DNA of 64,000 nt from Auanema rhodensis (lineage: Eukaryota > Animalia > Nematoda). This document shows positions 1 through 64,000 of the stretch, in pieces. Each line of letters opens with the position of its first letter. Position 1 is the stretch's first letter. The DNA is taken from contig OZ059895.1 in assembly GCA_964057225.1 (NCBI GenBank), positions 10,912,001-10,976,000 on the forward strand, written 5' to 3'. The notes under the pieces are model-generated. The model was not told where the DNA came from. It saw nothing but the letters and a program-made list of their open reading frames with translations, and did not search any database. Made by a program: the position numbers and the translations under genes.

Positions 1-144
1 TCCAGCATTGATGAGATTTTGGGCTGTAGGTGATTGAATAATGCGTGGTAAAAACGATGCCAAAGTTGCCAGTATACCACCCAGTCCATGACCTCTCTGC
101 ATACCACGTTGAAACATCATTCCACTAAATGGCGCCCCACCCAT
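1..144 (-). CDS. 5' part of the Maverick core-like protein (copy cut by the window edge)
   Basis: Matches 2706-2849. Confidence 0.8.
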   Translation of the reverse strand, partial: MGGAPFSGMMFQRGMQRGHGLGGILATLASFLPRIIQSPTAQNLINAG

Positions 145-254
145 TTGTTAATTCAAAAGTGTTGTCCATTGAATTGAGTTCAAGTCTAGAAGGAGCTGTG
201 GCATATTGAACCGCACGTGCGCAATAAAAAAGTTACACTAGATCATTTTACTAA

Positions 255-565
255 ATGTATTCGTCTGAAATAGCGTCACTATTGCGATCTGTCCGCATCA
301 CTCGAAAACTATTCCTCGGTGTATTTAGCGCCGATACTCTACCCAAAACACGTCGAAAGAACTTTGCACTTGTTGTAAATACTGACACACACGATAAACC
401 GGGCACACATTGGCAAGTCATCTTTGTACGTAATGATCAAGCCTACTATTTCTGTAGCTTGGGATATAAAATGAACAAGTACATTCGTCATTATCTGGCC
501 AAATATAAAAATGTAAAAGTTAATACTTGCAAACCACAACGCATAATTGAATACACTTGTGGTGG
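255..565 (+). pseudogene. Maverick cysteine protease, C-terminally truncated at the duplication junction
   Basis: Identical to 5665-5975 up to TCGG, then reads out of frame into pPolB sequence (ORF 255-671). Confidence 0.88.
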
Positions 566-1233
566 CGTACTGTACAACAGTGCCAGAAGACTCACACTTG
601 GCACCAGCGCCATTTACAAATGTAGCCATAGCGGCTTATACAACCGCTCATGCAAGGCTACTATTGTATAAGGCAATGGAGAAAATTGGAAAGAACTTGG
701 TGCATACAGGTAATTTCATACTTTGTATACAATTTAACCGTACATCATTTAGACACCGATTCTCTAATTTATTTAAAATGCCTCGATCAGCCTGATTCAA
801 TTGAGGATATGAAGGGTGAATGGTTGGGTAAACTAACTTCAGAAATACCCGATGGTTGGTCAATGACCAAATTTGTTTCACCAGCTGCAAAAGTGTATAG
901 TTATGAGCTAGTAAATGCAGCTGGTCATGTCAAGTATATCACCAAGGCAAAGGGAGTGGTAAGTATAAAAATATATTATTGAGAAACTTTTTAAAATTAC
1001 AGACGTTGGACCACACGGCAGCCACCGTGGTAAACTATTAAAGTATGGAGCGATTGGTTCAAGGACTCGTGATGGATGGAGAAAAATTGGTTTTAAAAAC
1101 CAAAACAACGTTATTAAAGAGGCAGCTTAGTTCCATATCCACGATGGACATGACAAAGAGTACCAAGGTCGTAATGGATAAACTTTGTTATCTAGACGAT
1201 TTTAGTACTTTACCCTATGGTTATTGTGAATAA
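566..1233 (+). pseudogene. Protein-primed DNA polymerase B, C-terminal fragment with two introns (710-752, 959-1002) and an in-frame stop at 1039-1041
   Basis: Spliced translation: TNVAIAAYTTAHARLLLY..LVHT/DTDSLIY..GEWLGKLTSE..FVSPAAKVYSY..KAKGV/TLD..TLPYGY, which are typical Polinton pPolB motifs. Confidence 0.88.
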
Positions 1234-2456
1234 TTTTCAATATATTTGAATTTATAAATTTTATTATTGTCAAATAACTCGGACGAGTGTACAGTCGGTG
1301 AAATATCAAATACAAAAAATGTGTAGCCAGCTTTATACATTGCTGGTGTAATACCATTGGATGAATCTGTACGACCAAAGCCCAAACTCTCCAAGATGTC
1401 AATATATGCTGTGGCATAGGAAGAACGCCATTCTAAATTATAAGGGCGGGTAGGTATTACCCGATTGTTGAGCGTCAAGTATATATTTTTCAATTCAAAC
1501 GGTTTAAAGTTGAATGGCGAATGTTTAAAAGTACCATTATAGGCGTGTGCGCCGACAAGACCTACTACAACACGTTTCGGTGTATGCGACGTGAATAATA
1601 TGTTATTGGGTGAATCCAAACGGCCTCCTTCTATGAAATAAGATCGCATTTTCACTGACGTCATGGGGTAGTGTATTCGTTCCTTTACAAGTTTATCTTC
1701 TATAGCCATAGCTAATCCAGCGTTTAAATCAAACTCTTGAATAAGCAAGTGCACATCGTTGATATCTATTTTCAGGTTTGGAAACTCCTCCTTCATTGCA
1801 GCATCCTTGCTTTCATTATTCCATCCAAGTGTGTCAATTAAGAAATTATCACGGTTCGGATATGCAGTTAGCTCCATTTTTGAATAGTTTACAAACAGTC
1901 GTTCCTGATTGAATAAGTCGATATTGATGGGAGCAGCTATCTTACACAATATGCCATTTTTAACAAGCCCTTGTCGCGCTCTAAAGCCAGGACTGGCTGC
2001 ATTATCTATATATCTATCCGCATAATAGCCTGATATGGCAAGTTTGCTCTCTTTAACATCGTTGCTATACATTAGAATATTCTCAATATATGTTTTGTAG
2101 GCATGATTTACGGTAGAGTCATACACGCTAACATCACCAATTTTTAAATGATACGAGTGTATCAAACTGGCTGCAAATTGTTGGCATGGTGCAAAAACAA
2201 GGTTGTCTGGTACTGGATCACCGTTTGTGGTTACAATTTTGAATTTTACATTCAACCAACACCTTCTCAGATTAAGAAATGATTTGGAATTTTGGGCTAT
2301 AACAAATTCCCATGGTCCTTGAGGAAGAAAAGTATTTTTTAAAGGAACTTGTACAGTACAAGTGGATTCAACACCTAATGCCGACGCCGGTATGTCACTA
2401 TAATTAATATTAGGTAAAAGTGCTTGTGCTGATTTTGAATCTATAAATTTAGCCAT
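1221..2456 (-). CDS. Maverick major capsid protein (double jelly roll), probably C-terminally truncated
   Basis: 411 aa. Motifs GPWEFVI, YKTYIENIL, DLFNQER, PKRVVVGLV..AYNG..SPFNF, Y.AGYTFFVFDISP. The last ~15 aa come from AT-rich sequence at the pPolB 3' end. Confidence 0.88.
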   Translation of the reverse strand: MAKFIDSKSAQALLPNINYSDIPASALGVESTCTVQVPLKNTFLPQGPWEFVIAQNSKSFLNLRRCWLNVKFKIVTTNGDPVPDNLVFAPCQQFAASLIHSYHLKIGDVSVYDSTVNHAYKTYIENILMYSNDVKESKLAISGYYADRYIDNAASPGFRARQGLVKNGILCKIAAPINIDLFNQERLFVNYSKMELTAYPNRDNFLIDTLGWNNESKDAAMKEEFPNLKIDINDVHLLIQEFDLNAGLAMAIEDKLVKERIHYPMTSVKMRSYFIEGGRLDSPNNILFTSHTPKRVVVGLVGAHAYNGTFKHSPFNFKPFELKNIYLTLNNRVIPTRPYNLEWRSSYATAYIDILESLGFGRTDSSNGITPAMYKAGYTFFVFDISPTVHSSELFDNNKIYKFKYIENYSQ

Positions 2457-2849
2457 TTAAATACGATACGACCGCTCACGAGTTATGCACAGACGCTTAT
2501 GAGGTTTTGTTGTTTTGCGTCGTCGCCGCTTGCCCAAACCGGTAAGATCTCTTATAGCCTGCCGGCCGGTTGTTTTAAGAGTTTGCTTGATATTATCGCC
2601 CTTGAGCACCCCATCAACAATTTCATTGCTAGTTTTTAGCAATTGGCCGCCAAGAGGTGAATTTACAACTGGACTATTGCTTACAGCACTGGATAATGCA
2701 TTCCTTCCAGCATTGATGAGATTTTGGGCTGTAGGTGATTGAATAATGCGTGGTAAAAACGATGCCAAAGTTGCCAGTATACCACCCAGTCCATGACCTC
2801 TCTGCATACCACGTTGAAACATCATTCCACTAAATGGCGCCCCACCCAT
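2457..2849 (-). CDS. Maverick small virion core/membrane-active precursor protein (adenovirus pVI/pVII/pX-like)
   Basis: 130 aa. QRGHG/LGG followed by an amphipathic helix; LTGLG adenain-type site before a KRRRRK basic tail. Its stop abuts the MCP ATG (TAA-ATG). Confidence 0.7.
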   Translation of the reverse strand: MGGAPFSGMMFQRGMQRGHGLGGILATLASFLPRIIQSPTAQNLINAGRNALSSAVSNSPVVNSPLGGQLLKTSNEIVDGVLKGDNIKQTLKTTGRQAIRDLTGLGKRRRRKTTKPHKRLCITRERSYRI

Positions 2850-2959
2850 TTGTTAATTCAAAAGTGTTGTCCATTGAATTGAGTTCAAGTCTAGAAGGAG
2901 CTGTGGCATATTGAACCGCACGTGCGCAATACAAAAGTTACATTAGATCATTTTACTAA

Positions 2960-3270
2960 ATGTATTCGTCTGAAATAGCGTCACTATTGCGATCTGTCCG
3001 CATCACTCGAAAACTATTCCTCGGTGTATTTAGCGCCGATACTCTACCCAAAACACGTCGAAAGAACTTTGCACTTGTTGTAAATACTGACACACACGAT
3101 AAACCGGGCACACATTGGCAAGTCATCTTTGTACGTAATGATCAAGCCTACTATTTCTGTAGCTTGGGATATAAAATGAACAAGTACATTCGTCATTATC
3201 TGGCCAAATATAAAAATGTAAAAGTTAATACTTGCAAACCACAACGCATAATTGAATACACTTGTGGTGG
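2960..3270 (+). pseudogene. Maverick cysteine protease, truncated (copy 2)
   Basis: Copy of 255-565. Confidence 0.88.
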
Positions 3271-3938
3271 CGTACTGTACAACAGTGCCAGAAGACTCAC
3301 ACTTGGCACCAGCGCCATTTACAAATGTAGCCATAGCGGCTTATACAACCGCTCATGCAAGGCTACTATTGTATAAGGCAATGGAGAAAATTGGAAAGAA
3401 CTTGGTGCATACAGGTAATTTCATACTTTGTATACAATTTAACCGTACATCATTTAGACACCGATTCTCTAATTTATTTAAAATGCCTCGATCAGCCTGA
3501 TTCAATTGAGGATATGAAGGGTGAATGGTTGGGTAAACTAACTTCAGAAATACCCGATGGTTGGTCAATGACCAAATTTGTTTCACCAGCTGCAAAAGTG
3601 TATAGTTATGAGCTAGTAAATGCAGCTGGTCATGTCAAGTATATCACCAAGGCAAAGGGAGTGGTAAGTATAAAAATATATTATTGAGAAACTTTTTAAA
3701 ATTACAGACGTTGGACCACACGGCAGCCACCGTGGTAAACTATTAAAGTATGGAGCGATTGGTTCAAGGACTCGTGATGGATGGAGAAAAATTGGTTTTA
3801 AAAACCAAAACAACGTTATTAAAGAGGCAGCTTAGTTCCATATCCACGATGGACATGACAAAGAGTACCAAGGTCGTAATGGATAAACTTTGTTATCTAG
3901 ACGATTTTAGTACTTTACCCTATGGTTATTGTGAATAA
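3271..3938 (+). pseudogene. pPolB C-terminal fragment with introns 3415-3457 and 3664-3707 (copy 2)
   Basis: Copy of 566-1233. Confidence 0.88.
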
Positions 3939-5161
3939 TTTTCAATATATTTGAATTTATAAATTTTATTATTGTCAAATAACTCGGACGAGTGTACAGT
4001 CGGTGAAATATCAAATACAAAAAATGTGTAGCCAGCTTTATACATTGCTGGTGTAATACCATTGGATGAATCTGTACGACCAAAGCCCAAACTCTCCAAG
4101 ATGTCAATATATGCTGTGGCATAGGAAGAACGCCATTCTAAATTATAAGGGCGGGTAGGTATTACCCGATTGTTGAGCGTCAAGTATATATTTTTCAATT
4201 CAAACGGTTTAAAGTTGAATGGCGAATGTTTAAAAGTATCATTATAGGCGTGTGCGCCGACAAGACCTACTACAACACGTTTCGGTGTATGCGACGTGAA
4301 TAATATGTTATTGGGTGAATCCAAACGGCCTCCTTCTATGAAATAAGATCGCATTTTCACTGACGTCATGGGGTAGTGTATTCGTTCCTTTACAAGTTTA
4401 TCTTCTATAGCCATAGCTAATCCAGCGTTTAAATCAAACTCTTGAATAAGCAAGTGCACATCGTTGATATCTATTTTCAGGTTTGGAAACTCCTCCTTCA
4501 TTGCAGCATCCTTGCTTTCATTATTCCATCCAAGTGTGTCAATTAAGAAATTATCACGGTTCGGATATGCAGTTAGCTCCATTTTTGAATAGTTTACAAA
4601 CAGTCGTTCCTGATTGAATAAGTCGATATTGATGGGAGCAGCTATCTTACACAATATGCCATTTTTAACAAGCCCTTGTCGCGCTCTAAAGCCAGGACTG
4701 GCTGCATTATCTATATATCTATCCGCATAATAGCCTGATATGGCAAGTTTGCTCTCTTTAACATCGTTGCTATACATTAGAATATTCTCAATATATGTTT
4801 TGTAGGCATGATTTACGGTAGAGTCATACACGCTAACATCACCAATTTTTAAATGATACGAGTGTATCAAACTGGCTGCAAATTGTTGGCATGGTGCAAA
4901 AACAAGGTTGTCTGGTACTGGATCACCGTTTGTGGTTACAATTTTGAATTTTACATTCAACCAACACCTTCTCAGATTAAGAAATGATTTGGAATTTTGG
5001 GCTATAACAAATTCCCATGGTCCTTGAGGAAGAAAAGTATTTTTTAAAGGAACTTGTACAGTACAAGTGGATTCAACACCTAATGCCGACGCCGGTATGT
5101 CACTATAATTAATATTAGGTAAAAGTGCTTGTGCTGATTTTGAATCTATAAATTTAGCCAT
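3926..5161 (-). CDS. Maverick major capsid protein (copy 2), probably C-terminally truncated
   Basis: Copy of 1221-2456 with one G>D change. Confidence 0.88.
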   Translation of the reverse strand: MAKFIDSKSAQALLPNINYSDIPASALGVESTCTVQVPLKNTFLPQGPWEFVIAQNSKSFLNLRRCWLNVKFKIVTTNGDPVPDNLVFAPCQQFAASLIHSYHLKIGDVSVYDSTVNHAYKTYIENILMYSNDVKESKLAISGYYADRYIDNAASPGFRARQGLVKNGILCKIAAPINIDLFNQERLFVNYSKMELTAYPNRDNFLIDTLGWNNESKDAAMKEEFPNLKIDINDVHLLIQEFDLNAGLAMAIEDKLVKERIHYPMTSVKMRSYFIEGGRLDSPNNILFTSHTPKRVVVGLVGAHAYNDTFKHSPFNFKPFELKNIYLTLNNRVIPTRPYNLEWRSSYATAYIDILESLGFGRTDSSNGITPAMYKAGYTFFVFDISPTVHSSELFDNNKIYKFKYIENYSQ

Positions 5162-5554
5162 TTAAATACGATACGACCGCTCACGAGTTATGCACAGACG
5201 CTTATGAGGTTTTGTTGTTTTGCGTCGTCGCCGCTTGCCCAAACCGGTAAGATCTCTTATAGCCTGCCGGCCGGTTGTTTTAAGAGTTTGCTTGATATTA
5301 TCGCCCTTGAGCACCCCATCAACAATTTCATTGCTAGTTTTTAGCAATTGGCCGCCAAGAGGTGAATTTACAACTGGACTATTGCTTACAGCACTGGATA
5401 ATGCATTCCTTCCAGCATTGATGAGATTTTGGGCTGTAGGTGATTGAATAATGCGTGGTAAAAACGATGCCAAAGTTGCCAGTATACCACCCAGTCCATG
5501 ACCTCTCTGCATACCACGTTGAAACATCATTCCACTAAATGGCGCCCCACCCAT
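5162..5554 (-). CDS. Maverick small core-like precursor protein (copy 2)
   Basis: Identical translation to 2457-2849. Confidence 0.7.
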   Translation of the reverse strand: MGGAPFSGMMFQRGMQRGHGLGGILATLASFLPRIIQSPTAQNLINAGRNALSSAVSNSPVVNSPLGGQLLKTSNEIVDGVLKGDNIKQTLKTTGRQAIRDLTGLGKRRRRKTTKPHKRLCITRERSYRI

Positions 5555-5664
5555 TTGTTAATTCAAAAGTGTTGTCCATTGAATTGAGTTCAAGTCTAGA
5601 AGGAGCTGTGGCATATTGAACCGCACGTGCGCAATACAAAAGTTACATTAGATCATTTTACTAA

Positions 5665-6120
5665 ATGTATTCGTCTGAAATAGCGTCACTATTGCGATCT
5701 GTCCGCATCACTCGAAAACTATTCCTCGGTGTATTTAGCGCCGATACTCTACCCAAAACACGTCGAAAGAACTTTGCACTTGTTGTAAATACTGACACAC
5801 ACGATAAACCGGGCACACATTGGCAAGTCATCTTTGTACGTAATGATCAAGCCTACTATTTCTGTAGCTTGGGATATAAAATGAACAAGTACATTCGTCA
5901 TTATCTGGCCAAATATAAAAATGTAAAAGTTAATACTTGCAAACCACAACGCATAATTGAATACACTTGTGGTGGTTATGTTATATTTGTAATACTAATG
6001 TTGTCAGCTGGTAATACATTTGAAAGCATTTGTTCATTTTTTAAACTATTACAAAACGATGATGTCTTTATTAAAGCGTTTATGCATAAAGTATTCGACT
6101 ATAAATTATCTAGCATATGA
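5665..6120 (+). CDS. Maverick adenain-like (clan CE) cysteine maturation protease, full length
   Basis: 151 aa. FLGVFSAD.LP, VVNTD...PGTHW (His), PQ....TCG (Gln/Cys), C-terminal NDDVF. Confidence 0.9.
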   Translation: MYSSEIASLLRSVRITRKLFLGVFSADTLPKTRRKNFALVVNTDTHDKPGTHWQVIFVRNDQAYYFCSLGYKMNKYIRHYLAKYKNVKVNTCKPQRIIEYTCGGYVIFVILMLSAGNTFESICSFFKLLQNDDVFIKAFMHKVFDYKLSSI

Positions 6121-6330
6121 TCAACTTCGCCATTAAAACGTCACCTGCTACATTAGGTGGTCATTTATGAATATTCCCTGTCACTGTGAATTATGTATAA
6201 GATACACGTTGGAACAATCTGTGCCAACACCCCTGTACAAAAAGATTTTGAAACGTATTTCAGTGCCATTCATTAAAGAAATATCTCTGGGACTAGGCTT
6301 TTGTACAACACTAGTCATTATTCCACTCAT

Positions 6331-6339
6331 TATATAAAA
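6331..6339 (+). promoter_or_regulatory. TATA-box-like element upstream of the zinc-finger ORF
   Basis: TATATAAAA about 40 nt before the ATG at 6379. The AT-rich background lowers its significance. Confidence 0.3.
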
Positions 6340-6378
6340 GTGAGTTGACTGTGTGTGGTTGTTTTTTATTTTCCTCTA

Positions 6379-6843
6379 ATGGAACTTTTATGTAACAAGT
6401 ATTGTGTTACGTGCCAGGAAATATTTTCATCAGCCAAGCATTTTAGTGATCACGTATTGAAAAGACATGACGGGATTCAACCCGTATGTAACAGTTATAT
6501 CAGCAATGCTGACTTTATTCAAAAATATGGACATTTGGATGGTGTTCGTAGACGTTTGTGCCCTTATTGTAGTGAAACTTTTGGAACAAGATTCACTTGT
6601 CAGCGTCATATTCGGCGTCTTCATAATAGTAATGGAACGAATGGTAAAGATGGTGATGGAAATGATACCAGCGAACCCTCTGAAAAAACTGAGGAGTTTG
6701 TACAGTCAACCGAACCAAAACGATGCCGCTGCAATAGTAACCGAGAATATTCACAACACGAGCCGCGCATCGAACAAAACGGCGTTGAACTACCTTTTAA
6801 ATCTTCGAAAATCGTAATGTGGTCTTGTATAACTGTTGAATAA
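6379..6843 (+). CDS. Two-finger C2H2 zinc-finger protein (Maverick accessory gene)
   Basis: CVTC..F....HF..HVLKRH and CPYC..F.....CQRHIRRLH. Its 3' part overlaps the read-through tail of the minor capsid ORF. Confidence 0.7.
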   Translation: MELLCNKYCVTCQEIFSSAKHFSDHVLKRHDGIQPVCNSYISNADFIQKYGHLDGVRRRLCPYCSETFGTRFTCQRHIRRLHNSNGTNGKDGDGNDTSEPSEKTEEFVQSTEPKRCRCNSNREYSQHEPRIEQNGVELPFKSSKIVMWSCITVE

Positions 6844-7262
6844 AACATGTATTTCACATTTTTAACATGTAATGTAACAACTGTAGAACCATAATTAAAT
6901 TGCATAGGGCGGCCAAATTCATCTAAAATTTCAATACGTATAGTATCGAGTGTTTGCTTAGTGATTGGTACATAACGAATAGGATTAAATGTTTTGGCAA
7001 TCATTTTACCAAATTCAGTGGGAGGTGGTACAGGTAAACATGCAAGTATTTTAGCTTTCACATTACCGAGAATGGAATATTCTACAATATCACAATATAT
7101 ATACATTGTATTAATGTTGTTTGAAAAATCAATGGGGCGCCTGGCTATTAACGTGTCGTTGATAATTTTATTCTCAAAGCCAAGAAAATATGCGAGAGCA
7201 TCACCGAGTGTTGCATTCAACAATAGCCGCTTACTTGTTACAAACTCTATGCGTTGTACCAT
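6621..7262 (-). pseudogene. Maverick minor capsid (penton-like) protein, N-terminally truncated; homology spans ~6860-7262
   Basis: LAYFLGF..YIYCDIVEYSILG....ILACL..F.PIRYVP....DTIRIEILDEFG.P..F..GSTVVTLHV matches the conserved C-terminal half of the Polinton mCP. Confidence 0.8.
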
Positions 7263-7536
7263 TAAATGATGAGCGTTTAATAGTTATTCAAGGACCACCT
7301 GATCCGGATATAATAAAAGAGCAAAAGGGAGTAAACACCATACTAGTGCTGGATGATTTGATGAATTTTTTCTCATTGAATAAAGCGGCTAAAGAATTAC
7401 TCAACAACATTTTTACAGTGTGGGCACATCACTGGAATTTGGCAGTGTTTAATCTTGTGCAAGCTGCATTTCAGCTCGACAGGACCAGTCGAATTAATAG
7501 TACATATATAATACTGATGAAAAGTCATTCAGATAT
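7262..7536 (+). pseudogene. Maverick A32/FtsK-like packaging ATPase, internal fragment
   Basis: Walker B ILVLDDLM, FT..AHH.N and R.NSTYIIL motifs in ORF 7190-7600. Walker A is absent. Confidence 0.85.
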
Positions 7537-7800
7537 GTGTTCCATTGATTTACCCATAAGAGGTACGGTGACGATATGTGTTCCATTGATTTACCCATAA
7601 GAGGTACGGTGAACAAAATGGTTCGCCTAGATAAACAACAAACTTTTTAAAAGTTAAATTAATAATTATAAACTATAATAAACACAATCTATAAACAATG
7701 TAAACGAATAAAATTAAAAAATAAATATATAAAATATATCTTATCGAATTAACCTTCGATATGAGTTCCATTGATTAACCCATAAGAGGTACGGTGAACA
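7532..7800 (+). repeat. ~40-bp direct repeat, 3 copies (7532, 7573, 7758)
   Basis: gatatgtgttccattgatttacccataagaggtacggtga occurs twice in tandem, with a diverged third copy. Confidence 0.85.
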
Positions 7801-8070
7801 TATTAATTAGCTTTTATATATATTCAAATTTTATAAATTAAAACAAAAACAATATATATTAAAAAGTTTATTCAAATGTATAAATATTAAAGTACATTTA
7901 AAAAGAAATAATTAAATAATAATATTTAAAACATATATAAACATTAAAAATACATTTAAAAATAAAAAATAAAAAAAATATTTACAAATACAATTAACAA
8001 ATATATGAACTCTAAAAATTCATTTGAAAATACATTAAAAAATAATTTTTAAAAAGATTTTAAAAAAAAT
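7620..8070. other. Extremely AT-rich low-complexity tract
   Basis: Almost only A/T, with A-runs on the + strand. Confidence 0.8.
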
Positions 8071-8117
8071 CATGCATTTTGATCCATGCGCAGGCTCGAG
8101 AGCCTGACTCGGGAGGA

Positions 8118-8225
8118 AAAGTATATTATTGACAGCTGACGCCGAAAATATGATTTTGACAGCTGACGCCCCCAAAAGTATGTTTTTAGCAGCTGACGCC
8201 CTCGAAAGTATGTTTTTAGCAACTG
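8118..8225 (+). repeat. ~27-30-bp minisatellite, 3-4 copies
   Basis: cagctgacgcc(n)aaa(g)tatg(t/a)tttt repeated. Confidence 0.8.
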
Positions 8226-8269
8226 TTTGGGGGCGTGGTTAGTAAATTCGGCATGGCTCTCTACTGGGA

Positions 8270-9950
8270 TTCTCCGTACACAGAACACATAATTATGCAT
8301 TTACACAGAGAATGCATGCACCAAGGGCGAGATTTTGTTCTAACACTCTTGCGTCAAAAATACTTTTTAAGTAGACCATCAAGCATAGTCAGATCAGTTC
8401 TCAAAACATGCACAATCTGCAATAGATACAACGCTTTGCCGTTTGGAACGTCCTTAATGCCAGCATTGCCTAAGGATAGAGTAATTCTAACAAAACCATT
8501 CATGAGTACAGGTTGTGACTTATTAGGTCCAATAACCATAAAGGATGGTAAAAAGATATTTATATGTCTGTTTACTTGTTTAGCTATAAGAGCTATACAC
8601 CTAGAAATAGTTTTTGACCAATCAACAAAGGCATTCTTAAACGCTTTTGAAAGGTTCATTGGAAGAAGAGGTATTCCAGAAATAATACGAAGTGATAATG
8701 GAGGAAACTTCTTATTAAGTGTTAAAGTAATAGAGTTTTACACAGAAAACCATGAATCAAAAAATGAAAAAACATTAACCAATTATCTTGCCGAAAAGAA
8801 TATTAAATGGTACTTCAACACACCACAGGCTCCATGGAAAGGTGGAACATGGGAAAGACTAGTAGGACTAACAAAGTTAGCACTATACAAAACAATTGGA
8901 AATAAATTAATGTCATTTGATGATATACATACAGTAATTGTAAAAATCGAAACAATTTTAAATACTCGCCGCTTACACATCCGAACCCATCCAACCTGAA
9001 CATTTTGCCTATCAGACCTTGTGATTTTTTAAACCGTTACATCAGGTTTACACTTTTTTCAAACGTATCGAATACCCGAATTTATGATAAAACTATCAAT
9101 AGCAGGACAATACAAACTATAGAGCAAGCCATTGAAGCAATAGAGTTATCTAACGATGTAACTCAACTATTCTGGAAAAAATTCTATTCCGAGTATTTAA
9201 TTTATCTTAGAGATATTTACAAACACAACAGAAAACGACCTGCAACGAACGCTAAGAAACCACAAGAAGGAGAAGTTATTATAATACAGAATGATGATTC
9301 AAGTAGAGGTAAATGGAAATTAGGACGCATAATAGAACTGATAAAAAGTGCAGATGGGGAAGTTAGATCTGCAAAACTAATAACTGGCACTGGTCTTATA
9401 ACAACTCGTTCATTAAACCACATATATCCACTACAAGTGAAAAACGCAGAAACAGCACCGTTTGCGTCAGAACCTCACTCAATGAAATACAATAAAAAAT
9501 ACCAAGTGAATTCATTTTTAATCACCGGGACGGTAAAACAAAAAGGAAATCGGGTTGAAAATGTTGAAAATATTGAACACCTTGAAAACACTCAAGAAAG
9601 TGAACGAAATAACGATGTAATACCACTCGACATCTATACACCCAACATGAATATCATGAACGAAGCAGGAAACGAAAATAATTCTAATGATACGAACTTA
9701 GAGCAAGCGGAAGATCAAACAAATGAGATAACTCTTCAAACCAAAAACGAATCCACACTATCAAATCTGAATAGATGGTTCAAACAAAAACACAAGGTAG
9801 ACAAGCAGCTGTAAGAAGTTATTTTAAGAAAAATAAAATGAAAACGATTGTTCCAAAAGTAGCTTTTCTTGGAATAATTCCAACGGTTGAGGCTACATGC
9901 CAATCCTCTGAATTGCTAACAGCGGAAGCATTATATTTCCCTCAATGTAT
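8270..9950 (+). mobile_element. BEL/Pao (Belpaoviridae) LTR retrotransposon fragment: integrase plus C-terminal domain, disrupted
   Basis: HHCC (H..CMHQG..CTIC), PF..TGCDLLGP, IRSDNG.NF, PWKGG.WERLVG, and a DUF5641-like FWKKF..EYL..LR..WKLGRI....DGEVRSA block. Frame break at ~8999. Confidence 0.92.
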
Positions 9951-10002
9951 TTTTTGTTACGGAAGAGATAAAATTGAAAATCAGCTGTAAAAAAATTTGA
10001 AA

Positions 10003-10098
10003 AGCTTACGGCACCCGGGATTTCCAAGCCGTCTCCGATACAAGTACTAACCGGGCCTAACGTTGCTTGACTTGCCAGATCGGACGGGATGGCGTACT
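10003..10098 (-). pseudogene. 5S rRNA pseudogene, 5'-truncated
   Basis: Reverse complement of 5S nt ~24-119 with substitutions. Confidence 0.85.
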
Positions 10099-10262
10099 CT
10101 ACATTTTTCCGATACAAGATTGTAAATAATTTGCTACCTTCGGTTGAGCTATCTAAGTAAAACTGCTGGAAAATTGAAAACATTTGTTACGGAAGAGATA
10201 AAATTGAAAATCAGCTGCATGGCGTTCTTTCAACGTGGCATGATCGTTGAAAAAATTTGAAA

Positions 10263-10316
10263 AGCTTACGGCAACCGGGATTCCCAAGCCGTCTCCGATC
10301 CAAGTACTAACCGGGC
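10263..10316 (-). pseudogene. 5S rRNA 3' fragment at the inversion breakpoint
   Basis: Reverse complement of the last ~54 nt of 5S. Confidence 0.85.
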
Positions 10317-10681
10317 TGATTTTCAATTTTATCTCTTCCGTAACAAATGTTTTCAATTTTTACTTAGTCAGTTTTACTTAGATAGCTGAACCGAAGGCAG
10401 CAAATTATCTTCAATCTTATTCCTATATTACAGTTATAAACCCGTAGTTAATGAACCTTTATCTTAACTTTACTGTTTCTATCTATTTCCTATTGTAACA
10501 AACATTGCTTAAACACTATACAACTGTGAAACCTTTTTTAATTTATTGTATTTGGAGCTCATAAGATTTGATATCATCGAGGAATTTCGATGGAACGTGG
10601 AAAATTACATAACTAACATGAAATAGGAAAAAAAACATTAACGAGGAAAAGTATGCAAATCATTGAATATCAGATATTTTC

Positions 10682-10800
10682 GCTTACGACCATACCACGT
10701 TGAAAGTACGCCATCCCGTCCGATCTGGCAAGTCAAGCAACGTTGGGCCCGGTTAGTACTTGGATCGGAGACGGCTTGTGAATCCCGGGTGCCATAAGCT
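10682..10800 (+). rRNA. 5S rRNA (variant, 2 substitutions)
   Basis: 119 nt GCTTACGACCATACCACG...TAAGCT followed by an oligo-T terminator; nematode-type sequence. Confidence 0.92.
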
Positions 10801-11211
10801 TTTTAAATTTTTTTAACGATCCTACCACGTTGAAAGTACGCCATGCAGCTGATTTTCAATTTTATCTCTTCCGTAACAAATGTTTTCAATTTTCCAGCAG
10901 TTTTACTTAGATAGTTCAACCCAAGGCATCAAAATATCTTCAATCTTATTTCTATATTACAGTTATAACCCAGTAGTTTATGAACCTTCATCTTAACTTT
11001 ACTGTTTCTATCTATTTCCTATTGAAACAAACATTGTTTAAACACTATACAACTGTGAAACCTTTTTTAATTTATTGTATTTGAAGTTCATAAGATTTGA
11101 TATCATCGAGGGATTTAGATGGAAAGTGGAAAATTACATAACTAACATGAAATTGGAAAAAAAAACAATAACGAGAATAAGTGTGTAAATCATTGAATAT
11201 CAGATATTTTC

Positions 11212-11330
11212 GCTTACGACCATACCACGTTGAAAGTACGCCATCCCGTCCGATCTGGCAAGTCAAGCAACGTTGGGCCCGGTTAGTACTTGGATCGGAG
11301 ACGGCTTGGGAATCCCGGGTGCCGTAAGCT
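11212..11330 (+). rRNA. 5S rRNA (consensus copy)
   Basis: 119 nt with complementary ends (GCTTACG/CGTAAGC), intact internal control region and T-run terminator. Confidence 0.96.
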
Positions 11331-11741
11331 TTTCAAATTTTTCGTAAGATCATGCCACGTTGAAAGAACGCCATGCGGCTGATTTTCAATTTTATCTCTT
11401 CCGTAACAAATGTTTTCAATTTTCCAGCAGTTTTACTTAGATAGTTCAACCCAAGGCATCAAAATATCTCCAATCTTATTTCTATATCACAGTTATAACC
11501 CAGTAGTTTATGAACCTTCATCTTAACTTTACTGTTTCTATCTTTTTCCTATTGAAACAAACATTGTTTAAACACTATACAACTGTGAAACCTTTTTCAA
11601 TTTATTGTATTTGGAGCTCATAAGATTTGATATCATCGAGGAATTTCGATGGAACGTGGAAAATTACATAACTAACATGAAATTGGAAAAAAAAACAATA
11701 ACGAGAATAAGTATGTAAATCATTGAATATCAGATATTTTT

Positions 11742-11860
11742 GCTTACGACCATACCACGTTGAAAGTACGCCATCCCGTCCGATCTGGCAAGTCAAGCAA
11801 CGTTGGGCCCGGTTAGTACTTGGATCGGAGACGGCTTGGGAATCCCGGGTGCCGTAAGCT
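11742..11860 (+). rRNA. 5S rRNA (consensus copy)
   Basis: Identical to 11212-11330. Confidence 0.96.
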
Positions 11861-11871
11861 TTTCAAATTTT

Positions 11872-11990
11872 CTTAACGACCATACCACGTTGAAAGAACG
11901 CCATCCCGTCTGATCTGGCAAGTCTAGCAACGTTGGGCCCGGTTAGTACTTGGATCGGAGACGGCTTGGGAATCCCGGGTGCCGTAAGCT
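11872..11990 (+). rRNA. 5S rRNA variant or pseudogene, second member of a head-to-tail dimer (130-bp period)
   Basis: Altered 5' end (cttaacgac), 3 internal substitutions, no upstream spacer. Confidence 0.8.
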
Positions 11991-12371
11991 TTTCAAATTT
12001 TTTTACAGCTGATTTTCATTTTTATCTCTTCCGTAACAAATGTTTTCAGTTTTCCAGCAGTTTTACTTAGATAGCTCAACCCAAGGCATCAAAATATCTT
12101 CAATCTTATTCCTATATTACAGTTATGAACCAGTAGTTTATGAACCTTCATCTTAACTTTACTGTTTCTATCTATTTCCTATTGAAACAAACATTGTTTA
12201 AACACTATACAACTGTGAAACCTTTTTTAATTTATTGTATTTGGAGTTCATAAGATTTGATATCATCGAGGGATTTAGATGGAAAGTGGAAAATTACATA
12301 ACTAACATGAAATTGAAAAAAAAAACAATAACGAGAATAAGTGTGTAAATCATTGAATATCAGATATTTTT

Positions 12372-12490
12372 GCTCACGACCATACCACGTTGAAAGTACG
12401 CCATCCCGTCCGATCTGGCAAGTCAAGCAACGTTGGGCCCGGTTACTACTTGGATCGGAGACGGCTTGGGAATCCCGGTTGCCGTAAGCT
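12372..12490 (+). rRNA. 5S rRNA variant (3 substitutions)
   Basis: 119-nt match to the consensus copy. Confidence 0.88.
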
Positions 12491-12836
12491 TTTCAAATTT
12501 TTTTAACGATCATTCCACGTTGAAAGAACGCCATGCAGCTGATTTTCAATATTATCTCTTTCGTAACAAATGTTTTCAATTTTCCAGCAGTTTTACTTAG
12601 ATAGTTCAACCGAAGGCAGCAAATTATCTTCAATCTCATTCCTATATTACAGTTATAAACTAGTAGTTTATGAACCTTTATCTTAACTTTACTGTTTCTA
12701 TCTATTTCGTATTGTAACAAACATTGTTTAAACACTATACAACTGTGAAACCTTTTTTAATTTATTGTATTTGGAGCTCATAAGATTTGATATTATCGAA
12801 GGATTTAGATGGAACGTGGAAAATTACATAACTAAC

Positions 12837-13249
12837 CGTTCCATGGTAGTTCCCCAGGGTTCCGGCTGGCTAACCACATGGAATTATTTTCTTTTTTTCG
12901 AAATATAAATGATAAAGAGTATAGAGAGAAAGGTTTATTCATGATAAAGTATACAAATTACAATAATAAAAGTTACATAATGATTCCTAGTCGCAGCCCA
13001 AAGGACTCGTAAGGAAACCTTATATAGTTTTCCTTACGAGCATAAAAAGTGGTTATATCAGGTCCGCGGAACTTGGTTCCGCTTGAATTGGGCTTTCTTT
13101 AATTAAACTTAATATGAAAAAGTGTTCGTTCATTATTGCATTGAATTCCTGTTTCTCAAATGTAGCGTCAGCTATTTGTTTTTATAATATTCCATTTTAT
13201 ACGCGATTGACGTTGTCAATCGCTCTACTTATAGGACACGTATGGAACA
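12837..13249 (-). repeat. 3' LTR (413 bp)
   Basis: Direct repeat of 23150-23543 (~6 substitutions and one 19-bp indel by eye). Minus-strand ends are TGTTCCAT...ATGGAACG. Confidence 0.96.
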
Positions 13250-13451
13250 TGCCTAATATCGAAAAAGTAGCTGACCTCAGCTACATCGAGAAAGTGAAAT
13301 TCCATGCAAATGTGAAAGTTGTATGAAATGTTTTAAAAAATAAAAGAATACTGATAATACAGAATAATTTTATGAGAAAAAAATAAAAGAAAACAATGTA
13401 AATACAAAATAATATATCATACATCATACTGGGAATCTTTCAAAAGTTGTT

Positions 13452-14052
13452 TTAGTCTTCTTCATAATACTGGTGTATCTCTGGTAATGGTGATGATCCT
13501 AGGTCGTGGAGAAGATCCATAGTCTTGTTGCATAAATCCGTTTTTCTTTCCATTTCTTCTTGAGTGGTTGCTGGTGATGCCAGAAATATTTGTAGAGCAT
13601 TTATAATGCTTTTTCTTGCCTCTGTGGATGGCAGTTCGCTGCAATATTGCAGGCTCCATTCTTGGTAGGCCAATTGGGTCTCGGCAATAATCCAGTTTGG
13701 TGTCTGCTGTTTGTGAATCGCAACTAGGTGAATAACCTAGTTGGTCCCTTAGTTCAGCAATGGCATCTCGGATGACTCCTGCTATGCTGACCCATGGTCC
13801 TATGCAGTGATCAACTTCCGATAGTCGATCCTTGTCGTATTGGTAACATAGGATTTTGAGCGTTTCAGTACTAGTATTCGCTCTTGTTAGTCCTTGAACT
13901 AACTCCTTCAGGATCTTCTCTTTCCTGGGGCGGTTGGCGATGGTATTGGCGCCTAGCTGCTTCAATTCTCTTACTAATAGTTGAATTGAAAGCCATCTCT
14001 TTTTGGCCATCATGAGGGGAATTTCGACGGCTTCAGGAAATTGGGTGGACAT
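13452..14052 (-). CDS. Accessory ORF of unknown function between pol and the 3' LTR (probably one ~200-aa helical protein split by a frameshift near 13680)
   Basis: ORF 13462-14052 and overlapping ORF 13452-13673, sense to the element, no recognisable motif. Confidence 0.55.
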
Positions 14053-14451
14053 TGTTATCTTTGTTACTGTTTTTCTGTCCTTTTATTCTTTTAAAACTAG
14101 GTCGGTCTGTTCCTTCCTTTTTTGTCGCCTCCTTTTTGACCAGTTAGGTGAAAAAGTGATGAAGATTGTTAATTGAAACTTTGCAGTGATTTTTGAAAGA
14201 TTCCAAGTATGACTGTTGTACTGTTGGTGCCACGAAGTTTGGGTCCGGGATCTGACTCTTCGAAACTCTCTTCTTCGGCTCTGTTACTGGTATGGTGCTG
14301 TGATACCTTAACGGCACATGATAAGGCTTTGCTGGCGTTGTAGGAAAATTATCTTCTAATCCCAATGCCAATTTAAGTGCTGAACTCCATTTCTTAATTG
14401 TGGGTGGCTCCTTCTTTCGTTCCTCATACAATTCTTCCCTTGCGTTTTCTT

Positions 14452-15900
14452 CTATTTCCTCTGATAGTTTTTGAAAAGCCTTGATCGTCTGGTTTTGTTC
14501 TCTAGACTCTGTTGTTGACGTTTCTTCTGTGCGTCCTGATTTGGACTGATTTGTGAACTTTCCGCAAGTTCTATGTCTGTTTCCAAAGTATTTTCGTTGA
14601 TATTTGTTGTCGACGGGCTGTTTCGTGTAAATGGTTGTTCGTTTTGATAGAACGTTTCTTCTTCACTGTCCGAATCAGATAAATGAGTTCTGATCATCAG
14701 TGTAATTTCTGCCGTTGGGTTGTCATCCGGAGGGAAAAATCTGATATTATTTTTGTGAGCCTTCATCGTTTTTCCTTCACTATCTGCTAACGTAACGTTA
14801 TTTCCAATTATCTTCTTGATGATATATGGTCCATCGCTCGTCTTTTGCAATTTGTTCGTTGGTTTTGTTCGTTTGACCAATGCCCTATCGTCTACGTAGA
14901 TCTCTCTTTCTTCCGTTCTGTGTTTCTCGTCATATTTCTTTTTCATCCTTTCATTACTTAATTCAATACTTTTCTGAATCTTCTCATGTAGATCTGGGGT
15001 GTTCTTGATTGTGGCTTATGGTGTTTCTAGGGTCTTATCCATTGGTAAACGAGCTGTTTGTCTAAATAGACAATCGTAGGGTGGTGTGCGAGTTGTGGCG
15101 TTTGGTAGTCGATTGATCGTAAAGACAATTTTGGGTAAAATACTGTCCCAATTATCTTGATCGGCATTAACGTAAGAAGTTAATGCTTCTTCCAGCGTTC
15201 TATGTAGTCGTTCTATTTGACCATTTGCGTTCTTGTAGTATGGCATAGTAGTGTGATGTTCCGATTTAAAATTATCGCACATGCTTTTGAATTCGTGTGA
15301 GACAAAGTTTGATCCATTGTCTGTGATGATTTTCTTTGGGGGTCCGAAGACATAGAATAAGTGTGTCATAATAGCTGATACTAATTCTTCTGATGTCTGA
15401 CGAATTAATGGTATCGCTATAATCCATTTGGAAAATGCGTCCTGTATAGATAAAATGTATCTATTATCCTTTGCAGTTCTAGGTAATGGTCCTAGTATGT
15501 CCATGTGAACTCGTTCTCATGGATGTGTCACTGTTGGGAAGTTTCTCATTGGTTCGACTGTGGCTTCATGTGGGTTATTTTTCCTCTTTGCACAGTCGAG
15601 ACATCTGTTCACATTTCTTGTGATATCATCCTGTATTCCTGTCCAAGTGTACCGTCGCAAAATGGAGTCTTGAGTCTTATTGATTCCAAGATGTGCTCCG
15701 AGAATGGGGTCTTTGTGGAATTTCTCAATAATTGGTGTGGTAATTGATGAGTCACTTGGCAGAATAGCTCGTGGAGTTTGTAGAGCTGATTTGGGTTCAG
15801 CGTATAGAACATCATTCAAAACAATGTATCTATCCGTTATTTGTGTCCCAGCATTGTTATTTGACAGCTTCTCCTTAGTTTCTTTGATCCATTCTGTGTC
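14452..15900 (-). pseudogene. Gypsy integrase (HHCC, DDE core, GPY/F module, long hydrophilic tail)
   Basis: H.....AHLG..C.DC; MDILGP..QDAFSK..ITDNGSNF..NGQIERLH; DGPYIIKK. Confidence 0.95.
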
Positions 15901-15999
15901 GTTTTGAATGGTCCTTAGGTCCGTTACAGTTGAGATTGTCGAAACTTGATGAGATGTTGTCTTTATTGTCGGCTTCTTTTTCCTTTCTTTTGCTTCGTT

Positions 16000-17330
16000 A
16001 ATTTCGTCCTCAAAGTACCTTGATAAAGCGTCGCAAACGCTATTAAGGCGTCCTGGGCGATAGATAATTTCAATGTCATACTCTTGGAGTACTATTTGAA
16101 ATTTGGCTAATCTTCCAATAAGATCTTTTCTTGTCATAAGACTGGTTAAAGGTCTATGATCGGTAATAATTTTGATCGGTGCCCCTAGGATGTAGGTACG
16201 AAATTGGTGAACCGCAAAAGTTAGAGCTAAGGCTTCAATCTCAATGGGGGGATAGTTCCTTTCTGCTCTGTTCAGTTTACGGCTAGCGAAAGCTATTGGG
16301 TGCAGTGGTTCTCGATCGTCCGCGGATTGCAATAAAACTGCTCCTACTGCAATAATGCTTCCGTCGCTTTCGACTACATATGGCCGTTTTGCTCTAGGCG
16401 CTTGGAGAACTGGTGCTTCACAAAGTGCTTTCTTTAGGTGTTGAAAAGATTTTTCTTCTTTGTCTCCCCATGTGAAGGTTTTATCCTTTTTTGTGAGGTC
16501 ATAAAGCCATAAAGCGGTGATGCAATGCCTGCGGCATTTCTAATGAATCTCCGAGTAGTTTACAACTCCCATGAATGCTCGAACTCCTGTGATTGATTTT
16601 GGTCTTGGATAATCTTGGATTGCTTTTACTTTTTGAGGGTCTGGTTTCATTCCTTCGTGTCCAACAATGAATCCTAGGAATTTGACTTCTTGTTGTCCAA
16701 AGGTACATTTCTTAAGCTTGATTTTTAATCCTAGCTCTGCTGATGCGTTCAGTACTTCGTCGATATCTTGTAAATGTTTCGTCGTTGATTCCGATATGAG
16801 AAGTAGATCGTCGAGATAGACAAAAAGCTTGCATCGTACGTGTTGTTGTAAATATCGTACAGCATTTTGGAATGTGTGTGGAGCTCCGCAGAGTCCCATC
16901 GGCATTCTGCAGTATTGATAAGTTCCGCTCGTAGTAGTGAATGCGGTGAGGTGTCTATCTTCTGATCTAAGAGGGATTTGAAAGAATCCAGATACTAGAT
17001 CAAAGTTACTGAAGATAGGTGCTCCGGCTGCTAGGTCCAAGATGTCTTGAATGTTAGATATAACGTAGATTTGTTTTTGCGTTATTGCGTTGAGTGCTCG
17101 AAAATCAGTCACAAATCTGTTATTCCTTGTTCTAACATTTCCTCCACTTGTTTTTCTACTTCTTCTTGTTGTGATAGAGGTATTCTGTACGTGATCTTGA
17201 AAGATGGAACTTTTCCTTCGATGATCGGGATGCTATGTTCAACTGGTCCTCTGAAAAGACCGATATTTCGATCCTCGTTCAAGAAAGCTTCCTTATTTCT
17301 AAGTACTATTTCCTTTAATTGTTGTCTTTC
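16000..17330 (-). pseudogene. Gypsy reverse transcriptase and RNase H
   Basis: DFRALN, DLVSGFFQI, TAF.T..G.YQY.RMPMGL, YLDD; RH motifs PIAFASRKL..AERNY..IE.EALA..TDHRPL. About 20 codons appear deleted near 17115. Confidence 0.96.
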
Positions 17331-17770
17331 TAATTGAGTGAAGATGGAATTTGAGACATCTAGATCTTTTATGAAATCATCTGGGAAGAATGGTAGTTGA
17401 TCTTCCCATCTTGCTTCTGGTGGTACATATTGTCCTTTTTGCTCTTCCGTGTTTTTGGGGATAGCATAAGCTGTTTCAATGCCTTGGTTTGCCTGGACTT
17501 CGATTGTATCCGAAGAGATATTTGTAGCAAATATCTGGACTCCATATCCTGTTGGGGTGAAAGTTGTAGGCGCAAAACTCATTTTTCCTGCTCGTTGTGA
17601 GCTTCTAATGAAAGCTTGTTCGAATGAGGCGGATTCATTTACTTCCAAAGTTAGAGATCTTGTTTCTCCGGGGTAAAATTGTTTAGTTTCCAGACTAACA
17701 ACTTGTGTAATTGTGTGTTTTTCTGTTCATGCATTATAGTTTTAAGCTAGAGGTACCGTGGTATCTCCAA

Positions 17771-18125
17771 TCAGCAATGAATTTTGCAGAGGGCGTAAGG
17801 AGGTGAGGATTCCTTCTCTGTTGAGTGCTTCAAAAAATCTATTCCAAGCAATATTGGTGCTGGGCAATGATTGTCAGAAGATATCAATATTTTGTGGTCA
17901 ATTTCGGTCTTTCCAATTATTATTGACAGTCTTGTATATCCTAGGAAGGAAAATCGAGACTTGTTTGCTACAACAGCTGTAGTTTTCTCAGCTACCATTT
18001 TTGCTGCCGGTAATTGATTGAAAGTGCTCTCTTTCATATATGAAATTGATGCACCTGTATCCCATAATGCAGTAAAAACTTGGTTGTAAATTGATATGGG
18101 TAGGAATGGTAATCGGGATCCCCCA
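17771..18125 (-). CDS. Retropepsin aspartic protease (C-terminal part of the 528-aa Env-PR ORF 17771-19357)
   Basis: ALWDTGASISYM (DTG at 18053-18061) and ILLGIDFL. Confidence 0.93.
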
Positions 18126-18346
18126 ATGTAGTTTATCTTTGATTCTTTAATAGCGTACCTGGGCAGATAGGTTAGCAGATCGCTATCTGTTAATGGTGCA
18201 TCGGGATCATAGCGTGAAAGTGGAGCATGGTAGTTGTCTTGTGTCGCTCTTCTTAACGGCAGAAGTTCGGTCTCTTGGGCTGGATGTTCTCTTCTTTCTT
18301 CGTCATCTTCTTCAATATAATTGATGGGAATTCTTGTGACACGTGC

Positions 18347-21198
18347 GTATATTTTGATTCCGTAAATCAGCGCGGTGATGAGTCGTATCATCACGATGAT
18401 TGCGCCGATTGTGGCATGTGTTCTTAATAGCCAGGCCTTGAAAGTTTCTCCAATAAAAGCGAAGAAGCTGGAAATCCCTTCGTTTGCCGTGTTTCGGACG
18501 ATGTCTCCCACTACGATAGGAATTGTTATGGCATTTTCAAGGATGTTGAGTGGATTCAGACTGATTCCTTTCTTGTTGTTAAATATAGGTTTCAATCTTT
18601 CTGGCAAAGTGGCTTGTAGAGAGGCTAGACTGGATCCGTATGAAATAGCGAGTTCAAACAGGAATGAAGATTCCGTGAGGTTGGCATATATGTTGGAGTT
18701 GTTGAATTTTATGTGATCAATTTTGATCGACGTGAGTTCGTCCGCAAATGATAGGTTCGTCACATTTAATTTTGTGTTTTCCTTCATCCATTGGTCGTCT
18801 AATTTATATGGATCCGTTGTAGCCATCATGCAGTCGATTCGTCTGCCCATTGGTGAAATATCACGTGTTCCAGGTATTAAAAACAGTTCTCCATGATGTT
18901 CTGTATCTACTGGTGTTTCCATGTAACATGTTCCGTTTCTTTTGTGATCCGAGTAGATTTTTGTTACGTGGATAGGTGTGCAAGGCATTACGTAGATAAG
19001 GTGTTCAGCAACGAATTTAGCTGATATATCCTGACGTCTAAGCATTGTGCGGATACCAATAGTTGGGTTGATTTGCAGAATGGCCCACCACGTAAGGAGT
19101 TGTTTGTTTTGCATCCTACAGATGTCCTTTTTCGTTTTTTGAAACGCCTTTAAAATTTGTTCTTCTAGTTGCGAGGTTGAATATTGTAGATGGGATTGTG
19201 TATCCAGTTGACGTAATTGTTCATCATATTTCTGGATGATATCATGTCTTGTACGAAGAAAATTAGCGTGTGCTTGCTGTCCTATGTGAGATTGGACTTC
19301 TCTTGCTTGTTGAGGTGTTGTGGCGGCTCGTTTGGTTGTTGTCCTTGGCTCTATCACTGTTGAAGAGATTTGCGGAATTTCTGTTCGCGTTACAAGCTGT
19401 TTTGGTAAAGAAAATGGCGTTGTTGTAGCTTCATAGTAGTGATATCTTCTTGGAGTGGTTGTAGAGCTTGGTGATAATGTTCTGGGAGTGTGGAAAGGTT
19501 TGGGAGTAATTCGAAAAGTTGTTGTTGTAGTCGCGTGCGTAGTAGAGCTTGTAGTGCTTGCGGAAGTCGTGGTAGTCGTAGTCGTTGTTGTTGAATACGT
19601 GAGGGAGTCGATTAATTCAAGATATTTCTGTTGAAATCTCTCGCTTTCTTCCTGTGAAATAGTTTTAGTCGTTGGTGTACCACGTGGCAGTCCAAAGTTC
19701 TAAACTAGTCCTTTAAAGATGATTGCGTAATTAGGAAAAATAATCCTTGGACTACTTGATTCCTCTTCAAATGTATTTCACTTTCTGCTCTCTTTTTCGC
19801 GTTCTTCTGTTGATATATGTAGCAGACGATTATGTGATGCTATATAGTCAATGAAGTTTAATACTTCGTCGATTTGTGTGTAAAACAAAGTGTCCATTCT
19901 AGGAGTTGTTCTTCTCGACATCCTAGGTGGGTTTAGTTTTAAATATATATTCTTCTAATGAAGGAATTGTTTCTCCTGTTGCTAATACTGCGGGAGTTTG
20001 TGCGATTTCAAATGCAATGTCTCTCGCTCGCTGTAAGTAGTCTCCTGTGCGTTTTTCCAACTTATCGGCGAACTCCTTAATCGTGATTTGTTTACTGAGT
20101 TTTTCTGTGAGCTCAGATGGTAGGAGATGCGCGATAGCAATTTCTGTTGCTAGGAGAATTTCTGCTTTAGCCAGCGCATGTAGAATGGCGATATTAGTGT
20201 CGTTGTAGTTGTACCATAATAGTGTTTCCTTGATCGCGATTGCGTCTAACTTGAGGAATTTTGTATGTCCTATGTGAGTACTGGAAGTTTTCAGATAGTC
20301 TATGAGACTGTAAGAATTATCCAATCTTTTCCGGTTGCGATACTTCTGATACATTGGAATAATTCCTGTAGAGCTGTCCGTAAGACGTAATGATGGATAT
20401 ATGGCGATATTGAAAAAGCGTGTAGGGTATTCTTGTGGCGCTTTCCTTTTCTGTCGTCTTGGAGTCTCTTTAGGTGGTATATGAATGTATGTACCACTAT
20501 TCGTTGCATGTATATCCTTTCCTAAACATCGAGTTGCTATGTTAACCGTTTTCTGTTTTTCCTAAGGAGCTGAAGTCGCATTCGTGATGGTCGTGAGGTG
20601 GTGTCCAAACGATTATGGCATTGTGCGTTGTACAAGTTCCTGCTTTCTTTGCACATCCTTCCGTGTTGAGAAAAAGGTCTGATATGATGATATCGTCATG
20701 TAAACAAGTCATCATTCCTCTTTCTAACGTTAATCTTGGAGTTGTGGTGCAAGCTGTAGACCAAAATGAGTAAGACTGATTGTTTAAAGGTAAAGGTGCC
20801 TTAAATAGTCCTGGAGCTGTACGTACAAGATTCGTATCCATATGTCTTCTTTCTTGTATAGCTTTCTTACATTCCTTAAGAGTTGCGGCTTCGACGTAAA
20901 GTAGAGTGATATTGTTTTCTCTAATGAACAGTCTATCGTGAGCACATGTTCTGTAGATTTCTTTGGAGCATTTCCAAGTCTCCCATTCCTTGTAATGCAT
21001 GTTTTCTGCGAATTATTCGACGTTAGTAATTTGAACTCCATCCTTGTGTATATTTTCTGAGCATAAAGTTGGCCGAGGGGGTTCGAGAAAGATGCCTCCT
21101 CGTGTTCCGGTGCATAGATGGTAGGTGTTGTCTGCGTGACAAGGAAGTATTGTCAGTGCCATGATGGAAAGGAAGAGAGGTGTGAATAGAAGTTTCTT
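18347..21198 (-). pseudogene. Envelope glycoprotein, class III fusogen-like (herpes gB / mononegaviral G type), with signal peptide, mucin-like tract and TM
   Basis: Signal peptide KKLLFTPLFLSIMALTILPCHA (21198-21133); Cys-rich ectodomain; gB domain III-like block DICRMQNKQLLTWWAILQINPT..RRQDISAKF..VMPCTPI (19126-18971); N-x-S/T sequons; TM ~18412-18347. Confidence 0.85.
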
Positions 21199-21199
21199 G

Positions 21200-22770
21200 T
21201 TGCTCGTGCGGGGTAATTCATTGTTAACTTGGTTAACATGGAATCGTACTGATGGGCTTCTTGTGCGATTTCTGTAGCGCGAATTAGGTCCATATGATTC
21301 ATGGTGATCTCTGTTCTGGTATCTTCAATCGTACTGGTTTCCGCGATGACAGTTGTTGTTGTATCTGTTATCATAACGGTCGTTATACCTATTATTTCTG
21401 TGTGGGCTACGGTAGTTGTTTGGTCCTCTTGAGCGTGGTCTGTTATTTCTGTTCCTGTCGTTGTAGTGATCGTATCTTCCTGTTCTTCTTTCATCGTTAT
21501 GACGGTATCCTCCTCGTCTTTGGTGCCATGGTTCTTGAGGTCTTTGTGGATGTGAGGAATTGTCGTGTGGCCTGGATGATAGATGTGGTGCCGGTCCTCT
21601 ATGAATTTTATCACGCTGTGGAACTCTCATGTGATTGATGTGCTCGTTATTGATATTCAAATCATCTAGTTCATCGGTTAAGTTGTTGATGAAGGAAGAG
21701 GGGTCCTCATCTGCTTCAACGGTTTCAGCGATAGTGATGGCTGATTCAAAGGTGGTTGGGCTTCGATTATTGACGTGCGTACGTAGTTGTTTGTAATCCA
21801 CCGAGGAAAGCTACACGTAATATACGTTCATCAGCATCGGTGTTCATATCGCTTGCTTCATAAGCCAGATTTCGACAGCGTTGTGCAAAATGGTTGACAG
21901 TTTCACTCTCTCCTTGCTTCATGTGAGTGAGTCTGGTGAACGCGGCATCTCGTTTCTCTTGAGGTTGAAGTTTGAGAGACAAAATGCGCTTTACGTTATT
22001 CCATCCTTGACGTATTTCGTCCGGAGTTATGCAACGTAAAGCATCGGCTGCTTTGTCCGTCCCCAACAATAGATTGAGGTGCGACAGACGCTTAGCCATG
22101 GGTACTTGCAACGCGTCAAAATAACCTTCCAATCTCGTCATGTAGAGGTTAAAAGGTACTGCTCCATCATACAAGGTGGGTTTATGGTGGCGAATAGAAA
22201 CAGTGTTCGTAGGTAGCATGCGGAAATTAGAGTTGTTTTGGGTTTGATCATTGGAGTTTGGGTGGTCATCCATCCGGTCAGTCATCTGAGCGATTTTTCT
22301 CTTCTCTGCAACATTCAAATTGAAATTGGTGGTTACTTCCGACGGAGAAGATACAAGAGAAGAAGATTGCCCATGTAATGATTGATCGGATGAAGAGGGA
22401 GAATTTCGAGGAAGAGGAGAAGAAAGAATAACAGTATTTGGGTATGAATATAATATTTGTGAATAATCTTTACGAGGGGAAGTATTTGTGCTAACATTAC
22501 TAGAGCTTTTGATAACATTAGAAGTGCGTTTTGGAGTTTGTTTGCTAATAGACGCTTTAATTTTACTAAGAGTAATAGCGTGGCGAGAAGTTTTAATAGC
22601 TGTTGTGCCTATTTTCTTTGCGGGGGTACCCGGTATAGCGGGTGGTTTCTTTGCAGCAGTAGATCGGCGCTTCGTGTCCGGCTCATAAACATTTGGAGGT
22701 CCTCTTTTTCTTTGATTCCGCTCGAGTACTGGCTCGACGTGCGTATCATTGCGCTCTGTGGATTCGTTTT
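21200..22770 (-). pseudogene. Gag (basic S/T/K-rich N-terminus, capsid domain, R/N/Y/D-rich NC-like tail without a zinc knuckle)
   Basis: P.LYDG..F..Y..R.E.YF and MKQGESETVNHFAQR (MHR-like). Frameshift ~21790, stop at 21325. Confidence 0.85.
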
Positions 22771-23130
22771 ATCCTGCGGAGGATTTTTACTCTTCGAGTC
22801 AGCGTGACGCTTACTGAATGAAAGATCTCAGAACAAAAATATGAATCCAAATCAAACGATGTTTCTTTTAAATGAATGAATATAAAATTTCAAAATTAAG
22901 TTGTTTCAAAGTATATTTTTTTAAATAAATGTATATAAGATTTCAGTATTAATTTATGAATCAAAATCAAAATAAAGTTCTTTGAATGAATGAAATAAAG
23001 AAAAGAAAGATTTCAAATTGAATTCATATAGCATAATCGAAAAATAATTCTTTAATTAGATGTATGAAAGACAACAAAATAAAATTTATGTAGCGAAATA
23101 TGGTTCTTAGAGATTCGTTGGTTATAGACG

Positions 23131-23149
23131 AATCTCGGTGGAACCTCCA
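23131..23149 (-). promoter_or_regulatory. Primer binding site complementary to the tRNA-Gln 3' end
   Basis: Minus strand TGGAGGTTCCACCGAGATT immediately follows the 5' LTR. The + strand AATCTCGGTGGAACCTCCA equals the metazoan tRNA-Gln 3' end including CCA. Confidence 0.88.
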
Positions 23150-23543
23150 CGTTCCATGGTGGTTCCCCAGGGTTCCGGCTGGCTAACCACATGGAATTAT
23201 TTTCTTTTCTTCCAAATATAAATGATAAAGAGTATAGAGAGAAAGGTTTATTCATGATAAAGTATACAAATTACAATAATAAAAGTTACATAATGATTCC
23301 TAGTCGCAGCCCAAAGGACTCGTAAGGAAACCTTATATAGTTTTCCTTACGAGCATAAAAAGTGGTTATATCAGGTCCGCGGAACTTGGTTCCGCTTGAA
23401 TTGGGCTTTCTTTCATTAAACTTAATATGAAAAAGTGTTCGTTCATTATTGCATTGAATTCCTGTTTCTCAAATGTAGCATCAGCTATTTGTTTTTATAA
23501 TATTCCGTTTTATAAGCTCTACTTATAGGACACGTATGGAACA
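23150..23543 (-). repeat. 5' LTR (394 bp)
   Basis: Direct repeat of 12837-13249, adjacent to the PBS. Confidence 0.96.
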
Positions 23544-23612
23544 TAACATGAAATTGGAAAAAAAAACAATAACGAGAATAAGTATGTAAATCATTGAATA
23601 TCAGATATTTTC

Positions 23613-23731
23613 GCTTACGACCATACCACGTTGAAAGTACGCCATCCCGTCCGATCTGGCAAGTCAAGCAACGTTGGGCCCGGTAAGTACTTGGATTGGA
23701 GACGGCTTGGGAATCCCGGGTGCCGTAAGCT
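23613..23731 (+). rRNA. 5S rRNA variant (2 substitutions)
   Basis: 119-nt match starting 69 bp from the proviral end. Confidence 0.9.
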
Positions 23732-24140
23732 TTTCAAATTTTTTTAACGACCATACCACGTTGAAAGAACGCCATGCAGCTGATTTTCAATTTCATCTCT
23801 TCCGTAACAAATGTTTTCAATTTTCTAGCAGTTTTACTTAGATAGCTCAACCCAAGGCATCAAAATATCTTCAATCTTATTTCTATATTACAGTTATAAA
23901 CCAGTAGTTTATGAACCTTTATCTTAACTTAACTGTTTTTATCTATTTCCTATTGTAACAAACATTGTTTAAACACTATACAACTTTGAAAAATTTTTTA
24001 ATTTATTGTATTTGGAGCACATAAGATTTGATATCATCAAGGGAACCAGATGGAACGTGGAAAATTACATAACTAACATGAAATTGGAAAAAAACTATAA
24101 CGAGGATAAGTATGTAAATCATTGATAATCAGATATTTTC

Positions 24141-24259
24141 GCTTAAAACCATACCACGTTGAAAGTACGCCATCCCGTCCGATCTGGCAAGTCAAGCAAC
24201 GTTGGGCCCGGTTAGTACTTGGATCGGAGACGGCTTGGGAATCCCGGGTGCCGTAAGCT
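24141..24259 (+). rRNA. 5S rRNA variant (5' stem mutated: gcttaaaacc)
   Basis: 119-nt match. Confidence 0.85.
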
Positions 24260-24277
24260 TTTCAAATTTTTTTAATC

Positions 24278-24396
24278 GCTTACGACCATACCACGTTGAA
24301 AGTACGCCATCCCGTCCGATCTGGCAAGTCAAGTAACGTTGGGCCCGGTTAGTACTTGGATCGGAGACGGCTTGGGAATCCCGGGTGCCGTAAGCT
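24278..24396 (+). rRNA. 5S rRNA, second member of a head-to-tail dimer (137-bp period); last full copy in the window
   Basis: 119-nt match with 1 substitution. Confidence 0.88.
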
Positions 24397-24409
24397 TTTC
24401 AAATTTTTT

Positions 24410-25615
24410 TAACGACCATACCACGTTGAAAGAACGCCATGCAGCTGATTTTCAATTTCATCTTTTTTGTAACAAATGTTTTTAATTTTCCAGCAGTTTT
24501 ACTTAGATAGCTCAACCGAAGCCAGCAAATTATCTTCAATCTTTTTTCTATATTACAGTTATAAACCAGTAGTTAATGAACCTTCATCTTAACTTTACTG
24601 TTTCTATCTTTTTCCTATCGAAACAAACATTGTTTAAACACTATACAACTCTGAAACCTTTTTTAATTTGTTGTATTTGGAGCACATAAGATTTGATATC
24701 ATCAAAGGAACCAGATGGAACGTGGAAAATTACATAACTAACATGAAATTGGAAAAAAACTATAACGAGGATAAGTATGTAAATCATTGAATATCAGATA
24801 ATTTGCTTACAACTATACCACGTTAAAAGTACGCCATGCAGCTGATTTTCAATTTTATCTCTTTTGTAACAAATGTTTTCAATTTTCCAGCAGTTTTACT
24901 TAGATAGCTCAACCGAAGCCAGCAAATTATCTTCAATCTTATTTCTAAAATACAGTTATAAACCAGTAGTTAATGAACCTTCATCTTAACTTTACTGTTT
25001 CTATCTTTTTCCTATCGAAACAAACATTGTTTAAACACTATACAACTGTGAAACCTTTTTTAATTTGTTGTATTTGGAGCACATAAGATTTGATATCATC
25101 AAGGGAACCAGATGGAATGTGGAAAATTACATAACTAACATGAAATTGGAAAAAAACTAAAACGAGGATAAGTATGTGAATCATTGATATTCAGATATTT
25201 TTGCTTACAACTATACCACGTTGAAAGTACGCCATGCAGCTGATTTTCAATTTTATCTCTTCCGTAACAAATGTTTTCACTTTTCAAGTCGTTTCACTTA
25301 GATAGCTCAACCCAAAGCAGCAAATTATTTTCAATCTTATTTCTAAAATACAGTTATAAACCAGTAGTTAATGAACCTTCATCTTAACTTTACTGTTTCT
25401 ATCTTTTTCCTATCGAAACAAACATTGTTTAAACACTATACAACTGTGAAACCATTTTTAATTTGTTGTATTTGAAGCACATAAGATTTGATATCATCAA
25501 GGGAACCAGATGGAACGTGGAAAATTACATAACTAACATGAAATTGGAAAAAAACTATAACGAGGATAAGTATGTAATTCATTGAATATCAGTTATTTTG
25601 GCTTAAACTATACCA
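24410..25615 (+). repeat. 5S-derived ~398-bp satellite, ~3 monomers in 5S-sense orientation
   Basis: 5S spacer plus only the first ~33 nt of 5S (24805, 25203) joined directly to gcagctgatttt. Confidence 0.93.
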
Positions 25616-25625
25616 ACTTTCTTTT

Positions 25626-28600
25626 TATAGTGTTTAAACAATGTTTGTTTCGATAGGAAATAGATAGAAACAGTAAAGTTGAGATGAAGGTTCATTAATT
25701 ACTGGTTTATAACTGTATTATAGAAATAAGATTGAAGATAACTTGCTGCCTTGGTTTGAGCTATCTAAGTGAAACGACTTGAAAAGTGAAAACATTTATT
25801 ACGGAAGAGATAAAATTGAAAATCAGCTGCATGGCGTACTTTCAACGTGGTATAGTTGTAAGCAAAAATATCTGATATTCAATGATTTACATACTTATCC
25901 TCGTTATAGTTTTTTTTCCAATTTCATGTTAGTTATGTAATTTTCCACGTTCCATCTGGTTCCTTCGATGATATCAAATCTTATGTGCTCCAAATACAAT
26001 AAATTAAAAAAGGTTTCACAGTTGTATAGTGTTTTAACAATGTTTGTTTCGATAGGAAATAGATAGAAACAGTAAAGTTGAGATGAAGGTTCATTAATTA
26101 CTGGTTTATAACTGTATTATAGAAATAAGATTGAAGATAACTTGCTGCCTTGGTTTGAGCTATCTAAGTGAAACGACTTGAAAAGTGAAAACATTTATTA
26201 CGGAAGAGATAAAATTGAAAATCAGCTGCATGGCGTACTTTCAACGTGGTATAGTTGTAAGCAAAAATATCTGATATTCAATGATTTACATACTTATCCT
26301 CGTTATAGTTTTTTTTCCAATTTCATGTTAGTTATGTAATTTTCCACGTTCCATCTGGTTCCTTCGATGATATCAAATCTTATGTGCTCCAAATACAATA
26401 AATTAAAAAAGGTTTCACAGTTGTATAAAGTTTTAACAATGTTTGTTTCGATAGGAAATAGATAGAAACAGTAAAGTTGAGATGAAGGTTCATTAATTAC
26501 TGGTTTATAACTGTAATATACGAATAAGATTGAAGATAATTTTCTGCCTTGGGTTGAGCTATCTAAGTGAAACGACTTGAAAAGTGAAAACATTTATTAC
26601 GGAAGAGATAAAATTGAAAATCAGCTGCATGGCGTACTTTGAACGTGGTATAGTTGTAAGCGAAAATATCTGGTATTCAATGATTTACATACTTATCCTC
26701 GTTATAGTATTTTTCCAATTTTATGTTAGTTATGTAATTTTCCACGTTGCATCTGGTTCCCTCGATGATATCAAATCTTATGTGCTCCAAATACAATAAT
26801 TTAAAAAAGGTTTCAAAGTTGTATAGTGTTTAAACAATGTTTGTTTCGATAGGAAAAAGATAGAAACAGTAAAGTTAAGATGAAGGTTCATTAATTACTG
26901 GTTTATAACTGTAATATACGAATAAGATTGAAGATAATTTTCTGCCTTGGGTTGAGCTATCTAAGTGAAACGACTTGAAAAGTGAAAACATTTATTACAA
27001 AAGAGTTAAAATCGAAAATCAGCGGCATGGCGTACTTTCAACGTGGTATGGTCCTAAGCGAAAATATCTGATATTCAATGATTGACATACTTATCCTCGT
27101 TATAGTTTTTTTTCCAATTTTATGTTAGTTATGTAATTTTCCACGTTCCATCTGGTTCCTTCGATGATATCAAATCTTATGTGCTCCAAATACAATAAAT
27201 TAAAAAAGGTTTCACAGTTGTATAAAGTTTTAACAATGTTTGTTTCGATAGGAAATAGATAGAAACAGTAAAGTTGAGATGAAGGTTCATTAATTACTGG
27301 TTTATAACTGTAATATACGAATAAGATTGAAGATAATTTTCTGCCTTGGGTTGAGCTATCTAAGTGAAACGACTTGAAAAGTGAAAACATTTATTACGGA
27401 AGAGATAAAATTGAAAATCAGCTGCATGGCGTACTTTGAACGTGGTATAGTTGTAAGCGAAAATATCTGGTATTCAATGATTTACATACTTATCCTCGTT
27501 ATAGTATTTTTCCAATTTTATGTTAGTTATGTAATTTTCCACGTTCCATCTGGTTCCTTCGATGATATCAAATCTTATGTGCTCCAAATACAATAAATTA
27601 AAAAAAGTTTCACAGTTGTATAAAGTTTTAACAATGTTTGTTTCGATAGGAAATAGATAGAAACAGTAAAGTTGAGATGAAGGTTCATTAATTACTGGTT
27701 TATAACTGTAATATACGAATAAGATTGAAGATAATTTTCTGCCTTGGGTTGAGCTATCTAAGTGAAACGACTTGAAAAGTGAAAACATTTATTACGGAAG
27801 AGATAAAATTGAAAATCAGCTGCATGGCGTGCTTTCAACGTGGTATAGTTGTAAGCGAAAATATCTGATATTCAATGATTAACATACTTATCCTCGTTAT
27901 AGTTTTTTTTCCAATTTTATGTTAGTTATGTAATTTTCCACGTTCCATCTGGTTCCTTCGATGATATCAAATCTTATGTGCTCCAAATACAATAAATTAA
28001 AAAAGGTTTCACAGTTGTATAAAGTTTTAACAATGTTTGTTTCGATAGGAAATAGATAGAAACAGTAAAGTTGAGATGAAGGTTCATTAATTACTGGTTT
28101 ATAACTGTAATATACGAATAAGATTGAAGATAATTTTCTGCCTTGGGTTGAGCTATCTAAGTGAAACGACTTGAAAAGTGAAAACATTTATTACGGAAGA
28201 GATAAAATTGAAAATCAGCTGCATGGCGTACTTTGAACGTGGTATAGTTGTAAGCGAAAATATCTGGTATTCAATGATTTACATACTTATCCTCGTTATA
28301 GTATTTTTCCAATTTTATGTTAGTTATGTAATTTTCCACGTTCCATCTGGTTCCTTCGATGATATCAAATCTTATGTGCTCCAAATACAATAAATTAAAA
28401 AAGGTTTCACAGTTGTATAAAGTTTCAACAATGTTTGTTTCGATAGGAAATAGATAGAAACAGTAAAGTTGAGATGAAGGTTCATTAATTACTGGTTTAT
28501 AACTGTAATATACGAATAAGATTGAAGATAATTTTCTGCCTTGGGTTGAGCTATCTAAGTGAAACGACTTGAAAAGTGAAAACATTTATTACAAAAGAGT

Positions 28601-31600
28601 TAAAATTGAAAATCAGCGGCATGGCGTACTTTCAACGTGGTATGGTCCTAAGCGAAAATATCTGATATTCAATGATTGACATACTTATCCTCGTTATAGT
28701 TTTTTCCAATTTCATGTTAGTTATGTAATTTTCCACGTTCCATCTGGATCCCTCGATGATATCAAATTTTATGTGCTCCAAATGCAAAAAATTAAAAAAT
28801 GTTTCACAGTTGTATAGTGTTTGAACAATGTTTGTTTTGATAGGAAATAGATAGAAACAGTGAAGTTGAGAGAAAGGTTCATTAACTACTGGTTTATAAC
28901 TGTAATATAGGAATAAGATTGAAGATAACTTGCTGCCTTGGTTTGAGCTATCTAAGTGAAACGACTTGAAAAGTGAAAACATTTATTACGGAAGAGATAA
29001 AATTGAAAATCAGCTGCATGGCGTGCTTTCAACGTGGTATAGTTGTAAGCGAAAATATCTGATATTCAATGATTAACATACTTATCCTCGTTATAGTTTT
29101 TTTTCCAATTTCATGTTAGTTATGTAATTTTCCACGTTCCATCTGGTTCCTTCGATGATATCAAATCTTATGTGCTCCAAATACAATAAATTAAAAAAGG
29201 TTTCACAGTTGTATAAAGTTTTAACAATGTTTGTTTCGATAGGAAATAGATAGAAACAGTAAAGTTGAGATGAAGGTTCATTAATTACTGGTTTATAACT
29301 GTAATATAGGAATAAGATTGAAGATAATTTTCTGCCTTGGGTTGAGCTACCTAAGTAAAACTACTTGAAAATCGGAAACATTTGTTACAGAAGAGATAAA
29401 ATTGAAAATCAGCTGCATGGCGTACTTTCAACGTGGTATAGTTGTAAGCAAAAATATCTGATATTCAATGATTTACATACTTATCCTCGTTATAGTTTAT
29501 TTCCAATTTCATGTTAGTTATGTAATTTTCCAAGTTCCATCTGGTTCCCTTGATGATATCAAATCTTATGTGCTCCAAATACAATAATTTAAAAAAGGTT
29601 TCAAAGTTGTATAGTGTTTAAACAATGTTTGTTTCGATAGGAAAAAGATAGAAACAGTAAAGTTAAGATGAAGGTTCAATAACTACTGGTTTATAACTGT
29701 AATATAGTAAAAAGATTGAAGATAACTTGCTGCCTTGGTTTGAGCTATCTAAGTGAAACGACTTGAAAAGTGAAAACATTTATTACGGAAGAGATAAAAT
29801 TGAAAATCAGCTGCATGGCGTACTTTCAACGTGGTATAGTTGTAAGCAAAAATATCTGATATTCAATGATTTACATACTTATCCTCGTTATAGTTTTTTT
29901 TCCAATTTCATGTTAGTTATGTAATTTTCCACGTTCCATCTGGTTCCTTCGATGATATCAAATCTTATGTGCTCCAAATACAATAAATTAAAAAAGGTTT
30001 CACAGTTGTATAGTGTTTTAACAATGTTTGTTTCGATAGGAAATAGATAGAAACAGTAAAGTTGAGATGAAGGTTCATTAATTACTGGTTTATAACTGTA
30101 TTATAGAAATAAGATTGAAGATAACTTGCTGCCTTGGTTTGAGCTATCTAAGTGAAACGACTTGAAAAGTGAAAACATTTATTACGGAAGAGATAAAATT
30201 GAAAATCAGCTGCATGGCGTACTTTCAACGTGGTATAGTTGTAAGCAAAAATATCTGATATTCAATGATTTACATACTTATCCTCGTTATAGTTTTTTTT
30301 CCAATTTCATGTTAGTTATGTAATTTTCCACGTTCCATCTGGTTCCTTCGATGATATCAAATCTTATGTGCTCCAAATACAATAAATTAAAAAAGGTTTC
30401 ACAGTTGTATAAAGTTTTAACAATGTTTGTTTCGATAGGAAATAGATAGAAACAGTAAAGTTGAGATGAAGGTTCATTAATTACTGGTTTATAACTGTAA
30501 TATACGAATAAGATTGAAGATAATTTTCTGCCTTGGGTTGAGCTATCTAAGTGAAACGACTTGAAAAGTGAAAACATTTATTACGGAAGAGATAAAATTG
30601 AAAATCAGCTGCATGGCGTACTTTGAACGTGGTATAGTTGTAAGCGAAAATATCTGGTATTCAATGATTTACATACTTATCCTCGTTATAGTATTTTTCC
30701 AATTTTATGTTAGTTATGTAATTTTCCACGTTGCATCTGGTTCCCTCGATGATATCAAATCTTATGTGCTCCAAATACAATAATTTAAAAAAGGTTTCAA
30801 AGTTGTATAGTGTTTAAACAATGTTTGTTTCGATAGGAAAAAGATAGAAACAGTAAAGTTAAGATGAAGGTTCATTAATTACTGGTTTATAACTGTAATA
30901 TACGAATAAGATTGAAGATAATTTTCTGCCTTGGGTTGAGCTATCTAAGTGAAACGACTTGAAAAGTGAAAACATTTATTACAAAAGAGTTAAAATCGAA
31001 AATCAGCGGCATGGCGTACTTTCAACGTGGTATGGTCCTAAGCGAAAATATCTGATATTCAATGATTGACATACTTATCCTCGTTATAGTTTTTTTTCCA
31101 ATTTTATGTTAGTTATGTAATTTTCCACGTTCCATCTGGTTCCTTCGATGATATCAAATCTTATGTGCTCCAAATACAATAAATTAAAAAAGGTTTCACA
31201 GTTGTATAAAGTTTTAACAATGTTTGTTTCGATAGGAAATAGATAGAAACAGTAAAGTTGAGATGAAGGTTCATTAATTACTGGTTTATAACTGTAATAT
31301 ACGAATAAGATTGAAGATAATTTTCTGCCTTGGGTTGAGCTATCTAAGTGAAACGACTTGAAAAGTGAAAACATTTATTACGGAAGAGATAAAATTGAAA
31401 ATCAGCTGCATGGCGTACTTTGAACGTGGTATAGTTGTAAGCGAAAATATCTGGTATTCAATGATTTACATACTTATCCTCGTTATAGTATTTTTCCAAT
31501 TTTATGTTAGTTATGTAATTTTCCACGTTCCATCTGGTTCCTTCGATGATATCAAATCTTATGTGCTCCAAATACAATAAATTAAAAAAGGTTTCACAGT

Positions 31601-34600
31601 TGTATAAAGTTTTAACAATGTTTGTTTCGATAGGAAATAGATAGAAACAGTAAAGTTGAGATGAAGGTTCATTAATTACTGGTTTATAACTGTAATATAC
31701 GAATAAGATTGAAGATAATTTTCTGCCTTGGGTTGAGCTATCTAAGTGAAACGACTTGAAAAGTGAAAACATTTATTACGGAAGAGATAAAATTGAAAAT
31801 CAGCTGCATGGCGTGCTTTCAACGTGGTATAGTTGTAAGCGAAAATATCTGATATTCAATGATTAACATACTTATCCTCGTTATAGTTTTTTTTCCAATT
31901 TTATGTTAGTTATGTAATTTTCCACGTTCCATCTGGTTCCTTCGATGATATCAAATCTTATGTGCTCCAAATACAATAAATTAAAAAAGGTTTCACAGTT
32001 GTATAAAGTTTTAACAATGTTTGTTTCGATAGGAAATAGATAGAAACAGTAAAGTTGAGATGAAGGTTCATTAATTACTGGTTTATAACTGTAATATACG
32101 AATAAGATTGAAGATAATTTTCTGCCTTGGGTTGAGCTATCTAAGTGAAACGACTTGAAAAGTGAAAACATTTATTACGGAAGAGATAAAATTGAAAATC
32201 AGCTGCATGGCGTACTTTGAACGTGGTATAGTTGTAAGCGAAAATATCTGGTATTCAATGATTTACATACTTATCCTCGTTATAGTATTTTTCCAATTTT
32301 ATGTTAGTTATGTAATTTTCCACGTTCCATCTGGTTCCTTCGATGATATCAAATCTTATGTGCTCCAAATACAATAAATTAAAAAAGGTTTCACAGTTGT
32401 ATAAAGTTTTAACAATGTTTGTTTCGATAGGAAATAGATAGAAACAGTAAAGTTGAGATGAAGGTTCATTAATTACTGGTTTATAACTGTAATATACGAA
32501 TAAGATTGAAGATAATTTTCTGCCTTGGGTTGAGCTATCTAAGTGAAACGACTTGAAAAGTGAAAACATTTATTACAAAAGAGTTAAAATTGAAAATCAG
32601 CGGCATGGCGTACTTTCAACGTGGTATGGTCCTAAGCGAAAATATCTGATATTCAATGATTGACATACTTATCCTCGTTATAGTTTTTTCCAATTTCATG
32701 TTAGTTATGTAATTTTCCACGTTCCATCTGGATCCCTCGATGATATCAAATTTTATGTGCTCCAAATGCAAAAAATTAAAAAATGTTTCACAGTTGTATA
32801 GTGTTTGAACAATGTTTGTTTTGATAGGAAATAGATAGAAACAGTGAAGTTGAGAGAAAGGTTCATTAACTACTGGTTTATAACTGTAATATAGGAATAA
32901 GATTGAAGATAACTTGCTGCCTTGGTTTGAGCTATCTAAGTGAAACGACTTGAAAAGTGAAAACATTTATTACGGAAGAGATAAAATTGAAAATCAGCTG
33001 CATGGCGTGCTTTCAACGTGTTATAGTTGTAAGCGAAAATATCTGATATTCAATGATTAACATACTTATCCTCGTTATAGTTTTTTTTCCAATTTCATGT
33101 TAGTTATGTAATTTTCCACGTTCCATCTGGTTCCTTCGATGATATCAAATCTTATGTGCTCCAAATACAATAAATTAAAAAAGGTTTCACAGTTGTATAA
33201 AGTTTTAACAATGTTTGTTTCGATAGGAAATAGATAGAAACAGTAAAGTTGAGATGAAGGTTCATTAATTACTGGTTTATAACTGTAATATAGGAATAAG
33301 ATTGAAGATAATTTTCTGCCTTGGGTTGAGCTACCTAAGTAAAACTACTTGAAAATCGGAAACATTTGTTACAGAAGAGATAAAATTGAAAATCAGCTGC
33401 ATGGCGTACTTTCAACGTGGTATAGTTGTAAGCAAAAATATCTGATATTCAATGATTTACATACTTATCCTCGTTATAGTTTATTTCCAATTTCATGTTA
33501 GTTATGTAATTTTCCAAGTTCCATCTGGTTCCCTTGATGATATCAAATCTTATGTGCTCCAAATACAATAATTTAAAAAAGGTTTCAAAGTTGTATAGTG
33601 TTTAAACAATGTTTGTTTCGATAGGAAAAAGATAGAAACAGTAAAGTTAAGATGAAGGTTCAATAACTACTGGTTTATAACTGTAATATAGTAAAAAGAT
33701 TGAAGATAACTTGCTGCCTTGGTTTGAGCTATCTAAGTGAAACGACTTGAAAAGTGAAAACATTTATTACGGAAGAGATAAAATTGAAAATCAGCTGCAT
33801 GGCGTACTTTGAACGTGGTATAGTTGTAAGCGAAAATATCTGATATTCAATGATTTACATACTTATCCTCGTTATAGTATTTTTCCAATTTTATGTTAGT
33901 TATGTAATTTTCCACGTTGCATCTGGTTCCCTCGATGATATCAAATCTTATGTGCTCCAAATACAATAATTTAAAAAAGGTTTCAAAGTTGTATAGTGTT
34001 TAAACAATGTTTGTTTCGATAGGAAAAAGATAGAAACAGTAAAGTTAAGATGAAGGTTCATTAACTACTGGTTTATAACTGTAATATAGTAAAAAGATTG
34101 AAGATAACTTGCTGCCTTGGTTTGAGCTATCTAAGTGAAACGACTTGAAAAGTGAAAACATTTATTACGGAAGAGATAAAATTGAAAATCAGCTGCATGG
34201 CGTACTTTGAACGTGGTATAGTTGTAAGCGAAAATATCTGATATTCAATGATTTACATACTTATCCTCGTTATAGTATTTTTCCAATTTTATGTTAGTTA
34301 TGTAATTTTCCACGTTGCATCTGGTTCCCTCGATGATATCAAATCTTATGTGCTCCAAATACAATAAATTGAAAAAGGTTTCACAGTTGTATAGTGTTTA
34401 AACAATGTTTGTTCCGATAGGAAATAGATAGAAACAGTAAAGTTAAAATGAAGGTTCATTAACTACTGGTTTATAACTGTAATATAGGAATAAGATTGAA
34501 GATAACTTGCTGCCTTTGTTTGAGCTATCTAAGTGAAACGACTTGAAAAGTGAAAACATTTATTACGGAAGAGATAAAATTGAAAATCAGCTGCATGGCG

Positions 34601-37600
34601 TGCTTTCAACGTGGTATAGTTGTAAGCGAAAATATCTGATATTCAATGATTAACATACTTATCCTCGTTATAGTTTTTTTTCCAATTTCATGTTAGTTAT
34701 GTAATTTTCCACGTTCCATCTGGTTCCTTTGATGATATCAAATCTTATGTGCTCCAAATACAATAAATTAAAAAAGGTTTCACAGTTGTATAGTGTTTTA
34801 ACAATGTTTGTTTCGATAGGAAATAGATAGAAACAGTAAAGTTGAGATGAAGGTTCATTAATTACTGGTTTATAACTGTAATATAGGAATAAGATTGAAG
34901 ATAATTTTCTGCCTTGGGTTGAGCTACCTAAGTAAAGCTACTTGAAAATCGGAAACATTTGTTACAGAAGAGATAAAATTGAAAATCAGCTGCATGGCGT
35001 ACTTTCAACGTGGTATAGTTGTAAGCAAAAATATCTGATATTCAATGATTTACATACTTATCCTCGTTATAGTTTTTTTCCAATTTCATGTTAGTTATGT
35101 AACTTTCCAAGTTCCATCTGGTTCCCTTGATGATATCAAATCTTATGTGCTCCAAATACAATAATTTAAAAAAGGTTTCAAAGTTGTATAGTGTTTAAAC
35201 AATGTTTGTTTCGATAGGAAAAAGATAGAAACAGTAAAGTTAAGATGAAGGTTCATTAACTACTGGTTTATAACTGTAATATAGAAAAAAGATTGAAGAT
35301 AACTTGCTGCCTTGGTTTGAGCTATCTAAGTGAAACGACTTGAAAAGTGAAAACATTTATTACGGAAGAGATAAAATTGAAAATCAGCTGCATGGCGTAC
35401 TTTGAACGTGGTATAATTGTAAGCGAAAATATCTGATATTCAATGATTTACATACTTATCCTCGTTATAGTATTTTTCCAATTTTATGTTAGTTATGTAA
35501 TTTTCCACGTTGCATCTGGTTCCCTCAATGATATCAAATCTTATGTGCTCCAAATACAATAAATTGAAAAAGGTTTCACAGTTGTATAGTGTTTAAACAA
35601 TGTTTGTTTCGATAGTAAATAGATAGAAACAGTAAAGTTAAAATGAAGATTCATTAACTACTGGTTTATAACTGTAATATAGGAATAAGATTGAAGATAA
35701 TTTTCTGCCTTGGGTTGAGCTACCTAAGTAAAACTACTTGAAAATCGGAAACATTTGTTACAGAAGAGATAAAATTGAAAATCAGCTGCATGGCGTGCTT
35801 TCAACGTGGTATAGTTGTAAGCAAAAATATCTGATATTCAATGATTAACATACTTATCCTCGTTATAGTTTTTTTTCCAATTTCATGTTAGTTATGTAAT
35901 TTTCCACGTTCCATCTGGTTCCTTCGATGATATCAAATCTTATGTGCTCCAAATACAAAAAATTAAAAAAGGTTTCACAGTTGTATAGTGTTTTAACAAT
36001 GTTTGTTTCGATAGGAAATAGATAGAAACAGTAAAGTTGAGATGAAGGTTTATTAATTACTGGTTTATAACTGTAATGTAGAAATAAGATTAAAGATAAT
36101 TTGCTGCCTTGGGTTGCGCTATCTAAGTAAAACTACTTGACAATCGGAAACATTTGTTACAGAAGAGATAAAATTGAAAATGAGCTGCATGGCGTACTTT
36201 GAACGTGGTATAGTTGAAAGCGAAAATATCTGATATTCAATGATTTACATACTTATCCTCGTTATAGTATTTTTCTAATTTCATGTTAGTTATGTAACTT
36301 TCCACGTGCCATCTGGTTCCTTCGATGATATCAAAGCTTATGTGCTCCAAATACAATAAATCAAAAAAGGGTTTCACAGTTGTATAGTGTTTTAACAATG
36401 TTTGTTTCGATAGGAAATAGATAGAAACAGTAAAGTTGAGATGAAGGTTCATTAATTACTGGTTTATAACTGTAATATAGGAATAAGATTGAAGATAATT
36501 TTCTGCCTTGGGTTGAGCTTCCTAAGTAAAACTACTTGAAAATCGGAAACATTTGTTACAGAAGAGATAAAATTGAAAATCAGCTGCATGGCGTACTTTC
36601 AACGTGGTATAGTTGTAAGCAAAAATATCTGATATTCAATGATTTACATACTTATCCTCGTTATAGTTTTTTTCCAATTTCATGTTAGTTATGTAACTTT
36701 CCAAGTTCCATCTGGTTCCCTTGATGATATCAAATCTTATGTGCTCCAAATACAATAATTTAAAAAAGGTTTCAAAGTTGTATAGTGTTTAAACAATGTT
36801 TGTTTCGATAGGAAAAAGATAGAAACAGTAAAGTTAAGATGAAGGTTCAATAACTACTGGTTTATAACTGTAATATAGAAAAAAGATTGAAGATAACTTG
36901 CTGCCTTGGTTTGAGCTATCTAAGTGAAACGACTTGAAAAGTGAAAACATTTATTACGGAAGAGATAAAATTGAAAATCAGCTGCATGGCGTACTTTGAA
37001 CGCGGTATAGTTGTAAGCGAAAATATCTGATATTCAATGATTTACATACTTATCCTCGTTATAGTATTTTTCCAATTTTATGTTAGTTATGTAATTTTCC
37101 ACGTTGCATCTGGTTCCCTCGATGATATCAAATCTTATGTGCTCCAAATACAATAAATTGAAAAAGGTTTCACAGTTGTATAGTGTTTAAACAATGTTTG
37201 TTTCGATAGGAAATAGATAGAAACAGTAAAGTTAAAATGAAGGTTCATTAACTACTGGTTTATAACTGTAATATAGGAATAAGATTGAAGATAATTTTCT
37301 GCCTTGGGTTGAGCTACCTAAGTAAAACTACTTGAAAATCGGAAACATTTGTTACAGAAGAGATAAAATTGAAAATCAGCTGCATGGCGTGCTTTCAACG
37401 TGGTATAGTTGTAAGCGAAAATATCTGATATTCAATGATTAACATACTTATCCTCGTTATAGTTTTTTTTCCAATTTCATGTTAGTTATGTAATTTTCCA
37501 CGTTCCATCTGGTTTCTTCGATGATATCAAATCTTATGTGCTCCAAATACAATAAATTAAAAAAGGTTTCACAGTTGTATAGTGTTTTAACAATGTTTGT

Positions 37601-40600
37601 TTCGATAAGAAATAGATAGAAACAGTAAAGTTGAGATGAAGGTTTATTAATTACTGGTTTATAACTGTAATGTAGAAATAAGATTAAAGATAATTTGCTG
37701 CCTTGGGTTGCGCTATCTAAGTAAAACTACTTGACAATCGGAAACATTTGTTACAGAAGAGATAAAATTGAAAATCAGCTGCATGGCGTACTTTGAACGT
37801 GGTATAGTTGAAAGCGAAAATATCTGATATTCAATGATTTACATACTTATCCTCGTTATAGTATTTTTCCAATTTCATGTTAGTTATGTAACTTTCCACG
37901 TGCCATCTGGTTCCTTCGATGATATCAAAGCTTATGTGCTCCAAATACAATAAATCAAAAAAGGGTTTCACAGTAGTATAGTGTTTTAACAATGTTTGTT
38001 TTGATAGGAAATAGATAGAAACAGTAAAGTTAAGATGAAGGTTCATTAACTACTGGTTTATGACTGTAATATAGAAATAAGATTGAAGATAATTTGCTGC
38101 CTCCGGTTGAGCTATCTAAGTAAATCTACTTGAAAAGTGAAAAAATTTGTTACGGAAGAGATAAAATTGAAAATCAGCTGCATGTCGTACTTTCAACGTG
38201 GTATAGTTGAAAGCGAAAATATCTGATTTTCAATGATTTACATACTTATCCTCGTTATAGTTTTTTTCCAATTTCATGTTAGTTATGTAACTTTCCACAT
38301 TCCATCTGGTTCCCTCGATGATATCAAAGCTTATGTGCTCCAAATACAATAAATCAAAAAAGGGTTTCACAGTTGTATAGTGTTTAAACAATGTTTGTTT
38401 CGATAGGAAATAGATAAAAAAAGTAAAGTTAAGATGAAGGTTCATTAACTACTGGTTTATGACTGTAATAAAGAAATAAGATTGAAGATAATTTGCTCCC
38501 TCCGGTTGAGCTATCTAAGTAAATCTACTTGAAAAGTGAAACCATTTGTTACGGAAGAGATAAAATTGAAAATCAGCTGCATGGCGTACTTTCAACGTGG
38601 TATAGTTGTAAGCAAAAATATCTGATATTCAATGATTTACATACTTATCCTCGTTATAGTTTTTTTCCAATTTCATGTTAGTTATGTAATTTTCCAAGTT
38701 CCATCTGATTACCTTGATGATATCAAATCTTATGTGCTCCAAATACAATAAATTGAAAAAGGTTTCAAATATGTATAGTGTTTAAACAATGTTTGTTTCG
38801 ATAGGAAAAAGATAGAAACAGTAAAGTTAAGATGAAGGTTCATTGACTACTGGTTTATAACTGTAATAGAGAAAAAAGATTGAAGATAACTTGCTGCCTT
38901 GGTTTGAGCTATCTAAGTGAAACGACTTGAAAAGTGAAAACATTTGTTACGGAAGAGATAAAATTGAAAATCAGCTGCATGGCGTGCTTTCAACGTGGTA
39001 TAGTTGTGAGCAAAAATATCTGAGATTCAATGATTTACATACTTATCCTCGTTATAGTTTTTTTCCAATTTCATGTTAGTTATGTAATTTTCCACGTGCC
39101 ATCTGGTTCCCTTGATGATATCAAATCTTATGTGCTCCAAATACAACAAATTAAAAAAGGTTTCACAGTTGTATAGTGTTCAAACAATGTTTGTTTTGAT
39201 AGGAAGTAGATAGAAACAGTGAAGTTAAAAAGAAGGTTTATTAACTACTGGTTTATAACTGTATTATAGCAATAAGATTGAATATAATTTGCTGCTTTGG
39301 GTTGAGCTATCTAAGTGAAACTACTTGAAAAGTGAAAAAATTTGTTACGGAAGAGATAAAATTGAAAATCAGCTGCATGACATACTTTCAACGTGGTATA
39401 GTTGAAAGCGAAAATATCTGATTTTCAATGATTTACATACTTATCCTCGTTATAGTTTTCTTCCAATTTCATGTTAGTTATGTAACTTTCCACGTTCCAT
39501 CTCGTTTCCTCGATGATATCAAAGCTTATGTGCTCCAAATACAATAAATAAAAAAAGGGTTTCACAGTTGTATAGTGTTTAAACAATGTTTGTTTCGATA
39601 GGAAATAGATAAAAACAGTAAAGTTAAGATGAAGGTTCATTAACTACTGGTTTATGACTGTAATATAGAAATAAGATTGAAGATAATTTGCTGCCTCCGG
39701 TTGAGCTATCTAAGTAAATCTACTTGAAAAGTGAAACCATTTGTTACGGAAGAGATAAAATTGAAAATCAGCTGCATGTCGTACTTTCAACGTGGTATAG
39801 TTGAAAGCGAAAATATCTGATTTTCAATGATTTACATACTTATCCTCGTTATAGTTTTTTTCCAATTTCATGTTAGTTATGTAACTTTCCACGTTCCATC
39901 TGGTTCCCTCGATGATATCAAAGCTTATGTGCTCCAAATACAATAAATCAAAAAAAGTTTTACAGTTGTTCAGTGTTTAAACAATGTTTGTTTTGATAAG
40001 AAATAGATAGAAACAGTAAAGTTGAGAGAAAAGTTCATTTACTGCTGGTTTTTAACTGTAAAATAAAAAAAAGATTGAAGATACTTTGCTGCCTTGGGTT
40101 GAGCTATCTAAGTAAATCTACTTTAAAAGTGAAAACATTTGTTACGGAAGAGATAAAATTGAAAATCAGCTGCATGGCGTACTTTTAACGTGGTATAGTT
40201 GTAAGCGAAAATATCTGGTATTCAATGATTTACATACTTATCCTCGTTATAGTTTTTTTTCCAATTTCCTGTTAGTTATGTAATTTTCGACGTTTCATCT
40301 GGATCCCTCGATGATAGCAATTCTTATAAGCTCCAAATACAATAAATTGAAAAAGGTTTCAAAGTTGTATAGTGTTTAAACAATGTTTGTTTCGATAGGA
40401 AAAACATAGAAACAGTAAAGTTAAGATGAAGGTTCATTGACTACTGGTTTATAACTGTATTATAGCAATAAGATTGAATATAATTTGCTGCTTTGGGTTG
40501 AGCTATCTAAGTGAAACTACTTGAAAAGTGAAAAAATTTGTTACGGAAGAGATAAAATTGAAAATCAGCTGCATGACATACTTTCAACGTGGTATAGTTG

Positions 40601-43600
40601 AGAGCGAAAATATCTGATTTTCAATGATTTACATACTTATCCTCGTTATAGTTTTCTTCCAATTTCATGTTAGTTATGTAACTTTCCACGTTCCATCTCG
40701 TTTCCTCGATGATATCAAAGCTTATGTGCTCCAAATACAATAAATAAAAAAAGGGTTTCACAGTTGTATAGTGTTTAAACAATGTTTGTTTCGATAGGAA
40801 ATAGATAAAAACAGTAAAGTTAAGATGAAGGTTCATTAACTACTGGTTTATGACTGTAATATAGAAATAAGATTGAAGATAATTTGCTGCCTCCGGTTGA
40901 GCTATCTAAGTAAATCTACTTGAAAAGTGAAAACATTTGTTACGGAAGAGATAAAATTGAAAATCAGCTGCATGTCGTACTTTCAACGTGGTATAGTTGA
41001 AAGCGAAAATATCTGATTTTCAATGATTTACATACTTATCCTCGTTATAGTTTTTTTCCAATTTCATGTTAGTTATGTAACTTTCCACGTTCCATCTGGT
41101 TCCCCCGATGATATCGAAGCTTATGTGCTCCAAATACAATAAATCAAAAAAAGTTTTACAGTTGTTCAGTGTTTAAACAATGTTTGTTTTGATAAGAAAT
41201 AGATAGAAACAGTAAAGTTGAGAGAAAAGTTCATTTACTGCTGGTTTATAACTGTAAAATAAAAAAAAGATTGAAGATACTTTGCTGCCTTGGGTTGAGC
41301 TATCTAAGTAAATCTACTTGAAAAGTGAAAACATTTGTTACGGAAGAGATAAAATTGAAAATCAGCTGCATGGCGTACTTTTAACGTGGTATAGTTGTAA
41401 GCGAAAATATCTGGTATTCAATGATTTACATACTTATCCTCGTTATAGTTTTTTTTCCAATTTCCTGTTAGTTATGTAATTTTCGACGTTTCATCTGGAT
41501 CCCTCGATGATAGCAATTCTTATAAGCTCCAAATACAATAAATTAAAAAAGGTTTCACAGTTGTATAGTGTTTAAACAATGTTTGTTTCGATAGGGAATA
41601 GATACAAACAGTAAAGTTAAAATGAAGGTTCATTAACTACTGGTTTATAACTGTAATATAGAAATAAGATTGAAGATAATTTGCTTCCTTGGGTTGAGCT
41701 ATCTAAGTAAAACTACTTAAAAAGTGAAAACAATTGTTACGGAAGAGATAAAATTGAAAATCAGCTGCATGGCGTACTTTGAACGTGGTATAGTTGTAAG
41801 CGAAAATATCTGATATTCAATGATTTACATACTTATCCTCGTTATAGTTTTTTTCCAATTTCATGTTAGTTATGTAATTTTCCACGTTCCATCTGGTTCC
41901 CTTGATGATATCAAATCTTATGTGCTCCAAAAACAATAAATTAAAAAAGGTTTCACAGTTGTATAGTGTTTTAACAATGTTTGTTTTGATAGGAAGTAGA
42001 TAGAAACAGTGAAGTTAAAAAGAAGGTTCATTAACTACTGGTTTATAACTGTATTATAGCAATAAGATTGAATATAATTTGCTGCTTTGGGTTGAGCTAT
42101 CTAAGTGAGACTACTTGAAAATTGAAAACATTTGTTACGGAAGAGATAAAATTGAAAATCAGCTGCATGGCGTTCTTTCAAAGTGGTGTAGTTGAAAGCG
42201 AAAATATCTGATATTCAATGATTTACATACTTATCCTCGTTATAGTATTTTTCCAATTTCATGTTAGTTATGTAACTTTCCACATGCCATCTGGTTCCCT
42301 CGATGATATCAAAGCTTATGTGCTCCAAATACAATAAATCAAAAAAGGGTTTCACAGTAGTATAGTGTTTAAACAATGTTTGTTTTGATAGGAAATAGAT
42401 AGAAACAGTAAAGTTAAGATGAAGGTTCATTAACTACTGGTTTATGACTGTAATATAGAAATAAGATTGAAGATAATTTGCTGCCTCCGGTTGAGCTATC
42501 TAAGTAAATCTACTTGAAAAGTGAAAAAATTTGTTACGGAAGAGATAAAATTGAAAATCAGCTGCATGTCGTACTTTCAACGTGGTATAGTTGAAAGCGA
42601 AAATATCTGATTTTCAATGATTTACATACTTATCCTCGTTATAGTTTTTTTCCAATTTCATGTTAGTTATGTAACTTTCCACGTTCCATCTGGTTCCCTC
42701 GATGATATCAAAGCTTATGTGCTCCAAATACAATAAATCAAAAAAGGGTTTCACAGTTGTATAGTGTTTAAGCAATGTTTGTTTCGATAGGAAATAGATA
42801 AAAACAGTAAAGTTAAGATGAAGGTTTATTAACTACTGGTTTATGACTGTAATATAGAAATAAGATTGAAGATAATTTGCTGCCTCCGGTTGAGCTATCT
42901 AAGTAAATCTACTTGAAAAGTGAAAACATTTGTTACAGAAGAGATAAAATTGAAAATCAGCTGCATGGCGTATTTTCAACGTGGTATAGTTGTAAGCAAA
43001 AATATCTGATATTCAATGATTTACATACTTATCCTCGTTATAGTTTTTTTCCAATTTCATGTTAGTTATGTAATTTTCCAAGTTCCATCTGGTTCCCTTG
43101 ATGATATCAAATCTTATGTGTTCCAAATACAATAAATTGAAAAAGGTTTCAAAGTTGTATAGTGTTTAAACAATGTTTGTTTCGATAGGAAAAAGATAGA
43201 AACAGTAAAGTTAAGATGAAGGTTCATTGACTACTGGTTTATAACTGTATTATAGAAATAAGATTAAAGATAATTTGCTGCCTTGGGTTGAGCTACCTAA
43301 GTAAAACTACTTGAAAATCGGAAACATTTGTTACAGAAGAGATAAAATTGAAAATCAGCTGCATGGCGTGCTTTCAACGTGGAATAGTTGTAAGCGAAAA
43401 TATCTGATATTCAATGATTAACATACGTATCCTCGTTATAGTTTTTTTTCCAATTTCATGTTAGTTATGTAATTTTCCACGTGCCATCTGGTTTCCTCGA
43501 TGATATCAAAGCTTATGTGCTCCAAATACAATAAATCAAAAAAGGTTTTCACAGTAGTATAGTGTTTAAACAATGTTTGTTTTGATAGGAAATATATAGA

Positions 43601-46600
43601 AACAGTAAAGTTAAGATGAAGGTTCATTAACTACTGGTTTATGACTGTAATATAGAAATAAGATTGAAGATAATTTGCTGCCTCCGGTTGAGCTATCTAA
43701 GTAAATCTACTTGAAAAGTGAAAAAATTTGTTACGGAAGAGATAAAATTGAAAATCAGCTGCATGTCGTACTTTCAACGTGGTATAGTTGAAAGCGAAAA
43801 TATCTGGTATTCAATGATTTACATACTTATCCTCGTTATAGTTTTTTTTCCAATTTCCTGTTAGTTATGTAATTTTCGACGTTCCATCTGGATCCCTCGA
43901 TGATAGCAATTCTTATAAGCTCCAAATACAATAAATTAAAAAAGGTTTCACAGTAGTATAGTGTTTAAACAATGTTTGTTTTGATAGGAAATAGATAGAA
44001 ACAGTAAAGTTAAGATGAAGGTTCATTAACTACTGGTTTATGACTGTAATATAGAAATAAGATTGAAGATAATTTGCTGCCTCCGGTTGCGCTATCTAAG
44101 TAAAACTACTTGACAATCGGAAACATTTGTTACAGAAGAGATAAAATTGAAAATCAGCTGCATGGCGTACTTTGAACGTGGTATAGTTGTAAGCGAAAAT
44201 ATCTGATATTCAATGATTTACATACTTATCCTCGTCATAGTTTTTTTCCAATTTCATGTTAGTTATGTAACTTTCCACGTTCCATCTGGTTCCCTCGATG
44301 ATATCAAAGCTTATGTGCTCCAAATACAATGAATCAAAAAAGGGTTTCACAGTTGTATAGTGTTTAAACAATGTTTGTTTCGATAGGAAATAGATAAAAA
44401 CAGTAAAGTTAAGATGAAGGTTCATTAACTACTGGTTTATGACTGTAATATAGAAATAAGATTGAAGATAATTTGCTGCCTCCGGTTGAGCTATCTAAGT
44501 AAATCTACTTGAAAAGTGAAAACATTTGTTACAGAAGAGATAAAATTGAAAATCAGCTGCATGGCGTATTTTCAACGTGGTATAGTTGTAAGCAAAAATA
44601 TCTGATATTCAATGATTTACATACTTATCCTCGTTATAGTCTTTTTCCAATTTCATGTTAGTTATGTAATTTTCCACGTTCCATCTGGTTCCCTTGATGA
44701 TATCAAATCTTATGTGCTCCAAAAACAATAAATTAAAAAAGGTTTCACAGTTGTATAGTGTTTTAACAATGTTTGTTTTGATAGGAAGTAGATAGAAACA
44801 GTGAAGTTAAAAAGAAGGTTCATTAACTACTGGTTTATAACTGTATTATAGCAATAAGATTGAATATAATTTGCTGCTTTGGGTTGAGCTATCTAAGTGA
44901 GACTACTTGAAAATTGAAAACATTTGTTACGGAAGAGATGAAATTGAAAATCAGCTGCATGGCGTTCTTTCAAAGTGGTGTAGTTGAAAGCGAAAATATC
45001 TGATATTCAATGATTTACATACTTATCCTCGTTATAGTATTTTTCCAATTTCATGTTAGTTATGTAACTTTCCACATGCCATCTGGTTCCCTCGATGATA
45101 TCAAAGCTTATGTGCTCCAAATACAATAAATCAAAAAAGGGTTTCACAGTAGTATAGTGTTTAAACAATGTTTGTTTTGATAGGAAATAGATAGAAACAG
45201 TAAAGTTAAGATGAAGGTTCATTAACTACTGGTTTATGACTGTAATATAGAAATAAGATTGAAGATAATTTGCTGCCTCCGGTTGAGCTATCTAAGTAAA
45301 TCTACTTGAAAAGTGAAAAAATTTGTTACGGAAGAGATAAAATTGAAAATCAGCTGCATGTCGTACTTTCAACGTGGTATAGTTGAAAGCGAAAATATCT
45401 GATTTTCAATGATTTACATACTTATCCTCGTTATAGTTTTGTTCCAATTTCATGTTAGTTATGTAACTTTCCACGTTCCATCTGGTTCCCTCGATGATAT
45501 CAAAGCTTATGTGCTCCAAATACAATAAATCAAAAAAGGGTTTCACAGTTGTATAGTGTTTAAACAATGTTTGTTTCGATAGGAAATAGATAAAAACAGT
45601 AAAGTTAAGATGAAGGTTTATTAACTACTGGTTTATGACTGTAATATAGAAATAAGATTGAAGATAATTTGCTGCCTCCGGTTGAGCTATCTAAGTAAAT
45701 CTACTTGAAAAGTGAAAACATTTGTTACAGAAGAGATAAAATTGAAAATCAGCTGCATGGCGTATTTTCAACGTGGTATAGTTGTAAGCAAAAATATCTG
45801 ATATTCAATGATTTACATACTTATCCTCGTTATAGTTTTTTTCCAATTTCATGTTAGTTATGTAATTTTCCAAGTTCCATCTGGTTCCCTTGATGATATC
45901 AAATCTTATGTGTTCCAAATACAATAAATTGAAAAAGGTTTCAAAGTTGTATAGTGTTTAAACAATGTTTGTTTCGATAGGAAAAAGATAGAAACAGTAA
46001 AGTTAAGATGAAGGTTCATTGACTACTGGTTTATAACTGTATTATAGAAATAAGATTAAAGATAATTTGCTGCCTTGGGTTGAGCTACCTAAGTAAAACT
46101 ACTTGAAAATCGGAAACATTTGTTACAGAAGAGATAAAATTGAAAATCAGCTGCATGGCGTGCTTTCAACGTGGAATAGTTGTAAGCGAAAATATCTGAT
46201 ATTCAATGATTAACATACGTATCCTCGTTATAGTTTTTTTTCCAATTTCATGTTAGTTATGTAATTTTCCACGTGCCATCTGGTTTCCTCGATGATATCA
46301 AAGCTTATGTGCTCCAAATACAATAAATCAAAAAAGGGTTTCACAGTAGTATAGTGTTTAAACAATGTTTGTTTTGATAGGAAATATATAGAAACAGTAA
46401 AGTTAAGATGAAGGTTCATTAACTACTGGTTTATGACTGTAATATAGAAATAAGATTGAAGATAATTTGCTGCCTCCGGTTGAGCTATCTAAGTAAATCT
46501 ACTTGAAAAGTGAAAAAATTTGTTACGGAAGAGATAAAATTGAAAATCAGCTGCATGTCGTACTTTCAACGTGGTATAGTTGAAAGCGAAAATATCTGGT

Positions 46601-49600
46601 ATTCAATGATTTACATACTTATCCTCGTTATAGTTTTTTTTCCAATTTCCTGTTAGTTATGTAATTTTCGACGTTCCATCTGGATCCCTCGATGATAGCA
46701 ATTCTTATAAGCTCCAAATACAATAAATTAAAAAAGGTTTCACAGTAGTATAGTGTTTAAACAATGTTTGTTTCGATAGGAAAAAGATAGAAACAGTAAA
46801 GTTAAGATGAAGGTTCATTGACTACTGGTTTATAACTGTAATATAGAAAAAAGATTGAAGATAACTTGCTGCCTTGGTTTGAGCTATCTAAGTGAAACGA
46901 CTTGAAAAGTGAAAACATTTGTTACGGAAGAGATAAAATTGAAAATCAGCTGCATGGCGTACTTTCAACGTGGTATAGTTGTGAGCAAAAATATCTGATA
47001 TTCAATGATTTACATACTTATCCTCGTTATAGTTTTTTTCCAATTTCATGTTAGTTATGTAATTTTCCACGTTCCATCTGGTTCCCTTGATGATATCAAA
47101 TCTTATTGCTCCAAATACAACAAATTAAAAAAGGTTTCACAGTTGTATAGTGTTCAAACAATGTTTGTTTTGATAGGAAGTAGATAGAAACAGTGAAGTT
47201 AAAAAGAAGGTTCATTAACTACTGGTTTATAACTGTATTATAGCAATAAGATTGAATATAATTTGCTGCTTTGGGTTGAGCTATCTAAGTAAATCTACTT
47301 GAAAAGTGAAAACATTTGTTACAGAAGAGATAAAATTGAAAATCAGCTGCATGGCGTACTTTCAACGTGGTATAGTTGTAAGCAAAAATATCTGATATTC
47401 AATGATTTACATACTTATCCTCGTTATAGTTTTTTTCCAATTTCCTGTTAGTTATGTAATTTTCGACGTTTCATCTGGATCCCTCGATGATAGCAATTCT
47501 TATAAGCTCCAAATACAATAAATAAAAAAAGGGTTTCACAGTTGTATAGTGTTTAAACAATGTTTGTTTCGATAGGAAATAGATAAAAACAGTAAAGTTA
47601 AGATGAAGGTTCATTAACTACTGGTTTATGACTGTAATATAGAAATAAGATTGAAGATAATTTGCTGCCTCCGGTTGAGCTATCTAAGTAAATCTACTTG
47701 AAAAGTGAAAACATTTGTTACGGAAGAGATAAAATTGAAAATCAGCTGCATGACATACTTTCAACGTGGTATAGTTGAGAGCGAAAATATCTGATTTTCA
47801 ATGATTTACATACTTATCCTCGTTATAGTTTTCTTCCAATTTCATGTTAGTTATGTAACTTTCCACGTTCCATCTCGTTTCCTCGATGATATCAAAGCTT
47901 ATGTGCTCCAAATACAATAAATAAAAAAAGGGTTTCACAGTTGTATAGTGTTTAAACAATGTTTGTTTCGATAGGAAATAGATAAAAACAGTAAAGTTAA
48001 GATGAAGGTTCATTAACTACTGGTTTATGACTGTAATATAGAAATAAGATTGAAGATAATTTGCTGCCTCCGGTTGAGCTATCTAAGTAAATCTACTTGA
48101 AAAGTGAAAACATTTGTTACGGAAGAGATAAAATTGAAAATCAGCTGCATGACGTACTTTCAACGTGGTATAGTTGTAAGCGAAAATATCTGATATTCAA
48201 TGATTAACATACTTATCCTCGTTATAGTTTTTTTTCCAATTTCATGTTAGTTAAGTAATTTTCCACGTTGCATCTGGTTCCCTCGATGATATCAAATCTT
48301 ATGTGCTCCAAATACAATAAATTGAAAAAGGTTTCACAGTTGTATAGTGTCTAAACAATGTTTGTTTCGATAGGAAATAGATAGAAACAGTAAAGTTAAA
48401 ATGAAGGTTCATTAACTACTGGTTTATAACTGTAATGTAGAAATAAGATTAAAGATAATTTGCTGCCTTGGGTTGAGCTACCTAAGTAAAACTACTTGAA
48501 AATCGGAAACATTTGTTACAGAAGAGATAAAATTGAAAATCAGCTGCATGGCGTGCTTTCAACGTGGTATAGTTGTAAGCGAAAATATCTGATATTCAAT
48601 GATTAACATACTTATCCTCGTTATAGTTTTTTTTCCAATTTCATGTTAGTTATGTAATTTTCCACTTGCCATCTGGTTCCCTCGATGATATCAAAGCTTA
48701 TGTGCTCCAAATACAATAAATCAAAAAAGGGTTTCACAGTAGTATAGTGTTTAAACAATGTTTGTTTCGATAGGAAATAGATAAAAACAGTAAAGTTAAG
48801 ATGAAGGTTCATTAACTACTGGTTTATGACTGTAATATAGAAATAAGATTGAAGATAATTTGCGCCCTCCGGTTGAGCTATCTAAGTAAATCTACTTGAA
48901 AAGTGAAAACATTTGTTACAGAAGAGATAAAATTGAAAATCAGCTGCATGGCGTACTTTCAACGTGGTATAGTTGTAAGCAAAAATATCTGATATTCAAT
49001 GATTTACATACTTATCCTCGTTATAGTTTTTTTCCAATTTCATGTTAGTTATGTAATTTTCCAAGTTCCATCTGGTTCCCTTGATGATATCAAATCTTAT
49101 GTGCTCCAAATACAATAATTTAAACAAGGTTACAAAGTTGTATAGTGTTTAAACAATGTTTGTTTCGATAGGAAAAAGATAGAAACAGTAAAGTTAAGAT
49201 GAAGGTTCATTAACTACTGGTTTATAACTGTAATATAGAAAAAAGATTGAAGATAACTTGCTGCCTTGGTTTGAGCTATCTAAGTGAAACGACTTGAAAA
49301 GTGAAAACATTTATTACGGAAGAGATAAAATTGAAAATCAGCTGCATGGCGTACTTTCAACGTGGTATAGTTGTAAGCAAAAATATCTGATATTCAATGA
49401 TTTACATACTTATCCTCGTTATAGTTTTTTTCCAATTTCATGTTAGTTATGTAATTTTCCAAGTTCCATCTGGTTCCCTTGATGATATCAAATCTTATGT
49501 GTTCCAAATACAATAAATTGAAAAAGGTTTCAAAGTTGTATAGTGTTTAAACAATGTTTGTTTCGATAGGAAAAAGATAGAAACAGTAAAGTTAAGATGA

Positions 49601-52600
49601 AGGTTCATTGACTACTGGTTTATAACTGTATTATAGAAATAAGATTAAAGATAATTTGCTGCCTTGGGTTGAGCTACCTAAGTAAAACTACTTGAAAATC
49701 GGAAACATTTGTTACAGAAGAGATAAAATTGAAAATCAGCTGCATGGCGTGCTTTCAACGTGGAATAGTTGTAAGCGAAAATATCTGATATTCAATGATT
49801 AACATACGTATCCTCGTTATAGTTTTTTTTCCAATTTCATGTTAGTTATGTAATTTTCCACGTGCCATCTGGTTTCCTCGATGATATCAAAGCTTATGTG
49901 CTCCAAATACAATAAATCAAAAAAGGGTTTCACAGTAGTATAGTGTTTAAACAATGTTTGTTTTGATAGGAAATATATAGAAACAGTAAAGTTAAGATGA
50001 AGGTTCATTAACTACTGGTTTATGACTGTAATATAGAAATAAGATTGAAGATAATTTGCTGCCTCCGGTTGAGCTATCTAAGTAAATCTACTTGAAAAGT
50101 GAAAAAATTTGTTACGGAAGAGATAAAATTGAAAATCAGCTGCATGTCGTACTTTCAACGTGGTATAGTTGAAAGCGAAAATATCTGGTATTCAATGATT
50201 TACATACTTATCCTCGTTATAGTTTTTTTTCCAATTTCCTGTTAGTTATGTAATTTTCGACGTTCCATCTGGATCCCTCGATGATAGCAATTCTTATAAG
50301 CTCCAAATACAATAAATTAAAAAAGGTTTCACAGTAGTATAGTGTTTAAACAATGTTTGTTTCGATAGGAAAAAGATAGAAACAGTAAAGTTAAGATGAA
50401 GGTTCATTGACTACTGGTTTATAACTGTAATATAGAAAAAAGATTGAAGATAACTTGCTGCCTTGGTTTGAGCTATCTAAGTGAAACGACTTGAAAAGTG
50501 AAAACATTTGTTACGGAAGAGATAAAATTGAAAATCAGCTGCATGGCGTACTTTCAACGTGGTATAGTTGTGAGCAAAAATATCTGATATTCAATGATTT
50601 ACATACTTATCCTCGTTATAGTTTTTTTCCAATTTCATGTTAGTTATGTAATTTTCCACGTTCCATCTGGTTCCCTTGATGATATCAAATCTTATTGCTC
50701 CAAATACAACAAATTAAAAAAGGTTTCACAGTTGTATAGTGTTCAAACAATGTTTGTTTTGATAGGAAGTAGATAGAAACAGTGAAGTTAAAAAGAAGGT
50801 TCATTAACTACTGGTTTATAACTGTATTATAGCAATAAGATTGAATATAATTTGCTGCTTTGGGTTGAGCTATCTAAGTAAATCTACTTGAAAAGTGAAA
50901 ACATTTGTTACAGAAGAGATAAAATTGAAAATCAGCTGCATGGCGTACTTTCAACGTGGTATAGTTGTAAGCAAAAATATCTGATATTCAATGATTTACA
51001 TACTTATCCTCGTTATAGTTTTTTTTCCAATTTCCTGTTAGTTATGTAATTTTCGACGTTTCATCTGGATCCCTCGATGATAGCAATTCTTATAAGCTCC
51101 AAATACAATAAATTGAAAAAGGTTTCAAAGTTGTATAGTGTTTAAACAATGTTTGTTTCGATAGGAAAAAGATAGAAACAGTAAAGTTAAGATGAAGGTT
51201 CATTGACTACTGGTTTATAACTGTATTATAGCAATAAGATTGAATATAATTTGCTGCTTTGGGTTGAGCTATCTAAGTGAAACTACTTGAAAAGTGAAAA
51301 AATTTGTTACGGAAGAGATAAAATTGAAAATCAGCTGCATGACATACTTTCAACGTGGTATAGTTGAGAGCGAAAATATCTGATTTTCAATGATTTACAT
51401 ACTTATCCTCGTTATAGTTTTTTTCCAATTTCATGTTAGTTATGTAACTTTCCACGTTCCATCTGGTTCCCTCGATGATATTAAAGCTTATGTGCTCCAA
51501 ATACAATAAATCAAAAAAGGGTTTCACAGTTGTATAGTGTTTAAACAATGTTTGTTTCGATAGGAAATAGATAAAAACAGTAAAGTTAAGATGAAGGTTT
51601 ATTAACTACTGGTTTATGACTGTAATATAGAAATAAGATTGAAGATAATTTGCTGCCTCCGGTTGAGCTATCTAAGTAAATCTACTTGAAAAGTGAAAAC
51701 ATTTGTTACGGAAGAGATAAAATTGAAAATCAGCTGCATGTCGTACTTTCAACGTGGTATAGTTGAAAGCGAAAATATCTGATTTTCAATGATTTACATA
51801 CTTATCCTCGTTATAGTTTTTTTCCAATTTCATGTTAGTTATGTAATTTTCCAAGTTCCATCTGGTTCCCTTGATGATATCAAATCTTATGTGTTCCAAA
51901 TACAATAAATTGAAAAAGGTTTCAAAGTTGTATAGTGTTTAAACAATGTTTGTTTCGATAGGAAAAAGATAGAAACAGTAAAGTTAAGATGAAGGTTCAT
52001 TGACTACTGGTTTATAACTGTATTATAGAAATAAGATTAAAGATAATTTGCTGCCTTGGGTTGAGCTACCTAAGTAAAACTACTTGAAAATCGGAAACAT
52101 TTGTTACAGAAGAGATAAAATTGAAAATCAGCTGCATGGCGTGCTTTCAACGTGGAATAGTTGTAAGCGAAAATATCTGATATTCAATGATTAACATACG
52201 TATCCTCGTTATAGTTTTTTTTCCAATTTCATGTTAGTTATGTAATTTTCCACGTGCCATCTGGTTTCCTCGATGATATCAAAGCTTATGTGCTCCAAAT
52301 ACAATAAATCAAAAAAGGGTTTCACAGTAGTATAGTGTTTAAACAATGTTTGTTTTGATAGGAAATATATAGAAACAGTAAAGTTAAGATGAAGGTTCAT
52401 TAACTACTGGTTTATGACTGTAATATAGAAATAAGATTGAAGATAATTTGCTGCCTCCGGTTGAGCTATCTAAGTAAATCTACTTGAAAAGTGAAAAAAT
52501 TTGTTACGGAAGAGATAAAATTGAAAATCAGCTGCATGTCGTACTTTCAACGTGGTATAGTTGAAAGCGAAAATATCTGGTATTCAATGATTTACATACT

Positions 52601-55600
52601 TATCCTCGTTATAGTTTTTTTTCCAATTTCCTGTTAGTTATGTAATTTTCGACGTTCCATCTGGATCCCTCGATGATAGCAATTCTTATAAGCTCCAAAT
52701 ACAATAAATTAAAAAAGGTTTCACAGTAGTATAGTGTTTAAACAATGTTTGTTTTGATAGGAAATAGATAGAAACAGTAAAGTTAAGATGAAGGTTCATT
52801 AACTACTGGTTTATGACTGTAATATAGAAATAAGATTGAAGATAATTTGCTGCCTCCGGTTGCGCTATCTAAGTAAAACTACTTGACAATCGGAAACATT
52901 TGTTACAGAAGAGATAAAATTGAAAATCAGCTGCATGGCGTACTTTGAACGTGGTATAGTTGTAAGCGAAAATATCTGATATTCAATGATTTACATACTT
53001 ATCCTCGTCATAGTTTTTTTCCAATTTCATGTTAGTTATGTAACTTTCCACGTTTCATCTGGTTCCCTCGATGATATCAAAGCTTATGTGCTCCAAATAC
53101 AATGAATCAAAAAAGGGTTTCACAGTTGTATAGTGTTTAAACAATGTTTGTTTCGATAGGAAATAGATAAAAACAGTAAAGTTAAGATGAAGGTTCATTA
53201 ACTACTGGTTTATGACTGTAATATAGAAATAAGATTGAAGATAATTTGCTGCCTCCGGTTGAGCTATCTAAGTAAATCTACTTGAAAAGTGAAAACATTT
53301 GTTACAGAAGAGATAAAATTGAAAATCAGCTGCATGGCGTATTTTCAACGTGGTATAGTTGTAAGCAAAAATATCTGATATTCAATGATTTACATACTTA
53401 TCCTCGTTATAGTCTTTTTCCAATTTCATGTTAGTTATGTAATTTTCCAAGTTCCATTTGGTTCCCTTGATGATATCAAATCTTATGTGTTCCAAATACA
53501 ATAAATTGAAAAAGGTTTCAAAGTTGTATAGTGTTTAAACAATGTTTGTTTCGATAGGAAAAAGATAGAAACAGTAAAGTTAAGATGAAGGTTCATTGAC
53601 TACTGGTTTATAACTGTAATATAGAAAAAAGATTGAAGATAACTTGCTGCCTTGGTTTGAGCTATCTAAGTGAAACGACTTGAAAAGTGAAAACATTTGT
53701 TACGGAAGAGATAAAATTGAAAATCAGCTGCATGGCGTACTTTCAACGTGGTATAGTTGTAAGCGAAAATATCTGGTATTCAATGATTTACATACTTATC
53801 CTCGTTATAGTTTTTTTTCCAATTTCCTGTTAGTTATGTAATTTTCGACGTTTCATCTGGATCCCTCGATGATAGCAATTCTTATAAGCTCCAAATACAA
53901 TAAATTAAAAAAGGTTTCACAGTTGTATAGTGTTTAAACAATGTTTGTTTCGATAGGGAATAGATACAAACAGTAAAGTTAAAATGAAGGTTCATTAACT
54001 ACTGGTTTATAACTGTAATATAGAAATAAGATTGAAGATAATTTGCTTCCTTGGGTTGAGCTATCTAAGTAAAACTACTTAAAAAGTGAAAACAATTGTT
54101 ACGGAAGAGATAAAATTGAAAATCAGCTGCATGGCGTACTTTGAACGTGGTATAGTTGTAAGCGAAAATATCTGATATTCAATGATTTACATACTTATCC
54201 TCGTTATAGTTTTTTTCCAATTTCATGTTAGTTATGTAATTTTCCACGTTCCATCTGGTTCCCTTGATGATATCAAATCTTATGTGCTCCAAAAATAATA
54301 AATTAAAAAAGGTTTCACAGTTGTATAGTGTTTTAACAATGTTTGTTTTGATAGGAAGTAGATAGAAACAGTGAAGTTAAAAAGAAGGTTCATTAACTAC
54401 TGGTTTATAACTGTATTATAGCAATAAGATTGAAGATAACTTGCTGCCTTGGTTTGAGCTATCTAAGTGAAACGACTTGAAAAGTGAAAACATTTGTTAC
54501 GGAAGAGATAAAATTGAAAATCAGCTGCATGGCGTACTTTCAACGTGGTATAGTTGTAAGCGAAAATATCTGGTATTCAATGATTTACATACTTATCCTC
54601 GTTATAGTATTTTTCCAATTTCATGTTAGTTATGTAACTTTCCACATGCCATCTGGTTCCCTCGATGATATCAAAGCTTATGTGCTCCAAATACAATAAA
54701 TCAAAAAAGGGTTTCACAGTAGTATAGTGTTTAAACAATGTTTGTTTTGATAGGAAATAGATAGAAACAGTAAAGTTAAGATGAAGGTTCATTAACTACT
54801 GGTTTATGACTGTAATATAGAAATAAGATTGAAGATAATTTGCTTCCTTGGGTTGAGCTATCTAAGTAAAACTACTTAAAAAGTGAAAACAATTGTTACG
54901 GAAGAGATAAAATTGAAAATCAGCTGCATGGCGTACTTTGAACGTGGTATAGTTGTAAGCGAAAATATCTGATATTCAATGATTTACATACTTATCCTCG
55001 TTATAGTTTTTTTCCAATTTCATGTTAGTTATGTAATTTTCCACGTTCCATCTGGTTCCCTTGATGATATCAAATCTTATGTGCTCCAAAAATAATAAAT
55101 TGAAAAAGGTTTCAAAGTTGTATAGTGTTTAAACAATGTTTGTTTCGATAGGAAAAAGATAGAAACAGTAAAGTTAAGATGAAGGTTCATTGACTACTGG
55201 TTTATAACTGTAATATAGAAAAAAGATTGAAGATAACTTGCTGCCTTGGTTTGAGCTATCTAAGTGAAACGACTTGAAAAGTGAAAACATTTGTTACGGA
55301 AGAGATAAAATTGAAAATCAGCTGCATGGCGTACTTTCAACGTGGTATAGTTGTAAGCGAAAATATCTGGTATTCAATGATTTACATACTTATCCTCGTT
55401 ATAGTATTTTTCCAATTTCATGTTAGTTATGTAACTTTCCACATGCCATCTGGTTCCCTCGATGATATCAAAGCTTATGTGCTCCAAATACAATAAATCA
55501 AAAAAGGGTTTCACAGTAGTATAGTGTTTAAACAATGTTTGTTTTGATAGGAAATAGATAGAAACAGTAAAGTTAAGATGAAGGTTCATTAACTACTGGT

Positions 55601-58600
55601 TTATGACTGTAATATAGAAATAAGATTGAAGATAATTTGCTGCCTCCGGTTGAGCTATCTAAGTAAATCTACTTGAAAAGTGAAAAAATTTCTTACGGAA
55701 GAGATAAAATTGAAAATCAGCTGCATGTCGTACTTTCAACGTGGTATAGTTGAAAGCGAAAATATCTGATTTTCAATGATTTACATACTTATCCTCGTTA
55801 TAGTTTTTTTCCAATTTCATGTTAGTTATGTAACTTTCCACGTTCCATCTGGTTCCCTCGATGATATCAAAGCTTATGTGCTCCAAATACAATAAATCAA
55901 AAAAGGGTTTCACAGTTGTATAGTGTTTAAACAATGTTTGTTTCGATAGGAAATAGATAAAAACAGTAAAGTTAAGATGAAGGTTTATTAACTACTGGTT
56001 TATGACTGTAATATAGAAATAAGATTGAAGATAATTTGCTGCCTCCGGTTGAGCTATCTAAGTAAATCTACTTGAAAAGTGAAAACATTTGTTACAGAAG
56101 AGATAAAATTGAAAATCAGCTGCATGGCGTATTTTCAACGTGGTATAGTTGTAAGCAAAAATATCTGATATTCAATGATTTACATACTTATCCTCGTTAT
56201 AGTTTTTTTCCAATTTCATGTTAGTTATGTAATTTTCCAAGTTCCATCTGGTTCCCTTGATGATATCAAATCTTATGTGTTCCAAATACAATAAATTGAA
56301 AAAGGTTTCAAAGTTGTATAGTGTTTAAACAATGTTTGTTTCGATAGGAAAAAGATAGAAACAGTAAAGTTAAGATGAAGGTTCATTGACTACTGGTTTA
56401 TAACTGTATTATAGAAATAAGATTAAAGATAATTTGCTGCCTTGGGTTGAGCTACCTAAGTAAAACTACTTGAAAATCGGAAACATTTGTTACAGAAGAG
56501 ATAAAATTGAAAATCAGCTGCATGGCGTGCTTTCAACGTGGAATAGTTGTAAGCGAAAATATCTGATATTCAATGATTAACATACGTATCCTCGTTATAG
56601 TTTTTTTTCCAATTTCATGTTAGTTATGTAATTTTCCACGTGCCATCTGGTTTCCTCGATGATATCAAAGCTTATGTGCTCCAAATACAATAAATCAAAA
56701 AAGGGTTTCACAGTAGTATAGTGTTTAAACAATGTTTGTTTTGATAGGAAATATATAGAAACAGTAAAGTTAAGATGAAGGTTCATTAACTACTGGTTTA
56801 TGACTGTAATATAGAAATAAGATTGAAGATAATTTGCTGCCTCCGGTTGAGCTATCTAAGTAAATCTACTTGAAAAGTGAAAAAATTTGTTACGGAAGAG
56901 ATAAAATTGAAAATCAGCTGCATGTCGTACTTTCAACGTGGTATAGTTGAAAGCGAAAATATCTGGTATTCAATGATTTACATACTTATCCTCGTTATAG
57001 TTTTTTTTCCAATTTCCTGTTAGTTATGTAATTTTCGACGTTCCATCTGGATCCCTCGATGATAGCAATTCTTATAAGCTCCAAATACAATAAATTAAAA
57101 AAGGTTTCACAGTAGTATAGTGTTTAAACAATGTTTGTTTCGATAGGAAAAAGATAGAAACAGTAAAGTTAAGATGAAGGTTCATTGACTACTGGTTTAT
57201 AACTGTAATATAGAAAAAAGATTGAAGATAACTTGCTGCCTTGGTTTGAGCTATCTAAGTGAAACGACTTGAAAAGTGAAAACATTTGTTACGGAAGAGA
57301 TAAAATTGAAAATCAGCTGCATGGCGTACTTTCAACGTGGTATAGTTGTGAGCAAAAATATCTGATATTCAATGATTTACATACTTATCCTCGTTATAGT
57401 TTTTTTCCAATTTCATGTTAGTTATGTAATTTTCCACGTTCCATCTGGTTCCCTTGATGATATCAAATCTTATTGCTCCAAATACAACAAATTAAAAAAG
57501 GTTTCACAGTTGTATAGTGTTCAAACAATGTTTGTTTTGATAGGAAGTAGATAGAAACAGTGAAGTTAAAAAGAAGGTTCATTAACTACTGGTTTATAAC
57601 TGTATTATAGCAATAAGATTGAATATAATTTGCTGCTTTGGGTTGAGCTATCTAAGTAAATCTACTTGAAAAGTGAAAACATTTGTTACAGAAGAGATAA
57701 AATTGAAAATCAGCTGCATGGCGTACTTTCAACGTGGTATAGTTGTAAGCAAAAATATCTGATATTCAATGATTTACATACTTATCCTCGTTATAGTTTT
57801 TTTCCAATTTCCTGTTAGTTATGTAATTTTCGACGTTTCATCTGGATCCCTCGATGATAGCAATTCTTATAAGCTCCAAATACAATAAATTGAAAAAGGT
57901 TTCAAAGTTGTATAGTGTTTAAACAATGTTTGTTTCGATAGGAAAAAGATAGAAACAGTAAAGTTAAGATGAAGGTTCATTGACTACTGGTTTATAACTG
58001 TATTATAGCAATAAGATTGAATATAATTTGCTGCTTTGGGTTGAGCTATCTAAGTGAAACTACTTGAAAAGTGAAAAAATTTGTTACGGAAGAGATAAAA
58101 TTGAAAATCAGCTGCATGACATACTTTCAACGTGGTATAGTTGAGAGCGAAAATATCTGGTATTCAATGATTTACATACTTATCCTCGTTATAGTTTTTT
58201 TTCCAATTTCCTGTTAGTTATGTAATTTTCGACGTTTCATCTGGATCCCTCGATGATAGCAATTCTTATAAGCTCCAAATACAATAAATTAAAAAAGGTT
58301 TCACAGTTGTATAGTGTTTAAACAATGTTTGTTTCGATAGGGAATAGATACAAACAGTAAAGTTAAAATGAAGGTTCATTAACTACTGGTTTATAACTGT
58401 AATATAGAAATAAGATTGAAGATAATTTGCTTCCTTGGGTTGAGCTATCTAAGTAAAACTACTTAAAAAGTGAAAACAATTGTTACGGAAGAGATAAAAT
58501 TGAAAATCAGCTGCATGGCGTACTTTGAACGTGGTATAGTTGTAAGCGAAAATATCTGATATTCAATGATTTACATACTTATCCTCGTTATAGTTTTTTT

Positions 58601-61600
58601 CCAATTTCATGTTAGTTATGTAATTTTCCACGTTCCATCTGGTTCCCTTGATGATATCAAATCTTATGTGCTCCAAAAATAATAAATTAAAAAAGGTTTC
58701 ACAGTTGTATAGTGTTTTAACAATGTTTGTTTTGATAGGAAGTAGATAGAAACAGTGAAGTTAAAAAGAAGGTTCATTAACTACTGGTTTATAACTGTAT
58801 TATAGCAATAAGATTGAAGATAACTTGCTGCCTTGGTTTGAGCTATCTAAGTGAAACGACTTGAAAAGTGAAAACATTTGTTACGGAAGAGATAAAATTG
58901 AAAATCAGCTGCATGGCGTACTTTCAACGTGGTATAGTTGTAAGCGAAAATATCTGGTATTCAATGATTTACATACTTATCCTCGTTATAGTATTTTTCC
59001 AATTTCATGTTAGTTATGTAACTTTCCACATGCCATCTGGTTCCCTCGATGATATCAAAGCTTATGTGCTCCAAATACAATAAATCAAAAAAGGGTTTCA
59101 CAGTAGTATAGTGTTTAAACAATGTTTGTTTTGATAGGAAATAGATAGAAACAGTAAAGTTAAGATGAAGGTTCATTAACTACTGGTTTATGACTGTAAT
59201 ATAGAAATAAGATTGAAGATAATTTGCTTCCTTGGGTTGAGCTATCTAAGTAAAACTACTTAAAAAGTGAAAACAATTGTTACGGAAGAGATAAAATTGA
59301 AAATCAGCTGCATGGCGTACTTTGAACGTGGTATAGTTGTAAGCGAAAATATCTGATATTCAATGATTTACATACTTATCCTCGTTATAGTTTTTTTCCA
59401 ATTTCATGTTAGTTATGTAATTTTCCACGTTCCATCTGGTTCCCTTGATGATATCAAATCTTATGTGCTCCAAAAATAATAAATTGAAAAAGGTTTCAAA
59501 GTTGTATAGTGTTTAAACAATGTTTGTTTCGATAGGAAAAAGATAGAAACAGTAAAGTTAAGATGAAGGTTCATTGACTACTGGTTTATAACTGTAATAT
59601 AGAAAAAAGATTGAAGATAACTTGCTGCCTTGGTTTGAGCTATCTAAGTGAAACGACTTGAAAAGTGAAAACATTTGTTACGGAAGAGATAAAATTGAAA
59701 ATCAGCTGCATGGCGTACTTTCAACGTGGTATAGTTGTAAGCGAAAATATCTGGTATTCAATGATTTACATACTTATCCTCGTTATAGTATTTTTCCAAT
59801 TTCATGTTAGTTATGTAACTTTCCACATGCCATCTGGTTCCCTCGATGATATCAAAGCTTATGTGCTCCAAATACAATAAATCAAAAAAGGGTTTCACAG
59901 TAGTATAGTGTTTAAACAATGTTTGTTTTGATAGGAAATAGATAGAAACAGTAAAGTTAAGATGAAGGTTCATTAACTACTGGTTTATGACTGTAATATA
60001 GAAATAAGATTGAAGATAATTTGCTGCCTCCGGTTGAGCTATCTAAGTAAATCTACTTGAAAAGTGAAAAAATTTCTTACGGAAGAGATAAAATTGAAAA
60101 TCAGCTGCATGTCGTACTTTCAACGTGGTATAGTTGAAAGCGAAAATATCTGATTTTCAATGATTTACATACTTATCCTCGTTATAGTTTTTTTCCAATT
60201 TCATGTTAGTTATGTAACTTTCCACGTTCCATCTGGTTCCCTCGATGATATCAAAGCTTATGTGCTCCAAATACAATAAATCAAAAAAGGGTTTCACAGT
60301 TGTATAGTGTTTAAACAATGTTTGTTTCGATAGGAAATAGATAAAAACAGTAAAGTTAAGATGAAGGTTTATTAACTACTGGTTTATGACTGTAATATAG
60401 AAATAAGATTGAAGATAATTTGCTGCCTCCGGTTGAGCTATCTAAGTAAATCTACTTGAAAAGTGAAAACATTTGTTACAGAAGAGATAAAATTGAAAAT
60501 CAGCTGCATGGCGTATTTTCAACGTGGTATAGTTGTAAGCAAAAATATCTGATATTCAATGATTTACATACTTATCCTCGTTATAGTTTTTTTCCAATTT
60601 CATGTTAGTTATGTAATTTTCCAAGTTCCATCTGGTTCCCTTGATGATATCAAATCTTATGTGTTCCAAATACAATAAATTGAAAAAGGTTTCAAAGTTG
60701 TATAGTGTTTAAACAATGTTTGTTTCGATAGGAAAAAGATAGAAACAGTAAAGTTAAGATGAAGGTTCATTGACTACTGGTTTATAACTGTATTATAGAA
60801 ATAAGATTAAAGATAATTTGCTGCCTTGGGTTGAGCTACCTAAGTAAAACTACTTGAAAATCGGAAACATTTGTTACAGAAGAGATAAAATTGAAAATCA
60901 GCTGCATGGCGTGCTTTCAACGTGGAATAGTTGTAAGCGAAAATATCTGATATTCAATGATTAACATACGTATCCTCGTTATAGTTTTTTTTCCAATTTC
61001 ATGTTAGTTATGTAATTTTCCACGTGCCATCTGGTTTCCTCGATGATATCAAAGCTTATGTGCTCCAAATACAATAAATCAAAAAAGGGTTTCACAGTAG
61101 TATAGTGTTTAAACAATGTTTGTTTTGATAGGAAATATATAGAAACAGTAAAGTTAAGATGAAGGTTCATTAACTACTGGTTTATGACTGTAATATAGAA
61201 ATAAGATTGAAGATAATTTGCTGCCTCCGGTTGAGCTATCTAAGTAAATCTACTTGAAAAGTGAAAAAATTTGTTACGGAAGAGATAAAATTGAAAATCA
61301 GCTGCATGTCGTACTTTCAACGTGGTATAGTTGAAAGCGAAAATATCTGGTATTCAATGATTTACATACTTATCCTCGTTATAGTTTTTTTTCCAATTTC
61401 CTGTTAGTTATGTAATTTTCGACGTTCCATCTGGATCCCTCGATGATAGCAATTCTTATAAGCTCCAAATACAATAAATTAAAAAAGGTTTCACAGTAGT
61501 ATAGTGTTTAAACAATGTTTGTTTCGATAGGAAAAAGATAGAAACAGTAAAGTTAAGATGAAGGTTCATTGACTACTGGTTTATAACTGTAATATAGAAA

Positions 61601-64000
61601 AAAGATTGAAGATAACTTGCTGCCTTGGTTTGAGCTATCTAAGTGAAACGACTTGAAAAGTGAAAACATTTGTTACGGAAGAGATAAAATTGAAAATCAG
61701 CTGCATGGCGTACTTTCAACGTGGTATAGTTGTGAGCAAAAATATCTGATATTCAATGATTTACATACTTATCCTCGTTATAGTTTTTTTCCAATTTCAT
61801 GTTAGTTATGTAATTTTCCACGTTCCATCTGGTTCCCTTGATGATATCAAATCTTATTGCTCCAAATACAACAAATTAAAAAAGGTTTCACAGTTGTATA
61901 GTGTTCAAACAATGTTTGTTTTGATAGGAAGTAGATAGAAACAGTGAAGTTAAAAAGAAGGTTCATTAACTACTGGTTTATAACTGTATTATAGCAATAA
62001 GATTGAATATAATTTGCTGCTTTGGGTTGAGCTATCTAAGTAAATCTACTTGAAAAGTGAAAACATTTGTTACAGAAGAGATAAAATTGAAAATCAGCTG
62101 CATGGCGTACTTTCAACGTGGTATAGTTGTAAGCAAAAATATCTGATATTCAATGATTTACATACTTATCCTCGTTATAGTTTTTTTCCAATTTCCTGTT
62201 AGTTATGTAATTTTCGACGTTTCATCTGGATCCCTCGATGATAGCAATTCTTATAAGCTCCAAATACAATAAATTGAAAAAGGTTTCAAAGTTGTATAGT
62301 GTTTAAACAATGTTTGTTTCGATAGGAAAAAGATAGAAACAGTAAAGTTAAGATGAAGGTTCATTGACTACTGGTTTATAACTGTATTATAGCAATAAGA
62401 TTGAATATAATTTGCTGCTTTGGGTTGAGCTATCTAAGTGAAACTACTTGAAAAGTGAAAAAATTTGTTACGGAAGAGATAAAATTGAAAATCAGCTGCA
62501 TGACATACTTTCAACGTGGTATAGTTGAGAGCGAAAATATCTGATTTTCAATGATTTACATACTTATCCTCGTTATAGTTTTCTTCCAATTTCATGTTAG
62601 TTATGTAACTTTCCACGTTCCATCTCGTTTCCTCGATGATATCAAAGCTTATGTGCTCCAAATACAATAAATAAAAAAAGGGTTTCACAGTTGTATAGTG
62701 TTTAAACAATGTTTGTTTCGATAGGAAATAGATAAAAACAGTAAAGTTAAGATGAAGGTTCATTAACTACTGGTTTATGACTGTAATATAGAAATAAGAT
62801 TGAAGATAATTTGCTGCCTCCGGTTGAGCTATCTAAGTAAATCTACTTGAAAAGTGAAAACATTTGTTACGGAAGAGATAAAATTGAAAATCAGCTGCAT
62901 GACGTACTTTCAACGTGGTATAGTTGTAAGCGAAAATATCTGATATTCAATGATTAACATACTTATCCTCGTTATAGTTTTTTTTCCAATTTCATGTTAG
63001 TTAAGTAATTTTCCACGTTGCATCTGGTTCCCTCGATGATATCAAATCTTATGTGCTCCAAATACAATAAATTGAAAAAGGTTTCACAGTTGTATAGTGT
63101 CTAAACAATGTTTGTTTCGATAGGAAATAGATAGAAACAGTAAAGTTAAAATGAAGGTTCATTAACTACTGGTTTATAACTGTAATGTAGAAATAAGATT
63201 AAAGATAATTTGCTGCCTTGGGTTGAGCTACCTAAGTAAAACTACTTGAAAATCGGAAACATTTGTTACAGAAGAGATAAAATTGAAAATCAGCTGCATG
63301 GCGTGCTTTCAACGTGGTATAGTTGTAAGCGAAAATATCTGATATTCAATGATTAACATACTTATCCTCGTTATAGTTTTTTTTCCAATTTCATGTTAGT
63401 TATGTAATTTTCCACTTGCCATCTGGTTCCCTCGATGATATCAAAGCTTATGTGCTCCAAATACAATAAATCAAAAAAGGGTTTCACAGTAGTATAGTGT
63501 TTAAACAATGTTTGTTTCGATAGGAAATAGATAAAAACAGTAAAGTTAAGATGAAGGTTCATTAACTACTGGTTTATGACTGTAATATAGAAATAAGATT
63601 GAAGATAATTTGCGCCCTCCGGTTGAGCTATCTAAGTAAATCTACTTGAAAAGTGAAAACATTTGTTACAGAAGAGATAAAATTGAAAATCAGCTGCATG
63701 GCGTACTTTCAACGTGGTATAGTTGTAAGCAAAAATATCTGATATTCAATGATTTACATACTTATCCTCGTTATAGTTTTTTTCCAATTTCATGTTAGTT
63801 ATGTAATTTTCCAAGTTCCATCTGGTTCCCTTGATGATATCAAATCTTATGTGCTCCAAATACAATAATTTAAACAAGGTTTCAAAGTTGTATAGTGTTT
63901 AAACAATGTTTGTTTCGATAGGAAAAAGATAGAAACAGTAAAGTTAAGATGAAGGTTCATTAACTACTGGTTTATAACTGTAATATAGAAAAAAGATTGA
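25626..64000 (-). repeat. 5S-derived ~398-399-bp satellite array, ~96 monomers, with higher-order repeats; continues beyond the window
   Basis: Uninterrupted tandem monomers, each containing atggcgtactttcaacgtggtatagttgtaagc (reverse complement of 5S nt 1-33). Variant patterns recur at multiples of ~398.5 bp. Confidence 0.97.

Follow-up and report, generated by a model that had tools for sequence, protein, structure and literature searches.

A 398-bp satellite of probable 5S rDNA descent beside its parental genes

Satellites derived from 5S rDNA are already known outside nematodes. The preliminary description of the present locus said so correctly; cases are documented in fish, frogs, a plant and hagfish. 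For nematodes, our literature searches gave no report of a 5S rDNA-derived satellite. One close analogue is the 5SHindIII-DNA of the fish Hoplias malabaricus. According to the account of Martins et al. 2006 given in PMC2713275, its 360-bp unit combines a truncated 5S gene segment with an NTS-like segment; in the same account it is thought to stem from duplicated 5S rDNA and to have been amplified far beyond the genes. The stretch of DNA analysed here, a window of 64 kb, likewise contains a tandem satellite of truncated 5S plus spacer. The fish unit, however, is described there as retaining 95 bp of the gene, the present one 33 nt (PMC2713275). Also, the fish satellite is reported in that account to be centromeric on many chromosomes, away from the 5S loci, whereas the present array abuts a 5S cluster and units sharing its junction are visible (PMC2713275).

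PcP190 of hyloid frogs is another 5S rDNA-derived satellite, long-lived and diversified into subfamilies. In its unit, 120 bp resembling the entire transcribed 5S are retained along with a hypervariable region, whereas here the gene body is gone (PMC11675491, PMC4201667). The 5S satellite of the B chromosome of Plantago lagopus and the plant satellites from rDNA-IGS share with our case the use of rDNA repeats as a seed (Kumke et al. 2016, as cited in PMC12692304). They belong, however, to another kingdom and have another unit structure, and adjacent parental units are not shown in what PMC12692304 relates of them. The hagfish Eptatretus burgeri has a tandem repeat with a partial 5S, EEEb3, with a unit of 379-438 bp, which is germline-restricted and removed by chromosome elimination. 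In contrast to the present unit, the remainder of which is 5S spacer, EEEb3 is a mosaic with SINE2 and a GTA microsatellite (PMC9734144). Finally, the rhabditine Auanema rhodense eliminates germline-restricted DNA made up of tandem arrays with a unit length of 167-504 nt, which also includes 5S rRNA arrays; a link of these blocks to a 5S satellite is not described there (bioRxiv 10.64898/2026.08.27.747507).

Rfam detects eight full-length 5S genes in the 64-kb window, all on the plus strand and with 90-107 bits against a gathering score of 38. They start at 10682, 11212, 11742, 11872, 12372, 23613, 24141 and 24278, which bears out both the positions and the number (about eight) given before. 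Runs of T, i.e., terminators, follow each of them; the second copy of the first dimer is without a native 5' end. Four types of junction had been proposed, and all four are indeed present by inspection and alignment. In type a, the terminator leads directly into the spacer starting with CAGCTG; this is seen after 11990 and again in a minus-strand copy at 10003-10119. Type b is a head-to-tail 5S dimer. The first one (11742-11990, plus strand, with genes at 11742 and 11872; 107.5 and 89.7 bits) has a period of 130 bp according to TRF and belongs to a 630-bp unit; in its second copy (11872-11990), which bears T27A, the 5S sequence begins at nt 5 behind TTA, and the type-a junction comes next. The second dimer (24141-24396, plus strand, with genes at 24141 and 24278) has a period of 137 bp (TRF) and a junction unlike that of the first: the terminator is joined to TC and a complete second 5S copy, after which a type-c junction follows.

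Type c is made up of the terminator, a 29-nt copy of 5S nt 5-33, a G and the spacer; it occurs after 10800, 11330, 12490, 23731 and 24396, and once inverted at 10204-10250. The plus-strand gene at 10682-10800 (100.6 bits, two private substitutions), for instance, has its duplicate, a pseudo-5' end, at 10816-10844, followed by G and CAGCTG; further plus-strand duplicates lie at 11346-11374, 12506-12534, 23747-23775 and 24412-24440. The gene at 11212-11330 (plus strand, 107.5 bits) equals the consensus and heads a 530-bp unit. Those at 12372-12490 and 23613-23731 (both plus strand) carry three and two private substitutions, respectively, and the spacer of the former is broken off at 12836. In type d, 5S nt 1-33 is joined via G to the spacer; examples are the monomers at 24805 and 25203 and every one of the 94 heads in the large array.

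The gene cluster is a rearranged, weakly homogenised edge or remnant and no pristine ancestor. Alignment reveals one to four private substitutions in six of the eight genes, the gene units measure 527, 530, 533, 630 and 664 bp, and the spacers diverge by 2.5-9.9%. A functional, concertedly evolving 5S array was considered: full-length genes with a terminator are in agreement with it, but private substitutions, varied units, an LTR insertion and inverted fragments are at variance with homogeneity. The left edge, as revealed by blastn with the 530-bp unit, consists of inverted 5S and spacer debris (9953-10316, minus strand). Spacer nt 1-33 lies at 9953-9985, and 5S nt 24-119, together with its terminator and a type-a junction, at 9991-10119; an inverted type c at 10116-10316 is composed of 5S nt 66-119, its terminator, the 29-nt 5' duplicate and spacer nt 1-100. 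The degraded minus-strand 5S copy therein, at 10003-10119, reaches 52.5 bits in Rfam. The first plus-strand spacer core (10314-10681) meets the inverted fragment head-to-head at about 10315. An LTR retroelement of 10.7 kb (12837-23540, minus strand) sits inside a 5S spacer and splits the cluster. Its LTRs (about 12837-13250 and 23150-23540; TAAC target duplication) differ by 7 mismatches and one indel in blastn, and its minus strand contains gag, protease, RT, RNase H and integrase by Pfam, split over many ORFs. The linked 5S-SL1 repeat of many nematodes was also considered; the 22-nt SL1 is nowhere matched in the window, even with 3 mismatches allowed, and at E ≤ 1 the unit shows no Rfam family apart from 5S.

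The satellite monomer of 398 bp comprises 5S nt 1-33, one G and a 364-bp 5S spacer, the latter accounting for 91% of the unit. Two full monomers (24805-25202 and 25203-25600, plus strand) plus a 15-nt truncated head, up to 25615, are co-oriented with the genes; the main array (25623-64000, minus strand) contains 95 full and 2 partial monomers of 397-400 bp. The tandem repeat thus seen covers at least 39 kb, and the array continues past the right end of the window. For 24418-25615 TRF arrives at 3.0 copies and for 25626-64000 at 96.3, the period being 397-399 bp. Every monomer has a 33-nt head matching 5S nt 1-33, the consensus of which differs from the gene at 2 positions; as this match recurs in each of about 100 monomers, chance is no issue. 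G-CAGCTG follows the head in all 94 cases of the inverted array and in both plus-strand monomers. Between the 364-bp core and the spacer of the full-gene unit at 11212, identity amounts to 88-92%. The junction GCCAT-G-CAGCTG, identical in the five type-c units and the inverted one when aligned, is shared by the satellite monomers.

The monomer is devoid of 5S nt 34-119 and of the terminator. Type-1 Pol III promoters have three internal elements, A box, intermediate element and C box, and with 5S nt 34-119 these are missing, too. The loss of all three and of the terminator had been claimed before and is borne out here. In 25623-64000, Rfam yields no 5S hit at the gathering score, and in 26200-27500 none even at E ≤ 1.

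Monomers diverge by 6.6% on average and by 11.6% at most, so that the satellite is not young; its diversity comes close to the 8-9% by which genes and satellite are split. Within this array, 25864-29847 and 29848-33831 are 99.9% identical (3984 bp, 4 mismatches), and 53762-58159 and 58146-62543 are exact duplicates (4398 bp); these blocks span 10 and 11 monomers. Mean identity by lag is flat, 0.93-0.95 over lags 1-24. A higher-order-repeat satellite was rejected for lack of a uniform multi-monomer period, there being solely local duplications at lags of 7, 9, 10, 11 monomers and longer. Nor is this a 5S-derived SINE or a Cassandra-type retroelement: the copies are strictly tandem with nothing between them, and have neither poly(A) nor LTR structure.

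Very probably, the 398-bp satellite descends from a 5S rDNA unit of this nematode-like genome by one deletion, followed by amplification, inversion and continuing exchange with the gene array. The derivation from a 5S rDNA unit, as already proposed in the preliminary description, is secure: the truncated 5S 5' end is present in all monomers, and their junction is that of the type-c units. A tandem array, a 5S-coding segment, homology to the spacer and a unit that is not a gene are all found, as expected of a 5S rDNA-derived satellite. The single origin and the direction of the process are suggested not by a rooted tree but by the logic that no universal gene can come from a piece of itself. 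One illegitimate deletion would have joined 5S nt 33, via the single G, to the first spacer base (GCCAT-G-CAGCTG), thereby taking out 5S nt 34-119 and the terminator. What results is a unit that retains the spacer in full, along with the gene's upstream region and its first 33 transcribed bases; an internal Pol III control region is missing from it, and transcription by Pol III has probably been lost. The extra G may be filler or a later substitution. Multiplication was presumably achieved by unequal crossing-over, likely still ongoing in view of the identical blocks of 10 and 11 monomers, and most of the array would have been inverted later relative to the genes.

What sets type c apart from type d is precisely the 130-bp offset of two homologous 29-nt segments, and an unequal homologous exchange of 130 bp between the 5S 5' end and its 29-nt duplicate would convert one into the other. 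The right-hand type-c unit is 527 bp long, and 527 - 130 = 397. The offset is 130 bp, in line with the roughly 130 bp put forward earlier, and not about 132 bp. With T27A in the duplicate and the dimer copy and T27 in most heads, an exchange between two type-c units would need a crossover in the last 6 nt or a later conversion. Exchange between cluster and array has probably continued and produced a gradient of spacer types. At 24 columns, the spacers at 10848, 11378, 12008, 12538, 23779, 24444, 24841 and 25239 show, in this order, 16, 14, 14, 12, 8, 5, 4 and 0 differences from the satellite consensus, falling towards the array; the far-left spacer at 10315, with 10 differences, is off the trend.

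The order of the steps is not readable from this window. The coexisting forms are interconvertible by recombination and, therefore, their coexistence does not reveal any order. The preliminary description had lined them up from a to d. Spelled out, a 130-bp tandem duplication would turn a into b, a deletion in the second copy would yield the 527-533-bp type c, and the exchange would yield the 398-bp type d, with 24805-25615 as surviving first products. This series is quite conceivable, if short of probable. Type c, the commonest gene unit, is found in each half of the cluster as well as in the old remnant that is inverted, and offers ample substrate for exchange between type-c units. T27A, common to the second copy of the first dimer and five of the six duplicates, fits a step from b to c; the spacer after the 24278 gene groups with the first monomer (SH-aLRT 95), and the spacer types are graded towards the array. 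Satellite heads, however, mostly have T27 instead of A27. Also, 24410-25615 had been predicted to be basal, yet the derived head CAACTATACC is found already in both plus-strand monomers, the second of which has a wholly satellite-type spacer, while four monomers deep in the inverted array retain the ancestral head GACCATACC. That satellite diversity comes near the gene-satellite split does not favour the series either. The expected satellite clade nested in type c finds no firm support: the tree is unrooted and weakly resolved, none of the three groupings that were tried fails an AU test (p 0.26-0.53), and the genealogy is blurred by pervasive recombination, with all four gametes at 38% of informative site pairs.

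The monomer may also have come first, a possibility to be entertained tentatively. A deletion of about 103 nt in a type-a unit would then have created d, and type c would have arisen later from the second copy of b and a d head at the gene/satellite border, to spread in the gene cluster thereafter. Two illegitimate joins and one homologous exchange are needed either way; type c could equally well have arisen through recombination between a dimer and a monomer already in existence, and the order a, b, c, d is not established. T27 in the heads is then accounted for without special pleading, and in the type-c unit closest to the array (24278) the spacer is almost of satellite type, which is expected of b recombining with d. 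That such exchanges happen is evident from the mosaic spacer at 23779, which follows the 23613 gene and is of gene-cluster type in its 5' half and of satellite type in its 3' half. The type-c spacers of the left cluster, however, are unlike the satellite, and the duplicates have diverged at 2-4 of 29 nt, which makes type c old and widespread here; type a, moreover, is left in two places, one of them a fragment.

The repeats from 24805 onward had been taken for one co-oriented array. In fact, they lie on the opposite strand from 25623, and about two monomers (24805-25615) follow the orientation of the genes. Sequence and blast coordinates place a non-homologous inversion junction at 25616-25624: the plus side ends at about nt 15 of a 5S head, about 9 nt of filler follow, and the inverted array sets in at about spacer nt 205. 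Head-to-head junctions number three within 16 kb, and an exact duplicate and one with 4 mismatches within so diverged an array might raise the suspicion that inversions and identical blocks stem from chimeric long reads or mis-assembled satellite. We consider such a partial artefact very improbable. The inversion arms are about 5% diverged and asymmetric, hence no fold-back artefact, and the filler, too, is unlike a fold-back chimera; the junction types recur across several diverged copies, and the retroelement insertion has a clean target duplication. The notion of intermediates preserved in place loses force in view of the inversion, of a cluster that is rearranged and invaded by a retroelement, and of a satellite that is not young.

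The array might be a germline-restricted satellite of a rhabditine nematode with programmed DNA elimination, born from an eliminated 5S cluster. We rate this as improbable. If true, the window would capture the place where an eliminated array of non-coding-RNA genes meets the satellite that sprang from it, short transcripts or small RNAs might come from the start site and upstream region of 5S kept in each monomer, and the origin of eliminated repeats would be tied to Pol III gene arrays. The four published FISH probes of Auanema rhodense have no match in the window at up to 6 mismatches (bioRxiv 10.64898/2026.08.27.747507). A telomere repeat is absent from the window. A protein of the window has its sole named relative, at 65%, in Auanema sp. 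JU1783.

How far the case matters more widely depends on its copy number, its position on the chromosomes, a restriction to the germline and the situation in sister species. As a rule, nematode chromosomes are holocentric. The present locus is also a reminder that an "intermediate series" is of limited use as a time series. The route of satellite formation is a known one, here seen beside the parent genes. The earlier cases in fish, frogs, a plant and hagfish were for the most part inferred by FISH and from monomers that had been cloned. In the present window, one contiguous sequence contains the derived array together with its parental genes and units sharing the breakpoint and, in consequence, the events can be read at base resolution: the deletion junction, the 130-bp exchange between 29-nt repeats, the block duplications and the inversion.

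The derivation of the 398-bp satellite from a 5S rDNA unit, as proposed in the preliminary description, is sound. Every monomer contains a truncated 5S sequence contiguous with the sequence found upstream of the real genes. Since it is a universal, conserved gene that is truncated here, the satellite must descend from the 5S unit and not the reverse. The four types of junction already described are all real, as judged by sequence reading and by a junction alignment. In type a the terminator TTTTCAAATTTTTTTA runs straight into a spacer starting with CAGCTG (after 11990, and again in a degraded minus-strand copy). Type b comprises head-to-tail dimers, at 11742/11872, where the second copy starts from 5S nt 5, and at 24141/24278, where the junction is a different one and the second copy is complete. 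In type c the terminator is followed by a 29-nt duplicate of 5S nt 5-33, a G and then the spacer (after 10800, 11330, 12490, 23731 and 24396, plus an inverted case at 10204-10250). Type d, the satellite monomer, has 5S nt 1-33, a G and then the spacer; it is seen at 24805, at 25203 and in every one of the 94 heads, i.e., 5S-derived monomer starts, that were extracted from the large array.

The monomer thus adds up to 33 + 1 + 364 = 398 bp, of which the 364-bp core shares 88-92% identity with the spacer of the full genes. The monomer is missing 5S nt 34-119 as well as the terminator and has no Rfam match, even at E ≤ 1. By the standard layout of a type-1 Pol III promoter, the deletion takes in the A box, the intermediate element and the C box, and the claim that the monomer is devoid of these elements and of the terminator therefore holds. 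Among 62 distinct monomers, variation is lowest at monomer positions 31-60, i.e., the deletion junction and the start of the spacer, and at 356-385, which precedes the 5S start by about 15-45 nt and contains TATGTAAAT; a column permutation yielded P ~0.09 and ~0.07, respectively, which does not demonstrate constraint. Conserved boxes in the monomer are a weak lead. No further Rfam family was found in the 5S unit or in the monomer, and SL1 is not present in the 5S spacer.

The gene cluster next to the satellite is not a clean gene array; it is weakly homogenised, rearranged and surrounded by mobile-element debris. According to Rfam, the window contains eight full-length 5S rRNA genes, all on the plus strand and scoring 90-107 bits, where the gathering score is 38. 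Their starts are at 10682, 11212, 11742, 11872, 12372, 23613, 24141 and 24278; the degraded minus-strand copy occupies 10003-10119. According to the junction alignment, just two of the eight match the consensus exactly and the other six have 1-4 private substitutions. The aligned units measure 527, 530, 533, 630 and 664 bp, and Tandem Repeats Finder picks up two short 5S dimers, one with a 130-bp and one with a 137-bp period. At the left edge of the cluster (9953-10316), inverted pieces of 5S and spacer contain the second type-a junction and the inverted type-c junction. The 5S sequence presumably resembles that of rhabditid nematodes, which may serve as a lead. Neither ordinary host genes nor telomere repeats were found in the window.

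That types c and d are related through recombination is equally well founded. The illegitimate join GCCAT-G-CAGCTG is identical in type-c units and monomers, and this identity of sequence argues for one single origin of the join. The proposed exchange that converts a 530-bp unit into a 398-bp monomer works arithmetically (527 - 130 = 397), although the numbers were slightly off, the offset between the 5S 5' end and its duplicate being 130 bp. The order of events is another matter. The forms are defined by two illegitimate joins: one of the terminator to 5S nt 5, amounting to a 130-bp tandem duplication, and one of 5S nt 33 to the spacer. Given both, the forms interconvert via homologous exchange in the 29-33-nt repeat, d arising from c x c, c from b x d, and b from c x a. 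The stepwise order a, b, c, d, as originally envisaged, would take two illegitimate events and one homologous event. The same number, however, suffices if type a gave rise to the monomer directly and to the dimer independently, type c then being formed from b x d. The stepwise order is therefore not established, nor is the idea that its intermediates are preserved in place. Position 27 of the 5S sequence leaves the choice between the two routes undecided. The second copy of the dimer has A here, as do five of the six duplicates, but T prevails in the satellite heads. Whichever route was taken, the crossover must have fallen within the last six bases, or conversion must have followed later.

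Phylogeny could not settle the issue either. A maximum-likelihood tree of 103 spacer cores was built without an outgroup and is unrooted; 30 of its 63 inner branches have less than 80% support. The sole relevant supported pair consists of the spacer after the gene at 24278 and the first monomer (SH-aLRT 95). AU tests did not reject any of three groupings, all six gene-linked spacers as one clade (p 0.26), five of the six (p 0.53) and the three boundary units (p 0.26). The predicted topology, with the satellite monomers as one clade nested within type c, is thus neither confirmed nor refuted by this unrooted tree. The further expectation that the units at 24410-25615 are basal is not borne out. 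Both monomers on the plus strand have the derived head CAACTATACC, as do 90 of 94 inverted monomers, and the second of them has a fully satellite-type spacer; the ancestral GACCATACC is retained by four monomers within the inverted array.

Recombination is pervasive among the spacers, all four gametes being present in 38% of the informative site pairs. The spacer at 23779-24139 is a clean mosaic, with a 5' half of the gene-cluster type (up to alignment column 181) and a 3' half of the satellite type (from column 244). The mosaic testifies directly to exchange between the two types of repeat. In a comparison of 24 columns, in which the two host-spacer flanks of a retroelement (see below) were kept as separate, unjoined rows, the differences from the satellite consensus decrease toward the array: 16 in the spacer at 10848, 14 at 11378, 14 at 12008, 12 at 12538, 8 at 23779, 5 at 24444, 4 at 24841 and 0 at 25239. 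The far-left spacer at 10315, with 10 differences, is an exception. The gradient fits an origin at the border and, equally well, a distance-dependent exchange between two adjoining arrays. Some of the "gene-type" states, e.g., GCATCAAAATATC versus GCAGCAAATTATC, are limited to a subset of the gene-linked spacers and were probably derived there, not in the satellite.

Tandem Repeats Finder counts 3.0 copies of the 397-399-bp repeat at 24418-25615 and 96.3 at 25626-64000. Just two full monomers plus a stub of 15 nt (24805-25615) share the orientation of the genes, a point that had escaped the preliminary description; the whole stretch 25623-64000 is on the minus strand. The two orientations meet at 25616-25624, where head nt ~15 passes, through about 9 nt of filler, into an inverted monomer at spacer nt ~205; the junction is non-homologous. 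A fold-back artefact of the assembly at 25616 is unlikely, since the arms are asymmetric and differ by about 5%. In pairwise comparison, monomers diverge by 6.6% on average and 11.6% at most, and a difference of 8-9% separates the gene-linked spacers from the satellite, which is therefore old and diversified rather than newborn. Amplification in the array appears to be still going on. A 3984-bp block of 10 monomers (within 25864-33831) is duplicated with 4 mismatches (99.9% identity), and a 4398-bp stretch of 11 monomers (within 53762-62543) has an exact duplicate. These block duplications are very recent, due either to ongoing unequal crossing-over or to an assembly effect. A uniform higher-order period across the array was not found, and a uniform higher-order repeat is accordingly rejected.

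The gap in the gene cluster, likewise overlooked before, is filled by an LTR retroelement that sits in a 5S spacer (12837-23540) and is flanked by a TAAC target duplication. Its frames for gag, protease, RT, RNase H and integrase are on the minus strand and broken. The LTR pair shows 7 mismatches and one indel, i.e., ~1.8% at aligned bases; the element was therefore inserted after the spacers had diverged. At 17771-19357 (minus strand) it contains an ORF of 528 aa, of which residues 53-200 match viral fusion glycoproteins: Monjiviricetes_fusion (E 8e-17) and, below the cut-off, the herpesvirus gB ectodomain. The retroviral protease (residues 417-511) is located downstream of this stretch. For an envelope-like domain, a place between gag and protease is odd; a nested insertion or some rearrangement may account for it. 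Between 14000 and 22000 the plus strand has a strongly negative AT skew (-0.19 to -0.33) and a positive GC skew; the region coincides with the body of the retroelement, and the pattern would fit a coding strand, here the minus strand, that is rich in A.

Further debris lies to the left of the cluster. Two ORFs at 8235-9814 (plus strand), with an integrase zinc-binding domain, an integrase core and DUF5641, stop just before the inverted 5S pieces; they are the remnant of another LTR retroelement, whose domain set points to the Bel/Pao type. Small tandem repeats are found at 7532-7612 (41 bp x 2.0, 100% identity) and 8117-8225 (30 bp x 3.7). A 2705-bp unit at 1-5975 is repeated in at least 2.2 tandem copies with 99.9% identity and extends leftward beyond the window. 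No sequence match in Pfam, PHROGs or PDB was obtained for its 411-aa ORF (1221-2456 and 3926-5161, minus strand), whose relatives are 48-70% identical, one from Auanema sp. JU1783 at 65%. An AlphaFold model of modest quality (pLDDT 57) matches double-jelly-roll major capsid proteins, those of giant viruses and virophages as well as a Cotesia bracovirus protein (E 1.5e-13). The neighbouring ORF at 255-671 (plus strand) shows a weak likeness to adenovirus protease, below the Pfam cut-off. The unit looks like a tandemly amplified fragment of a Maverick/Polinton-like element.

In a 2026 preprint on Auanema rhodense (bioRxiv 10.64898/2026.08.27.747507), the eliminated germline DNA is described as tandem-repeat arrays with units of 167-504 nt plus 5S arrays. 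The four published FISH probes of Auanema rhodense do not match anywhere in the window, and a link of the satellite to programmed DNA elimination therefore stays a hypothesis. When relatives were sought elsewhere, a metagenome scan with the 21-nt junction yielded three contigs of 56-61% G+C, taken as bacterial; they match over 21-24 nt only, which is attributed to chance. A nematode example of a 5S-derived satellite was not found in the literature searched. Analogues are known from other organisms: PcP190 of frogs, a 5S-derived satellite on the B chromosome of Plantago lagopus and, in hagfish, the germline-restricted repeat EEEb3 with its partial 5S sequence. The closest one is the 5SHindIII satellite of Hoplias malabaricus, whose 360-bp unit is composed of 95 bp resembling the 5S gene and 265 bp resembling its spacer.

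What the first reader, a model, noticed from the sequence alone, without database searches (positions are those of the whole stretch)
17771..22770. Endogenous retrovirus with env embedded in the polyprotein: Gag-signal peptide-fusogen-TM-protease-Pol
The Gag C-terminal frame (21801-21325) continues past one TGA (likely from CGA) straight into a signal peptide (21198-21133) and the Cys-rich ectodomain; 21801, 21198 and 21000 are the same frame. At the other end one unbroken 528-aa ORF holds the fusogen C-terminal half, the TM helix and the DTG protease. The implied topology is cytosolic Gag, luminal Env and cytosolic PR-RT-IN from one translation, more like a flavi/alphavirus polyprotein than gag-pol-env. 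It would force equimolar Gag:Env:Pol unless otherwise regulated. I recall this gag-env-pro-pol order being described for nematode NERV metaviruses, so the architecture is probably rare rather than new; this family and host may be new.
Basis: partly seen in the sequence, partly recalled or inferred. Interest (0 to 1): 0.82.

Follow-up and report, generated by a model that had tools for sequence, protein, structure and literature searches.

The report
Decayed Gag-Env-Pol nematode-type retroelement
This is a broken copy of a virus-like jumping gene, likely from a nematode, in which a membrane-fusion gene sits between the capsid and enzyme genes and is likely made with them as one long protein; the layout is real but already published for nematode elements.

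Summary
The layout is real. A 10.7-kb Ty3/gypsy LTR element (minus strand, 23543-12837; LTRs match at 388 of 394 aligned bases, 4-bp target duplication, tRNA-Gln-type primer site) reads Gag, signal peptide, class III (gB/nyami-chu-like) fusogen, TM, protease, RT, RNase H, integrase, 3' extra ORFs. This copy has 12 breaks, not one. Near-identical copies in other sequencing runs differ from it at 9 of the 12, including both stops and the frame change around the Gag-Env junction. Relatives, nematode where named, hold Gag, Env and Pol in one predicted protein with an internal signal peptide. A model of one relative matches gB and Gag capsid folds. This is the published nematode GAG-ENV-POL kind (Chary and Hayashi, PMC13524379; Sacco 2022, not readable here), and the scan found the same layout before on other DNA. 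Topology, cleavage and infectivity are inferred. Extras: a ~460-aa insert in Env, an internally deleted form far deeper in the runs than env, and insertion just upstream of a 5S rRNA gene. New member of a known kind.

The parts
23150..23543 (-). 5' LTR (394 nt; TG...CG ends)
   Evidence: 388 matches, 6 mismatches and a 19-column gap against the 3' LTR
23544..23547 (-). 4-bp target-site duplication, left copy; the right copy abuts the 3' LTR at 12836-12833
   Evidence: flanks; loose ends at 23544 show the empty-site spacer
23132..23149 (-). primer-binding site, tRNA-Gln type
   Evidence: its first 12 nt equal the PBS listed as Gln for Clat_errantivirus_4 and Ctro_errantivirus_1 in PMC13524379 supplement 1
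21770..22285 (-). Gag N-terminal part with capsid domain (22060-21791); first Met at 22285; frame break near 21.79 kb
   Evidence: Pfam Retrotrans_gag E 4e-7
21199..21790 (-). Gag C-terminal Arg/Asn/Tyr/Asp-rich region, no CCHC knuckle; stop at 21327-21325
21133..21198 (-). predicted internal signal peptide (basic residues, hydrophobic core, small residues at the end)
   Evidence: hydropathy peak 21192-21136; equivalent segment in 23 of 27 relatives
20545..21132 (-). Env N-terminal half, gB domain I/II-like, Cys-rich; stop at 21015-21013; frame break near 20.55 kb
   Evidence: 28% identity over 196 aa to P0004, E 4e-19; that part of the P0004 model aligns to HCMV gB, Z 10.9, rmsd 4.8 over 209 residues; no Pfam hit on its own
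19304..20544 (-). long insert in Env: RQKR furin-like site (20456), a domain shared with P0013 and P0001, then a 98-aa stretch 57% Thr/Ser/Pro; breaks near 19.94 kb, 19780 and 19702
18413..19303 (-). Env C-terminal half (central helix, domain IV-like)
   Evidence: Pfam Monjiviricetes_fusion E 1.7e-16 and Glycoprotein_B E 1.1e-6, the latter below its curated cut-off; 33% to P0004
18356..18412 (-). predicted TM helix, followed by basic residues
   Evidence: hydropathy 2.15
17825..18097 (-). aspartyl protease (DTG at 18061), in frame with the Env C-terminal half; frame break near 17.83 kb
   Evidence: Pfam gag-asp_proteas E 1.1e-7
16078..17824 (-). linker, RT (YLDD; 17127-16663) and RNase H (16470-16078); breaks near 17.12 kb and at 16542
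   Evidence: Pfam RVT_1 E 3.2e-32, RT_RNaseH_2 E 8.4e-33
14452..15750 (-). integrase: H2C2 zinc domain, core, GPY tail; stops at 15519 and 15018; ORF end at 14454
   Evidence: Pfam Integrase_H2C2 E 3.1e-14, rve E 8.7e-16
13452..14662 (-). 3' extra ORFs (14662-14147; 14052-13465 with an overlapping frame 13736-13455); no relatives found
12837..13249 (-). 3' LTR (413 nt)
23613..23731 (+). host 5S rRNA gene; the element sits 65-69 nt upstream of it, head to head
   Evidence: Rfam RF00001, 104.8 bits

Best explanation
The window holds a decayed copy of a Ty3/gypsy LTR element, likely from a nematode, whose gB-like class III fusogen lies between Gag and protease, and whose working form is likely one Gag-Env-PR-RT-RH-IN polyprotein of roughly 2,600 residues. 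Shown: the LTRs, target duplication, primer site, domain order, and the breaks in this copy. Inferred steps: (1) One transcript from the 5' LTR is translated from Gag onward. (2) The internal signal peptide after the basic Gag tail sends Env into the ER lumen and is cut by signal peptidase, leaving Gag on the cytosolic face. (3) The TM stops transfer, so PR-RT-IN hangs on the cytosolic tail of Env, about 100 residues from the membrane. (4) Env trimers gather these tails, which would let protease dimerise, release the enzymes and place them at the budding site without a Gag-Pol fusion. (5) A furin-type cut in the domain II-III linker matures Env. (6) Enveloped particles pass from soma to germline. 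This copy can do none of it: it has 12 breaks. Shorter env-less relatives would be moved in trans.
For: Domain order by Pfam. 16 of 24 long relatives scanned have a Pfam env hit followed by a Pol domain in one protein; 5 of 24 have a Gag-family hit before env, and 3 of these run on to integrase (P0091, P0110, P0138). P0091 and P0138 fill about 90% of their contigs, leaving little room for spliced-out breaks. In 4 of 4 runs laid, a contig differs from the window inside both stops at the Gag-Env junction and at the Gag frame change. One search shows differences at the breaks near 20.55 kb (4 of 4 runs), 19.94 kb (4 of 4), 17.83 kb (3 of 4), 17.12 kb (2 of 4), 15519 and 15018 (4 of 4). Seven stops are seen against about 6.6 expected if the 1.7% divergence arose neutrally in this copy. 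Signal-like segment in 23 of 27 relatives with 200 or more upstream residues; more K/R before than after it in 21 of 27; TM in 27 of 36, with a DTG-like motif after it in 15. The model of P0004 matches gB (Foldseek E 7.6e-14), nyami/xinmo/chu glycoproteins (E 2e-19), gB domain IV through residues from both halves (Z 10.0, rmsd 3.8, 140 aligned) and PEG10 capsid (Z 13.2). RT groups with nematode elements (78% to Auanema P0001; clade 99/95).
Against: No listed contig spans the whole element, and 3 of 12 breaks (19780, 19702, 16542) were not visible in the cut tables. In pol, most contigs laid are deeper, more divergent relatives, not necessarily the env-bearing copy. The relatives are gene predictions. 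The window's own Env half folded badly without an alignment (pLDDT 35), so the fold evidence is from a relative 28-33% identical. Whole-model TM-scores were low (0.10-0.20) and whole-ectodomain rmsd about 41 A. The K/R bias before the signal peptide is not independent of Gag's basic tail. 4 of 27 relatives missed the signal threshold. A furin-type motif lies in the linker in only 17 of 36 relatives. Steps 1-6 are untested.
Confidence: 0.88

Rival explanations
1. One ORF in the DNA, but Gag and Pol are mostly made from spliced or recoded messages that skip Env, giving Gag in excess and a normal cytosolic Gag-Pol; the full polyprotein is a minor product.
For: Capsid assembly usually needs Gag in excess (general knowledge). 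Env-less and partly deleted forms exist in the DNA runs (joints).
Against: The joints seen are in runs taken as DNA, and the main one removes Gag too. The signal peptide and TM are kept in place across distant relatives. Single-ORF Ty3/gypsy elements such as Tf1 reach Gag excess by degrading Pol products (recalled, from no call).
Confidence: 0.2
2. Env is kept but makes no infectious particle; it serves as a membrane anchor or acts within the cell, and the family spreads intracellularly.
For: Env-bearing contigs are shallow while LTR and deleted forms are deep. PMC13524379 section 11 says the route of transmission is unknown for gB-type elements.
Against: The full fusogen fold and its cysteines are conserved across relatives at about 20-30% identity, more than an anchor needs.
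Confidence: 0.15
3. Env is a separate viral glycoprotein gene that landed in frame inside this one element.
For: The insert region 20544-19304 has few relatives.
Against: No repeat ends flank env. The same Gag-signal-Env-TM-protease order recurs in many relatives, and both Env halves contribute to one gB-like domain IV in the model.
Confidence: 0.02
4. The breaks are assembly errors and this locus is intact in the animal.
For: None of the four runs laid shows the window's letters at the three junction breaks.
Against: No run holds more than half of the window's words, as expected of a different, 1.7% diverged copy. The two LTRs differ by 1.5%. The number of stops fits neutral decay, and two breaks are stretches of tens of bases.
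Confidence: 0.08

Closest known systems
Nematoda GAG-ENV-POL HSV/gB-type 'errantiviruses' (Chary and Hayashi, eLife 2026, PMC13524379), e.g. Clat_errantivirus_4 and Ctro_errantivirus_1
   Same: Gene order, gB-type Env, LTR size range, tRNA-Gln primer site (8 of 36 nematode rows are Gln; 2 have the same 12-mer). By eye, the Clat_4 Env row shares its cysteine pattern with the window.
   Different: This copy is broken. Its RT is nearest to Auanema P0001, a host not among the 36 rows. Its Env linker (~460 aa) is at the top of the 82-459 aa range in 36 relatives. The main text has no 'polyprotein', 'fused', 'in frame', 'mucin' or 'non-autonomous'; figures were not seen.
NERVs (Sacco et al. 2022, J Gen Virol, doi 10.1099/jgv.0.001739)
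   Same: Cited in PMC13524379 as nematode ERVs with ENV and POL flipped. Recalled from its abstract, from no call: one continuous gag-env-pro-pol ORF, Nyamiviridae-like env, extra ORFs.
   Different: Could not be read, so whether it already covers topology, the insert or deleted derivatives is unknown.
Class III fusogens: herpesvirus gB; nyami-, xinmo- and chuvirus glycoproteins
   Same: Fold of the relative P0004; Pfam PF24664 and PF00606 in the window.
   Different: Here the fusogen is the middle of a retroelement polyprotein, with a long insert at the domain II-III linker.
BEL/Pao elements with envelope genes (Atlas-type; Anakin-type gB-like env)
   Same: Env of viral origin on an LTR element; P0067 is such a protein with a homologous env.
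   Different: There env follows pol, and the Pao domains (Peptidase_A17, DUF1759, DUF5641) are absent from this element.

Membership tests
Ty3/gypsy (Metaviridae) LTR element | paired LTRs with target-site duplication and a tRNA primer site | tested here: met
Ty3/gypsy (Metaviridae) LTR element | Pol order PR-RT-RNase H-IN, with GPY/F integrase tail | tested here: met
Ty3/gypsy (Metaviridae) LTR element | Ty3-type capsid | tested here: met
   Retrotrans_gag E 4e-7; relative P0004 Ty3_capsid E 5.8e-9 and PEG10 capsid fold
Ty3/gypsy (Metaviridae) LTR element | RT branches within reference Metaviridae | not tested
   the tree held only env-bearing relatives, no named references or outgroup
Nematode GAG-ENV-POL elements (NERV / gB-type errantivirus) | order gag-env-pro-pol | tested here: met
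Nematode GAG-ENV-POL elements (NERV / gB-type errantivirus) | HSV/gB-type (class III) Env between signal peptide and TM | tested here: met
   fold from relative P0004
Nematode GAG-ENV-POL elements (NERV / gB-type errantivirus) | one continuous ORF (feature recalled from the Sacco abstract) | tested here: inconclusive
   this copy has 12 breaks; other copies differ at 9 of them and 3 were not visible; relatives are continuous as predicted proteins
Nematode GAG-ENV-POL elements (NERV / gB-type errantivirus) | chromadorean nematode host | tested here: inconclusive
Nematode GAG-ENV-POL elements (NERV / gB-type errantivirus) | RT groups with the published elements | not tested
Retroviridae (endogenous retrovirus in the strict sense) | class I env downstream of pol | tested here: not met
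   env is class III-like and upstream of protease
BEL/Pao (Belpaoviridae) | Pao domains Peptidase_A17, DUF1759, DUF5641 | tested here: not met
   absent from all 13 pieces of the element, present in P0067
Infectious env-bearing element | enveloped particles, cell-to-cell transfer | not testable with these tools
   needs bench work

The most novel reading that the evidence does not exclude
This family works as a helper-and-defective system. A rare Gag-Env-Pol master delivers its enzymes to the particle on the cytosolic tail of Env, not through a Gag-Pol fusion, and carries a lineage-specific ~460-aa furin-released shield or receptor domain (helical plus mucin-like) in its class III fusogen. It mobilises a 10- to 35-fold more abundant LTR derivative that has lost gag, env and pol but keeps the 3' extra gene, and it targets the spacer just upstream of 5S rRNA genes, as Ty3 targets Pol III genes.
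Probability: 0.15. Interest if true: 0.6.

Novelty: new member of a known kind. Interest (0 to 1): 0.24.

Why it matters
The layout is already in print, so this adds a family, not a concept. What stays open is how a retroelement with no cytosolic Gag-Pol fusion packages its enzymes and gets enough Gag, and whether gB-type Env makes these elements infectious; PMC13524379 calls the entry route unknown. The conserved internal signal peptide, TM and ~100-residue spacing to the protease give a concrete, testable topology. This broken copy is a poor subject for those tests. The deep internally deleted form and the 5S-adjacent site are the leads worth a look in a full genome.

Tried and rejected
No whole genome is held for the window, so copy number and other insertion sites could not be counted. 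Folding the window's Env C-terminal half alone gave pLDDT 35 and was not searched. Word-indexed searches with the Env N-terminal half and the 3' extra ORF found nothing; Atlas searches with the Env insert and the extra ORF gave only sub-0.9 hits. A metagenome scan with RT gave 5 distant loci, not used. No RNA holder was listed. 5S targeting: one search listed no LTR-flank junction of other copies (22 loose ends not shown), so it is neither supported nor excluded; a paper search on it gave 11 listings, none read. Paper searches for 'gag-env-pro-pol' and a five-term query gave 0; 'gag-env-pol' plus retrotransposon listed only PMC13524379; some searches were seen as listings only. Sacco 2022 is not held. 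A 70-protein alignment failed; a 46-protein one was used. Earlier-findings look-ups by sequence, by place and by the first word set found nothing. Rejected: nested env insertion, BEL/Pao, Retroviridae.
Full report
Setting. The element lies on the minus strand from 23543 to 12837, inside a short array of 5S rRNA genes (9 Rfam matches in 1-27000). Its LTRs are 394 and 413 nt with 388 matches, 6 mismatches and one 19-column gap, and a 4-bp duplication flanks them. The primer site follows the 5' LTR at once. Its 12-mer equals the tRNA-Gln site listed for two Caenorhabditis elements in supplement 1 of PMC13524379. No whole genome is held.

Observation. One stop-free ORF holds the fusogen C-terminal half, the TM and the DTG protease, but it is 642 codons stop to stop; 528 is the count from a GTG. 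The copy is much more broken than reported: five frame changes (near 21.79, 20.55, 19.94, 17.83 and 17.12 kb) and seven stops (21327, 21015, 19780, 19702, 16542, 15519, 15018). Pfam on 13 pieces gives, in order, Retrotrans_gag, Monjiviricetes_fusion with Glycoprotein_B (the latter below its cut-off), aspartyl protease, RVT_1, RNase H, Integrase_H2C2 and rve.

Is one ORF the family's true state? First, other copies. Eleven of 14 listed runs hold the stretch or part of it, none more than half of its words, which fits a related copy at about 98% identity. I laid 5 of them, 4 per call. In one search (X1, X2, X7, X9) all four have a contig that differs from the window inside both stops at the Gag-Env junction and at the Gag frame change. 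In one search (X4, X2, X7, X9) they differ at 20.55 kb and 19.94 kb (4 of 4), 17.83 kb (3 of 4), 17.12 kb (2 of 4), and inside the stops at 15519 and 15018 (4 of 4). The tables were cut, so 19780, 19702 and 16542 were not seen; no listed contig spans the element; and in pol most of the depth comes from more divergent relatives. Seven stops match the 6.6 expected if the 1.7% divergence arose neutrally in this copy, so decay is a better reading than assembly error.

Second, relatives. A search with the Env C-terminal half found 183 proteins at E<=0.001, 150 listed. I scanned 24 long ones: 16 have a Pfam env hit followed by a Pol domain, 3 more have Pol domains after the env match but no Pfam env hit, 4 have env without Pol, and 1 (P0067) is a BEL/Pao protein with env last. 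Five have a Gag-family hit before env, three of them continuing to integrase. Two of those three fill about 90% of their contigs. All 10 relatives with names are rhabditid nematodes. An RT tree of 23 rows (4 short hits dropped) puts the window with Auanema P0001 (78%), Diploscapter P0002, C. japonica P0011 and the unnamed P0006 at 99/95; it held no reference Metaviridae, so it does not test family membership.

Fusogen. The window's own half folded poorly without an alignment. I folded a natural relative, P0004 (C. brenneri), which matches the two window halves at 28% and 33%, with a 46-sequence alignment: mean pLDDT 70, pTM 0.41. Foldseek's listed PDB hits are all herpesvirus gB (best E 7.6e-14); its viral hits are nyami-, xinmo-, chu- and rhabdo-like glycoproteins and gB (best E 2e-19). 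Whole-model TM-scores are low. VIA-align matches residues 362-574 to HCMV gB (Z 10.9, rmsd 4.8, 209 aligned), matches gB domain IV through both halves (Z 10.0, rmsd 3.8, 140 aligned), and matches the Gag part to PEG10 capsid (Z 13.2). The variable linker lies between the domain I/II match and the long central helix. It is 82-459 aa in 36 relatives and about 460 aa here; 17 of 36 carry an R-x-K/R-R motif in it, as the window does. Part of the window's insert is shared only with P0013 and P0001, both Auanema, among the 152 proteins held, and it ends in a 57% Thr/Ser/Pro stretch.

Mechanism. Among 36 relatives matching both Env halves, 27 have 200 or more residues upstream (P0149 left out, env last); 23 of these have a strong hydrophobic segment just before the first Env cysteine, with more K/R before than after it in 21 and fewer in 2. 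A TM is present in 27 of 36, with a DTG-like motif after it in 15, mostly 70-110 residues away. These are hydropathy scans, not SignalP. They support cytosolic Gag, luminal Env and cytosolic Pol from one chain. I infer that signal peptidase frees Env from Gag, that Pol rides on the Env tail, and that Env trimers bring protease monomers together. Gag excess could come from turnover of the downstream products, as recalled for Tf1, or from spliced messages; neither was tested.

Known work. PMC13524379 (seen: abstract, outline, passages, section 5 part 1 of 2, sections 11 and 14, all 36 Nematoda rows of supplement 1, the first 15 Nematoda rows of supplement 2; no figures) states that elements of Nematoda, Bryozoa and Platyhelminthes carry gB-type ENV in the order GAG-ENV-POL, and cites Sacco 2022 for nematode ERVs with ENV and POL flipped. 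Its main text does not use 'polyprotein', 'fused' or 'in frame'. Sacco 2022 I saw only as a citation; that it reports one continuous gag-env-pro-pol ORF is recall. Its text and supplements, and the unread supplements of the eLife paper, may already cover the topology and the insert. The scan noted the same layout twice before in other genomes.

Side results. Contigs join 14470 to 22398-22401 in X4, X7 and X9, and X2 has loose ends at both places. This form lacks gag, env and pol but keeps the leader and the 3' extra ORFs. Contig depth over the kept 5' part is 11-34 times that over env; the tool warns that depth is no copy number, so this only suggests an abundant non-autonomous form. The insertion lies 65-69 nt upstream of a 5S gene. 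One site in a very high-copy spacer cannot show targeting.

Verdict. Interest 0.24.

Noticed in passing
window 25.6-64 kb (and inverted at 24.8-25.6 kb): A 399-bp satellite of 96 copies is the local 530-bp 5S unit with most of the 5S gene lost: it keeps about the first 33 nt of 5S plus the spacer (about 91% identity) and is inverted relative to the 5S array.
   Followed up: partly
window 14470 joined to 22398-22401, in runs X4, X7, X9: Internally deleted LTR derivative lacking gag, env and pol but keeping the leader and 3' extra ORFs; its contigs are much deeper than env contigs. Smaller pol deletions also appear (16161/16846, 17168/17235, 17731/17838).
   Followed up: partly
window 23544-23613 and 12837: The element sits 65-69 nt upstream of a 5S rRNA gene, head to head; Pol III-gene targeting is possible but untested.
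   Followed up: partly
window 1-7600: Three tandem 2705-bp copies (99% identical) with an adenovirus-type protease (Peptidase_C5, E 0.0023, below cut-off), polymerase-like fragments and a 411-aa ORF without a Pfam hit; by eye Maverick/Polinton-like. A C2H2 zinc-finger ORF lies at 6349-6843.
   Followed up: partly
window 8220-9814: BEL/Pao integrase remnant: Integrase_H2C2, rve and DUF5641.
   Followed up: partly
window 14662-13452: 3' extra ORFs of the element with no relatives found; other copies show small length differences here, near 13.71 kb among others.
   Followed up: partly
window 23150 and 12837: Both LTRs end in CG, not the usual CA, and no purine-rich tract is evident just before the 3' LTR.
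   Followed up: no
P0138, residues 500-555: A relative carries an RRM domain between Gag and Env (Pfam E 6.2e-7).
   Followed up: no
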